A stretch of DNA of 32,000 nucleotides from Promethearchaeota archaeon. GTDB lineage: Archaea; Asgardarchaeota; Hermodarchaeia; Hermodarchaeales; Hermodarchaeaceae. The translations under genes and the position numbers were made by a program. Below are positions 1 to 32,000 of the stretch, in pieces. Numbering within the stretch: position 1 is the stretch's first letter; each line of letters opens with the position of its first letter. The notes under the pieces were generated by a model. The model worked only from the letters and a program-made list of their open reading frames with translations. It did not search any database and was not told the origin of the DNA. Where the stretch lies: positions 1,714-33,713 of the forward strand of contig JBHLPH010000010.1 in the NCBI GenBank assembly GCA_048939625.1, in the 5' to 3' direction.

Positions 1-1
1 C

Positions 2-892
2 CGTGCCGCCATTATCATCTCCTTTCTTGGTTGTTTATTTGGCGCGGTAGTGGGTATTGGCATATTACCATCTGTCCTTCTGTTTGTTATTGGATACACG
101 CTTCTTGGAACTTTGAATGTGGTGCGAAAGGGCTATCGGTGGTATAATGATTTTCCGAACTCATTTCGAGTGCTCTTAGCAGCGATTGGTGGATGGATTG
201 CCTGGTATAATCTTATTGTAGGCATAGTCTTGGTTATTCTTGGATTCGTTTTAAACGATGAATCACTTCGTCGCACGATTAGACAGTCCGGTGTCATTGT
301 GTTATCGGGTGTCGATGGTACTGGAAAAAGCACATGGACCACACGAATCTGCCACGAATTACGTAAAAAAGATTACAAATGTCACATCGAACGATTTTAC
401 AAATATCTCATCATTAGCCAAATTCGGAAACCTCCATCTACGGAGGGGCTGAGTAAGACACCGCCACGAAAACGGAGTCGGTTGTTCTTCCTACGCCCAT
501 ATCTGGCATTGGTGGATAATTTTTTGTTATATTTGACCCGTGTGTTTTTGCCAAATTGGCGAGGTGAATTTGTTGTCTGTGATCGTTTTATTTGGGACAA
601 CTATGTGAAGCACAAAGCGTTGGGTTATCGAATGCTACGCATTCTTGTTCTACTTGTGAAGCCGAAGCATGGCATTATTCTTGATGTCAGTCCTGCGGTA
701 TCCCGACAACGTACGGATCAACGTGATTTTCATTATGAGTATACCTTTGATGAGTTGAATCAAGAACGTCGAGTTTTCGCCGCCATTGGTCATCAACTGG
801 GTTATCCGGTTATCTCCACTGAACAATCCCAGTCTAAAACTTGGCAGGAAATTAAGACTGCGTTGATGAAAAGTGGAGTGCCACTTACTTAG
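2..892 (+). CDS. Membrane-anchored thymidylate-kinase-like P-loop kinase. The frame is open to the left window edge, so the 5' end may be truncated; the ORF track starts it at GTG 50.
   Basis: The N-terminal ~70 aa are hydrophobic helices (ILPSVLLFVIGYTLLG, LLAAIGGWIAWYNLIVGIVLVILGFVL). A Walker-A motif VLSGVDGTGKST follows, then a CDRFIWD (DR) motif and ILDVSPAVSRQR, which match dTMP-kinase family motifs. No in-frame stop lies between nt 2 and 50. Confidence 0.6.
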   Translation, partial: RAAIIISFLGCLFGAVVGIGILPSVLLFVIGYTLLGTLNVVRKGYRWYNDFPNSFRVLLAAIGGWIAWYNLIVGIVLVILGFVLNDESLRRTIRQSGVIVLSGVDGTGKSTWTTRICHELRKKDYKCHIERFYKYLIISQIRKPPSTEGLSKTPPRKRSRLFFLRPYLALVDNFLLYLTRVFLPNWRGEFVVCDRFIWDNYVKHKALGYRMLRILVLLVKPKHGIILDVSPAVSRQRTDQRDFHYEYTFDELNQERRVFAAIGHQLGYPVISTEQSQSKTWQEIKTALMKSGVPLT

Positions 893-1859
893 CAACCTCT
901 AGAGCATTGACCGTCTTGATTAATCCGTCGTGAAGTGAATGGCGGGGTTCAAATTGGAGGTGGGTTCTCATTCGGGTGACGTTGCCTACGCTATGGTAGA
1001 TGTCACCTGGGCGGGGCTCTTCAAAGACGAGTTCAGGGCTACAACTGGGTACGATCTGTTGTATCTCTTCGGCAAGTTCTAAGATGCTGACAGCTTTGCC
1101 ACAACCGATATTGATGGGTTCGGATGGTACATCGCTAAGAATGGCCGCACGAATGAAGGCTTCAACAGCATCTTCGACAAAGATGAAATCTCGGGTTTGG
1201 TGCCCATCATCAAAAATCACCAGGGGAAGACCCTGCCTGGCACGATGGATGAAAATGCTGACTACGCCTGCTTCGTTATCTTTAGCTTGTCGTGATCCAT
1301 AGATATTGAACAGACGTAATTGGGGGGCAACAAGACCTTTCTCTGCTGCTTTTACGCAGAGCCGCTCACCTTCCAATTTGCTTGCTCCATATGGTGAAAG
1401 TGGTTGGGTTGCAGCATCCTCTGGGATGGGCACGATTTCAGGCGTGCCATAAACTGCAGCGCTTGATGCAAACACGAACCGCTTCACTCCTGCTTTGATA
1501 GCCCCCGTGATTACATTCTGAGTTCCGGTAACATTGATGTCTGTATATTTCTGTGGATCACGCACCGATTCGGCTACCTTGGTCACGGCAGCTAAATGGA
1601 AGACAACGTCGCAGTCGTTGCAGGCTTGATCAATAGCTTTCGCATCACGAATATCGCTTTCAATCAGCGTGAACGCATCGTTGAATTCTGCATTTTCAAG
1701 GTTTTGTCGGGTGCCGGTGGTGAGGTTATCAAAACCGATGACGCGAACCTGGTTTCTGAGCAGCGCATCCACTAGGTGGCTGCCAACGAATCCTGCAGCT
1801 CCGGTGACTAATGCCGTTTGTAGGGCTAGTTTGGTCGTAGGATCCCCTCGACGCTTCAT
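885..1859 (-). CDS. NAD-dependent epimerase/dehydratase (extended SDR, UDP-sugar 4-epimerase-like)
   Basis: 324-aa ORF with the Rossmann motif VTGAAGFVGSHLV near the N-terminus and a catalytic YGASK (YxxxK). It converges on the upstream kinase-like gene with an 8-nt overlap. Confidence 0.85.
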   Translation of the reverse strand: MKRRGDPTTKLALQTALVTGAAGFVGSHLVDALLRNQVRVIGFDNLTTGTRQNLENAEFNDAFTLIESDIRDAKAIDQACNDCDVVFHLAAVTKVAESVRDPQKYTDINVTGTQNVITGAIKAGVKRFVFASSAAVYGTPEIVPIPEDAATQPLSPYGASKLEGERLCVKAAEKGLVAPQLRLFNIYGSRQAKDNEAGVVSIFIHRARQGLPLVIFDDGHQTRDFIFVEDAVEAFIRAAILSDVPSEPINIGCGKAVSILELAEEIQQIVPSCSPELVFEEPRPGDIYHSVGNVTRMRTHLQFEPRHSLHDGLIKTVNALEVAK

Positions 1860-1924
1860 CCACTCCTCTCTCTGGCTTTAACCGTTTGCCCTTGCCCGCC
1901 TCAGAGGATACAACAAGGAGCAAT

Positions 1925-1934
1925 CCTTAAAAGT
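1925..1934. promoter_or_regulatory. Putative TATA-like element (ccttaaaagt) in the divergent region between the epimerase and uS19
   Basis: This is the only A/T-rich box in the 126-nt divergent intergenic region, ~52 nt upstream of the uS19 ATG. Its reverse complement (acttttaagg) could serve the minus-strand gene. Confidence 0.3.
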
Positions 1935-1985
1935 AGGTGACTGTACCCAACAGCTGTACCCCACAACACCATTCGGGTCATCATC

Positions 1986-2390
1986 ATGGTCAAGAAATTC
2001 ACCTACCGCGGATTCGGATTAGAAGAACTCCAACGCATGCCTATGGACCAGTTCATCAACCTACTCCCCGCCCGCCAACGCCGCAGCCTCCGCCGCGGCC
2101 TCCCACCCCGTCAAAAGAAACTCCTCGAACGCCTCCGCAAAACCCGCCAAGCCATCGGCAAAGGCAAATCCCCCATGATCCGCACCCACAACCGCGACAT
2201 GATCATCCTCCCCGAAATGGTCGGCCTCACCCTCGGCATCCACAACGGCAAAGAATTCCTCCCCCTCGACATCAAAGTCGAACACATCGGCCACTACCTC
2301 GGCGAATACGCCCCCACCAACAAAGCCGTCCGCCACGGCAACCCCGGAATCGGCGCAACACGCGGAAGCCAATATGTACCTCTCAAGTAA
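1986..2390 (+). CDS. rps19: 30S ribosomal protein uS19
   Basis: The 134-aa translation ([18 protein letters not shown]...[17 protein letters not shown]...HNGKEF...[10 protein letters not shown]) is typical of archaeal/eukaryotic-type S19/S15. Third codon positions are almost exclusively C or A. Confidence 0.95.
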
Positions 2391-2426
2391 TATATAGATT
2401 AAGTAAAATCTATATAGATATGTTTT
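2391..2426 (+). terminator. Perfect 10-bp inverted repeat (tatatagatt / aatctatata, 6-nt loop) plus a TTTT run immediately after the uS19 stop. It may be a terminator hairpin or paired TATA-like boxes.
   Basis: Positions 2391-2400 pair base for base with 2407-2416 and the loop is aagtaa. A tttt run lies at 2423-2426. The stem is 9 A:T pairs and 1 G:C pair, so it is weak as RNA. Confidence 0.4.
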
Positions 2427-2478
2427 CAAGGAATTGTGGGGTTTAAGTACCTCCTTTTAATGCGCCTATTGATGTGCT

Positions 2479-4338
2479 ATGGGAAGACAACACCTACGTC
2501 ACTTCCACCTTACTGATTTCCACACACGCGACATATATGTTCAACTTGACCCAGATTTTGGCAAAAGCTTCTTTTCAAAAATACTTGATCAAATCTCCTT
2601 GAAAACTCTCGCTGAGGAACTCGACTCCAAAATCGACCTTTTAGCTCGATACGCTGTGAACTATCGTGAGGATTTAGTGAATCCCGTTTTCATCGAACTT
2701 GGCGTTTTATTGAAGCTTATTAGTACCCACAAGAAATTTCATAGGAATTCAGATATTCTTTCAGATGTGGAAAGAAATGTTCGCGCAATTAAAGGGTACG
2801 GAAGGTCAGGGCTGCTACGAAATCCACGAATACCAATTAAAGAAGATAACCATCTTGTTCGATTGGTGGTTCATCTAATAGGAGACGGCACCTTAACAGA
2901 GGAATATGGAACAACTAAGACTCCACACTACACAAATGGAAATGCAGTGTTACTTAATCAGTTTCATAGCACTTTGGGACAGGTATTTGGAGATGTTACT
3001 TGTTGTACTCGGAAATATATTGACAGACATGGAAAATCCCGTTCATATGTTGCTTTCACAAAATGGCTCGGTTATCTTCTCCGCCATTGGTATCCAGACG
3101 CAGGATTTGATGAACTACATGGTTCTCTTCCCAGTGCATTTCTACAACTTCCTTTAGAACTAAAGCGCGAAATTGTTCAGACGTTTGGGGATGATGATGG
3201 GCATGTGGGAGCACATTCTATTCGGTTTACGTCGGGGGGTTCAACGATTCTTGAGCAGATTCGTAGTTTAATTGTGGAGTTGATGGTGGCGACGTTACCT
3301 GTGGAGGAGTTTCAGGTTCTGTTGAAGTCCGTGGGTGAGGTGAAGGCGTGTCGGAGTTGGTTTATTTTGGACGTGTATCGACCGGTGTTTGGGTGGTATG
3401 TGGAGCATATTGGGTTCTCGCATCCGGAGCGGGCTGAGAGGTTGCGGTTTCAGTTAGCTTGTGATAGCGCGTGGGTGGAACGGGGGTTGGATGGGTTTGA
3501 TTTGGATTTTCTCACCTTGATTGGGTTGCGAGAGGTTGGGTCGGTGGCGGATGTAGCGCGGCGTTTTGTGTTGCGTGAGGATTTTCTGTTTCGGGTGGTT
3601 GAGCGGTTGCGGCAGTTGGGGTGGATTCGGCGGATGACAAAGCAGAAGTTTACAACGGTGTATCAGACGACATCAAAAGGCGAGGATTTCTTAAGGCGGA
3701 TTTGGGCTCGTGGGTGGTGTGAGCCAGATCGGGTCGTGATGGATGATGCGTGGTGGTCTGAGTTGCGGGGGCAGTTGTTGGATGAGTATGGCACCGCTGC
3801 AGCAGTGGCGCGGGTGGCGGGGATGCCGGAGACGACGGTGCGGCTGTATTTGCAGGGGCGGCGGCAGTGGATGGATGCGCGATGGGTAGTGGCGTTAGCG
3901 AAGGCGGTGGGGTGGGGGGTGGATGCGGTGTCGAAGGGACTTGTCGTGGGGTTTACACGGAAGTTGGCCCCGCGGTATGAGCAATGTGATTTCTTGAAAA
4001 AGCAATTGGAAGTGTATCGGCAGTTAAGCGATGGACGCCTTGGGTTTGAGGGTTGGCTGTTGAGTCATCGACGAGATGGAGGGCGATCGGAGCAGCTGTT
4101 AGATGTGGGACATTCGGTGAAGCTGCAAACGGCGTCGGCGATCAGAAATCGAATCGTTGAATTGGCTAGAGTGAATGGGGGAACGATTGCTTTGGAAGCG
4201 TTGAAGGGTGATGCCGTGTTGCAGGAGTTAGTTGCGAATCGGTATGCGGCGTATTTGGCGGATCGGATGGCGAAGCTGATTAAGCAGGGGGTGTTTGTGC
4301 GTGTGCAGAAGGGACGGTATCAGTTGGTTGAGTTCTGA
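2479..4338 (+). CDS. Free-standing double-motif LAGLIDADG homing-endonuclease-like protein fused to multiple HTH/winged-helix modules
   Basis: 619-aa ORF. Motif 1 is LVRLVVHLIGDGTL (aa 126-139, nt 2854-2895). Motif 2 is IVQTFGDDDGHV (aa 232-243, nt 3172-3207). They lie ~100 aa apart, as in monomeric LAGLIDADG enzymes, and the acidic residues are retained. The C-terminal 370 aa contain HTH-like segments (VADVARRFVLREDFLFRVVERLRQLGWIRR; AAAVARVAGMPETTVRLYLQGRR; RNRIVELARVNGGTIALEAL...LIKQGVFVRVQKGRYQL). A long ORF on a G/T-rich strand is unlikely by chance, because stop codons are frequent in that composition. Confidence 0.7.
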   Translation: MGRQHLRHFHLTDFHTRDIYVQLDPDFGKSFFSKILDQISLKTLAEELDSKIDLLARYAVNYREDLVNPVFIELGVLLKLISTHKKFHRNSDILSDVERNVRAIKGYGRSGLLRNPRIPIKEDNHLVRLVVHLIGDGTLTEEYGTTKTPHYTNGNAVLLNQFHSTLGQVFGDVTCCTRKYIDRHGKSRSYVAFTKWLGYLLRHWYPDAGFDELHGSLPSAFLQLPLELKREIVQTFGDDDGHVGAHSIRFTSGGSTILEQIRSLIVELMVATLPVEEFQVLLKSVGEVKACRSWFILDVYRPVFGWYVEHIGFSHPERAERLRFQLACDSAWVERGLDGFDLDFLTLIGLREVGSVADVARRFVLREDFLFRVVERLRQLGWIRRMTKQKFTTVYQTTSKGEDFLRRIWARGWCEPDRVVMDDAWWSELRGQLLDEYGTAAAVARVAGMPETTVRLYLQGRRQWMDARWVVALAKAVGWGVDAVSKGLVVGFTRKLAPRYEQCDFLKKQLEVYRQLSDGRLGFEGWLLSHRRDGGRSEQLLDVGHSVKLQTASAIRNRIVELARVNGGTIALEALKGDAVLQELVANRYAAYLADRMAKLIKQGVFVRVQKGRYQLVEF

Positions 4339-4379
4339 GTTCATGGGAGTGGTGTGGGGTGAATTGGTCGAAGTGGCTG

Positions 4380-6371
4380 TTATGCTTTGAAGGTTGGGGT
4401 AGGTGAGGTTTCGTTGAACAGGATTTCACCAAGGGGGGTGAAGTCGGTGAGGTTGTGGAAGCGGAGTGTGGAGGGGGAGAGGGTATAGAGGACTTCGTTG
4501 ATGTAAAGGGAACGGGTGATGAAGTGTGATTGCCATTTGTAAATGTCATCGTGGAGGACGTCGGGATCGGCGAGGTGGGTAATTTGATGTCGGATGGTAA
4601 GGGTGGCGGTTGCGGGGTTGAGGTAGAAGATGTAGGCGCCTTGCCAGACGTAGTCGCCATGTTCAAAGGGTTCGTGGGTGTAGTTGTCGGTGTATTCTGC
4701 GAGTAGAACGGGAATGATGAGGAGCTGTTGGTCGGGATGGTAGAGGACAGCGTGATGGTCGTTGAGGGCGGGGGAGTCAGTGCCTCGTACGCCAAGAATT
4801 AACTTTGCATTTTCTTTGGGGGTGTAGGGGTCGGTGGCATTGAATAGGCTGAGTTTGAGTCCCTCATACCACCACCAGTCTTCTGCTTCAGAAACCTGGA
4901 CCTCTTTTCCGATGCCTACTAACTGGTTGTCACCCAGTGGGTGGAGGTAATTCGAGTAACCGGGAATTATCAATTCTCCTTGAAGGTGGGGTGTAGTGGG
5001 ATCAGAAAGATCAATGATAAAGAGGGGATCGGTTTTCCAGAAGGTCACTAGATAACATACGCTTTCTAGGAATCGAACAGAGTAGATGCTTTCGCCAGGG
5101 GCTAAGCCTTCGAGAAGCCCAACGGTGTCGAGTTGTGCGTTTAGAATATAGAGATTGCTATCTTGTGTCCAGGAGGTTACAAATAACATTGGTGTCGACG
5201 TGAAGTTGGCGATTCGCCGTGTTGTAGCTACGCGTAGATAGCCCTCATGTTCATCGAGGGCGAATTGGTTAATTAGTAAGCCTGGAACTTTTCCACTGGC
5301 TTCATATAATACCTGACCTTCACAGATCGCAAAGCGATGTATGGCTGTTGAATGGTGAGATATGGCGTTAGTACTGAAGTCGAAATGCGATATAGCAAGG
5401 TAGAGATTGACAAGTGATGCGTAGATCGTACAGGTGCCCGTTCCGCCCAGGAAGGTTTCACTGGTGGGAGGATTATCCGGATTGCTGATATCTTGGGCTA
5501 GAATATGATAGTAGCAGAATCTGTAATCATACGTGTACAGATCATAATAGATGGTTTCAGCTGGGATGATGTGTGTGGAGTTTCCTATTGTTATTGATGG
5601 TAGCTCGACGGTTCCATTCTCCTCGCTTATCCAGTCTTGGACGATGAGGTATAGATATTTGCCAATTAGGCGGGCACTGACATAGTAATTCTCAAGGTCG
5701 ATTCGTTGAAGTAAGGTAATGGATGAAGGTTGAGATACATCATAAACTTGAAGTGAAATTGTGTCGGGGCTCCATGGGTCTCCGTGGTGCGTGACTCGGC
5801 TAATCACGGCTAGCCTGGATGTATCCCATAAGAATAACGCAAGCGGTGTTCCCTCAGGGTAAATCCAATTGACTATGTTCGCCATAGCCACAGGGTATGC
5901 TTTAACAACTGCAACCTTCTCTTCAGTAATGGTGTAAATGTAAGTTCCGTCGGTTTTGACAATGTCGGGCTCATCAACGCCTTCAACTTGAACATTGGTG
6001 GTCGAATACCCTGATGTCCCCTGCAATCCACTAGGAGTATCTCCGGACGTAAACAAGTTGATATCTTCCAGCCACAATCCCCATCCATAGCCTTGCGGTG
6101 GGTGATGATTTTGCACATACAATGCCAATTCCGCTTGTGATCGAAAACGCTGTAGTTGAACGGGGGAATTAAGTTGAAAATCCAAATAAAGGCCTGCTAT
6201 GGCGAACCCACCGATGATCGTTGATAATAAAAGCACGACTTTTACTGGTTGGCTTCGGACTTGTCTTAACCAATTACTCCCAAATCGGGTCCTTATGTGA
6301 GGCATATACTTACCTCTTACCCTCTGGGTCATTAATCTAAACTTTAGAACAGGAAAATCCATTGTGTTCAA
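4380..6371 (-). CDS. N-terminally membrane-anchored beta-propeller domain protein (COG4880 / Beta_propel-like)
   Basis: 663-aa ORF with one TM helix (VKVVLLLSTIIGGFAIAGLYL). The hallmark stretch YSTTNVQVEGVDEPDIVKTDGTYIYTI resembles the family of secreted archaeal/bacterial beta-propeller proteins as I remember it. The start codon is uncertain (Met at codons 1, 4, 14 and 23). Confidence 0.6.
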   Translation of the reverse strand: MNTMDFPVLKFRLMTQRVRGKYMPHIRTRFGSNWLRQVRSQPVKVVLLLSTIIGGFAIAGLYLDFQLNSPVQLQRFRSQAELALYVQNHHPPQGYGWGLWLEDINLFTSGDTPSGLQGTSGYSTTNVQVEGVDEPDIVKTDGTYIYTITEEKVAVVKAYPVAMANIVNWIYPEGTPLALFLWDTSRLAVISRVTHHGDPWSPDTISLQVYDVSQPSSITLLQRIDLENYYVSARLIGKYLYLIVQDWISEENGTVELPSITIGNSTHIIPAETIYYDLYTYDYRFCYYHILAQDISNPDNPPTSETFLGGTGTCTIYASLVNLYLAISHFDFSTNAISHHSTAIHRFAICEGQVLYEASGKVPGLLINQFALDEHEGYLRVATTRRIANFTSTPMLFVTSWTQDSNLYILNAQLDTVGLLEGLAPGESIYSVRFLESVCYLVTFWKTDPLFIIDLSDPTTPHLQGELIIPGYSNYLHPLGDNQLVGIGKEVQVSEAEDWWWYEGLKLSLFNATDPYTPKENAKLILGVRGTDSPALNDHHAVLYHPDQQLLIIPVLLAEYTDNYTHEPFEHGDYVWQGAYIFYLNPATATLTIRHQITHLADPDVLHDDIYKWQSHFITRSLYINEVLYTLSPSTLRFHNLTDFTPLGEILFNETSPTPTFKA

Positions 6372-6427
6372 TGCTTTTGAACAACTTCAGACTTCTCAGA
6401 CGCTATTGATCGGCTCTGAAAGAGCTA

Positions 6428-6439
6428 CTTTTAATAAGG
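6428..6439 (+). promoter_or_regulatory. Putative TATA box (cttttaataagg) for the Trm112-like gene
   Basis: A/T-rich box ~45 nt upstream of GTG 6479, in the divergent intergenic region shared with the beta-propeller gene. Confidence 0.35.
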
Positions 6440-6478
6440 GCAGTTAGCGTAGACAGGTTGCGTGTTGAGGTGTTTATT

Positions 6479-6976
6479 GTGAAGCCGTGGTTGTTGAATA
6501 TTTTGGCGTGTCCGATTTGTAAGGAGCATCCGTTGACGACGTATGTGGTGGGTGTGAAGCGGAATCGGCTTCGGGACAAGAAGGGATTAGCCGGAGAACT
6601 GGTCATCCATTATCAGCGCGGAGTGCTGAGTGAACCGTCTTTGAAGCCGGTCTATAATTTGTCAAAGGACAAAGTCTTTGATCAGCGGCTGGCAAAGGCG
6701 CGGAAGGTGTTTGCCTCCTTTTCGAAGAAAAAGCCTGATTCCCAGGATGTGGTACCTCTCGTGGAGTACTTCCATGGCATCGAAATTGTAACGGGAGCGA
6801 TGCGGTGTGAGAAGTGTGAAAGATGGTACCCGATTGGGTCCCGCGTGGAGACGATTCCGGAGCTGTTGCCGGATGCGGGGCGAGATAGGAAGGCGGATGT
6901 GGCGTTTCTCCAGAAGCATCGTGAAGTGCTTCCGAAAGTGATTTTAACCGAGTCTAAGCCCTTCGTCTTGGAATAG
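6479..6976 (+). CDS. Trm112-like zinc-ribbon protein, long form with a central insertion and a C-terminal extension
   Basis: The N-terminal half-knuckle is MKPWLLNILACPICKE. The C-terminal half is EIVTGAMRCEKCERWYPIGSRVETIPELLPD (CPxC ... CxxC, and the (h)PI..GIP.hL motif of Trm112/DUF343). About 95 aa separate the two halves. GTG 6479 is preceded by GAGGTG at 6467-6472; the ORF track begins at TTG 6458. Confidence 0.6.
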   Translation: MKPWLLNILACPICKEHPLTTYVVGVKRNRLRDKKGLAGELVIHYQRGVLSEPSLKPVYNLSKDKVFDQRLAKARKVFASFSKKKPDSQDVVPLVEYFHGIEIVTGAMRCEKCERWYPIGSRVETIPELLPDAGRDRKADVAFLQKHREVLPKVILTESKPFVLE

Positions 6977-7004
6977 GACGACATCGAAGCCGAGACTAGC
7001 AGAA

Positions 7005-7016
7005 TTCTTATATAGG
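7005..7016 (+). promoter_or_regulatory. Putative TATA box (ttcttatatagg) that would re-start transcription of the r-protein cluster at uL22
   Basis: This is the best TATA-like box in the 168-nt spacer between the Trm112-like gene and uL22. It would imply a ~100-nt leader. Confidence 0.3.
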
Positions 7017-7144
7017 GCACATGGCATCGCTTCATCGCTCTCACGTTGTTTGGGAGTGCGGACCAGCACCGAGGGTCACATGATTCTCGTTCTTGCTGCT
7101 GCAACCTGCAAAGTGAGTGTTGTAATTCCCAGAGTGGATACCTT

Positions 7145-7606
7145 ATGCCCAACTATGGTTACTCGATTATTGGTCTAGATCCAGACAAAACCGCACGAGC
7201 TAGTGGACGCGAGCTTCGGATGTCACCAAAGGCAGCCCGGGAAATTTGTAATGAATTGCGTGGGCTCCGCTTAGAAGCTGCGAAAACCTACCTCGAGGAG
7301 GTTATTGCCATGCGTCAAGCCGTCCCCTATCGACGCCATGACAAGAAAGTCGGGCACAGGAAAGGGCTACATAAGGCCGATTCTGGACGGTACCCCGTGA
7401 AAGCCTCGAAAGAGATTATGCGGATCTTAACCAATGCTGAAAACAATGCGGATTACAAGGGCCTAGACCTTGATCGACTCCGAGTAACCCATATTTCAGC
7501 GTATCCTGGGAGAGTTCTCAAACGTTTTATAGAACGAGCCCATGGACGCTCCACCAAATTCGATGAACAACTGGTACATGTTGAGGTTGTATTAACGGAG
7601 GAGTAA
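7145..7606 (+). CDS. rpl22: 50S ribosomal protein uL22
   Basis: MPNYGYSIIGLDPDKTARASGRELRMSPKAAREICNELRG... is typical of archaeal L22. ATG 7145 is preferred over the ORF-track start at 7046, whose extra 33 aa are Cys/Ser-rich and unlike L22. Confidence 0.93.
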   Translation: MPNYGYSIIGLDPDKTARASGRELRMSPKAAREICNELRGLRLEAAKTYLEEVIAMRQAVPYRRHDKKVGHRKGLHKADSGRYPVKASKEIMRILTNAENNADYKGLDLDRLRVTHISAYPGRVLKRFIERAHGRSTKFDEQLVHVEVVLTEE

Positions 7607-7608
7607 AA

Positions 7609-8787
7609 ATGCCAGCTGAAGATCATTTTATCAATCGTGGATTGCTCAAAGTCAAAGTAAATGACTTTTTACGCCAGGAACTTCGCCGTGCCGGCTATGC
7701 TGGCGTAGATCTCCAAAAGACTCCACTGGGGATGCGCGTTGTTGTCTATGCATCACGCCCAGGAATGGTCATTGGCCGTCGTGGAACCACAGTCCGTGAA
7801 CTAACGGAAACCTTAGAGCACGAATTTGGCTTAGAAGCTCCACAGATTGAAGTTAGCGAAGTGGAAGTCCCCGAACTCAACGGACCCATCATGGCTGAAC
7901 GATTAGCCCAGCGACTTGAACGCGGTGACCATTTCCGTCGTGCTGCCTATGGGGTGCTTCGCCGCATCATCAGTGCTGGAGCGAAAGGCGTGGAAATCTC
8001 CCTTTCTGGGAAACTGACCAGCCGCCGTGCACGATATCAAAAATTCCGAAGTGGATTCGTAGCCAAAACTGGTGAACCAATCCGCACTGCTGTGAGTCAC
8101 GGTTGGGCTTTTGCGATTATGAAACCTGGTGTCTTGGGGGTACAAGTTCGAATTATGCTCCCCGACGCCGTAGCACCGGATCACCCTGTCATTGTAGAGC
8201 GAGAGGTAGTAGTTGAAGCTGTTCCAACGCCTACTCCAACAACCACAGAACCCTCTGAAACCCCTGAAGCTGCGGATATTGAAATTATTGAAGAAGAGCT
8301 ACCTATCGAGGAAGCTTCATCAATAGAAGAGTTTGTTGACGAAAGCACTGAACCAGTCCCCGAACCAACTCCTGCACCTACTCCAGAATCAGTTCCGAAA
8401 GAAGTTCCTTCCGAAGAGGAAAAACCTGCTCCTGAAGAACCGAAGGCGAAGCCCAAGGCCAAATCCAAAGAGGAACCTGAAAAAGCCCCAGAGAAACCGA
8501 AGGCGAAGCCCAAGGCAAAGAAGAAAGAAGTAGAAAAAGCGAAGCCGAAGGCGAAGAAGGAAAAAGCCGAGACGAAGCCTAAGGCGAAACCGAAGGCGAA
8601 GAAAAAGGCTGAACCCAAAGAAAAGGCAAAGAAAGAGAAAAAAGCCGAATCTAAGGCAGCCAAGAAAGAAGAAAAACCAAAAGCGAAAGCCATGACCAGC
8701 AAAGCTGCTGAGAAGGAAAAGAAGTCGAAATCCAAGGAAACCAAAGCAAAGGCTTCAAAATCCAAGAAGGAGTCTTCGAAGAAGTGA
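7609..8787 (+). CDS. rps3: 30S ribosomal protein uS3 with a ~190-aa C-terminal acidic-then-lysine-rich low-complexity extension
   Basis: The KH-domain core is aa 1-195 (GMRVVVYASRPGMVIGRRGTTVRELTE...). From about nt 8206 the tail runs PTPTPTTTEPSE...EEELPIEE..., then KPKAKPKAK repeats. GGAGGAG lies upstream of the ATG. Confidence 0.95.
   Translation: MPAEDHFINRGLLKVKVNDFLRQELRRAGYAGVDLQKTPLGMRVVVYASRPGMVIGRRGTTVRELTETLEHEFGLEAPQIEVSEVEVPELNGPIMAERLAQRLERGDHFRRAAYGVLRRIISAGAKGVEISLSGKLTSRRARYQKFRSGFVAKTGEPIRTAVSHGWAFAIMKPGVLGVQVRIMLPDAVAPDHPVIVEREVVVEAVPTPTPTTTEPSETPEAADIEIIEEELPIEEASSIEEFVDESTEPVPEPTPAPTPESVPKEVPSEEEKPAPEEPKAKPKAKSKEEPEKAPEKPKAKPKAKKKEVEKAKPKAKKEKAETKPKAKPKAKKKAEPKEKAKKEKKAESKAAKKEEKPKAKAMTSKAAEKEKKSKSKETKAKASKSKKESSKK
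8438..8516 (+). repeat. Perfect 22-nt direct repeat (aaccgaaggcgaagcccaaggc) at 8438-8459 and 8495-8516, with a 57-nt period, inside the uS3 tail
   Basis: Read directly from the sequence. It encodes the recurring EPKAKPKAK / KPKAKPKAK unit, and a degenerate third copy lies near 8569-8607. Confidence 0.9.
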
Positions 8788-8807
8788 GATGAGGAGGCGA
8801 GTGGGGT

Positions 8808-9041
8808 ATGGCATTACTGAAAATGAAAGAAATTCGGAGTATGACTGTTGAAGAACGAGATCGAAAGCTCGATGAACTCAGGGCTGAACTTGCCAAACAA
8901 CGCGCTGCAATGTTATCTGGCGCTGGAATGGAAAATCCAGGGGTCATTCGGGGTATTCGAAAAAACATTGCTCGGATTCTTACTGTAAACAATGAAGAAG
9001 CGCGGAAAGCTGCTGCTGAAGGTCTAGGAGGTGGCGAATAG
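8808..9041 (+). CDS. rpl29: 50S ribosomal protein uL29
   Basis: 77 aa: MALLKMKEIRSMTVEERDRKLDELRAELAKQRA...NPGVIRGIRKNIARILTV. GAGGAGG lies upstream. Confidence 0.93.
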   Translation: MALLKMKEIRSMTVEERDRKLDELRAELAKQRAAMLSGAGMENPGVIRGIRKNIARILTVNNEEARKAAAEGLGGGE

Positions 9042-9043
9042 CA

Positions 9044-9325
9044 ATGCAGTATACCTCTCGGTTAGCACTTCGCCCCCTCATTGGTCTATCTGCTATAGTA
9101 AAGCAGGCAACAAATCCTACACTCCACCGAATTACCGGTGTCATTGTGGATGACACTCAGAATATGCTGACACTCTTTGATGGTCATCGAACCCGCCACG
9201 TTCCCAAGACCTCAAGTCTGTTTGAACTGTCTTTACCAAATGGTGAGACAGTCGAAATTCCCGGGAAGGCTCTTTTAGGGCATCCCGCAGAACGCTTAAG
9301 GAGGGCGAAAAAACTACAATGGTAG
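9044..9325 (+). CDS. rnp1: RNase P protein component 1 (Rpp29/Pop4 homologue)
   Basis: 93 aa at the conserved archaeal position between uL29 and uS17. The motif GLSAIVKQATNPTLHRITGVIVDDTQNMLTL matches the Rpp29 Sm-like core. Confidence 0.85.
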   Translation: MQYTSRLALRPLIGLSAIVKQATNPTLHRITGVIVDDTQNMLTLFDGHRTRHVPKTSSLFELSLPNGETVEIPGKALLGHPAERLRRAKKLQW

Positions 9326-9663
9326 CTCGAAATATCGGCTTAAAAGTCACTCCACCCGAACAGGAATGTGAAGATCCTAATTGTCCATTTCACGGAACTC
9401 TGCCTGTTCGTGGTCGGGTCCTTGAAGGCGTGGTAGCCAGTACAAGGATGAAAGGCACCATAACGGTTCGCCGTGAGTACCTCCGATTTATCAAGAAATA
9501 CAAACGATACGCACGCAGTCACTCAATGACAGCGGCCCATCATCCCCCTTGTATTCCTCTTGAGGTAGGAGATACTGTTCGAATCGCCGAATGTCGACAA
9601 ATCAGTAAGACGGTATCCCATGTCGTTGTCGAACGAATCAAAACCAAGGAGGCAACCGAATAA
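9319..9663 (+). CDS. rps17: 30S ribosomal protein uS17
   Basis: 114 aa: CEDPNCPFHGTLPVRGRVLEGVVASTRMKGTITVRREY... It overlaps the rnp1 stop. Confidence 0.93.
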   Translation: MVARNIGLKVTPPEQECEDPNCPFHGTLPVRGRVLEGVVASTRMKGTITVRREYLRFIKKYKRYARSHSMTAAHHPPCIPLEVGDTVRIAECRQISKTVSHVVVERIKTKEATE

Positions 9664-10085
9664 TGGTCAAACGAGGAAAGAAGACCGCAGGCGTAGCTCG
9701 AACACGAATTAGTCGCGGGCTTCCCACTGGCGCCCGCCTCATCGTCGCAGACAACAGCGGTGCCCGAATCGTCGAAATTATCTCAGTCATTGGCTGGCAT
9801 GGACGCCTTCGCCGACAACCCGCAGCTAGCGTTGCGGACATGGTCGTGGTCTCCTGTAAAGCAGGAACCCCCAAAATGCGACGCCAAGTCCTTCGCGGGA
9901 TTATCGTCCGACAACGCCGACCATATCGCCGAAAAGGTGGGCAATGGATTCGCTTTGAAGACAATGCCATCGTCATCACCTCAGAAACAGGTGATCCCCA
10001 AGGGTCAGAAATCCGTGGACCCATTGCTAGAGAAGCCGCTGAACGCTGGCCCCGAATTGCCAGCGTAGCAAGCATCATCGTTTAG
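9663..10085 (+). CDS. rpl14: 50S ribosomal protein uL14
   Basis: 140 aa: GARLIVADNSGARIVEIISV... It has a TAATG overlap with uS17. Confidence 0.95.
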   Translation: MVKRGKKTAGVARTRISRGLPTGARLIVADNSGARIVEIISVIGWHGRLRRQPAASVADMVVVSCKAGTPKMRRQVLRGIIVRQRRPYRRKGGQWIRFEDNAIVITSETGDPQGSEIRGPIAREAAERWPRIASVASIIV

Positions 10086-10098
10086 GAGTCGAACAAAA

Positions 10099-10485
10099 AT
10101 GACCTCACGAAAACCCAAGAAACAACGTAAAGCCCGATACACCGCACCTTGGCATCGTCGCCACAAACACCTCACAGCGAAGCTTGCTCCTGAACTAGTG
10201 GATAAACACGGCATCAAACGAATTCCAGTTCATACAGGAGACACCGTCTATATTACTCGTGGAGCGTTCCGTGATTCCGAAGGCGATGTCCTTGAAATCG
10301 ATATGAAGAACCTCAAACTGAGCATCGAAAACATCACCATCGAAAAAGTGGATGGCTCAGCGGTTCCTTTTCCCATTCGCCCCGAGAACGTCATGATCAC
10401 CAAACTCAACATCGACAAGACTCGTCAAGCCGTCATTGATCGTAAAGCGGCAGCACGAGCAGAACTCGAAAGCAAGGAGGATTAG
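10099..10485 (+). CDS. rpl24: 50S ribosomal protein uL24
   Basis: 128 aa with a KOW motif (VHTGDTVYITRGAFRDSEGDVLEI) and a basic N-terminus. Confidence 0.93.
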   Translation: MTSRKPKKQRKARYTAPWHRRHKHLTAKLAPELVDKHGIKRIPVHTGDTVYITRGAFRDSEGDVLEIDMKNLKLSIENITIEKVDGSAVPFPIRPENVMITKLNIDKTRQAVIDRKAAARAELESKED

Positions 10486-10489
10486 AACC

Positions 10490-11230
10490 ATGGCAAAAGG
10501 TCCAAGAAAACACATGAAACGATTGGCTGCACCTGGTCACTGGCAAATCAAACGGAAAGTTCGTCCCTTCACTATACGTGCCAACCCAGGATCCCACGCA
10601 CTACACGAAGGCATCCCGTTAGGTGTAATCATCCGTGATATGCTTAACCTAACCACAACCCTCGCTGAAACTCGACGTGTCCTCGCTCAAGGTCATGTGA
10701 AAGTCGATGGAAAAATTCGCAAAGACTACAAATATCCCGTTGGGCTCATGGATGTCATTCAGATTCCGACATCGAAAACACGAGTACGTGTCGTCCCAGA
10801 TTCTCAACACCTTCTGCAACTCTATAATATTGCAAAGAAAGAACAGGACATCAAACCCTGTAAAATTACAAGCAAGAACACGGTGGCAAAAGGGAATATT
10901 CAACTCCATCTCCATGATGGTCGAACAATCTTACTCGAAGTGAAAGATCCCAAGGCTAAGCCCAAGATACCCTACAAACCAGGTGACACCGTGCTCATCA
11001 AAGTCCCCGATCAGACCATTCAGGAACATATCCCACTCAAGGAAGGTATCATCGCTGTTATCACAGGTGGCGATCATACAGGAAACGTGGGTAAACTTAC
11101 GAAAATCGACACAGAAAACCGCTTGGGTACCATCAAAACCGCCGGTGACAAATCCATTCTCACCGCGATTCGGTACGTATTCCCCCTCGGTAAAGATGCA
11201 CCTTTGATTTCCATTCCGGAGGCTGGCTAA
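10490..11230 (+). CDS. rps4e: 30S ribosomal protein eS4
   Basis: MAKGPRKHMKRLAAPGHWQIKRK... The ATG at 10490 is preceded by AGGAGG at 10475-10480; the ORF-track start at 10436 lies inside uL24. Confidence 0.94.
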   Translation: MAKGPRKHMKRLAAPGHWQIKRKVRPFTIRANPGSHALHEGIPLGVIIRDMLNLTTTLAETRRVLAQGHVKVDGKIRKDYKYPVGLMDVIQIPTSKTRVRVVPDSQHLLQLYNIAKKEQDIKPCKITSKNTVAKGNIQLHLHDGRTILLEVKDPKAKPKIPYKPGDTVLIKVPDQTIQEHIPLKEGIIAVITGGDHTGNVGKLTKIDTENRLGTIKTAGDKSILTAIRYVFPLGKDAPLISIPEAG

Positions 11231-11232
11231 TC

Positions 11233-11889
11233 ATGTCAACAGCAAAGAAAACATCATCATCAAAAAGCACAACAAAGCGGACAACATCAGCGAAAGCTAC
11301 AACTGAAGCTTCAGCTGCCAAGCCAGCAAAACCTGCCCCCAAACAGAAAGCGAAAAAAGACAACGTAATGCGACAAATCTTCATTTCCAAAGTTGTTGTC
11401 AACATGTCCCTGGGAACCGCGGGCGAACCCCTAGCAAAAGCTAAAACAATTCTCGAAGAATTGACGGGACAAAAACCCACAGAAGTGCTAGCAAAACGCA
11501 CCAATCGGGATTTTGGCCTCCGACAAGGCGAACCCATGGGATGCAAAGTTACCCTACGCGGAGAAAAAGCAAAGGAATTCGCTAAACGCGCCTTAGATGT
11601 CTCTGATTTCCAAATTCCAATCAGCGCGATAGATCACGCAGGCAACGTCAGTTTCGGAATCTCCGAACACATACAGATACCTGGCGTCAAATACGACCCG
11701 AACCTAGGTATCTTCGGCATGGATGTCTGTATCTGCACCGAACGCCCCGGATTCCGCATAAATCGTCGACGTCGGGCACGCCACAAGGTTCCACGCCGTC
11801 ATCGGATTACACCCGATGAAGCCATGACTGTACTCTCATCTGAGTTGGGAATTCAATTTACCCGACCAGAACTGGAGGATGAATACTAA
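11233..11889 (+). CDS. rpl5: 50S ribosomal protein uL5 with a ~45-aa Ser/Thr/Ala/Lys-rich N-terminal extension
   Basis: The core begins at MRQIFISKVVVNMSLGTAGE. ATG 11233 follows the eS4 stop by 2 nt and has GGAGG upstream, whereas the internal ATG 11368 has no SD and would leave a 137-nt gap. Confidence 0.9.
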   Translation: MSTAKKTSSSKSTTKRTTSAKATTEASAAKPAKPAPKQKAKKDNVMRQIFISKVVVNMSLGTAGEPLAKAKTILEELTGQKPTEVLAKRTNRDFGLRQGEPMGCKVTLRGEKAKEFAKRALDVSDFQIPISAIDHAGNVSFGISEHIQIPGVKYDPNLGIFGMDVCICTERPGFRINRRRRARHKVPRRHRITPDEAMTVLSSELGIQFTRPELEDEY

Positions 11890-12038
11890 TGTCAAAAGAG
11901 AAGAAACAGGGTAAAGGTCACCGCACGTGCAAACGCTGCGGAACCCACCGTGCAATCATTCGAAGCTTCAATATTGGATTATGCAGACGATGCTTCCGAG
12001 AAGTAGCCGAAGAGCTCGGATTTCGGAAATTCAGCTAG
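11889..12038 (+). CDS. rps14: 30S ribosomal protein uS14 (zinc-binding type, 49 aa)
   Basis: This gene is below the ORF-track size cutoff. I translated it by hand: [49 protein letters not shown], with CxxC...CxxC. It has a TAATG overlap with uL5. Confidence 0.9.
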
Positions 12039-12045
12039 AGGTGAA

Positions 12046-12444
12046 ATGGTAATGACTGTAAAGAATCCATTAGCAGATGCGTTTTCAACCATCATGAATC
12101 ACGAAGCCCTTCGAAAATCCGAGGTTATCATCGCCCCTGCATCAAAGAAAATTGGGGCCGCCTTGCGCATTATGCAACGCATGGGCTATGTCGGTGAATT
12201 CGAATTCATCGATGATGGAAAAGCCGGAATGCTCCGAGTGGAACTGTTAGGTCGGATTAACCAATGTGGTGTAATTAGTCCACATCATCCAGTCAAACGA
12301 ACTGCCTTCGAGGAATGGGAGAAGCGCTTTCTGCCTTCCCGAGCATTTGGGTTTCTCATCGTTTCAACACCCAAAGGCTTCATGACACATCGTGAAGCCA
12401 TTGAACAAGGTCATGGAGGACGCCTCATCGCTTACGTTTACTAA
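12046..12444 (+). CDS. rps8: 30S ribosomal protein uS8
   Basis: 132 aa: [23 protein letters not shown]...GGRLIAYVY. An alternative ATG lies at 12052. Confidence 0.94.
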
Positions 12445-12464
12445 CCTCTGGAGCGGATTAAGAA

Positions 12465-13028
12465 ATGCCACCAAAAACAACTCACTTTGAAAGAACGACT
12501 CCAATCCTGGAAGGCACCGAAGTCAGTATTGAGAATAAACGTGTGACCGTGAAAGGTGAAAAGGGTGAGCTCGTCCGTGACTTCAGTCACGCTGATGTTG
12601 AAATCAAAAAGTCGCGTAACGACATCGTCGTCTCTGTAGAATATCCACGAAGTCGTCAAATCGCATTAGTTGGCACCGTTCTGTCACATATCAAAAACAT
12701 GATGCTTGGTGTAACCTATGGGGTCACCTACAAGATGAAAGTGGTCTTTGCTCACTTTCCCCCCTCAGTGAAAGTAGAAGGCGATCGGCTCATCATCGAA
12801 AACTTCTACGGCGAAAAAGCCCCACGCCGCGCCAAAATTCCGCCTGGAGTGACCGTGACCGTTCAAGGTGATGATGTCATCTTAGAAGGCATTGATATTG
12901 AACTCGTCGGACAAACTGCCGCCAACATCCAGCGTTCCACGAAACTCCGACGAAAAGATCCCCGCAAGTTCCATGATGGAATTTACGTATTCGAAAAACA
13001 ACTAGGTGAACGTCACTGGAAGATTTAG
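12465..13028 (+). CDS. rpl6: 50S ribosomal protein uL6
   Basis: 187 aa with a two-domain L6 pattern (VTVKGEKGELVRDF...; VEGDRLIIENFYGEKAPRRAKIP). Confidence 0.93.
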   Translation: MPPKTTHFERTTPILEGTEVSIENKRVTVKGEKGELVRDFSHADVEIKKSRNDIVVSVEYPRSRQIALVGTVLSHIKNMMLGVTYGVTYKMKVVFAHFPPSVKVEGDRLIIENFYGEKAPRRAKIPPGVTVTVQGDDVILEGIDIELVGQTAANIQRSTKLRRKDPRKFHDGIYVFEKQLGERHWKI

Positions 13029-13049
13029 CCGAAACGGATGTGACCAGCT

Positions 13050-13496
13050 ATGAGTAAGAGTAAACGAATCAAAAAACTTCAACGTGAACTCAACAAGAAG
13101 CGTTTACACAATCAGCGTAAGCCTAAATTCCGTCGTCCGGAGAGTTGGCGATATAAGCGCCTAGATACCGGTTGGCGGCGACCTAAGGGAATTGACTCCA
13201 CGATTCGGAAACGTGAGAAGAGTCAGCCCAAAATGCCTACCATCGGCTATCGCAGCCCTACCAAGCTTCGAGATTATCATCCGTCTGGCTATAAAGAAGT
13301 CATCGTTCACAATCTTCAGGAAATGGAAGGATTACATCCCAAAATCCATGTGGTTCGCATTGCCCACCGAGTGGGTGATCGAAAGCGCTTAGCCATCATT
13401 GACCGCGCAGATGATCTTGGTCTCCGTGTACTGAATCCCCAACTGAAATCCGAGGTTCGCGAACTCCTTGACCTCGAAACTGAGGAGATCCTCTAG
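13050..13496 (+). CDS. rpl32e: 50S ribosomal protein eL32
   Basis: 148 aa: KPKFRRPESWRYKRLDTGWRRPKGIDSTIRKR... Confidence 0.92.
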   Translation: MSKSKRIKKLQRELNKKRLHNQRKPKFRRPESWRYKRLDTGWRRPKGIDSTIRKREKSQPKMPTIGYRSPTKLRDYHPSGYKEVIVHNLQEMEGLHPKIHVVRIAHRVGDRKRLAIIDRADDLGLRVLNPQLKSEVRELLDLETEEIL

Positions 13497-13510
13497 AAGG
13501 TGAAGAAGAA

Positions 13511-13960
13511 ATGAATGTCAGTACCCAACGTGAATTGGCTGCTCGAATCCTCAAAGTCGGAGTTAACCGGGTCTGGATAGATCCAGACCGGCTTGATGAT
13601 GTAGCGTTAGCTATACGTCGTGATGACATCCGGAAATTAATCCACGAAGGCGCTATCCGCAAGGTTCCAATTCAAGGTGTCAGCCGAGGACGAGCTAAGG
13701 TCGTCCATGAAAAACAAAAACGTGGCCTTCGCTCAGGTCCCGGCAGTCGAAAAGGTAAGCGAACTGCCCGACTCTCAAGCAAAGAAAGTTGGATGATTAA
13801 AATCCGGGCAATACGCCTACACCTCAAAAAACTACGAGCTAGACGCATTATCAAACCACGGGATTACCGACGATTATACCGGCTCTCAAAGGGAGGAGTA
13901 TTCCCCTCAATCCGACGAGTCGACATGTACATTCAAGAAAATAAAATGAAGAGGCGATAA
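13511..13960 (+). CDS. rpl19e: 50S ribosomal protein eL19
   Basis: 149 aa: STQRELAARILKVGVNRVWIDPDRLDDVALAIRRDDIRKLI... Confidence 0.93.
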   Translation: MNVSTQRELAARILKVGVNRVWIDPDRLDDVALAIRRDDIRKLIHEGAIRKVPIQGVSRGRAKVVHEKQKRGLRSGPGSRKGKRTARLSSKESWMIKIRAIRLHLKKLRARRIIKPRDYRRLYRLSKGGVFPSIRRVDMYIQENKMKRR

Positions 13961-13963
13961 AAT

Positions 13964-14572
13964 ATGGCACACGGACCACGATACAAAGTTCCCTTTAGAC
14001 GGCGCCGAGAAAGCAAAACCGATTATCATGCACGACGACGCATGGTCGGTTCTGGACGACACCGGCTAGTTGTCCGAAAGACAAGTACACGAATTATTGT
14101 CCAAGTAATGGAAGCCCTACCGGAAGGAGACCGCTGCATAGCTGTAGCTGACTCGCGGCAACTCAAAAAATTTGGGTGGCGGGCAGGAGTAAAAAATCTT
14201 CCAGCAGCTTATCTTACCGGTTTCCTCGCCGGTCATCTAGCTCTGAAATCGGGAACGAATGCAGCGATAGCCGATATTGGGTTAACTCAACCCATCCCTG
14301 GCTCTCGGGTGTTCTCGGCAGTTAAGGGTGCAATTGATGCTGGGCTCGCTGTTCCATGCTCGGATAAAATGTTTCCCAAAGACAAACGCATTCGAGGCGA
14401 GCACATTGCCAACTACGCCAAGGACTTGAGTGAAAATCAACCATCCAGCTTCCAACGGCAATTCGGAAAAGTGTCTAAGGGACGAGTAGAGCTCACTCAA
14501 CTCCCCAACATGTACGATACAACCAAGAAGAGTATTGAATCGAATTTCACTCGCGGGAGGTCAACGAAATGA
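13964..14572 (+). CDS. rpl18: 50S ribosomal protein uL18
   Basis: 202 aa: [28 protein letters not shown]... Confidence 0.93.
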
Positions 14573-15228
14573 GTCGCTCTCGTCCACAACGTCCACGACA
14601 ATTCGAAATCGATGAATGGGAACCAGTCACCAAAGTCGGACGTCAAGTAAAAGCTGGTGAAATTACCTCTCTGGAGGACCTATTCCAACTCGCTTTACCC
14701 ATTAAAGAACCTGAAATTATTGACGTCCTCCTCCCTAATCTGCAAGAAGAAGTCATTGACATCAACTTGGTGCAAAAGCAAACCGATGCCGGGGAGAAAT
14801 CCCGATTTAAAGCCACAGTTATAGTAGGCAATGAAAACGGGTTTGTGGGTATTGGTGAAAGTAAAGCTCCAGAAATTGGTCCTGCCATCCGCAAAGCCAT
14901 CCTTCGGGCGAAGCTAAACCTTATCTCGGTTCGCCGTGGATGTGGAAGTTGGGAATGTGGCTGTAACGATCCCCACTCGGTTCCATTTGAGGTAGATGGA
15001 AAAACCGGAAGTGTTCGGCTCAAACTTATCCCTGCACCCAAGGGTGTTGGATTGGTAACGGCTGACACCATTAAAGTCGTCTTACGACTTGCCGGCATTA
15101 ATGATGTGTGGTCTCGAACCCGCGGGCATACCCGAACAACCCTTAACTTCGCCCATTCAGTCTTTCGAGCACTGAAAAAAACCAATCAAATTATGACACC
15201 ACAAGATTGGACACGGAGAGACGAATAA
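14569..15228 (+). CDS. rps5: 30S ribosomal protein uS5
   Basis: 219 aa: [19 protein letters not shown]...[21 protein letters not shown]... It has an ATGA overlap with uL18. Confidence 0.94.
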
Positions 15229-15229
15229 C

Positions 15230-15724
15230 ATGGCAACAGAGGCAAACAAGACTCATCCACTGCTTGCAGTCATTCGGATACGTAGTAGCATTGGATTACG
15301 TCAAGAAACCAAGGATACCCTTTCGTTGTTAAGCCTGTCCCGGGTTAATCATGCTGTAATTCTCGATAAGCGCCCGACCTTTCTAGGAATGCTCCAACAA
15401 GCCAAGGATGCACTTACCTGGGGTGAAATTGATGCCCCCACATTATCCCGTCTACTTCGAAAGCGAGGTCGATTACTTGGTGATAAACCGGTTACAGATG
15501 AGTATGTGGCAAAGCATTCTCAATACAAGACCATTGATGAATATGCCAAAGCCCTTGTCTCGAAAAAAGAGGAAACCTTAGCACTTCCAAAATTGAAGAA
15601 AGTCTTTCGGCTTCATCCACCTTCCAAGGGCTTTCATGGAAGTCTTAAACGCACAATTCAACAAAAAGGAGAACTAGGATATCGCGGTGAGGATATCAAC
15701 GCCCTCCTCAAACGAATGTCATAA
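15230..15724 (+). CDS. rpl30: 50S ribosomal protein uL30
   Basis: 164 aa: LLAVIRIRSSIGLRQETKDTLSLLSLSRVNHAVIL... Confidence 0.92.
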   Translation: MATEANKTHPLLAVIRIRSSIGLRQETKDTLSLLSLSRVNHAVILDKRPTFLGMLQQAKDALTWGEIDAPTLSRLLRKRGRLLGDKPVTDEYVAKHSQYKTIDEYAKALVSKKEETLALPKLKKVFRLHPPSKGFHGSLKRTIQQKGELGYRGEDINALLKRMS

Positions 15725-15756
15725 GAGGACTGATACGGAAACAGGAAGGACAAATT

Positions 15757-16296
15757 ATGGCTGAAGATGACGATCGCCGAAAGCGCAAACGCTGGTGGGA
15801 CGATGAATCCACCGATGCTCAATTCGAAGCTCTTCAACGCATGTTCGAAGAAATCATGAAAATGTTCTCTGATGTAAATCCTGAAGACATGTTTGGACCC
15901 GATGCCCAACATCAGCTTGAAGAGATTATGAAACAATTGGAAAAGAACCCCATGGTATGGGGCTTTTCTGCTGGCATCGGCCCAGACGGCAAGATGCGCT
16001 TAAATCCCTTTGGCAACTTAAAACCCGAAGGTGCTCCTCCTGCCGTTCGCTCTGAACGCGAACCCCTCATTGATGTCCAGGAACAAGAAGACAGCATCAT
16101 AATCATCGCCGAACTTCCTGGCGTCAAACATGATGAAATCAATATCAAAGTAACAGATTATGCGGTAACTCTTCAGGTTGAATCCAAGGATCGGAAATAT
16201 GCGAAAAACATCGATCTTCCAGCTCCAATTGATATCGACCAAGTTACCTCGAATTATAACAACGGCATCCTTGAAATTCAACTTCAAAAACGGTGA
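15757..16296 (+). CDS. Hsp20/alpha-crystallin family small heat-shock protein (archaeal type), embedded in the r-protein operon
   Basis: 179 aa. The C-terminal alpha-crystallin-like core is PLIDVQEQEDSIIIIAELPGVKHDEINIKVTDYAVTLQVE...NIDLPAPIDIDQVTSNYNNGILEIQLQK. The N-terminal half is highly charged. It starts 32 nt after uL30 with an AGGAAGGA SD, and its stop lies 1-7 nt before the uL15 start. Confidence 0.8.
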   Translation: MAEDDDRRKRKRWWDDESTDAQFEALQRMFEEIMKMFSDVNPEDMFGPDAQHQLEEIMKQLEKNPMVWGFSAGIGPDGKMRLNPFGNLKPEGAPPAVRSEREPLIDVQEQEDSIIIIAELPGVKHDEINIKVTDYAVTLQVESKDRKYAKNIDLPAPIDIDQVTSNYNNGILEIQLQKR

Positions 16297-16303
16297 AATG
16301 AAT

Positions 16304-17002
16304 ATGGCACAACGGAAACCCAAGAAGGTCCGGAAACGTCGTGGCTACCGTCAGCATGGATATGGACGAATAGGTCAACACCGCAAAGGTGGCCAACGGG
16401 GTGGTAAAGGTAAAACCGGTGGCAAGAAACATGACTGGACCTACGTCACCGCCCATGATCCCAATCGCTTTGGAAAACATGGGTTCCATCGTCAAGACGA
16501 GCTCCGTCAATCACACACGACTATTAATGTTGGAGACATTGTCCGAAATCTCTCCCACTTCACAGAGGGCAAGGCCTCCACTAAAGCTGCTCCTATCTCT
16601 ATCGATCTAGCTGCTCATGGTTATGATAAAGTGCTTGGTGCAGGTCGAATCAGTATTCCCCTCACTATTTCTGCCCCGCTTTTCACTCACCGAGCCGCGG
16701 AAAAAATTAAGGCTGCGGGAGGGAAAATCAAAGGGACTGTGCAGGATCCAACCAAACACACGGCGCCTTCTTTGCGAGAACCTCCGAAACCTTCACCAAA
16801 ACCAAAAACCGCACGCGTTACTAAACCTAAAGTTAAACCCAAGAAAGCAATCAAGGCTAAGTCCAAGTCTGCAACCAAAACGAAACCGAAATCTAAGGCA
16901 AAGACTACAACGAAAAAAGCTGCTTCAAAAGCGAAGTCTAAATCAGCTTCGAAACCAAAAGCGAAACGAGCGACAGCTACAAAAGGAAAAGCGAAGACCT
17001 GA
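16304..17002 (+). CDS. rpl15: 50S ribosomal protein uL15 with a ~75-aa Lys/Pro/Ser/Thr/Ala-rich C-terminal extension
   Basis: MAQRKPKKVRKRRGYRQHGYGRIGQHRKGGQRGGKGKTGG... The tail is REPPKPSPKPKTARVTKPKVKPKK...KPKAKRATATKGKAKT. An alternative ATG lies at 16298; the ORF-track start at 16178 lies inside the Hsp20 gene. Confidence 0.92.
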   Translation: MAQRKPKKVRKRRGYRQHGYGRIGQHRKGGQRGGKGKTGGKKHDWTYVTAHDPNRFGKHGFHRQDELRQSHTTINVGDIVRNLSHFTEGKASTKAAPISIDLAAHGYDKVLGAGRISIPLTISAPLFTHRAAEKIKAAGGKIKGTVQDPTKHTAPSLREPPKPSPKPKTARVTKPKVKPKKAIKAKSKSATKTKPKSKAKTTTKKAASKAKSKSASKPKAKRATATKGKAKT

Positions 17003-17053
17003 ACCAAAACATAATTAAACTGCAATTACCTCCGCAGTTCAACTTCGACACGG

Positions 17054-17062
17054 ATTTATTTA
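17054..17062 (+). promoter_or_regulatory. Putative TATA box (atttattta) ~26 nt upstream of the secY ATG, which would imply a leaderless secY mRNA
   Basis: The box is centred near 17058 and the ATG is at 17084. No SD-like sequence lies between them. Confidence 0.3.
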
Positions 17063-17083
17063 GAATATTGTGGGGCAAAAGGC

Positions 17084-18619
17084 ATGAGTCGATTTCTCAA
17101 CGCGCTGCGTCCATTGATTCGTATCATGCCTGAGGTCAAGGCACCTGACCGGAAGGTTTCCTTCCGGGAAAAAGTAATCTGGACAGCTGTAATCCTCGTT
17201 CTCTATCTGATCATGGCTAGCCTGCCACTTTATGGAATTAGTCTACAACTAGGATTTGACTACTTTTTCTGGCTCCGGACTATCCTTGCCTCTTCACGTG
17301 GAACCCTCATGGAACTCGGTATCGGTCCCATTGTGACTGCCGGGCTCATCATGCAGCTCCTCGTGGGCTCCCAGCTCATCCGCGTCGACATGTCCGATCC
17401 TTATCAGCGTTCGCTCTACACAGGCGCCCAGAAAGTCCTCGCCGTCTTAATGACCGCATTCCAAGCTTTCGCCTACATTTTCGCAGGCGCCTATGGGCAA
17501 GTTCCTTCGCAATTAAGGTACGATCAGGCTGTTCTCGTCTTTATCCAACTTATGTTCGCTGGCATCGTCGTTATCATGATGGATGAAGCTATCCAGAAAG
17601 GCTGGGGACTTGGGAGTGGTGTTAGCCTCTTCATCATGGCCAACGTTTGTACCCAAATCCTCTGGGGAATGTTTTCAATAGCACCTGCACAAAATTTGGA
17701 TCTTCCCAGTGCTCCGCTTGGATTTACGGGCATCATCCCATATTGGATTCAGAACTTGGGTGGCTGGTCTGTCAATGATTGGAATCTGGGGGTCGTCTTC
17801 AATCCAGATACTAATCCTGCTGGTTTCATCGCTGACCCTGTTACTATCTGGTTCAGACCGCAAAATCCCCGCTCTAGCATGCTCGGTCTCTTTACTACAT
17901 TCATCACCTTCGTCCTCGTCATCTACATGGAATCCTACCGTGTGAATATTCCGCTTCAATACGCCCGCTATCGTGGATTCCGTGGGCAGTATCCCATCAA
18001 ACTCCTTTACGTCTCCAATATCCCCGTTATCTTTACTCAAGCCCTGTATGCCAACATCCTCTTCATCACCCAAATCCTATGGGTTCAACTCCCGTGGCTC
18101 CAAACCTCCTTTTGGTTTAACCTCATCGCTAGCTATACGGCAGCCCCTGGTGGAGGAAACTACTTGGTTCCCGATCCATACTGTTTCGTTTGGTTCCTCA
18201 CACCCCCCATTGGCATCCTTTCCCTCCTTGACACTGGTGGATGGATCCGTGCCATCGGTTATGCCCTCCTCCTCATCGTCTTCTGTGCAGGTTTCGCCCG
18301 ACTTTGGATTGATGTCTCCGGCATCTCACCACGAGATGTCTCTCGCCAACTCATCGGCGCTGGCATGCAAGTACCTGGCTTCCGCCGTTCACCCCAAGTC
18401 ATCGAAAAAATCCTCAATCGCTACATTCCTACGGTAGCCCTCCTCGGTGGCATCATTGTAGGTGGACTCGCCGCGTTCGCCGACTTTCTCGGCGCTCTCA
18501 CCACTGGTATCGGAATACTTCTTGCTGTAGGCATTATGCGGCAATACTTCGAGTTGCTTGCGAAGGAGCAATTGGGTGAGATGCATCCAATGATGCGTGG
18601 TCTCCTTGGCGTTGGATAA
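17084..18619 (+). CDS. secY: Protein translocase subunit SecY
   Basis: 511 aa and polytopic. The N-terminus has the SecY signature (PEVKAPDRKVSFREKVIWTAVILVLYLIMASLPLYG, ...SSRGTLMELGIGPIVTAGLIMQLL). It sits at the conserved position after uL15. Confidence 0.95.
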   Translation: MSRFLNALRPLIRIMPEVKAPDRKVSFREKVIWTAVILVLYLIMASLPLYGISLQLGFDYFFWLRTILASSRGTLMELGIGPIVTAGLIMQLLVGSQLIRVDMSDPYQRSLYTGAQKVLAVLMTAFQAFAYIFAGAYGQVPSQLRYDQAVLVFIQLMFAGIVVIMMDEAIQKGWGLGSGVSLFIMANVCTQILWGMFSIAPAQNLDLPSAPLGFTGIIPYWIQNLGGWSVNDWNLGVVFNPDTNPAGFIADPVTIWFRPQNPRSSMLGLFTTFITFVLVIYMESYRVNIPLQYARYRGFRGQYPIKLLYVSNIPVIFTQALYANILFITQILWVQLPWLQTSFWFNLIASYTAAPGGGNYLVPDPYCFVWFLTPPIGILSLLDTGGWIRAIGYALLLIVFCAGFARLWIDVSGISPRDVSRQLIGAGMQVPGFRRSPQVIEKILNRYIPTVALLGGIIVGGLAAFADFLGALTTGIGILLAVGIMRQYFELLAKEQLGEMHPMMRGLLGVG

Positions 18620-18726
18620 CCTAGGGAATTTTCCATGTATGGATATTAGGTCTGGACCTGTTGTGGGCTCGAAAAGCTCTTAAGGTTGTGACAGTGAGTG
18701 TGCCCGTTCAGGTGGAGGTCTGTTGA

Positions 18727-19314
18727 TTGCAAGTGCGTAAGGTCGTTGTAGTCAGTGGCGTGCCCGGTGTTGGCAAAACCACCGTGGTGACCGATGCGAT
18801 TCGTAAGGTTGAGAACCGTCTCAACGTTTCACTAATAACCTATGGTTCTGTGATGTTTGAGATTGCGCAAAAGAAGCGACTTGTCGAGAATCGTGATGAA
18901 CTACGAAGATTGCCTGTGAAAAAACAGCGTGAGGTTCAAAAACTCGCTGGCGAGCGTATCGCAGCAATGAGTAAAACTCAAGTCGTAATCGTCGATACCC
19001 ATACTTTAATTCAAACTGCTGATGGTGGATTTCTAATAGGGTTACCAAAATGGGTAGCAGAAGCCATCCGTCCTGCCTCCATTGTGCTCGTAGAAGCCGA
19101 TCCAAAGAACATTGCTTCTCGACGCGCTAAGGATCCGACCCGTACACGGGATGAGCAGTTGATCGACAACATTGCAGCACATCAGTTGTTATGTCGTTCA
19201 GCGGCAGTGGCGGTAGGAACTCTAACAGGGGCAACCGTAATGATTCTTAAGAACATAGAGGGTAAATCTGAGGAAGCAGCGACCGCCTTTGCCGAGTTAC
19301 TGTTAAAAGTGTGA
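18727..19314 (+). CDS. adkA: Adenylate kinase, archaeal type
   Basis: 195 aa with the P-loop VVVSGVPGVGKTTV. It sits at the conserved secY-adk position. The start is TTG 18727 or GTG 18733. Confidence 0.88.
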   Translation: MQVRKVVVVSGVPGVGKTTVVTDAIRKVENRLNVSLITYGSVMFEIAQKKRLVENRDELRRLPVKKQREVQKLAGERIAAMSKTQVVIVDTHTLIQTADGGFLIGLPKWVAEAIRPASIVLVEADPKNIASRRAKDPTRTRDEQLIDNIAAHQLLCRSAAVAVGTLTGATVMILKNIEGKSEEAATAFAELLLKV

Positions 19315-19964
19315 TAGCCGTGCAGAGTATTTTCATCGATATTGCTGTAGCCATTCGCAATGCCTTAGGTCCATGGGCGTATCCGCCTCTATCGTCAGTT
19401 GTAGTGCTGCTGGTTAGCATCATTATTTCCCTGACTTCAAACCTAGTCAATCGACATTTCATCGATTATGATCGCTTGAAACGGTCACGGGAAGAGATTA
19501 ACAAGTACAATGAAATGAAGAAAAAGGTCAAAGAGGAGACTGATCCCAAAGCCCGGCGAAAATTGGAACTCAAGATTAAACGTCGCGAACGGTATATTAT
19601 GAAATTACAAGGTGATGTAAGCAAGCAGTCATTCATTCCTATGCTGGTTACAATTATCCCTTTCATGTTGGTGTATACCATCATGAACGGCGTCTTTGTT
19701 GATCCTGGCCTGGCATTTCCTTCTGCTGCGGTTCCTGCTCCTGTGATTTGGTCTCCTCTTAACTTCGGTCAGCTTCTAGGACCCTTTGGTCTGGGTTTCG
19801 GATGGCAATATGGGCAATGGGTCGATACAGGGCTGTATTTCCCTGGAGTGCCCCTCGGTGGAATGGGATTACTCTACATCTATTGGTATATCATTTGTAG
19901 CTTCACAATGAACCTCATTATTCAGAAATTCCTTGGCACAACCATGACCACCGGCTTATCGTAA
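19311..19964 (+). CDS. DUF106 / EMC3-TMCO1-like membrane protein (archaeal Oxa1-superfamily insertase candidate)
   Basis: 217 aa with a TM helix, then a charged coiled-coil (DRLKRSREEINKYNEMKKKVKEETDPKARRKLELKIKRRERYIMKLQ), then further TM helices. It sits at the conserved adk-DUF106-cmk position in archaea. Confidence 0.75.
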   Translation: MIAVQSIFIDIAVAIRNALGPWAYPPLSSVVVLLVSIIISLTSNLVNRHFIDYDRLKRSREEINKYNEMKKKVKEETDPKARRKLELKIKRRERYIMKLQGDVSKQSFIPMLVTIIPFMLVYTIMNGVFVDPGLAFPSAAVPAPVIWSPLNFGQLLGPFGLGFGWQYGQWVDTGLYFPGVPLGGMGLLYIYWYIICSFTMNLIIQKFLGTTMTTGLS

Positions 19965-19982
19965 TCTCGGACGTGTATTGTC

Positions 19983-20537
19983 GTGGACTTGTCAATTGCG
20001 GTCAGTGGCATGCACGGAGCAGGCACTACCACGGTTGCCACCGCCCTCGCTGAGGCCTTTAATCTCCGATACATCTCCGCTGGAATGATTTTTCGCCAAC
20101 TCGCAAAAGAAAAAGGAATCTCCTTGGCGGAATTAAGTAAAATCGCTGAAGATAATCCTCAAATCGATCAAGAAATTGATGATCGAACCCAACACGAAGC
20201 AGAAGCTGGCAACGTAGTTATTGATGCCTATATTGCTGGTTGGGTTGCCCGAAGGCACGCTGATATTGCCATCTACCTTCACGCACCATTGGAGATTCGT
20301 GCTCTCCGCATTGCAGAACGGGAATCTCGGAATTACGAAGAAATCCTAGAAGAAACGCAAATTCGCGAAAATAGTGAAAGAAGCCGGTTCCGGGAGTTTT
20401 ATGGCATAGATGTCACAGACACCCGGCTTTTTGATCTCGTACTTAACACCGAGCACTTCAACGCTGTTGCTACGATAAGTATTTGTACCGCAGCTGTAAA
20501 GGCGTATCTTGCGTCCTCCGGGACGACAACCGAATGA
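19983..20537 (+). CDS. cmk: Cytidylate kinase, archaeal type
   Basis: 184 aa: IAVSGMHGAGTTTVATALAEAFNLRYISAGMIFRQLAKEKG... It has a GTG start. Confidence 0.88.
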   Translation: MDLSIAVSGMHGAGTTTVATALAEAFNLRYISAGMIFRQLAKEKGISLAELSKIAEDNPQIDQEIDDRTQHEAEAGNVVIDAYIAGWVARRHADIAIYLHAPLEIRALRIAERESRNYEEILEETQIRENSERSRFREFYGIDVTDTRLFDLVLNTEHFNAVATISICTAAVKAYLASSGTTTE

Positions 20538-20589
20538 TGTTGTGGTGGCAACACCCAGCTGACTGTCAACCGGTGGAGGAAACATCCCC

Positions 20590-20865
20590 ATGAGTCTAGT
20601 TGAAGTTGGAAGAGTTTGCGTGAAAACGCGCGGTCGAGAGACCGGAAAGAAATGTGTTGTTGTTGAACGTGTGGACAAAAATTTCGTCCTTGTATCCGGA
20701 CCCCAAGAAATTTCTGGAGTCCGTCGTCGCCGAGTGAACGTCGACCATTTGGATCCGACGAAAAAGAAAGTCGACATCAAAGCTGGTGCAGAAGACGCTG
20801 CCATTGTGAAGGCTATCAAGGACGCTAAACTTACACCGTTCATGAAAGAAGCTGGAAAAGAATAA
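20590..20865 (+). CDS. rpl14e: 50S ribosomal protein eL14
   Basis: 91 aa with a KOW-like N-terminus: VEVGRVCVKTRGRETGKKCVVVERVDKNFVLVSGP. Confidence 0.88.
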   Translation: MSLVEVGRVCVKTRGRETGKKCVVVERVDKNFVLVSGPQEISGVRRRRVNVDHLDPTKKKVDIKAGAEDAAIVKAIKDAKLTPFMKEAGKE

Positions 20866-20899
20866 CACACCGCTCCCTGTACGGGAGTTGAGGAGGACA

Positions 20900-21046
20900 T
20901 TGGATCTGACAAAATCGCGGCTGCCTGCAGATAAGAAACGGAAATTAGTAACGCGAGCTGAAGACACCACAAACCCTACTTATGGTCGGATTCCTGCGAA
21001 GCGAACTATCCTGGAATTATTCCAGGATGGCATCATTAACCTGGAT
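20900..21046 (+). CDS. cbf5: tRNA/rRNA pseudouridine synthase Cbf5, exon 1 (49 codons)
   Basis: TTG 20900 follows GGAGG at 20892-20896. The translation is (M)DLTKSRLPADKKRKLVTRAEDTTNPTYGRIPAKRTILELFQDGIINLD, which is colinear with Cbf5 N-termini as I remember them (..ILPADIKREVLIK..ETNP.WG..P.KR.I......GVINLDKPPGPTSHEVV). If read through, this frame hits TAA at 21056-21058. Confidence 0.85.
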
Positions 21047-21086
21047 AGCTTGGCTTAAGGGGTTTCAACCCTTTCCAAACCCAGAA
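21047..21086 (+). other. Predicted 40-nt bulge-helix-loop (relaxed BHB) intron in the cbf5 mRNA
   Basis: The central 4-bp helix is c21041-g21084, u42-a83, g43-c82, g44-c81. The 5' 3-nt bulge is a45 u46 a47. The inner helix is g48:c80, u50:a78, u51:a77, g52:c76, g53:c75, with a c49/a79 mismatch. The apical stem is a57-g61 : c69-u73 with a 7-nt loop. The 3' site lies in the aaa at 21085-87. Cleavage after the 2nd bulge nucleotide gives 21046|21047 and 21086|21087. That removes 40 nt (a +1 frame change) and joins ...INLD to KPPGPTSHEVV. I found no outer helix, so the motif is relaxed. Confidence 0.7.
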
Positions 21087-21959
21087 AAACCACCAGGACC
21101 GACCAGTCACGAAGTAGTGTCTTGGATCAAACGCATTCTAGCCATATCTCGTGCAGGCCATTCGGGAACATTGGATCCCCAAGTCACAGGTGTACTCCCA
21201 GTTATGTTAGGGAATGCCACAAAAATTGCCAATGCCCTGCTAACGTCAGGTAAAGAATACATTTGCATAATGCGCCTTCATCGGCAAGAAGAACCTCAGA
21301 AGGTTCGGGAAGCTGCCACAGAATTCGTTGGGACAATTTATCAACGTCCGCCTGTCCGTTCTTCAGTAAAGCGACGTGTACGCACACGTCACATCTATTA
21401 TCTGGATATCCTTGAAATCGAGGACCAAAACGTACTCTTTCGTGTTGGATGCCAAGCTGGCACCTATATTCGGAAACTCGTTTATGATCTTGGTGAAGTT
21501 CTCGGCAGTGGAGCCCATATGGCTGAACTCCGACGAACACGCACGGGACCATTCAAAGAAGACAATACGTTAGCAACCTTGTATGATGTTAAGGATGCCT
21601 ATCAGTTTTGGCACGAAGACAAGGATGATCGGCTACTCCGGCAATATCTACAACCTCTCGAAAATGGCGTCCAACATCTACCCCAAATTATAATTCGAGA
21701 CACAGCAGTGGATGCCATATGTCACGGTGCGAACCTAGCGGTTACCGGAGTGTTACAGCTTCATGACGATATCGAACCAGGTGATTACGTTGCGCTGATG
21801 ACCTTGAAGGGTGAGTTGGTCGCCCTCGGAATTGCTCAACAAAAGAGTCAGCAAATATTACAAGCTTCATCAGGGATTGTAGCAGATACCAAGCGGGTTG
21901 TGTTAGCAGCAGGAACCTATCCATCCAGTTGGCGAAAAAAAACTAAAGACACTGGCTAA
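21087..21959 (+). CDS. cbf5: Pseudouridine synthase Cbf5, exon 2 (TruB catalytic domain plus PUA domain)
   Basis: KPPGPTSHEVVSWIKRIL..AGHSGTLDPQVTGVLPV...YQRPPVRSSVKRRVRTR...GTYIRKL...GAHMAELRRTRTGPF... followed by a C-terminal PUA-like region. The spliced product is 339 aa. Confidence 0.92.
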   Translation, partial: KPPGPTSHEVVSWIKRILAISRAGHSGTLDPQVTGVLPVMLGNATKIANALLTSGKEYICIMRLHRQEEPQKVREAATEFVGTIYQRPPVRSSVKRRVRTRHIYYLDILEIEDQNVLFRVGCQAGTYIRKLVYDLGEVLGSGAHMAELRRTRTGPFKEDNTLATLYDVKDAYQFWHEDKDDRLLRQYLQPLENGVQHLPQIIIRDTAVDAICHGANLAVTGVLQLHDDIEPGDYVALMTLKGELVALGIAQQKSQQILQASSGIVADTKRVVLAAGTYPSSWRKKTKDTG

Positions 21960-21984
21960 CAAACACCTTTTAGGAAAAATATAA

Positions 21985-22100
21985 TGGCGCCGCGGACGAG
22001 ATTCGAACTCGTGCGACCCGAGAGTCACAGGCTATATGAGCATCGCCAAATTAGTGACGAGATTCCAGGCCTGCGCCGTAAACCACTTGGCTACCGCGGC
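21985..22100 (-). tRNA. tRNA-Ser (anticodon GGA), class II with a long variable arm, an encoded CCA and a 29-nt anticodon-loop intron
   Basis: The minus-strand read is GCCGCGG-TA-GCCA-AGTGGTTTA-CGGC-G-CAGGC-CTGGAA[29 nt]A-GCCTG-TGACTCTCGGGTCGC-ACGAG-TTCGAAT-CTCGT-CCGCGGC-G-CCA. It has a 7-bp acceptor stem, a canonical T arm, discriminator G73, a 15-nt variable arm (GACT/GGTC stem), and the anticodon at 22064-22066. The mature length is 87 nt. Confidence 0.85.
22034..22062 (-). other. Intron of tRNA-Ser(GGA), with boundaries assuming the canonical 37/38 position
   Basis: 36 nt lie between the anticodon-stem strands where 7 are expected. Excising TCTCGTCACTAATTTGGCGATGCTCATAT leaves the loop CUGGAAA. 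The exact boundaries are not confirmed because I could not fold a strict BHB. Confidence 0.5.
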
Positions 22101-22123
22101 TCGCGAGTTCCTTCAGAAGCGTG

Positions 22124-22135
22124 CTTATTAAAGAT
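22124..22135 (-). promoter_or_regulatory. Putative TATA box for the tRNA-Ser gene (minus-strand atctttaataag)
   Basis: An A/T-rich box centred ~29 nt upstream of the tRNA 5' end at 22100. Confidence 0.4.
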
Positions 22136-22198
22136 TTAGTTACAACTTCCTTTCTTTGTGTGCTAGAATTACCTCAAAAGGATTCGGACTTTGGCAAC

Positions 22199-22209
22199 AC
22201 ATTTAAAAG
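22199..22209 (+). promoter_or_regulatory. Putative TATA box (catttaaaagc) for the uS13 operon
   Basis: It lies ~60 nt upstream of the uS13 start, and GAGGTG at 22253-22258 serves as the SD. Confidence 0.35.
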
Positions 22210-22264
22210 CGGTTCTGTATTTCGATTGCGATAGCTCAGAGCTAGTGCTACTTGAGGTGCTAAC

Positions 22265-22720
22265 TTGTCGTCGTCATATCGATACATAATCCGAGTTGCT
22301 CGTACCGACCTCGATGGAAGCCTAAAACTTGACAGAGCTTTAAGCAATGTCAAAGGAGTTGGTCGAAGGCTAGCCCGTGCCATAGTTGAGGCTGCAGGGC
22401 TTAATCCAGATCAACGGACAGGATATATCACCGACCAGGATGTTGCCAAAATCGAGGAAGTACTTGAAGCTCCTGGAAAATTTGGTATTCCTTTCTGGAT
22501 GCTGAATCGTCAAAAGGATATGGCTTCTGGGCAAAATAAGCATCTCATTGGCGCAGACCTTGACTTTCAACTGAAAATGGACATTGACCACATGATGAAG
22601 ACAAAGAGCTGGAAGGGTATCCGACATGGACTCGGATTAAAGGTTAGAGGCCAACGAACACGCTGTACCGGGCGCAGAGGACGAACAGTCGGTGTCACCC
22701 GGAAACGACGGGCTCCCTAG
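22265..22720 (+). CDS. rps13: 30S ribosomal protein uS13
   Basis: 151 aa: YRYIIRVARTDLDGSLKLDRALSNVKGVGRRLARAIVEAAGL... It has a TTG start. Confidence 0.92.
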   Translation: MSSSYRYIIRVARTDLDGSLKLDRALSNVKGVGRRLARAIVEAAGLNPDQRTGYITDQDVAKIEEVLEAPGKFGIPFWMLNRQKDMASGQNKHLIGADLDFQLKMDIDHMMKTKSWKGIRHGLGLKVRGQRTRCTGRRGRTVGVTRKRRAP

Positions 22721-22730
22721 GTGACGAAAT

Positions 22731-23459
22731 ATGGGCGGAATACGCAAACCAAAGAAGAAATACGTTGCACCCGGACATCCCTGGCAGAAGACTCGGTTAG
22801 CCGAAGAACTAATTTATGTAGGTGAATATGGTCTCCGCAATAAACGGGAGCTCTGGAAACACCGAACCCAGCTGACCCATTTCCGTGGCACAGCCCGTGA
22901 TCTTGTGGCCCTTTCCATGGAAGAAAGGGACGTTCGTGAAACTCAACTTCTAAACCGATTGGCTCGACTAGCTCTTATTGATGAGAATTCCCAATTGGAT
23001 GATGTTCTCAATCTGACGATTCGTGACGTCTTAGAACGCCGATTGCAGACGCAGGTGCTACGTCAGGGCTTGGCAAAGACAATGCACCATGCAAGGCAGT
23101 TAATCGTTCACGGTCATATCATACTTGATCAACATCGTGTTACTTCTCCCGGTATGCTCCTTTATCGTGATCAAGAAAAAGCGCTCAAATATGCTACAAA
23201 AAGTCCCTACACTAATCCTCTGCATCCAGAAATTCCAAAAGGCGAAACAGTTGCTCCAGCTCCTGAAGTCCGGGAACCAGTTTCGAAAGAAAAAATTGAA
23301 GTAAAAATCCCTCAAGTCCGTGAAATCAAAGAAGTTGAACTTGAAGAAGAGGTCGACTTAGACGAAGACCTTGCTGAAGAGGAAAACGTTCAGGAAGAAA
23401 CTGAAAAACCGCCTGCAAAGGACCAGAAAGGTGCAGCCAAAGAAAAAGAAACAAAATAA
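22731..23459 (+). CDS. rps4: 30S ribosomal protein uS4 with a ~70-aa acidic / Lys-Glu C-terminal extension
   Basis: MGGIRKPKKKYVAPGHPWQKTRLAEELIYVGEYGLRNKRELWK... with an S4 domain (ARQLIVHGHIILDQHRVTSPG). The tail starts at about nt 23247: APAPEVREPVSKEKIEVKIPQVREIKEVELEEEVDLDEDLAEEENVQEETEKPPAKDQKGAAKEKETK. Confidence 0.93.
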   Translation: MGGIRKPKKKYVAPGHPWQKTRLAEELIYVGEYGLRNKRELWKHRTQLTHFRGTARDLVALSMEERDVRETQLLNRLARLALIDENSQLDDVLNLTIRDVLERRLQTQVLRQGLAKTMHHARQLIVHGHIILDQHRVTSPGMLLYRDQEKALKYATKSPYTNPLHPEIPKGETVAPAPEVREPVSKEKIEVKIPQVREIKEVELEEEVDLDEDLAEEENVQEETEKPPAKDQKGAAKEKETK

Positions 23460-23488
23460 TTGAGTTGGAAACAGAAAGGTGATGGGAA

Positions 23489-24157
23489 ATGGCAAAAGAC
23501 GAGGAAAAGAAACCGGAACCGGAAAAAGCCCCTGAAGAAAAACCTAAGAAAACTCCCAAAGCGAAAGAAGCACCTAAGAAAAAAGCAGAAACCAAAGAGG
23601 CACCCGCTGAACCCACTACAGCAGAGGAACCTTCTAAAGAGAAAAAGCCCGTCAAAGCGAAGAAAAAAGCCAAACCCGAAGCGGAAGAGGAAGAAAAGAA
23701 ACCAACTCGTCGCACTCGAACCCGTTCACCACGTTCAGGTGGGCGCGCTCGCACCCCCACCCCTGTTGATAGTAAGGAAAAATGGGGCGTGGCTCATATT
23801 TACAGTTCCTACAACGATACAATTGTTCATATCACCGATATTACGGGTGCAGAAACGATTGCCCGTGCTTCCGGTGGCATGATAGTCCGCGCGGATCGAG
23901 ACGAAAGTTCTCCCTATGCAGCAATGCAAGCCGCTTTTCGTGCCGCTCGCGCAGCTATGGACAAAGATGTCACTCGAGTCAATATTAAGGTCCGAGCTCC
24001 CGGTGGGCATGGTCCCAAAACTCCTGGGCCTGGGGCTCAAGCAGCCATCCGCGCACTAGCACGTGCTGGTCTTCGAATAGGTCGAATTGAAGAAGTAACC
24101 CCCGTACCTCATGACGGAACACGCCGTCCTGGAGGTCGGAGAGGTCGCAGAGTATAA
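23489..24157 (+). CDS. rps11: 30S ribosomal protein uS11 with a ~95-aa Lys/Glu/Pro/Ala-rich N-terminal extension
   Basis: The core is [34 protein letters not shown]... The extension is [39 protein letters not shown]...[21 protein letters not shown] (nt 23489-23773). AAAGGTGATG lies upstream of the ATG. Confidence 0.92.
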
Positions 24158-24197
24158 TGGTGATTATCACTGGGCATCAACAAGAGGTGAACTGAAA

Positions 24198-25142
24198 ATG
24201 AAGATAACCATCCTTGAAAAAACCGAAGACACCCTCAAGCTTCAAGTGGAAGGAGTTCAACCTGGTTTAATGAATGCCCTGCGCCGCATCATTATAGCTG
24301 AAACTCCATCGATGGCAATTGAAGAAGTTGTGATTCTTGAAAACCAGTCGCCACTCTTCGATGAAATCATTGCACACCGTCTTGGTCTTGTCCCTCTTCG
24401 GACGAATTATGATACCTATGTTTTGCCATCTGAATGCACCTGTCAAGGCGCTGGTTGTCACCTCTGTCAGGCAGGCTTTACCATGGAGGTTGAAGCACCT
24501 GAAGATGGCTATCTAGCCACAACAGGAGACCTCAAACCCCAAGACCCGGACACGGTACCAGTAAGTGATAAGATTCCCATTGCCAAAATGGCGAAAGGAC
24601 AGCGCATTGTTGTCGAAGCATATGCTCGGTTGGGGGTTGGGCTTGATCATGCCAAATGGCAACCCGTATCTACCATGGCCTACAAAATGATCCCTCACGT
24701 GGAGGTCGATCCTAAGAAGTGTGATGGATGTAAAGAATGCATCGAAGCCTGCTTTCGAAAGGTTTTCGAAATGCAAAACGACAAAGCTGTTGTCGTTGAT
24801 GAAATGAATTGTACCATATGTAATCTCTGTGTGGAAACTTGTGATGTTCAAGCCATTAAAGTAACATACGAAGAAAACAGCTTCATCGTGACGATTGAAT
24901 CCACTGGAGCAGCACCGCCTGAGCAAATTGTTGAGAAAGGCTTTGACGTATTTCGCGCAAAATATGAGAATCTTATTAAACTACTTCCAGGTCGTGCACC
25001 AAAAACCTCTACGAAACCAAAGAAGACAAAGAAAGCAGCTGCCACCAAACCCAAAATCACTAAAAAAACACCCGCAAAGAAAAAGACCACTAAGGCTAAG
25101 TCGACCACGAAATCGAAAGCCAAGAGCAAGAAATCCAAATGA
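24198..25142 (+). CDS. rpoD: DNA-directed RNA polymerase subunit D (Rpo3) with a ferredoxin-like 2x CxxCxxCxxxC domain and a ~50-aa Lys-rich C-terminal tail
   Basis: MKITILEKTEDTLKLQVEGVQPGLMNALRRIIIAETPSMAIEEV... The two Cys motifs are CDGCKECIEAC and CTICNLCVETC. The tail is KTSTKPKKTKKAAATKPKITKKTPAKKKTTKAKSTTKSKAKSKKSK. ATG 24198 has a GAGGTGA SD; the ORF-track start at 24111 overlaps uS11. Confidence 0.92.
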   Translation: MKITILEKTEDTLKLQVEGVQPGLMNALRRIIIAETPSMAIEEVVILENQSPLFDEIIAHRLGLVPLRTNYDTYVLPSECTCQGAGCHLCQAGFTMEVEAPEDGYLATTGDLKPQDPDTVPVSDKIPIAKMAKGQRIVVEAYARLGVGLDHAKWQPVSTMAYKMIPHVEVDPKKCDGCKECIEACFRKVFEMQNDKAVVVDEMNCTICNLCVETCDVQAIKVTYEENSFIVTIESTGAAPPEQIVEKGFDVFRAKYENLIKLLPGRAPKTSTKPKKTKKAAATKPKITKKTPAKKKTTKAKSTTKSKAKSKKSK

Positions 25143-25154
25143 GTGTGAGTCACG

Positions 25155-25514
25155 GTGAACTTAAAAACAACCAATGAAACTCGACAACAACTTATCATTA
25201 AACTGAAGCGTCAATCACGAAACCCAGGAGGGCGTATTTGGCGAACATTATACAAGGATTTGCAATCCGCTCGCCGGAAACGAATTACTGTGAATGTAAG
25301 TGATCTTCAACGATACCATAGCCGGGGATATACTATGGTTGTGCCTGGTAAAGTTCTTGGTGATGGAGTAATCGAAGATAAGTTAAATGTCGCAGCAGTT
25401 AGCTTCTCTGAACAAGCCCGTACAAAAATTGAGGGCAAGGGTGGTCAATGTCTTACAATTGAAGAACTAATGGAAAAGAACCCGACGGGTAAGAATGCTC
25501 GAATCATCAGCTAA
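25155..25514 (+). CDS. rpl18e: 50S ribosomal protein eL18
   Basis: 119 aa: TNETRQQLIIKLKRQSRNPGGRIWRTLYKDLQSARRKRITVNVSDL... It has a GTG start. Confidence 0.88.
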   Translation: MNLKTTNETRQQLIIKLKRQSRNPGGRIWRTLYKDLQSARRKRITVNVSDLQRYHSRGYTMVVPGKVLGDGVIEDKLNVAAVSFSEQARTKIEGKGGQCLTIEELMEKNPTGKNARIIS

Positions 25515-25527
25515 GGAGAAATAACAA

Positions 25528-26004
25528 ATGGTAAAACAATCCACTAAATCAAGCAATGAGGCACCAATCTCAATCGACCCACTCCTAGTTGATGCAAATA
25601 ACGCTGTTGCTGGCCGATTAGCCACCCTTGTTGCTAAGCAACTCTTACAAGGCGAACATGTTGTTGTAATTAATGCCGAAAAAGCCGTGCTTTCAGGAAA
25701 TCGCTCAAGTCTAATTTTACAATATAAAGAAGCCTTGGGTCGTCGAACCAGATCAGCACCCTGGAAGGGACCATTACATCCCCGACAACCCGATCGCTTA
25801 CTGCGACGAATAATCCGCGGGATGGTTCCATGGAAAAAAGACCGAGGACGAAAAGCTATGAAACGGCTGCGCGTTTATACTGGCACTCCAGAAGGGCTGA
25901 AAACGAAACGTTACATCGACATGTCCGAATTTGAAAGGACAGGGCGTCGAACAATTTACTTAGGTGAAATCGCCCGCGAACTTGGATGGAAGGGATCCGC
26001 ATGA
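25528..26004 (+). CDS. rpl13: 50S ribosomal protein uL13
   Basis: 158 aa: VDANNAVAGRLATLVAKQLLQGEHVVVINAEKAVLSGN... AAGGAG lies upstream. Confidence 0.93.
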   Translation: MVKQSTKSSNEAPISIDPLLVDANNAVAGRLATLVAKQLLQGEHVVVINAEKAVLSGNRSSLILQYKEALGRRTRSAPWKGPLHPRQPDRLLRRIIRGMVPWKKDRGRKAMKRLRVYTGTPEGLKTKRYIDMSEFERTGRRTIYLGEIARELGWKGSA

Positions 26005-26402
26005 AAATAACTGTAAGCTCAGGAAAACGAAAAACCGCCATTGCCCGTGCCACGGTACGTGAAGGCACTGGACGAATCCATGTTAACAAAACCTCACTGG
26101 AAACTTTTACTCCGTTAATGGCCCGCCAAATTATCGAAGAACCGCTCTTAATCGCAGGAACCGATATTACTTCAAAAATTGACATCCGGGTTAATGTACG
26201 GGGTGGGGGGACAATGGGACAGGCCCAAGCCTCTCGAATCGCTATCGCTCGCGGACTTGTGGATTTCACGAAGAGCGCTGATCTTCGGAAGCAGTTTGTT
26301 GAATATGATCGAACACTCATGGCTGGCGATTCGCGTCGAAAAGAAAAGAAGAAATTTGGTGGTCCCGGCGCTAGAGCCAAGAGACAGAAAAGTTATCGTT
26401 AG
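26001..26402 (+). CDS. rps9: 30S ribosomal protein uS9
   Basis: [29 protein letters not shown]...[14 protein letters not shown]. It has an ATGA overlap with the uL13 stop; the ORF-track start at 25986 is 5 codons upstream. Confidence 0.93.
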
Positions 26403-26416
26403 AGGAGAAAGATTAC

Positions 26417-26617
26417 GTGATAATTCCAATTCGTTGTTTCACTTGTGGTCGGCTCGTTGCAGATAAGTGGGAAGAATATAGCCGCCGTGTACGTCAAGGG
26501 GAAGACCCTGCAGCGGTCTTAGACTCGATGGGATTGAAACGCTACTGCTGCCGGAGAATGCTTCTAAGCCATGTTGATATCATCGATGCGGTTCTTCAAT
26601 TTGCGGAGCGGACATGA
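26417..26617 (+). CDS. rpoN: DNA-directed RNA polymerase subunit N (Rpo10)
   Basis: 66 aa: [21 protein letters not shown]...[15 protein letters not shown]. It has a GTG start. Confidence 0.92.
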
Positions 26618-27234
26618 CCATGACAGAAGATCTACTTGTTGCCCTTGACCAATATCTTGCCGCTGGAATCCACATTGGCACTCAGGTAAAAACGGTTACA
26701 ATGGAACCCTACATTTACCGGGTACGTCAGGACGGACTCTATGTTCTTGATATTCGTAAATTTGATGAAAGGGTACGGGTTGCTGCACGAATGCTCGCTC
26801 GAGTCGAACCAGCTTCAGTAGCTGTTGTCGGTGCTCGGCAATATGCCCAAAAACCCATTAACACCTTTTGTACGGTCATTGGTGCAACCCCGCTCTCTGG
26901 GCGGTTCATTCCTGGAACTTTTACAAATCCCCGGCTTCCCCAATATACCGAACCTTCTCTTATCTTTGTGACAGATCCACGAGCTGACGCCCAAGCCGTC
27001 CGTGAAGGCGCAAAAATCCGGGTTCCCGTTGTAGCATTGGTCGACACCGACAACTCTCTCCAATACATTGACCTTGCTATTCCCTGCAATAACAAAGGAC
27101 GAAAATCTCTCTCTCTGACCTATTGGCTCCTTGCCCGCCAAGTACTACGCGAACGTGGACAATTAGCACCAGAAGTCGAGTTTCCATTCAAAGTCGAAGA
27201 CTTCGAGGCAACTTTGCGTCGCACTGAAGCCTAG
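26614..27234 (+). CDS. rps2: 30S ribosomal protein uS2
   Basis: 206 aa: [45 protein letters not shown]... It has an ATGA overlap with rpoN. Confidence 0.93.
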
Positions 27235-27365
27235 CACACTCCCTCTTGTTTTCATCGAGTCATGGAAAGGCTCTTAAGCATTCAACTCAGAATCGACTCG
27301 TAATTCCCTACCACACATGAGGTCATCCCCTCATTCCAGCATGAAATAGCTGGAGGCAAATTTCC

Positions 27366-28304
27366 ATGGGTAAAGGCTCAGGCTTTGGTAAAACAATTCT
27401 TTTTGGTGAACACTTCGTTGTTTATGGATTTCCCGCGATCGCAGCGGCAATCGGATCCACAACGACCGCGATTGTACGAAGAACACCCGAGCCAGGATGG
27501 TCATTAAAGGATAATCGTCCTGCAGTTCCTGGGTATAAGAAAAAGAAAAAAGATGAACAAAAGGCGTCCATTGAGAATATTCTTCGGTTCGCTGACATCA
27601 ATCTCGATGAAGCAGGGATTACAATCACCTTAGGCGGAAAATTAGTTTGTGCGAGTGGCATTGGAGCAAGTGCGGCTAGCTGTACAGCTATTGCCCGTGC
27701 ACTCAACGATGAATTTCGCTTAGGCTGGGATGACAACCAAGTAAATGCTTGTGCTTTTGAAGGCGAAAAAGGCTATCACGGAACCCCAAGTGGTATCGAT
27801 AATACAGCAGCCACCTTTGGCGGCATTGTTTGGTATAAACGCGATCCCAGTGGTGGTGCTCCAACAATTGAGACCATCAAAATGAAAGCACCGACCGACA
27901 TCGTAATTGCTAGCACTGGGATCACGGCTAGTACTAAGGAAGTAGTTGCAGATGTCCGCCAAATGAAAGACGAGAAAGGTAACTGGTTTAATCAAATCAC
28001 CGAGGACTATCTTGACATTGTAAACACAGCTAGACAAGCCCTAATTGATAATGACCTCCAGCTTGTTGGTCTGTTGATGAACCAGAACCATAATCTTCTC
28101 ATTGAAATTGGAGTCTCGTGCGTGGAATTAGAGGAGCTTGTGGGTGTGTCCCGTCAAGCAGGAGCATGGGGCGCAAAATTGACGGGAACAGGGCGGGGAG
28201 GAAATATGGTTGCTTTAACCCCAGGTCGAGAGTTGCAAAACAACATCTTTGGCGCAGTCAAACAACGTGGGTTCTCGGCTTGGCGGTACCAGATTGGCGT
28301 ATAA
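27366..28304 (+). CDS. mvk: Mevalonate kinase (GHMP kinase)
   Basis: 312 aa: GKTILFGEHFVVYGFPAIAAAI and GHMP motif II, GGKLVCASGIGASAASCTA. GGAGG lies upstream. Confidence 0.88.
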   Translation: MGKGSGFGKTILFGEHFVVYGFPAIAAAIGSTTTAIVRRTPEPGWSLKDNRPAVPGYKKKKKDEQKASIENILRFADINLDEAGITITLGGKLVCASGIGASAASCTAIARALNDEFRLGWDDNQVNACAFEGEKGYHGTPSGIDNTAATFGGIVWYKRDPSGGAPTIETIKMKAPTDIVIASTGITASTKEVVADVRQMKDEKGNWFNQITEDYLDIVNTARQALIDNDLQLVGLLMNQNHNLLIEIGVSCVELEELVGVSRQAGAWGAKLTGTGRGGNMVALTPGRELQNNIFGAVKQRGFSAWRYQIGV

Positions 28305-28325
28305 AAAATTATGAGGTGAAAGGTA

Positions 28326-29633
28326 ATGGGTTTACGTGACCATTTAGCGAAACTTGACAAAGAAGGCACCCTTCTTAAAATAGCTAAACCGGTGTCTAAA
28401 CGCCTTGAAGCCAGTGGTATTCTCAAGGCGGTAGAACCTCGACCGGTTCTCTTTGAAAATGTCAAAGATTCAGATTACCGGATAATGGGAAACCTGTTTT
28501 GTAGTAAAGAAAGTGTAGCTAACTATCTAGGAATTTCAACCAACGAGATAATTCCTACCCTAAGCAAAGCCATTGAAGAGCGGTCAGTTCCTGAAGAAAT
28601 TCAAGATGCTCCCTGCCAAGAGGTCGTTGAAACGGATGTTGACCTTGATAAAATTCCTATCATCTTTCATAACGAACGTGATGGGGGACCTTATATCTCT
28701 TCAGCTGTCGTCGTCGTTACTCATCCTAAATTTGGTCAGAATCTTGACTTCCATCGTGCAATGCAAATCAAAAAAGATATGATGAGCACTCGGGTCGTTG
28801 CCAAACGCAATTTTCATACATTCTTAGAAGACATTGGCGAAGTCAATGTCGCCTTTTGTATTGGCAATGCACCAAACGTTCTTGTTGCTGCGGCCACAAG
28901 TGTAGAAATCGGAATAAATGAATTAGAAATCGCAAATGCCCTTGAACCAATACGCGTTGTCAAGGCTAAGACCTCTGATTTACTCATACCGGCTGATTGC
29001 GAGTGGGTAATTGAGGGCAAGGTGTATCGGGATAAACGTCATGACGAAGGACCTTTCATTGATTTAACTGAGACTTATGATGTAATCCGTAACGAGCCGA
29101 TATTCGAAGTCAGCTGTATCACGCATCGAAAGGACGCAATCTGGCAGGCCCTTCTCCCTGGTGCTTTTGAACATAAACTACTCATGGGCATGCCCCGAGA
29201 GCCAACAATCTTCCGAAAAATCAACGAGAAAGGGGTTCGTTGTCTTGACGTGAATATCAACCCAGGTGGTTGCAGCTGGCTACACGCCATCGTGAAAATT
29301 GACAAACAGCGAGAAGAGGATGGCAAATTAGCAATTCAAGGCGCATTCGAAGGACATACCAGCTGTAAACATGTGTTCGTCGTTGACAAAGACATTGACA
29401 TCTATGATCCCTTCGATGTTGAATGGGCGATGGCAACCCGATTCCAAGGCGATGTCGATATGGTGGTTAAAGACAAAGAACGAGGAAGTAGTTTGGATCC
29501 GAGTGCAGAACCTGGCACCTATCTGACTACTAAGATCGGGTTTGACCTGACTCATCCTTTGAAGACTGAAGGTAAAAACTTCGCTAAAGCTAGTTTTCCA
29601 AAAGTAGACCTCTCCAAATTCCTGAGGGAGTGA
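28326..29633 (+). CDS. UbiD-family (prenyl-FMN-dependent) decarboxylase, a candidate trans-anhydromevalonate-5-phosphate decarboxylase
   Basis: 435 aa. The N-terminus is UbiD-like (LRDHLAKLDKEGTLLKIAKPVSKRLEASGILKA...). The function is inferred from its position between mvk and the aconitase-X genes. Confidence 0.7.
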   Translation: MGLRDHLAKLDKEGTLLKIAKPVSKRLEASGILKAVEPRPVLFENVKDSDYRIMGNLFCSKESVANYLGISTNEIIPTLSKAIEERSVPEEIQDAPCQEVVETDVDLDKIPIIFHNERDGGPYISSAVVVVTHPKFGQNLDFHRAMQIKKDMMSTRVVAKRNFHTFLEDIGEVNVAFCIGNAPNVLVAAATSVEIGINELEIANALEPIRVVKAKTSDLLIPADCEWVIEGKVYRDKRHDEGPFIDLTETYDVIRNEPIFEVSCITHRKDAIWQALLPGAFEHKLLMGMPREPTIFRKINEKGVRCLDVNINPGGCSWLHAIVKIDKQREEDGKLAIQGAFEGHTSCKHVFVVDKDIDIYDPFDVEWAMATRFQGDVDMVVKDKERGSSLDPSAEPGTYLTTKIGFDLTHPLKTEGKNFAKASFPKVDLSKFLRE

Positions 29634-29641
29634 AAGATAGA

Positions 29642-30832
29642 ATGAAGTTATCTACCCTGCAAATGGAGATGCTCAATGGAAAGCATGGGCTTGCGAGCCA
29701 AAAGAGCATGGAAATCCTCAATGCACTTGGCGAAATTTTTGGTGCCAAGACGATGGTGCCTGTTACCTCCGTTCAAATTGCTGGCGTCAGTTATGCAAAT
29801 CTCGGCGAGCCAGGTCTCGATTGGCTTGCGCAGATGGCGGAAGATGGACGGGTTCGTGTACTAACCACTCTAAATCCGGCAGGTATGGACTTGGAGAACT
29901 GGAAGGTCTTAGGTATTGATCCTGAATTTGCGAAAAACCAGGAACGTGTTGTCAACGCTTTTGCCAAGATGGGTATCATTACAACATGTACATGTACACC
30001 CTATTTAGTGGGCAATCTTCCTCATTTTGGTGAACACATTGCTTGGGCTGAGAGTAGTGCAGTTTGTTTTGCCAATTCAGTAATTGGCGCAAAAACAAAT
30101 CGTGAAGGTGGACCTAGCGCCTTAGCTGCGGCGCTCACTGGGTACACTCCGAAGTATGGGTATCACTTAGAAGAAAATCGTCACGCTCATATTAGCTTCA
30201 AGATTGAACCTAAAATCGAAGGCACCGCCCAGTTTGGTACACTAGGAAAGGCTATTGGAGATATCTTAGATTCAAAAACTGAATGGACAATTCCTTACAT
30301 TACTGGAATTCCCTCCGCGAATACGGATGAGCTTAAATCCTTCTGTGCTTCAATTGCAACATATGGGGGGACTGCCCTCTTCCATATGGAGGGCTTGACA
30401 CCGAATAAAACCAAAACACCAAAAGAAACCATCACCATCACAGCTGCTCAGTTAAAGGATGCAGAAGAGGAACTCAACGAGGCTGATGCAGCAATTGATT
30501 TTGTAAGTATTGGCTGTCCTCATGCCTCATTACGCGAAATTCGGTATATCGCTGAACTGGTTGAGAGCAAACAAGTGAAGAAGGAAACTTGGATTACTAC
30601 TGCGCGCCCTACCAAACAAGTTGCTGACCGTATGGGCTATACCCAAATCATTGAAGCCGCTGGCATCAAATTTGCTTGCGATACATGTTGTGTTGTAGCT
30701 CCAATTAAGGGACGGTTCACCGGGTTATGTACCGATTCAGCGAAAGGTTGCTACTATGGCCGTGGACGCAATAAATTCCAGACCAAACATTGTACCCTGG
30801 AAGAATGTATCGAGGAGGCGTTAACGGAATGA
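29642..30832 (+). CDS. Aconitase X catalytic subunit (DUF521), a candidate phosphomevalonate dehydratase large subunit
   Basis: 396 aa from ATG 29642 (MKLSTLQMEMLNGKHGLASQKSMEIL...), with Cys-containing segments (ITTCTCTPYLVG, SIGCPHAS, FACDTCCVVAP). An alternative GTG at 29630 overlaps the upstream stop. Confidence 0.75.
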   Translation: MKLSTLQMEMLNGKHGLASQKSMEILNALGEIFGAKTMVPVTSVQIAGVSYANLGEPGLDWLAQMAEDGRVRVLTTLNPAGMDLENWKVLGIDPEFAKNQERVVNAFAKMGIITTCTCTPYLVGNLPHFGEHIAWAESSAVCFANSVIGAKTNREGGPSALAAALTGYTPKYGYHLEENRHAHISFKIEPKIEGTAQFGTLGKAIGDILDSKTEWTIPYITGIPSANTDELKSFCASIATYGGTALFHMEGLTPNKTKTPKETITITAAQLKDAEEELNEADAAIDFVSIGCPHASLREIRYIAELVESKQVKKETWITTARPTKQVADRMGYTQIIEAAGIKFACDTCCVVAPIKGRFTGLCTDSAKGCYYGRGRNKFQTKHCTLEECIEEALTE

Positions 30833-31224
30833 CCATGAAATTCGAGGGTCGAAAAATATCTCCTGGCAAAGCAAGCGGGGAAGCCTTAGTCACCACTCAA
30901 GGCATCTCCTTCTACGGCGGAGTTGACCCAGAAACCGGAGTTGTCGTTGAAAAAGACCATGAGCTAGAAGGTCAATCCATCACAGGCAAGGTTCTCATCT
31001 TTCCCAGCGGAAAAGGATCAACTGTTGGATCCTATGTACTCTACCAATTAGCAAAGACCGGTAAGGGACCCGTAGCCATTATTAACCAAGAAACCGAAAC
31101 TATTGTAGCTGTTGGCTGTATTATCAGTGAGATACCTGCAATCGATAAAATCCCAATCAACAAAATCTCAACGGGTCAACAACTTCGCGTTGATGCGACG
31201 AACGGATTGGTCGAAGTCATCTAA
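30829..31224 (+). CDS. Aconitase X swivel-domain subunit (DUF126), a candidate phosphomevalonate dehydratase small subunit
   Basis: 131 aa: MTMKFEGRKISPGKASGEALVTTQGISFYGGVDPETG...VLIFPSGKGSTVGSYVLYQL. It has an ATGA overlap with the large subunit and GAGGAGG at 30812-30818. Confidence 0.75.
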   Translation: MTMKFEGRKISPGKASGEALVTTQGISFYGGVDPETGVVVEKDHELEGQSITGKVLIFPSGKGSTVGSYVLYQLAKTGKGPVAIINQETETIVAVGCIISEIPAIDKIPINKISTGQQLRVDATNGLVEVI

Positions 31225-31281
31225 TCTACTATAACTAATCCGAATCAATAGAACGCCATTGCCACCTCGGAGGGACAATCC

Positions 31282-32000
31282 TTGGCAAAAACACGATCTA
31301 AAACAGAATCGAAACAAAAAGAGAAACTCACCGAAAGTCGAAAACTGGATCATATCCGCATTTGCCTAGAGCGCGAAGTAGAATCCAGTATCCCTACCGG
31401 CTTTGATGATATTACGCTCATCCATAATGCTGTCCCAGAACTGAATCTCGAGGATGTTGATATCCAAACCTCCTTCCTTGGGCACAAACTTCAAGCTCCC
31501 ATCATGATAACGGCTATGACTGGAGGACATCAAGAAGCACTCCCAATTAACAAACACATTGCTCAGGCTGTGGAAAAATTGGGGTTAGCGATGGGTGTTG
31601 GTAGCCAGCGTGCTGCCATCGAAGACATCTCCTTGGCTGATTCTTTTACTATCACTCGAGAAGTCGCCCCAACGGCATTTCTTGTCGGTAATATTGGAGC
31701 GCCTCAACTCTCACTTGGCTGGGGCGTTGACGAAGTCCAAAAAGCAATTGACATGATCAAGGCAAATGCCGTAGCCATTCATTTCAATGCCACGCAGGAA
31801 GCGGTGCAACCGGAAGGTGAGGCCAATTTTGCTGGAGTGCTTCAATCGATAAAAACTCTCAGTGCTGAGATATCGACCCCGGTTATTGCAAAAGAAACTG
31901 GGGCTGGGCTGAGTCAGAGTACAGCCACGGTCTTGATGGCTGCTGGGGTAAAAGCACTGGATGTTGCGGGTTTAGGGGGCACTAGCTGGCCAGCTGTAGA
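31282..32000 (+). CDS. fni: Type 2 (FMN-dependent) isopentenyl-diphosphate delta-isomerase, 3'-truncated by the window edge
   Basis: This gene is absent from the ORF track because it has no stop in the window. My hand translation is ...SRKLDHIRICLEREVESSIPTGFDDITLIHNAVPELNLEDVDIQTSFLGHKLQAPIMITAMTGGHQEA...GVGSQRAAIED... TTG 31282 lies 7 nt after GGAGGG, and an in-frame TAG at 31249-51 limits the 5' end. Confidence 0.8.
   Translation, partial: MAKTRSKTESKQKEKLTESRKLDHIRICLEREVESSIPTGFDDITLIHNAVPELNLEDVDIQTSFLGHKLQAPIMITAMTGGHQEALPINKHIAQAVEKLGLAMGVGSQRAAIEDISLADSFTITREVAPTAFLVGNIGAPQLSLGWGVDEVQKAIDMIKANAVAIHFNATQEAVQPEGEANFAGVLQSIKTLSAEISTPVIAKETGAGLSQSTATVLMAAGVKALDVAGLGGTSWPAV

Follow-up and report, generated by a model that had tools for sequence, protein, structure and literature searches.

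The 4.75-kb gap between the genes for ribosomal proteins uS19 and uL22 is probably an old, vertically inherited arrangement of separately promoted units in the Hermodarchaeia, and not a mobile cassette. The window, i.e., the whole stretch of 32,000 nucleotides that was analysed, has three unrelated genes between the two. An earlier reading made from the letters alone (the sequence-only reading) had located and named this trio, and it was right on both counts: the open reading frames are present, and Pfam, structure and family-profile comparisons bear out a 619-aa LAGLIDADG and multi-HTH protein, given the working name p619 (plus strand), a beta-propeller protein (minus strand) and a long Trm112 (plus strand). 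The features discussed here are as follows; L-numbers such as L095 denote the loci that were compared.

885 to 1859, minus strand: NAD-dependent epimerase gene (Pfam Epimerase, E 7.8e-63), left neighbour of uS19, in the place of uL2
1925 to 1934, plus strand: TATA-like box CTTAAAAG, putative promoter of a separate uS19 unit, with a C-rich 5' leader after it
1986 to 2390, plus strand: uS19 gene, 134 aa (Pfam Ribosomal_S19, E 2.5e-29)
2391 to 2416, unstranded: perfect inverted repeat with 10-bp arms (2391-2400 and 2407-2416), directly 3' of the uS19 stop codon
2442 to 2449, plus strand: TATA-like box GGGGTTTAAGTACCTCC, putative promoter of p619, conserved with L090 and implying a near-leaderless mRNA
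2479 to 4338, plus strand: p619 gene; the protein begins with a Cro-like HTH at its N-terminus and continues with a LAGLIDADG core that has both motifs, a winged HTH, an XRE-type HTH and, at the C-terminus, a winged helix
2776 to 3378, plus strand: LAGLIDADG core of p619 (about aa 100-300), with motif 1 HLIGDG and motif 2 FGDDDG
4330 to 6418, unstranded: lineage-specific replaced segment, consisting of the beta-propeller gene and its flanks (blastn against L095)
4380 to 6371, minus strand: gene for a membrane-anchored beta-propeller protein (PF09826; Pfam Beta_propel, E 5e-133, profile positions 1-494 of 495)
6429 to 6436, plus strand: TATA box for Trm112, part of the conserved AAAGAGCTACTTTTAATAAGGGC and ~25 nt upstream of the start codon; the mRNA would be leaderless
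6458 to 6976, plus strand: gene for a long-form Trm112 (Pfam and NCBIfam), with the Zn knuckle split by a helical insert and a C-terminal extension; the exact start codon is uncertain
7008 to 7015, plus strand: TATA box of the uL22 operon, within CAGAATTCTTATATAGGG, near-invariant in nine Hermodarchaeia loci
7035 to 7101, plus strand: two-hairpin 5' leader of the uL22 operon (7035-7045 with 7051-7061, and 7064-7074 with 7091-7101)
7145 to 7606, plus strand: uL22 gene, 153 aa in all of the related loci (Pfam Ribosomal_L22), the first gene of the uL22-uS3-uL29-Rpp29-uS17-uL14... operon

That an assembly chimera at ~2400 or ~7000 produced this layout is practically out of the question. The junctions are identical in five independent assemblies, two of them NCBI MAGs from different projects and three of them Logan assemblies from separate runs, and the same gene order occurs in species whose p619 proteins are 50-75% identical. 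In 13 distinct Hermodarchaeia loci, p619 is the gene after uS19. The nine distinct loci that reach far enough to show the order through uL22 all have p619, a slot gene encoding a minus-strand membrane protein, Trm112 and then uL22; in the Hermodarchaeia generally, uS19 is detached from uL22 by 2.5-4.8 kb. The sequence-only reading had proposed a comparison of synteny at the junction, and what the comparison gave is largely the outcome that it had named as speaking against mobility, an order fixed across a broad clade.

The uS19 gene is orphaned on both sides. The same reading had started from the archaeal order in which uL2 precedes it; however, a minus-strand epimerase gene lies upstream instead, and the same neighbour is found in Hermodarchaeia loci L007, L009, L011-L015 and L095. 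Identity of uS19 across the Hermodarchaeia species representatives is 79-94%. CTTAAAAG is located ~50 nt 5' of the uS19 ATG in 11 Hermodarchaeia loci, and DNA homology of the window to L095 and L012 begins at ~1915, upstream of uS19. A palindrome and T-run had been proposed for the 3' side of the gene. The palindrome, with its perfect arms, is sound (-8 kcal/mol, z -2.1), but the T-run amounts to only four residues (2423-2426). The hairpin sequence is identical in L090, and L006 has a hairpin at the equivalent position; L013 and L014 have T6 runs after uS19 instead. Together the hairpin and T-run would presumably act as a terminator. A sigma-70 and terminator scan, which is not applicable to archaea, returned background levels. 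A replication origin was also considered at the GC-skew switch near 2.6 kb; the skew is local and at third codon positions, and neither an Orc/Cdc6 gene nor ORB repeats were seen.

The proposal that the uS19-uL22 junction is normally invariant does not hold for related archaea. Among the 66 informative non-Hermodarchaeia archaeal loci that were retrieved with uS19, uL22 is directly 3' of uS19 in six and follows a gap of 1-2 kb in two; it is on the opposite strand in seven, and in the other 51 there is no uL22 within at least 3 kb. Freya, Jord, Bathyarchaeia and Methanomethylicia frequently show the break, and the canonical S10-spc contiguity uL2-uS19-uL22-uS3 is broken in all of the Hermodarchaeia loci. 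A survey of Asgard ribosomal gene clusters (Tirumalai et al. 2023, PMC10833476), which deals with lineages other than the Hermodarchaeia, reported that uS19 and uL22 are adjacent in complete genomes of Loki, Thor, Odin and Heimdall; it had already established that uL2 is split from uS19 in Asgard. The window resembles the surveyed genomes in that uL3-uL4-uL23-uL2 forms a group apart from the big cluster and in that HSP20 is inserted between uL30 and uL15; it differs in that the run uS19-uL22-uS3... is contiguous in Loki, Thor, Odin and Heimdall. Relative to the Asgard lineages that keep uS19-uL22, the Hermodarchaeia order is derived, and therefore, this site gained genes at some earlier time.

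The middle gene of the insert has a history of its own. When the window is compared with L095 by blastn, only 1916-4329 and 6419-7290 align, and L095 carries a 626-bp YdjM-like segment between the two blocks. A YdjM-like gene (PF04307), missed by the gene callers, occupies the slot in L095, L096, L013-L015 and L006, and the beta-propeller gene occupies it solely in the window, L090, L010 and L012; no beta-propeller remnants were found in the loci that lack that gene. On this sequence evidence, the beta-propeller gene has locally taken the place of the YdjM-like gene, and its segment is the sole lineage-specific part of the insert.

These patterns bear on the suggestion that the entire 4.7-kb block (p619, beta-propeller gene and Trm112) is or was one mobile cassette in an invariant junction. 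An endonuclease-like gene does lie at one edge of the block, and an insertion is implied relative to the Loki, Thor, Odin and Heimdall order (PMC10833476). However, p619 and Trm112 are at the same position in nine Hermodarchaeia loci, and p619 has diverged in step with the ribosomal proteins; the three genes differ in phyletic range and history, p619 being linked to uS19 in a Heimdall-named lineage that lacks Trm112; and the middle gene was swapped independently of the other two. Each gene also has a conserved putative promoter of its own. The search for flanking repeats that the sequence-only reading recommended gave only short chance matches, direct or inverted, at the insert boundaries, and the three-gene block was never found at any of the other loci examined or on a mobile element. 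A single mobile cassette is thus very improbable.

The third gene encodes a Trm112 which, judged by its sequence and predicted fold, is the eukaryote-type long form. Its Trm112p Pfam match is split, with residues 11-126 covering a 40-position profile, so that ~80 aa are inserted; the Zn knuckle has the pattern CPxC...CxxC. The best PDB sequence match is Trm112 of E. cuniculi (3q87). The top 18 fold matches of the AF2 model (pLDDT 83) are all eukaryotic Trm112 proteins, and human, yeast and microsporidian Trm112 are matched over 112-149 columns. Thus, the window protein shares with eukaryotic Trm112/TRMT112 both the Zn knuckle and the inserted helical domain, but it comes from an archaeon and is extended by ~30 aa at its C-terminus. 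Trm112 of the eukaryote type is an activating partner of class I methyltransferases (Mtq2, Trm11, Trm9 and Bud23), to which it binds. AAAGAGCTACTTTTAATAAGGGC, in front of the gene, is conserved in L090, L091, L095, L096, L006 and L012. The position of Trm112 beside uL22 is Hermodarchaeia-wide and does not extend beyond this group; an older origin of the adjacency was considered and rejected, as the long Trm112 of Bathyarchaeia is not adjacent to uL22. The archaeal Trm112 that has been studied, from Haloferax, is without the helical domain (PMC6144793).

The sequence-only reading had also described a TATA-like box that would restart the operon at uL22. The box is real and conserved, and it would serve as the promoter, as would the conserved TATA-like boxes before uS19 and Trm112. 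Between the uL22 box and the gene is a structured leader in which 89% of cells are paired, versus 41-54% with the partners slid, and compensatory changes occur at five pairs. A covariance model finds this leader solely before uL22 in Hermodarchaeia loci, and there is no Rfam family for it. The leader may be an autoregulatory site.

The p619 protein was more difficult to identify. Searches of Pfam, NCBIfam and PDB sequences gave just a weak HTH_31 match, with no direct Pfam match to LAGLIDADG even at E<=10, and so, the identification relied on structure prediction and an enlarged family profile. The AF2 model (pLDDT 73) has Foldseek matches to intein and free-standing LAGLIDADG endonucleases (2cw7, E 2e-5; 7qsu; 6x1j; 5a0m), the family profile matches PI-PfuI (E 1e-12), with the two motifs in register, and 42 of 65 p619 relatives match Pfam LAGLIDADG_3 (PF14528). 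The nearest solved structures are the intein endonucleases PI-PfuI and PI-PkoII. The acidic residues of the two motifs are D136 (codon 2884-2886) and D240 (codon 3196-3198), and in the alignment with the intein endonucleases they fall on LIADG and FDAEG, with the acidic D and E matched. G135/D136/G137 and G237-G241 are invariant in 21 p619 orthologs; in 65 family representatives D136, G137, D238 and D239 are invariant and position 240 is D or E. As far as motifs and the predicted fold go, the placement of p619 in the LAGLIDADG endonuclease superfamily (LAGLIDADG_3 type) is correct. The family, which combines an N-terminal HTH, LAGLIDADG_3 and a winged HTH, is large, archaeal and uncharacterised, with 482 cluster representatives, and it keeps the endonuclease active site throughout. 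An intein origin in situ was rejected, as p619 has no Hint domain and no splice-junction residues.

The p619 gene is under purifying selection, with dN/dS values of ~0.20, compared with 0.05-0.10 for Trm112 and 0.02-0.05 for uL22 and uS3 (dS is saturated). Its divergence is congruent with that of the ribosomal proteins: identity matrices for p619 and for uL22+uS3 give the same clusters (Spearman 0.68; 8 taxa, dS saturated). A/T boxes lie 25-40 nt upstream of the p619 start in other Hermodarchaeia loci. A homolog of 629 aa with 34% identity is downstream of uS19 in three contigs of the Heimdall-named lineage, where the uL22 operon runs in the opposite direction. Within Asgard the distribution of the uS19-linked subfamily is patchy: it is absent from the Freya, Jord and Hod loci examined, and contiguous clusters are reported for Loki, Thor and Odin. 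A more distant relative, P0028, was discarded as a marker of the same locus elsewhere, as it lies in an unrelated, methanogen-like context. In two of the six Hermodarchaeia species representatives (L010 and L012), p619 has been lost and decayed remnants are left; because of this loss, p619 is dispensable. The L010 remnant lies beyond the beta-propeller gene. These remnants indicate loss and do not imply naive empty sites, and what is seen recalls the decay phase in a homing-endonuclease cycle.

This resemblance raises the question of whether p619 is a selfish, free-standing LAGLIDADG homing endonuclease with its target in or beside uS19. Its invasion would have broken uS19-uL22, recurrent homing within populations would keep it downstream of uS19, and lineages that escaped would let it decay. 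The intact catalytic acidic residues in the orthologs and family representatives fit this explanation, as do the true homing endonucleases among its nearest solved relatives, its persistence beside uS19 in two distant Asgard lineages where the other neighbours differ, the precise absence with remnants in L010 and L012 and the patchiness across Asgard. L109 also has a tandem p619 paralog, and family members occur beside conserved housekeeping genes, e.g., P0039 between Dus/RNase HII and AlaX. However, the congruence with ribosomal proteins shows no sign of transfer (8 taxa, limited resolution), and a vertical divergence of great age would account for the 34% identity between the two lineages. 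In addition, ~300 aa of extra HTH domains are strongly conserved, with full-length conservation in >25 sequences; the gene has a stable promoter and is without an intron or intein context. No family copies were found in phages or plasmids (tblastn) or in viral contigs (scanned with P0039), and PHROGs and PADLOC gave no meaningful p619 matches. We consider the selfish explanation a serious rival, although an unlikely one.

Known systems offer several comparisons. The archaeal intein endonucleases (PI-PfuI 1dq3, PI-PkoII 2cw7, Tli/Pho VMA) are the best profile and fold matches, and their motifs and acidic residues align, but p619 lacks a Hint/splicing domain, a host extein and an intein signature; its gene is free-standing beside uS19, and the protein has HTH domains where those endonucleases have intein domains. 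WhiA is a bacterial sporulation and cell-division regulator. Like p619, WhiA/DUF199 has a double-motif LAGLIDADG scaffold with HTH modules and is chromosomally fixed and vertically inherited; it is among the p619 fold matches (8dy9_I, 392 columns, E 0.16). Pfam gave no WhiA match for p619 and weak LAGLIDADG_WhiA matches in 2 of 65 relatives. WhiA has lost the acidic and basic catalytic residues and is unable to cut DNA (PMC3384342), whereas p619 and its family keep both of the acidic residues; p619 is also archaeal, with an extra N-terminal HTH and three C-terminal HTH/winged-helix modules. The yeast HO protein, a domesticated, catalytically active intein-type LAGLIDADG endonuclease (PMC3384342, PMC7282813), is likewise host-resident, with an intein-type core, added DNA-binding domains and a retained active site. 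However, HO belongs to an unrelated lineage, its added domain is a zinc finger and its target (MAT) is known. The seg/mob intronless-homing genes of phage T4 also lie between conserved genes and are missing from close relatives, but they are phage-borne, belong to other nuclease families (GIY-YIG and HNH) and have patchy, incongruent phylogenies, whereas p619 diverges along with host markers and did not turn up in the searches of mobile elements.

Tentatively, p619 could represent an undescribed class of archaeal host proteins, i.e., intein-derived LAGLIDADG endonucleases domesticated with the active site kept and with four HTH modules, one subfamily of which would have been locked to uS19 since early Asgard evolution. 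Such a protein could act as a site-specific nuclease, nickase or regulator at the ribosomal-protein locus and may have caused repeated uS19/uL22 rearrangements; this proposal is more doubtful than probable.

Under the favoured reading, an inherited series of separate units, uS19 would stand alone with its own TATA box and an A/T-rich hairpin and T-run after its stop codon. Next would come p619 as a resident gene, its intein-type LAGLIDADG core joined to four HTH/winged-helix modules; its association with the 3' side of uS19 would predate the split between the Hermodarchaeia and the Heimdall-named lineage. It would be a sequence-specific DNA-binding protein with a long site, still coordinating metal in the LAGLIDADG active site, and presumably a host-retained site-specific nuclease/nickase or regulator that acts on the uS19 locus or close to it, similar to HO, or to WhiA but with the active site kept. 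The convergent minus-strand membrane-protein slot would be ancestrally YdjM-like and swapped here for the beta-propeller gene. The long Trm112 would be driven by its own promoter, and the uL22 operon would restart from the conserved TATA box and the Hermodarchaeia-specific structured leader. Counting against this reading are the acidic residues that the whole p619 family keeps, the loss of p619 in L010 and L012, the position of the L010 remnant and the patchiness of the uS19-linked subfamily in Asgard.

In conclusion, the break between uS19 and uL22 is a stable lineage marker in the Hermodarchaeia, neither an island nor a misassembly, and in Asgard and TACK archaea this junction varies far more than one would expect from the operon maps of textbooks. 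The Trm112 helical domain, described as eukaryote-specific, is found here and in Bathyarchaeia, which is relevant to how Asgard archaea and eukaryotes are connected, and the new structured leader that heads the uL22 operon bears on ribosome regulation. A putative DNA-binding protein resembling homing endonucleases is located beside uS19 in two distant Asgard groups, and the large, unannotated archaeal family to which it belongs would be a test case for the recruitment or persistence of homing endonucleases on chromosomes.

Three open reading frames separate uS19 from uL22 in the window, DNA of an Asgard archaeon that belongs to Hermodarchaeia, and the identities that the sequence-only reading had given them hold, including p619, a 619-aa protein with LAGLIDADG and multiple HTH domains directly 3' of uS19.

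Features around the uS19|uL22 junction of the window
1986-2390, + strand: uS19
2479-4338, + strand: p619, 619 aa
4380-6371, - strand: beta-propeller protein, 663 aa, full-length Pfam Beta_propel match (E 5e-133)
6458-6976, + strand: Trm112, 172 aa, zinc knuckle interrupted by an ~80-aa insert
7145-7606, + strand: uL22

The usual archaeal string of uS3, uL29, Rpp29, uS17, uL14, uL24, eS4 and uL5 follows uL22 and runs on to SecY, Adk, Cmk, Cbf5, uS13, uS4, uS11, RpoD, eL18, uL13, uS9 and uS2. Upstream of uS19 are an NAD-epimerase gene (- strand) and a dTMP-kinase-like gene; uL2 is absent there. Misassembly at the junctions is refuted: p619 occurs at 100% identity, with the same neighbors and junctions, in two MAGs at NCBI that stem from different projects, as well as in three Logan assemblies from separate sequencing runs, and identical junctions in independent assemblies exclude an artefact.

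The ribosomal protein cluster displays some other features. An HSP20 gene (15757-16296) lies between uL30 and uL15 within the spc-type cluster, as it does in the relatives L009 and L013; the same insertion was reported earlier for Thor and Odin genomes (PMC10833476). The 392-aa uS3 (7609-8787) has a C-terminal tail of ~190 aa that is rich in K, E, P and A, and uS3 is 330-390 aa long in relatives. Between Cbf5 and uS13, Rfam finds a tRNA of 113 nt (48 bits; 21988-22100, - strand) that ARAGORN does not report and that probably contains an intron. The genes 3' of uS2 (27366-31224) encode a GHMP kinase, a UbiD-family protein and the large and small subunits of AcnX, a set consistent with an archaeal mevalonate-pathway variant.

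The sequence-only reading took the uS19|uL22 junction to be normally invariant in archaea. For this part of the archaeal tree, at any rate, that does not hold. With uS19 as the probe, a single genome of each GTDB species was scanned and the best 80 loci were kept, six from Hermodarchaeia and 74 from other lineages; 66 of the 74 are informative.

Position of uL22 in the 66 informative loci outside Hermodarchaeia
Directly downstream of uS19: 6 loci (Hodarchaeota, Desulfurococcaceae and a few others)
Downstream of uS19 across a 1-2 kb gap: 2 loci
On the strand opposite uS19: 7 loci (Methanomethylicia, Culexarchaeia)
Absent within at least 3 kb of uS19: 51 loci (mostly Bathyarchaeia)

In Bathyarchaeia the cluster ends with uL3-uL4-uL2-uS19 (confirmed at the locus L025), and in Freyarchaeia and Jordarchaeia uS19 is orphaned at both ends. 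A survey of complete Loki, Thor, Odin and Heimdall genomes, which does not cover Hermodarchaeia, describes a contiguous uS19-uL22-uS3 string with uL3-uL4-uL23-uL2 elsewhere (PMC10833476). Therefore, the break between uL2 and uS19 is a known Asgard trait, and the break between uS19 and uL22 is a derived state in Hermodarchaeia, one among many such breaks.

Within Hermodarchaeia, synteny was followed by tracing p619 homologs at 50-75% identity to their own contigs. p619 comes directly after uS19 in 13 distinct loci, and all nine distinct loci that reach far enough continue with one minus-strand gene, Trm112, uL22 and uS3 onward. The epimerase gene is upstream in every one of these contigs that is long enough to reach that position. 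The middle minus-strand gene varies. It encodes a YdjM-like membrane protein, partly missed by gene callers, in six loci (L006, L013, L014, L015, L095 and L096) and a different ORF in L091; the beta-propeller gene accompanies a present p619 only in the window and in L090. DNA of the window and of L095, whose p619 is 71% identical, aligns continuously over 1916-4329 and 6419-7290, so the swapped segment is 4330-6418. A conserved A/T box precedes uS19 (1925-1934), Trm112 (6429-6436) and uL22 (7008-7015). Transcripts are predicted to begin at about 1955-1960 for uS19, 2470-2479 for p619, about 6458 for Trm112 and 7036-7040 for uL22, and to have 3' ends at 2417-2430. The variable middle slot and these separate A/T boxes indicate that the 4.7 kb is composed of separate units, i.e., three independently transcribed genes that differ in age. 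The suggestion that the whole block is, or was, a mobile cassette is thus refuted by the order shared among nine of nine loci, by the swapping of the middle gene and by the boundaries, none of which carries direct or inverted repeats. An ancient insertion and a restart of the operon at uL22 do stand, and the arrangement is ordinary lineage-specific operon remodelling.

Two of the predicted non-coding signals are real. The palindrome after uS19 has the same sequence in L090 and a hairpin at the same position in L006, and T6 runs replace it in other relatives; it is a plausible candidate for a 3'-end signal. The operon restart is marked by a conserved TATA box in front of uL22 (7008-7144 region). 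Behind it, the transcript would carry a leader of ~105 nt in which two hairpins are conserved. Pairing holds in 89% of cells, versus 41-54% with the partners slid, and there are compensatory changes at five pairs, a modest covariation support from nine sequences. A covariance model finds the leader only before uL22 in Hermodarchaeia loci, and the leader has no match in Rfam. This would suit a 5' end that the operon gained once uS19 had been detached, and the leader may serve ribosomal proteins in autoregulation. In the relative L096, an additional GC-rich stretch of ~270 nt (3234-3505), which looks structured and has no Rfam match, intervenes between Trm112 and the promoter of uL22.

The window also has an extreme, sign-changing GC skew at third codon positions over 1986-5600. 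uS19 strongly favors C-ending codons (-0.8), the C-terminal half of p619 favors G-ending ones (+0.8), and the minus-strand beta-propeller and YdjM-like genes favor C-ending ones; the + strand is therefore G-rich over ~3.2-5.6 kb across oppositely oriented genes. L095 and L014 show the pattern as well, L006 shows it weakly, and it does not occur in L100, a locus of a lineage named Heimdallarchaeota at NCBI. The skew creates many spurious long ORFs in alternative frames, and uS19 and the YdjM-like gene are mis-called by gene callers.

Trm112 of the window belongs to a long-form family of 165-200 aa found in Hermodarchaeia and in many Bathyarchaeia (33-39% identity); it is not adjacent to uL22 in the one Bathyarchaeia member inspected for context. 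Its best PDB sequence match is the microsporidian Trm112, over the full length, and the top 18 PDB fold matches of its model (pLDDT 83) are all eukaryotic Trm112/TRMT112. The model thus predicts a eukaryote-type fold with a zinc knuckle and an inserted helical domain. This domain has been described as specific to eukaryotic Trm112 (PMC6144793), but the same long form is present here and is widespread in Bathyarchaeia. In eukaryotes the domain forms part of the interface with methyltransferases.

Direct profile searches with p619 itself fail to identify it. However, an alignment of 21 orthologs has two invariant motifs, HLIGDG (G135-D136-G137) and FGDDDGHVG (G237 to G244), and LAGLIDADG endonucleases, both intein-encoded and free-standing (PI-PkoII, E 2e-5), are among the structural matches of the AlphaFold model (pLDDT 73), together with WhiA, XRE-type HTH and winged-helix domains. 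An HMM search run exhaustively over 1.84 billion cluster representatives found 482 relatives. Most are 370-500 aa long, span p619 residues 1-330 and continue with a winged HTH of the ArsR/MarR type; among 65 relatives sampled, 42 match Pfam LAGLIDADG_3. The family profile matches the intein endonucleases PI-PfuI (E 1e-12), PI-PkoII and that of the Tli VMA intein, and the family motifs HLiGDG and FfDDEG align with their LIADG and FDAEG. p619 is not itself an intein because it has no Hint domain. Residues D136, G137, D238 and D239 are invariant in 65 representatives at ~20% identity, and position 240 is D or E. WhiA shares the LAGLIDADG-plus-HTH architecture, but it has lost its catalytic residues and cannot cut DNA (PMC3384342), whereas the p619 family keeps its acidic residues; this is the decisive contrast.

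The nearest outgroup of p619 is P0029 (629 aa, 34% identity, same architecture), present in three contigs of the Heimdall-named lineage, whose ribosomal proteins share 43-65% identity with those in the window. There, the genes run uL22 operon (-), GlmS (-), PIG-P-like (-), uS19 (+), a winged-HTH gene of 72 aa (-) and the p619 homolog (+), and Trm112 is absent. It follows that the conserved pair is uS19 with p619, rather than p619 with uL22. Other family members occupy unrelated, locally stable loci; in 14 contigs, for example, P0039 has Dus/RNase HII on one side and AlaX on the other. After the uS19-linked homolog in the Heimdall-named L109 (8938-15917) comes a second LAGLIDADG_3 paralog of 526 aa; an HTH protein of 1042 aa and a DEAD/MZB helicase are encoded beyond it, in what looks like a variable and possibly defence-like region.

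The distribution of p619 across Asgard is patchy, and two of the six Hermodarchaeia species representatives, L010 and L012, lack it. In L012, uS19 is followed by 382 bp with a weak N-terminal p619 remnant and then the beta-propeller gene. Beyond that gene, a pseudo-fragment of the Trm112 5' end precedes an inserted gene of the beta-lactamase family, and the contig ends in an intact start of Trm112; the insertion came with a duplication of the 5' end and promoter of Trm112. In L010, 94 bp separate uS19 from the beta-propeller gene, beyond which lie a frameshifted relic of p619 (its last ~45 codons) and then unrelated genes. This remnant is on the other side of the beta-propeller gene than p619 in the window, a placement that no single event readily explains.

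Decayed locus remnants
L010: 2800-2935
L012: 3547-3928, 5980-6054 and 7548-7643

These patterns point to repeated recombination at this locus, and the losses show that p619 is dispensable and decaying in some lineages.

Such sporadic decay and patchiness, together with an active site retained family-wide and linkage to a highly conserved gene, would suit a selfish endonuclease that has persisted for long and has its target in the flank of uS19, a reading that we consider less likely than a host-retained protein. Among eight taxa that carry all markers, p619 pairwise identities cluster as those of uL22+uS3 do (Spearman 0.68), and dN/dS is ~0.20 for p619, 0.05-0.10 for Trm112 and 0.02-0.05 for ribosomal proteins, with dS saturated, so that fine-scale transfer could go undetected. 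Searches of phage and plasmid collections with p619 (tblastn) gave no match, a scan of viral contigs with P0039 found no relative, and neither protein has a meaningful match in PHROGs or PADLOC. Because of its clade-wide fixed position, congruent divergence, purifying selection on ~300 aa of extra HTH domains, own promoter and absence from the mobile-element collections searched, p619 is probably a protein retained by the host.

In conclusion, p619 represents an uncharacterised LAGLIDADG-HTH family inside a remodelled operon. Cleavage and its target we infer. Whether host-retained or selfish, p619 most likely binds metal at D136/D240 and uses its LAGLIDADG saddle and HTH modules to recognise a long DNA site.

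What the first reader, a model, noticed from the sequence alone, without database searches (positions are those of the whole stretch)
2479..4338. LAGLIDADG endonuclease-like core fused to an N-terminal HTH and a ~370-aa array of winged-helix/HTH modules
The two LAGLIDADG-type motifs (HLIGDGT at aa 132-138 and FGDDDGH at aa 236-242) are spaced ~100 aa apart and keep their acidic residues, so nuclease activity is plausible. The protein is not inside an intein or an intron. It is about three times the size of a minimal LAGLIDADG enzyme because of the extra predicted DNA-binding modules. The gene is also compositionally chimeric: the first ~700 nt are ~38-40% GC, and from about nt 3185, right at motif 2, it becomes ~55% GC and strongly G/T-rich. 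That suggests a fusion of segments with different histories. It could be a novel free-standing homing endonuclease with an extended recognition apparatus, or a domesticated LAGLIDADG-derived regulator or maturase.
Basis: partly seen in the sequence, partly recalled or inferred. Interest (0 to 1): 0.65.

Follow-up and report, generated by a model that had tools for sequence, protein, structure and literature searches.

The report
LAGLIDADG protein with extra DNA-binding domains
A 619-residue Asgard-archaeal protein has a homing-endonuclease (LAGLIDADG) core plus four added DNA-binding modules, is inherited vertically beside ribosomal protein genes, and its gene switches half-way through to an extreme G-rich strand composition that is conserved across species and remains unexplained.

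Summary
ORF 2479-4338(+) is real, and its two motifs (HLIGDGT, FGDDDGH) are invariant in 22 orthologues. The LAGLIDADG call is now supported by three results:
- A profile of the wider family hits PI-PfuI, PI-PkoII and the TliVMA intein endonuclease (E 2.6e-13 to 8e-10).
- 42 of 62 relatives hit Pfam LAGLIDADG_3.
- An AF2 model (pLDDT 93) returns only LAGLIDADG proteins in its top 50 PDB matches.

The extra parts are a fast-evolving N-terminal HTH, a MarR/TrmB-type winged helix (wH), a Cro/C1-type HTH and a C-terminal wH. The C-terminal array is about 280 aa, not 370.

The protein is the long form of a large uncharacterised family of free-standing HTH-LAGLIDADG-wH proteins (477 clusters). Nearly all relatives checked keep both catalytic acids.

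In Hermod/Thorarchaeota it lies between convergent S19 and YdjM genes at the head of the ribosomal protein cluster and co-diverges with them. One relative (L021) has the same locus without it.

The "fusion of different histories" reading is not supported. The composition switch recurs at the same codons in seven orthologous loci. It also covers the spacer and the end of an unrelated convergent gene. It is therefore a locally maintained, strand-specific bias whose cause is unknown; an R-loop-prone zone is my leading guess.

The parts
1986..2390 (+). Ribosomal protein S19 gene. It uses almost only NNC/NNA codons (C3 0.67, A3 0.22, G3 0.07, T3 0.03), the mirror image of the downstream domain.
   Evidence: The orthologue in L020 is called PF00203. 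The same bias appears in S19 of L001, L003, L007, L010 and L020, but not in the X-less locus L021.
2391..2416 (.). Perfect 10-nt inverted repeat TATATAGATT-N6-AATCTATATA just after the S19 stop. It could be a terminator hairpin or an operator.
   Evidence: Read from the sequence and found. Conserved only in the closest relative, L005.
2442..2449 (+). TATA-like element TTTAAGTA about 30 nt upstream of the ATG. It suggests the protein has its own promoter and a leaderless or short-leader mRNA.
   Evidence: Alignment of six S19-X spacers. A TTTA(A/T)-rich box lies at the same place in 5 of 6. This is an inference, not a mapped start site.
2479..4338 (+). Gene X, the 619-aa HTH-LAGLIDADG-wH-HTH-wH protein.
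   Evidence: 27 close homologues, 51-72% identity, full length.
2479..2775 (+). N-terminal helical/HTH domain (aa 1-99). It evolves fast (28% mean pairwise identity).
   Evidence: AF2 models. Cro/YdaS/HTH_3-type hits in the N-termini of relatives. Identity by region.
2776..3483 (+). Double LAGLIDADG core (aa 100-335), two alpha-beta-beta-alpha-beta-beta-alpha halves.
   Evidence: Model m0374b1806075, pLDDT 93.4, pTM 0.91. The top 50 Foldseek PDB hits are all LAGLIDADG proteins. Family profile against PDB sequences: E 2.6e-13 to PI-PfuI.
2872..2892 (+). LAGLIDADG motif 1, HLIGDGT (aa 132-138). D136 is the predicted metal-binding acid.
   Evidence: Invariant in A1 and in the 62-sequence wide-family alignment. 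Aligns with the ADG/SEG motif of TliVMA and PI-PkoII.
3184..3204 (+). LAGLIDADG motif 2, FGDDDGH (aa 236-242). D240 is the predicted metal-binding acid. The DNA here (GGGGATGATGATGGGCATGTGGG, 3187-3209) is also the G-cluster at the onset of the G-rich domain.
   Evidence: (aligns with FDAEGHV of PI-PfuI).
3493..3708 (+). Winged helix 1 (aa ~339-410), MarR/TrmB/ArsR type.
   Evidence: AF2 secondary structure H-H-H-E-E. TrmB hits in 11 of 22 orthologues, plus MarR_2 and IclR. Weak BilQ (NCBIfam) and weak HTH_27 (Pfam) hits. MarR/ArsR structures among the fold hits.
3745..3948 (+). Cro/C1-type HTH (aa ~423-490).
   Evidence: Pfam HTH_31 in 20 of 22 orthologues, best E 4.3e-5. Five-helix bundle in the model.
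4129..4329 (+). C-terminal winged helix 2 (aa ~551-617), AbiEi_4-like.
   Evidence: AF2 secondary structure. AbiEi_4 hits in 5 of 22 orthologues and in P0029.
3151..4860 (+). Strand-asymmetric composition domain: the + strand is G/T-rich (GC skew about +0.5, C at 3-5% of third positions). The left edge is sharp and the right edge fades.
4380..6371 (-). Convergent Beta_propel (PF09826) gene. Only its last ~160 codons (4380-4860) carry the skew. In relatives a ~185-aa YdjM-like membrane protein gene occupies this place.
6458..6976 (+). Trm112-like gene upstream of L22. It is also G3-rich (0.49 versus C3 0.14) in this clade.

Best explanation
Gene X encodes a free-standing, monomeric, two-motif LAGLIDADG protein. 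It has an N-terminal HTH and three C-terminal DNA-binding modules (wH, Cro-type HTH, wH). It is the long form of a large, unnamed family of free-standing HTH-LAGLIDADG-wH proteins, known so far only from metagenome contigs and MAGs.

Shown: the fold, the domain layout, invariance of both metal-binding acids, and residence between convergent S19 and YdjM-like genes at the head of the ribosomal protein cluster in Hermod/Thorarchaeota. X divergence tracks the divergence of the neighbouring ribosomal genes.

Inferred:
- It is still a Mg2+-dependent, highly sequence-specific DNA endonuclease or nickase. The LAGLIDADG saddle would cut and the four HTH/wH modules would extend or anchor recognition.
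- It now persists as a vertically inherited chromosomal gene rather than by frequent homing.

The compositional 'chimerism' is not historical. The + strand from the motif-2 codons to about 520 nt past the stop is kept G/T-rich by a local, strand-specific process that ignores reading frame and coding strand. My preferred mechanism, which is inference only, is this: sense transcription through the G-cluster at 3187-3209 and the ≥40% G tract behind it forms R-loops; these expose the + strand as single-stranded DNA; deamination of C and A on that strand then reinforces the bias.
For: Fold and homology:
- Family profile against PDB sequences: PI-PfuI 2.6e-13, PI-PkoII 5.2e-10, TliVMA endonuclease 7.8e-10, I-DmoI 1.9e-3.
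- 42 of 62 relatives hit Pfam LAGLIDADG_3, best E 2.7e-16.
- AF2 model pLDDT 93.4, pTM 0.91, with alpha-beta-beta-alpha-beta-beta-alpha twice.
- The Foldseek top 50 are all LAGLIDADG proteins, with target-normalised TM-score (TMt) 0.59-0.69 to I-Tsp061I, I-DmoI and WhiA.

Catalytic acids:
- D136 and D238-D240 are invariant in 22 orthologues.
- D136, G137, D238 and D239 are 4 of only 8 invariant columns in a family alignment with 20% mean identity, and E240 is present in ≥90%.
- [G/A/C]DG ... DD[E/D]x was found in 79 of 121 family representatives ≥300 aa by a regular-expression scan, and in seven of the eight misses I inspected.

Extra modules.

Family size and free-standing contexts: 477 clusters; loci L012-L017.

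Synteny epimerase(-)/S19/X/YdjM(-)/Trm112/L22/S3... in L001, L003, L004, L005, L007, L020. X identity groups the same clades as L22/S3/Trm112.

Skew is in situ and strand-level:
- Seven loci share it.
- The spacer has G20/C3.
- The end of the Beta_propel domain is skewed although it is genuine domain sequence.
- X_C amino-acid usage is dragged toward G-rich codons compared with the unskewed homologue.
- No skew occurs around distant homologues.

R-loop criteria (QmRLFS-type rules recalled from memory and re-implemented by me): the only predicted site in 32 kb on either strand is + 3187-4985, and every orthologous locus tested has a site in the same domain.
Against: - X itself gives no direct Pfam, NCBIfam or PDB-sequence hit to LAGLIDADG. 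Membership rests on transitive profiles and a predicted structure.
- No activity data exist. Retained acids could serve structure or metal binding without cleavage.
- Synteny is not universal. One contig has non-ribosomal genes downstream and one relative lacks X, so mobility or loss does occur.
- For the R-loop idea: no transcript or R-loop data; no conserved G-quadruplex motifs; the first 700 nt of the same transcript are unskewed; the mirror-image bias of S19 is not explained by sense transcription; most genes in this genome already prefer C3 over G3, so S19 may be an unrelated extreme of codon bias.
Confidence: 0.6

Rival explanations
1. X is a selfish free-standing homing endonuclease gene. 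It cuts the insert-free S19/YdjM junction of related genomes and is copied in by repair. Its conservation reflects ongoing homing rather than host function.
For: Catalytic acids are intact throughout. X sits in a spacer between conserved genes, a typical niche for free-standing homing endonuclease genes (my knowledge of phage seg/mob genes). An insert-free allele with identical flanks exists (L021), and by host genes it is no more distant than X-bearing clades. Gene content immediately downstream of X varies among close relatives: Beta_propel, YdjM or orf221. A distant long homologue lies next to a second LAGLIDADG ORF.
Against: All 22 full-length orthologues are intact and 51-72% identical, with no degenerate copies. 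X clades match host-gene clades, so there is no sign of recent horizontal spread. The locus is the same in three deep clades. The four extra DNA-binding modules are conserved at 64-67% identity, which is unusual baggage for a selfish nuclease.
Confidence: 0.2
2. X is a catalytically silent, WhiA-like transcription or chromatin factor. It would use the LAGLIDADG saddle only as a DNA-binding scaffold, possibly regulating S19 and the ribosomal protein cluster.
For: It has a LAGLIDADG core plus appended HTH modules, as in WhiA. WhiA is among the best structural matches (8dy7_I, TMt 0.69), and 2 of 62 relatives weakly hit LAGLIDADG_WhiA. It is stable, vertically inherited and lies next to the ribosomal protein operon. 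It has four HTH/wH modules typical of regulators.
Against: WhiA lost the catalytic acids (established knowledge; review PMC3384342 listed, not read here). X and nearly all checked members of its family keep them, and they account for half of the invariant columns. No WhiA-specific Pfam domain is found in X.
Confidence: 0.2
3. The compositional break marks a fusion of two genes of different origin.
For: The break falls between the two LAGLIDADG halves, and GC jumps from 40% to 55%.
Against: The two halves form one fold and are homologous as a unit to single-chain enzymes. The same architecture exists without any skew in a 36%-identical homologue. The bias is kept in seven lineages whose synonymous sites I infer to be saturated (57-73% protein identity). 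It extends beyond the gene into unrelated sequence on the other coding strand.
Confidence: 0.03
4. The mirrored skew marks a replication-initiation zone: C/A-rich S19 on the left, an AT-rich centre, and a G/T-rich right arm. Each outward lagging-strand template would be exposed as single-stranded DNA.
For: The polarity is origin-like. The cumulative GC-skew minimum falls at -134 to +521 nt from the X start in six loci. The central 790 bp are the most AT-rich of the region. X carries wH modules, a domain type also found in initiator proteins (my own knowledge).
Against: No ORB-like repeats or conserved repeated motifs were found. There is no orc1/cdc6 gene nearby among the genes annotated in the rp-cluster loci and identified in the window. 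The centre is coding sequence. No replichore-scale skew is visible across the 32-kb window. S19 may simply be the extreme of a genome-wide C3 preference.
Confidence: 0.07
5. The bias is codon-level selection: NNC/NNA 'fast' codons in S19 and YdjM, and NNG/NNT 'slow' codons in X_C and Trm112 to throttle expression or aid folding.
For: X_C uses almost only NNG/NNT codons and S19 almost only NNC/NNA. Most genes in the window prefer C3 over G3. Where a + strand ORF follows X (L011), the skew stops at the X stop codon.
Against: The non-coding spacer is equally skewed. The bias begins in mid-gene in X and in the Beta_propel gene. A low-abundance membrane protein would then be more codon-optimised than L22 or S3.
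Confidence: 0.1

Closest known systems
Archaeal intein-encoded LAGLIDADG endonucleases (PI-PfuI 1dq3, PI-PkoII 2cw7, TliVMA 7qss)
   Same: These are the closest by sequence profile and by fold. They are single-chain, two-motif enzymes, with the acidic residue at the end of each LAGLIDADG helix aligned to D136 and D240.
   Different: X has no Hint/splicing domain and is not inserted in a host protein. It carries an N-terminal HTH and three C-terminal wH/HTH modules instead of the intein DNA-recognition region.
Archaeal intron-encoded monomeric LAGLIDADG enzymes (I-DmoI, I-Tsp061I)
   Same: The same roughly 200-residue pseudo-dimeric core (TMt 0.59-0.69, rmsd about 4 A over about 200 columns).
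   Different: Those enzymes are 180-200 aa and sit in rRNA introns. X is three times larger and free-standing, next to ribosomal protein genes.
WhiA (Gram-positive bacteria)
   Same: A LAGLIDADG scaffold with an appended HTH, chromosomal and vertically inherited. It is a structural match (8dy7_I/8dy9_I).
   Different: WhiA has lost the catalytic acids and acts as a transcription factor (my knowledge). X keeps them. The taxon and HTH types differ, and X has no WhiA Pfam domains.
HO endonuclease of yeast (recalled from memory, not tested)
   Same: A host-retained LAGLIDADG nuclease whose specificity is extended by an extra DNA-binding domain and which cuts a chromosomal site for a host process.
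   Different: HO is intein-derived with zinc fingers, and no homology was tested here.
G-skewed R-loop-prone regions (immunoglobulin switch regions, CpG-island promoters) and the strand asymmetry of vertebrate mtDNA (recalled from memory)
   Same: A kilobase-scale, one-strand G(+T) richness with G-clusters at the upstream edge. It meets QmRLFS-type criteria.
   Different: Here the region lies inside and beyond a protein-coding gene of an archaeon. It is conserved in position across species, and no R-loop has been measured.

Membership tests
LAGLIDADG endonuclease superfamily (single-chain, two-motif) | Two LAGLIDADG helices about 100 aa apart, each ending in a conserved acidic residue followed by Gly | tested here: met
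   HLIGDG(T) aa 132-138 and FGDDDG(H) aa 236-242. They are invariant in 22 orthologues. D136, G137, D238 and D239 are invariant, and E/D240 is present in ≥90% of 62 distant relatives. Regular-expression survey of 121 representatives.
LAGLIDADG endonuclease superfamily (single-chain, two-motif) | Alpha-beta-beta-alpha-beta-beta-alpha fold repeated twice, forming a beta-saddle | tested here: met
   AF2 model, pLDDT 93.4, pTM 0.91, with the expected order of elements in both halves. The top 50 Foldseek PDB hits are all LAGLIDADG proteins. This is a predicted structure, not a solved one.
LAGLIDADG endonuclease superfamily (single-chain, two-motif) | Significant sequence-profile match to curated family models | tested here: inconclusive
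   X alone gives no LAGLIDADG hit in Pfam or NCBIfam and none against PDB sequences. Only 1 of 22 orthologues hits, at E 0.045. Transitively the result is strong: 42 of 62 relatives hit PF14528, and the family profile hits PI-PfuI at 2.6e-13.
LAGLIDADG endonuclease superfamily (single-chain, two-motif) | Mg2+-dependent cleavage of a long (14-40 bp) DNA site | not testable with these tools
   Needs biochemistry.
Homing endonuclease gene (mobile) | Embedded in an intron or intein, or free-standing with presence/absence polymorphism and a phylogeny incongruent with the host | tested here: inconclusive
   X is not in an intron or intein. One insert-free allele exists (L021). However, X clades match host-gene clades and no degenerate copies were seen.
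WhiA-type LAGLIDADG-derived regulators | Loss of the catalytic acidic residues, and WhiA-specific N-terminal and HTH_WhiA domains | tested here: not met
   The acids are retained. X gives no WhiA Pfam hits, and only 2 of 62 relatives weakly hit LAGLIDADG_WhiA.
Intein | Hint/splicing blocks flanking the endonuclease domain, in frame within a host protein | tested here: not met
   No Hint or Intein_splicing hit in X or its orthologues. The N- and C-terminal regions are HTH/wH domains. PDB matches are confined to the endonuclease domains.
Archaeal replication origin | ORB/mini-ORB repeats around an AT-rich unwinding element, usually next to orc1/cdc6 | tested here: not met
   The ORB consensus search was at chance level and gave no hit in the locus. 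No conserved repeated motifs were found. No orc1/cdc6 gene was seen among the genes annotated in the rp-cluster loci or identified in the window.

The most novel reading that the evidence does not exclude
The X locus could be a self-maintaining single-stranded-DNA/R-loop zone coupled to a site-specific LAGLIDADG nuclease. Transcription through the G-cluster, which is encoded by the enzyme's own active-site motif, would open a ~1.7-kb R-loop. Together with cleavage or nicking by X, this would serve as a programmed recombination or replication-initiation hotspot at the head of the ribosomal protein cluster. That would make it an archaeal analogue of switch-region or HO-type programmed DNA breaks. 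It would also explain three observations: the conserved skew, the variable gene content just downstream, and the frequent assembly breaks at the boundary.
Probability: 0.06. Interest if true: 0.85.

Novelty: new variant of a known kind. Interest (0 to 1): 0.55.

Why it matters
The protein itself extends a known theme, a LAGLIDADG scaffold that gains extra DNA-binding domains and is kept by the host. It extends it to Asgard archaea and to a large family (477 clusters at 50% identity) that no source names beyond "hypothetical protein" or "helix-turn-helix domain-containing protein".

Such proteins are natural long-site DNA binders or cutters. They may interest genome engineers, and an insert-free allele now provides a concrete candidate target.

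The more surprising part is the composition. A kilobase-scale, sharply bounded, strand-specific nucleotide bias is conserved at the same codon across species and ignores gene boundaries. I know of no described equivalent in archaea. If it reflects R-loops or local single-stranded DNA exposure, it would be a readily testable natural case of transcription- or replication-linked mutational asymmetry shaping both codon and amino-acid usage of a gene.

Tried and rejected
- Direct Pfam, NCBIfam and PDB-sequence searches with X alone gave no LAGLIDADG hit. A 22-orthologue profile against PDB sequences also failed. Only the wider-family profile worked.
- The first AF2 model, built on 22 sequences, left the second-half beta strands at pLDDT below 50. 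A 62-sequence alignment resolved this.
- Canonical G-quadruplex motifs are not conserved and are absent from the window.
- The ORB consensus search was at chance level.
- A within-locus repeat and motif search found nothing conserved across loci. The recurring S19 'ATGATCATCC' / X 'GGATGATGAT' complementarity is explained by conserved codons.
- An internal promoter at the boundary is unlikely. The TTTAGAA box in the window is not conserved in orthologues.
- Rfam and tRNA scans found nothing in the locus.
- RNA folding energies: C/A-rich RNAs are simply unstructured and the G/U-rich X_C is ordinary, so this does not discriminate between hypotheses.
- Sequencing artefact is rejected. The pattern recurs in independent assemblies from several sources and studies, with intact conserved ORFs.
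- Literature searches for this family or for local skew in Asgard archaea found nothing relevant.
- Cluster look-ups returned no informative names for relatives: only 'hypothetical protein' or none.
Full report
**What is there**

ORF 2479-4338(+) encodes 619 aa and is the only long ORF in that interval. It lies downstream of ribosomal protein S19 (1986-2390). Beyond it are a convergent Beta_propel gene (4380-6371, minus strand; PF09826 over aa 122-643), a Trm112-like gene, and then L22, S3, L29 and the rest of an archaeal ribosomal protein cluster.

The compositional switch is also real. GC is about 40% with no skew up to about nt 3150. After that GC is 50-60% and GC skew is about +0.5.

**Is it a LAGLIDADG protein?**

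On its own the protein matches no LAGLIDADG model. Pfam gives only a weak HTH_31 hit at aa 439-479, NCBIfam gives a weak MarR-like hit, and PDB sequences give nothing.

A word-indexed search found 27 close homologues, 51-72% identical and about 615 aa long. All are unnamed or 'hypothetical', and they come from Thor/Hermodarchaeota-type metagenomes. In their alignment G135-D136-G137 and G237-D-D-D-G-H242 are invariant.

An exhaustive profile search of 1.8 billion cluster representatives found 477 relatives. Most are 370-390 aa and match positions 5-325 (sometimes up to about 400) of X. That region is the N-terminal HTH, the core and one winged helix (wH).

An alignment of 62 of these relatives (20% mean identity) gave three results:
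- Only eight columns are invariant, and four of them are D136, G137, D238 and D239. Position 240 is Glu in at least 90%.
- 42 of 62 members hit Pfam LAGLIDADG_3, best E 2.7e-16.
- The family profile hits the endonuclease domains of PI-PfuI (2.6e-13), PI-PkoII (5.2e-10), the TliVMA intein (7.8e-10) and I-DmoI (1.9e-3). The motif ends align with one another: FDAEGHV of PI-PfuI pairs with the family consensus FFDDEGSV, which is FGDDDGHV in X.

An AF2 model of aa 1-374 built on that alignment has pLDDT 93.4 and pTM 0.91. It shows alpha-beta-beta-alpha-beta-beta-alpha twice. Its 50 best PDB matches are all LAGLIDADG proteins: PI-PkoII, the Tli and Pho VMA inteins, I-WcaI, WhiA, I-Tsp061I, PI-SceI, I-SceI and I-DmoI. 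The target-normalised TM-score (TMt) is 0.59-0.69 to the small enzymes.

**The added modules**

The full-length model (pLDDT 80.8) and Pfam scans of all orthologues give this layout:
- aa 1-99: a helical HTH domain. Relatives hit Cro/YdaS/HTH_3 models there.
- aa 100-335: the LAGLIDADG core.
- aa ~339-410: a MarR/TrmB/ArsR-type wH (11 of 22 orthologues hit TrmB).
- aa ~423-490: a Cro/C1-type HTH (20 of 22 hit HTH_31).
- aa ~551-617: a C-terminal wH (AbiEi_4-like).

The C-terminal array is therefore about 280 aa with three modules, not about 370 aa. The N-terminal domain evolves fast (28% mean pairwise identity). Every other part is 60-73% identical.

**Genomic setting and inheritance**

In L001, L003, L004, L005, L007 and L020 the order, where the contig extends far enough, is epimerase(-), S19(+), X(+), a ~185-aa YdjM-like membrane protein gene(-), Trm112-like(+), L22, S3 and onward. 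The named records are Hermodarchaeota, Thorarchaeota or 'Promethearchaeota' MAGs.

Some loci differ downstream of X:
- In the window the YdjM slot holds a Beta_propel gene.
- In L011 it holds a + strand ORF.
- On one contig X is followed by non-ribosomal genes.

X appears to have its own TATA-like element about 30 nt upstream of the ATG.

X identities group the same three clades as L22, S3 and Trm112. This argues for vertical descent since before those clades split.

Two outgroup loci are informative:
- L021 has exactly S19(+), a 104-nt spacer, YdjM(-), Trm112, L22, with no X. By host genes it is no further from the window clade than the X-bearing L001 and L007 are. X was therefore lost there, or gained more than once.
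- L022, a more distant Asgard, has the canonical S19-L22 adjacency.

The wider family occurs as free-standing genes in unrelated chromosomal contexts. A 36%-identical long homologue lies next to a second, canonical LAGLIDADG ORF.

**Nuclease or regulator?**

This cannot be settled computationally.

For activity: the two metal-binding acids are among the very few invariant residues of a deeply divergent family. The one well-studied LAGLIDADG-derived regulator, WhiA, lost them (my knowledge; the review PMC3384342 was listed but not read).

For host retention rather than selfish homing: all copies are intact, X co-diverges with its neighbours, and the four accessory modules are conserved.

My best reading is a vertically inherited protein that is probably still catalytic and has an extended recognition apparatus. 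I put the pure homing-element reading and the pure regulator reading at about 0.2 each.

**The compositional 'chimerism'**

Third-position composition:

| Segment | A | C | G | T |
|---|---|---|---|---|
| X aa 1-235 | .31 | .20 | .12 | .37 |
| X aa 236-619 | .12 | .05 | .57 | .26 |
| S19 | .22 | .67 | .07 | .03 |

Other segments in the domain share the bias:
- The 41-nt spacer after the stop has G20 and C3.
- The last 160 codons of the convergent Beta_propel gene have C3 .63 and G3 .03 in their own sense, so the + strand is G-rich there. The rest of that gene is ordinary (C3 .29, G3 .16). Pfam shows those 160 codons are genuine domain sequence.

The same pattern recurs in seven orthologous loci:
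- S19 has C3 .54-.71 and T3 .01-.03.
- X_C has G3 .53-.71 and C3 .03-.05.
- The downstream 450 nt have GC skew +.46 to +.59.
- The pattern is weaker in the GC-rich L004.

The pooled change-point is at aa 225. In the window the onset falls within one 60-nt step at about 3180.

Apart from one weaker stretch in SecY, these are the only such domains in the loci sampled around the ribosomal cluster. They are absent around distant homologues. They are also absent from the X-less locus L021, where S19 has C3 .47 and G3 .38, although that genome is about 60% GC, which confounds the comparison. The pressure is strong enough to shift amino-acid usage of X_C toward G-rich codons compared with the unskewed homologue: K 3.9 versus 8.4%, N 0.8 versus 3.6%, G 8.9 versus 5.3%.

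These lineages are far enough apart that synonymous sites should be saturated. A bias that is still present in all of them, at the same codon, and that ignores coding strand and gene boundaries must be actively maintained at the DNA or transcript level. It cannot be inherited from a fusion.

**What maintains it is unknown**

*R-loops or single-stranded DNA exposure (about 0.3).* A + strand depleted of C and A and enriched in G and T is what deamination of a strand often exposed as single-stranded DNA would give. This is an analogy with the mtDNA heavy strand, from my own knowledge. I re-implemented QmRLFS-type rules from memory: a G-cluster initiation zone followed by at least 100 nt with at least 40% G. 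Under those rules the only predicted R-loop-forming sequence in the 32-kb window, on either strand, is + 3187-4985. Its initiation zone is GGGGATGATGATGGGCATGTGGG, the codons of G-D-D-D-G-H-V-G. Every orthologous locus tested has a predicted site in the same domain, and the two control loci tested (L012, L017) have none. This partly restates the G-richness and proves nothing about real R-loops.

*Origin-like bubble (about 0.07).* The polarity fits, with the cumulative skew minimum near the X start. There are no ORB repeats and no orc1/cdc6 gene nearby.

*Codon-level selection (about 0.1).* This fits the NNK and NNM codon pattern, the genome-wide C3 preference and the loss of skew after the X stop in L011. 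It does not fit the skewed spacer or the mid-gene boundaries.

S19 may be a separate phenomenon, an extreme of the general C3 bias.

**A side observation on assembly breaks**

An unusual number of metagenome contigs begin, end or are gapped within X nt ~530-830: L009 (N-gap and duplication), L010, L011, L023, the P0026 contig, and the fragments P0030, P0032 and P0042. About 90 nt there are nearly identical between species. Assembly-graph tangling among co-occurring relatives is therefore a sufficient explanation. Coverage bias or real structural heterogeneity is not excluded.

**Verdict**

- Observation: confirmed.
- Interpretation: partly supported. The LAGLIDADG core with appended HTH/wH modules, free-standing, is right. 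The 'different histories' fusion is wrong.
- Classification: a new variant of a known kind, namely a host-resident LAGLIDADG protein with extra DNA-binding domains and the long form of a large unnamed family of free-standing genes seen so far only in metagenomes.
- Interest: 0.55. The protein class is familiar, but the conserved strand-asymmetry domain anchored at its active-site codons, together with the insert-free allele, makes concrete experiments possible.

Noticed in passing
L021:1116-2185 (compare window 1986-4860): This is an insert-free allele: S19(+), a 104-nt C-rich spacer, YdjM(-), Trm112, L22, in a relative about as close as the X-bearing clades. It gives the natural 'empty site' for a cleavage test. 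L022 shows the canonical S19-L22 adjacency.
   Followed up: partly
window 7609-8787 (+): Ribosomal protein S3 carries a ~170-aa Lys/Pro/Glu/Ala-rich C-terminal tail and is 392 aa long. The S3 homologue is 303-388 aa in the relatives with a complete S3 gene call and only 214 aa in the more distant L022.
   Followed up: no
window 885-2390: S19 is detached from the usual L3-L4-L23-L2 genes. Its upstream neighbour is a divergently transcribed NAD-dependent epimerase, and the same is true in L001, L003, L020 and L023.
   Followed up: partly
window 6458-6976 and the equivalent in L001-L021: A Trm112-like zinc-ribbon gene is inserted just upstream of L22 in this lineage. In the window, L005, L011 and L020 it is also G3-rich (0.39-0.51).
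   Followed up: partly
window 21988-22100 (-): The Rfam tRNA hit spans 113 nt for a 71-position model, which suggests an intron-containing tRNA. ARAGORN reported no tRNA in the window.
   Followed up: no
L017:2626-4201: Directly downstream of the 36%-identical long homologue lies a second ORF with canonical LAGLIDADG motifs (LGVCDGDGS and GAFDSDGS). It is split by an N in the assembly.
   Followed up: no
X nt ~530-830 in L009, L010, L011, L023 and the P0026 contig: Many independent metagenome contigs start, stop or carry an N-gap at the compositional boundary. The likely cause is graph tangling on a ~90-nt stretch that is nearly identical between species, but coverage bias or structural variation is not excluded.
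   Followed up: partly
window 17801-18300 (+), SecY: This is the only other stretch of the window with |GC skew| above 0.33 (-0.36; C3 up to 0.51). More generally, most genes here have C3 above G3 in the coding sense.
   Followed up: partly
window 50-892 (+): A 280-aa ORF has N-terminal hydrophobic segments fused to a P-loop, thymidylate-kinase-like domain (PF02223, E 7.8e-8).
   Followed up: no

What the first reader, a model, noticed from the sequence alone, without database searches (positions are those of the whole stretch)
21036..21095. cbf5 is interrupted by a 40-nt insert that folds into a splicing-endonuclease motif: a candidate protein-coding intron
The Cbf5 reading frame breaks between GIINLD (frame 2, which runs into TAA at 21056) and KPPGPTSHEVV (frame 3). 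The 40 nt between them (21047-21086) form a 4-bp helix (cugg 21041-44 / ccag 21081-84). A 3-nt bulge (aua) flanks the helix on the 5' side, with a 6-position inner helix, and an aaa stretch flanks it on the 3' side. Applying the tRNA BHB cleavage rule (cut after the 2nd bulge nucleotide) independently predicts cuts at 21046|47 and 21086|87. That is exactly the excision needed to restore the frame and the universally conserved NLDKPPGPTSHEV junction. mRNA introns in cbf5 are established for some Crenarchaeota (Aeropyrum, Sulfolobus). This copy lacks an outer helix, so it is a relaxed BHL-type motif. It also sits only 25 nt from an intron-bearing tRNA gene. The lineage here is unknown, so this may extend the phylogenetic range or the insertion site of the only well-known class of archaeal protein-gene introns.
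Basis: partly seen in the sequence, partly recalled or inferred. Interest (0 to 1): 0.8.

Follow-up and report, generated by a model that had tools for sequence, protein, structure and literature searches.

The report
Spliced mini-intron in Asgard cbf5 gene
The gene for the RNA-modifying enzyme Cbf5 in this Asgard archaeon is interrupted by a 40-base insert with the structure that the archaeal tRNA-splicing enzyme cuts, so this rare kind of protein-gene intron also occurs in a new lineage and at a new position in the gene.

Summary
The cbf5 frame breaks exactly between 21046|21047 and 21086|21087. Removing those 40 nt gives a 343-aa Cbf5 that aligns without a gap to solved Cbf5 structures.

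In one sequence this relaxed motif is weak evidence, about 2e-3. The decisive evidence is comparative. Fourteen distinct relatives from independent assemblies carry a 38-43 nt insert at the same site. All keep the helix, bulge and inner-helix geometry, with compensatory changes. All shift the frame or contain stop codons. In all of them the cut-after-second-bulge-base rule restores NLD|KP.

The lineage is Asgard; the nearest named relative is a Hermodarchaeota MAG. The published crenarchaeal cbf5 intron sits in the catalytic Asp codon, about 30 codons downstream, so this is an independent insertion. An intron-less subgroup nests inside the intron-bearing clade, which suggests secondary loss.

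No transcript evidence was available and no EndA gene was checked. I found no report of this intron in the searchable literature. Verdict: a new member of a known kind, currently mis-annotated in databases.

The parts
20888..21046 (+). cbf5 exon 1. It holds the N-terminal part of the DKCLD domain and ends ...GIINLD. The start is TTG 20888 or the in-frame TTG 20900, which follows a GAGGAGG stretch; which one is used is uncertain.
   Evidence: ORF and translation. Pfam DKCLD scores 35.4 bits on exon 1 alone and 61.7 bits across the junction after splicing. Differences among 14 relatives fall 801/349/1955 by codon position, so the exon is under coding selection.
21047..21086 (+). 40-nt intron, AGCUUGGCUUAAGGGGUUUCAACCCUUUCCAAACCCAGAA.
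   Evidence: It is delimited by the frame logic and, independently, by the bulge cut rule. Same-site inserts of 38-43 nt occur in 14 distinct relatives.
21041..21044 (+). 5' strand of the central 4-bp helix H (CUGG). It lies in exon 1, in the Leu-Asp codons.
   Evidence: Pairs with 21081-84 in the MFE fold and in RNAalifold. It is 4/4 paired in 14/14 sequences. L122 has CUAG/CUAG, a double change reached through G-U intermediates.
21045..21047 (+). 5' three-nucleotide bulge AUA. The predicted cut is after its 2nd nucleotide (21046|21047).
   Evidence: Unpaired in the MFE fold and in the consensus structure. It reads A[U/C]A in all 14 sequences.
21048..21052 (+). 5' strand of the inner helix h' (GCUUG).
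   Evidence: Pairs with 21076-80. Three of its 5 pairs show compensatory changes: GCCCG/CGGGC in L118, GCGCG/CGCGC in L120 and GCUCG/CGAGC in L121. This copy has one C.A mismatch, 21049 with 21079.
21057..21074 (+). Distal hairpin of the intron (AAGGGGU UUCA ACCCUUU). Its sequence and length vary among relatives.
   Evidence: Across the alignment 92.5% of cells pair and 3 pairs change on both sides.
21076..21080 (+). 3' strand of the inner helix h' (CAAAC).
21081..21084 (+). 3' strand of the central helix H (CCAG), inside the intron.
21085..21087 (+). 3' 'bulge' AAA, with no closing outer helix. The predicted cut is after its 2nd nucleotide (21086|21087).
   Evidence: It reads A[A/G]A in all 14 sequences. 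At most one possible pair lies beyond it.
21087..21959 (+). cbf5 exon 2: KPPGPTSHEVV... through the TruB_N, TruB_C_2 and PUA domains to the stop codon.
   Evidence: The spliced protein aligns over residues 8-340 to P. furiosus Cbf5 (2HVY_A) with no gap at the junction.
21988..22100 (-). Neighbouring tRNA gene with an intron of about 29 nt in the anticodon loop. It is probably tRNA-Ser(GGA), given the long variable arm. It shows that this organism must splice endonuclease-type introns.
   Evidence: Rfam tRNA match at 48 bits, with 31 unaligned nt in the anticodon loop. ARAGORN misses it. The fold of the anticodon arm is not a strict BHB either.

Best explanation
The 40 nt at 21047-21086 are an archaeal endonuclease-type (bulge-helix-bulge family) intron in the cbf5 pre-mRNA.

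In the transcript, exon-1 bases CUGG (21041-44) pair with intron bases CCAG (21081-84) to form the 4-bp central helix. The 5' splice site lies in a true 3-nt bulge (AU|A) closed by a 5-bp inner helix. The 3' splice site lies in AA|A directly 3' of the central helix, with no outer helix. This is a relaxed HBh' (bulge-helix-loop) motif.

The tRNA-splicing endonuclease EndA cuts after the second nucleotide of each bulge. An RtcB-type ligase then joins ...CUGGAU to AAACCACCA..., giving NLD-KPPGPTSHEV and a full-length 343-aa Cbf5. The intron is probably released as a small circle.

Shown here: the geometry, its conservation with covariation in 14 relatives, the fact that no copy can be translated through, and the restoration of a gap-free Cbf5. 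Inferred: cleavage by EndA, ligation, and the presence of a broad-specificity (alpha-beta)2 EndA in this genome.

The intron was most likely gained once in a Hermodarchaeota-like Asgard clade, independently of the crenarchaeal cbf5 intron, and lost again in one subgroup.
For: 1. Frame break and restoration. The spliced protein aligns without a gap to 2HVY_A and other solved Cbf5 chains, and the DKCLD domain is restored across the junction.

2. Structure: the MFE fold and RNAalifold both find the same H, bulge and h' arrangement.

3. Conservation: 14 distinct same-site inserts of 38, 40, 41, 42 or 43 nt come from independent NCBI, JGI, ENA and Logan assemblies. In all 14, H is 4/4 paired, the bulges read A[U/C]A and A[A/G]A, and h' is 4-5/5 paired. 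Although the length varies, the cut rule always gives NLD|KP.

4. Covariation: 97.6% of cells pair in H and h', 4 of 9 pairs change on both sides, 0 of 500 shuffles reach the observed score, and pairing drops to 41-54% when partners are slid by one column. With the hairpin included, 7 of 15 pairs change on both sides.

5. Not translatable: every insert either shifts the frame or, in the four 42-nt copies, carries in-frame stops. Ten of the 14 have no ATG, GTG or TTG upstream of KPPGP in the exon-2 frame. KPPGPTSHEV is nevertheless conserved, with synonymous variation.

6. Exon 1 is under coding selection: differences by codon position are 801/349/1955.

7. An intron-less relative has a clean empty site, AAC AUC GAC|AAG.

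8. Asgard archaea are reported to have (alpha-beta)2 EndA with the L1 loop that confers relaxed specificity (PMC5829648). Crenarchaeal cbf5 introns use the same relaxed motif and the same cut rule, with cDNA support (PMC2738675).

9. An intron-bearing tRNA gene lies next door.
Against: There is no transcript evidence. A search with the junction-spanning N-terminal 110 aa found no spliced product of this clade; the best hit was 65% identical.

The outer helix of a canonical BHB is absent in all copies.

In a single sequence the fold is not unusually stable (z = 0.42), and the relaxed motif is common by chance.

No EndA or RtcB gene lies in the window, and the rest of the genome could not be searched.

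The gain-and-loss scenario rests only on a neighbour-joining tree.
Confidence: 0.85

Rival explanations
1. Split gene. Exon 1 and exon 2 are translated separately, as a DKCLD peptide of about 56 aa and a TruB/PUA protein of about 290 aa, and the two assemble without covalent joining into a functional Cbf5. The insert is just an intercistronic spacer.
For: Gene callers do annotate two ORFs in several relatives: 37-50 aa DKCLD products plus 277-281 aa proteins. Exon 1 ends at a stop a few codons into the insert.
Against: Ten of the 14 relatives have no start codon in the exon-2 frame upstream of KPPGP. The called starts (MSWVKRIL...) delete the KPPGPTSHEV motif, yet that motif stays conserved at the protein level with synonymous DNA changes. 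A spacer would not need a covarying helix that pairs exon 1 with its own 3' end and places 3-nt bulges exactly at the frame-restoring positions.
Confidence: 0.06
2. Translational recoding. Ribosomes bypass the 38-43 nt, as in phage T4 gene 60, or shift frame, so the RNA is never cut.
For: A stop codon lies shortly after the take-off position and the gap contains a stable hairpin. This superficially resembles the gene 60 bypass.
Against: Take-off and landing codons do not match: GAU or GAC (Asp) before the gap, GAA or GAG before the Lys codon after it. Insert length varies from 38 to 43 nt, covering all three phases, so a simple frameshift is excluded. The conserved features are those of the endonuclease motif: a 4-bp helix and two 3-nt single-stranded triplets in two-fold symmetry.
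Confidence: 0.04
3. Pseudogene, sequencing error or assembly artefact. The 40 nt are junk that inactivates cbf5.
For: There is a frame break in an otherwise conserved gene. Another metagenome contig (L049) does show a plain 10-nt deletion at this same spot.
Against: The insert recurs at the identical site in at least 14 independent assemblies spanning 70-99% protein identity. Both exons remain under purifying selection. The insert itself evolves under structural constraint.
Confidence: 0.02

Closest known systems
Crenarchaeal cbf5 pre-mRNA intron (Aeropyrum pernix, Sulfolobus spp., Desulfurococcales/Sulfolobales; Watanabe et al. 2002; Yoshinari et al. 2006; Yokobori et al. 2009, PMC2738675)
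   Same: The host gene is the same (cbf5). The intron is tiny and has no ORF: 16-44 bp there, 38-43 nt here. Both have a relaxed BHB motif, both use the rule of cutting between the 2nd and 3rd bulge nucleotide, both are associated with lineages that have hetero-oligomeric broad-specificity EndA, and both show a lineage-specific pattern of gain and secondary loss.
   Different: The insertion site differs. The crenarchaeal intron splits the catalytic Asp codon (GTL|DPKV), which I confirmed in L020, L024, L027, L030 and L033. This one lies between D and K of NLD|KPPGP, about 30 codons upstream. The lineage is Asgard, not Thermoproteota. There is no sequence similarity between the introns. It is therefore an independent insertion.
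Non-canonical archaeal tRNA introns with relaxed HBh'/hBH motifs (Marck & Grosjean 2003), cleaved by (alpha-beta)2 or epsilon2 EndA carrying a specificity loop (PMC5829648)
   Same: The core geometry and cut positions are the same. The exon-1 sequence C-CUGG-AU| has the same register as a tRNA anticodon loop with a canonical 37/38 intron (C32 U33 N34 N35 N36 N37|). It matches CCUGGA of the neighbouring tRNA gene.
   Different: The substrate is an mRNA with no tRNA body, so recognition must rest on the motif alone.
HVO_1309 5'-UTR BHB intron of Haloferax volcanii (PMC7714728)
   Same: It is an mRNA processed by EndA at a BHB motif.
   Different: That intron lies in the 5' UTR, has a canonical BHB and is cut by an alpha2 enzyme. 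Here the intron interrupts the coding sequence, so its removal is obligatory for the protein.

Membership tests
Archaeal endonuclease-type (BHB-family) intron | A 4-bp central helix flanked by 3-nt single-stranded triplets on opposite strands, each 3' of its helix strand | tested here: met
   CUGG 21041-44 pairs with CCAG 21081-84. AUA follows at 21045-47 and AAA at 21085-87. This holds in 14/14 relatives.
Archaeal endonuclease-type (BHB-family) intron | Both bulges closed by flanking helices (strict hBHBh') | tested here: not met
   The inner helix h' is present and covaries. The outer helix is absent in all 14 copies, with at most one possible pair. The intron therefore belongs to the relaxed HBh'/BHL subclass, not the strict one.
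Archaeal endonuclease-type (BHB-family) intron | Cutting after the 2nd nucleotide of each bulge yields a functional joined product | tested here: met
   The rule gives NLD|KPPGPTSHEV in 14/14 copies although length varies from 38 to 43 nt. The product aligns without a gap to solved Cbf5.
Archaeal endonuclease-type (BHB-family) intron | Helices supported by compensatory substitutions | tested here: met
   4 of 9 core pairs change on both sides, and 0 of 500 shuffles reach the observed score.
Archaeal endonuclease-type (BHB-family) intron | The genome encodes an EndA able to accept relaxed motifs, plus an RtcB ligase | not testable with these tools
   Neither gene is in the 32-kb window. The literature reports (alpha-beta)2 EndA with the L1 loop in four other Asgard genomes (PMC5829648).
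Archaeal endonuclease-type (BHB-family) intron | Spliced RNA and excised or circular intron observed | not testable with these tools
   No junction-spanning product of this clade appeared in the protein database search. No RNA data were available.
Crenarchaeal cbf5 intron (orthologous insertion) | Insertion within the catalytic Asp codon of cbf5 | tested here: not met
   At that site the window reads an uninterrupted GHSGTLDPQVTG. Crenarchaeal loci are interrupted there and are intact at NLD/KP (PMC2738675).
Crenarchaeal cbf5 intron (orthologous insertion) | Host lineage is Desulfurococcales or Sulfolobales | tested here: not met
   The closest relatives are Promethearchaeota (Asgard) MAGs, including a Hermodarchaeota MAG.
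Translational bypass (T4 gene 60 type) | Matching take-off and landing codons flank the gap | tested here: not met
   The codon before the gap is GAU or GAC. The last triplet of the gap is GAA or GAG.

The most novel reading that the evidence does not exclude
cbf5 has now been invaded twice, independently, by endonuclease-type introns: at the catalytic Asp codon in TACK lineages and at NLD|KP in an Asgard clade. Each intron has been kept for a long time under structural constraint. The most novel reading not excluded is that this is not coincidence. The intron may act as a selected regulatory gate that couples production of the rRNA/tRNA pseudouridine synthase to the cell's EndA/RtcB RNA-processing capacity, or cbf5 mRNA may be a preferred EndA client. 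If so, endonuclease-dependent mRNA splicing would be a functional layer of gene control in the closest archaeal relatives of eukaryotes.
Probability: 0.2. Interest if true: 0.8.

Novelty: new member of a known kind. Interest (0 to 1): 0.6.

Why it matters
Endonuclease-dependent introns in archaeal protein-coding sequence are extremely rare. [quoted passage not shown]

This finding adds three things:
- An independent second insertion site in the same gene.
- The first candidate I could find in Asgard archaea, the sister lineage of eukaryotes.
- A second example of intron gain followed by loss.

It also has a practical consequence. About 29 of the 120 best database clusters are annotated as N-terminally truncated or chimeric Cbf5; the NCBI product P0001, for example, starts with 20 residues that are not Cbf5. 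The cause is that gene callers ignore this intron. The intron also offers a compact, testable substrate for Asgard EndA specificity.

Tried and rejected
1. ARAGORN found no tRNA in the window or in relatives because it does not handle these introns. Rfam did find the tRNA.

2. The metagenome scan added only two redundant intron-bearing loci, L035 and L036, both identical to L002. The rest were distant or eukaryotic.

3. One look-up (P0034) returned no DNA.

4. The covariance model R1 built from the 14 copies found no second copy in the window. The best other hit scored 15 bits and lies inside an intact 663-aa ORF, so the intron is not a repeated mobile element here. In intron-less loci R1 matched only the exon flanks.

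5. A generic relaxed-BHB scanner showed the motif is too common to be informative on its own.

6. I searched with the junction-spanning N-terminal 110 aa for spliced transcripts in public assemblies. Nothing from this clade turned up.

7. L049 looked like a second kind of interruption at the same site. It is a plain 10-nt deletion between GATAAAC repeats.

9. Four literature searches for cbf5 or BHB introns in Asgard or Hermodarchaeota found no report. Subscription-only papers were not searched.

Full report
**1. The observation.**

The + strand between 20888 and 21959 encodes a Cbf5 homologue in two frames.
- Frame 2 reads ...RTILELFQDGIINLD and then SLA-stop, with TAA at 21056-58.
- Frame 3 reads KPPGPTSHEVVSWIKRIL... 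from 21087 to the stop at 21957-59.
- Deleting 21047-21086 (40 nt) gives a 343-aa protein.
- That protein aligns over residues 8-340 to Pyrococcus furiosus Cbf5 (2HVY_A, E = 7e-119) with no gap at the junction. The junction stretch GIINLDKPPGPTSHEVV matches GVINLDKPPGPTSHEVV apart from the I/V difference.
- The Pfam DKCLD domain rises from 35.4 bits on exon 1 alone to 61.7 bits across the junction.

- CUGG 21041-44 pairs with CCAG 21081-84.
- AUA 21045-47 is unpaired.
- An inner helix follows, then a distal hairpin at 21057-63/21068-74.

**2. Is it more than chance?**

On this sequence alone, only modestly.
- The 81-nt fold is no more stable than shuffles (z = 0.42).
- I wrote a scanner for the relaxed motif: a 4-bp helix, two 3-nt triplets, and at least 4 of 5 inner-helix pairs. 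It fires 2,374 times on the + strand of the window, against about 2,100 in shuffles. That is 8.6e-4 per start-and-length cell.
- What is unlikely, at about 2e-3, is that the motif's two cut positions fall on the only two nucleotide-equivalent excisions that restore the frame.

**3. Comparative evidence.**

The closest proteins are from Asgard MAGs (Promethearchaeota). The nearest named relative is a Hermodarchaeota MAG, YT1_028.
- Among the 120 best clusters, 29 lack the DKCLD domain and cover only about 72-85% of the query. All 29 are at least 70% identical to it.
- Their sequences begin at MSWVKRIL or similar, which means gene callers started downstream of an interruption.
- I fetched the DNA for these and for genome hits.
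- This gave 14 distinct sequences with an insert at exactly the same codon boundary. Lengths are 38, 40, 41, 42 or 43 nt.
- They come from independent NCBI, JGI, ENA and Logan assemblies and share the synteny EMC3-like, cmk, L14e, cbf5, S13, S4.

Conserved geometry in all 14:
- The central helix is 4/4 paired.
- The 5' triplet reads A[U/C]A and the 3' triplet reads A[A/G]A.
- The inner helix is 4-5/5 paired.
- There is no outer helix.

Covariation:
- The central helix shows CUGG/CCAG, CUGG/CCGG and CUGG/CUAG, and in L122 CUAG/CUAG, a completed double change.
- The inner helix switches from GCUUG/CAAGC to GCCCG/CGGGC, GCGCG/CGCGC and GCUCG/CGAGC.
- RNAalifold recovers the same structure on its own.
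- On the nine core pairs, 97.6% of cells pair and 4 pairs change on both sides. None of 500 shuffles reaches the observed pairing or covariation. Sliding the partners by one column drops pairing to 41-54%.
- With the distal hairpin included, 7 of 15 pairs change on both sides.

**4. The insert cannot be read through.**
- Lengths cover all three phases, and the four 42-nt copies all contain in-frame stops.
- In 10 of 14 sequences there is no ATG, GTG or TTG in the exon-2 frame upstream of KPPGP.
- K-P-[P/S]-G-P-T-S-H-E-V is nevertheless invariant, with synonymous DNA variation.
- Exon 1 shows the coding signature: differences by codon position are 801/349/1955.

So both exons are translated in register with each other, and something must remove the insert at the RNA level. 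The cut-after-second-bulge-nucleotide rule restores NLD|KP in every copy despite the length variation. That is an independent test, passed 14 times.

**5. Mechanism.**

The geometry is that of the archaeal splicing-endonuclease substrate in its relaxed HBh' (bulge-helix-loop) form. The 5' site is a true bulge closed by a covarying inner helix. The 3' site is single-stranded directly 3' of the central helix.
- Crenarchaeal cbf5 introns have the same kind of unconventional motif and the same cut rule. cDNA and in vitro support for them is cited in PMC2738675.
- Asgard archaea are reported to carry (alpha-beta)2 EndA with the L1 loop that confers relaxed specificity (PMC5829648).
- The neighbouring tRNA gene (21988-22100, minus strand, probably Ser-GGA) carries an intron of about 29 nt whose predicted fold is also not a strict BHB.
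- I infer EndA cleavage followed by RtcB-type ligation. I did not show it. No EndA or RtcB gene lies in the window, and no spliced product was found in public protein data.

**6. Comparison with the known cbf5 intron.**
- I confirmed this in loci labelled Sulfolobales, Desulfurococcaceae and Ignisphaera. They are interrupted at GTL|DPKV and intact at the D|KP boundary (VVDKP, VIDKP or VLDKP there), the site that is NLD|KP in the window.
- The window is the reverse: intact GHSGTLDPQVTG, interrupted at NLD|KP, about 30 codons upstream.
- Other Asgard groups are intact at both sites. These include sequences labelled Loki, Thor, Odin, Hel and Baldr, and loci L008-L015.

This is therefore an independent insertion into the same gene, in a different phylum.

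**7. Gain and loss.**
- In a neighbour-joining tree of spliced and intact Cbf5 proteins, the intron-bearing sequences and a small intron-less group (P0003, P0006, P0007, P0013) form one clade in 196 of 200 bootstraps.
- The intron-bearing sequences alone are never monophyletic, 0 of 200.
- The DNA of P0006 shows a clean empty site, AAC AUC GAC|AAG.
- This suggests one gain and one precise secondary loss, which parallels the crenarchaeal story. The tree method is crude.

**8. Rivals.**
- A split gene is contradicted by the lack of start codons, by the conserved KPPGPTSHEV, and by the structural constraint on the 'spacer'.
- Translational bypass is contradicted by unmatched take-off and landing codons (GAU or GAC against GAA or GAG) and by the endonuclease-type symmetry.
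- A pseudogene or artefact is contradicted by recurrence in independent assemblies and by selection on both exons.

**9. Novelty.**

Searches for cbf5, BHB or intron together with Asgard or Hermodarchaeota found no report. Reviews from 2020 and 2023 still list only the crenarchaeal cbf5 intron and one Haloferax 5'-UTR case. I rate this a new member of a known kind: same mechanism and same gene, but a new lineage and a new site. Interest is moderate to high for specialists in archaeal RNA processing and Asgard biology.

Noticed in passing
window 21988-22100 (minus strand): A tRNA gene with a long variable arm, an encoded CCA end and an intron of about 29 nt in the anticodon loop; probably tRNA-Ser(GGA). 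ARAGORN misses it. Its anticodon-arm fold puts the 5' site in an internal loop rather than a clean bulge, so it is also a relaxed motif.
   Followed up: partly
window 21040-21046 compared with the tRNA anticodon loop at about 22067-22073 (minus strand): The cbf5 5' splice-site context C-CUGG-AU| is identical over 6 nt (CCUGGA) and in the same register as the neighbouring tRNA's anticodon stem-loop, C-CUGG-AA|, with a canonical 37/38 cut. This could be coincidence or a hint at how the mRNA mimics a pre-tRNA. The two introns themselves share no similarity.
   Followed up: no
L025/L048 (labelled Bathyarchaeota B26-1) about 1745-1775; L022/L047 (Culexmicrobium thermophilum) about 3195-3225: The crenarchaeal-type cbf5 intron, in the catalytic Asp codon (GTL|DPKV), is also present in loci labelled Bathyarchaeota and Culexmicrobium. 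That is outside the Desulfurococcales/Sulfolobales range described in PMC2738675.
   Followed up: partly
L049 about 1300-1312: A metagenomic cbf5, 59% identical to the query, has a 10-nt deletion between GATAAAC direct repeats exactly at the NLD/KP position (GVIN..KPSGPTSHE). It looks like a slippage or assembly frameshift, not an intron.
   Followed up: partly
window 20982-21959; database protein P0001: The public annotation of this very gene (NCBI MAG product, 310 aa) starts at an out-of-frame Met. Its first 20 residues (MASLTWIAWLKGFQPFPNPE) are translated from exon 1 in the wrong frame plus the intron. About 29 related clusters are annotated as truncated Cbf5, and exon 1 is sometimes called as a separate 37-50 aa DKCLD protein.
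   Followed up: yes
window 22731-23459 (S4) and 23489-24157 (S11): Ribosomal proteins S4 and S11 carry long, highly charged low-complexity extensions. S4 has an acidic then Lys-rich C-terminal tail. S11 has an N-terminal extension of about 90 aa rich in Lys, Glu and Pro. The S3 ORF (7609-8787, 392 aa) is also unusually long.
   Followed up: no
window 1937-2446 and 2479-4338: Two ORFs, of 169 aa and 619 aa, have no Pfam match at E <= 1e-5. They lie next to a beta-propeller protein (4380-6371, minus strand), just upstream of the ribosomal protein cluster.
   Followed up: no
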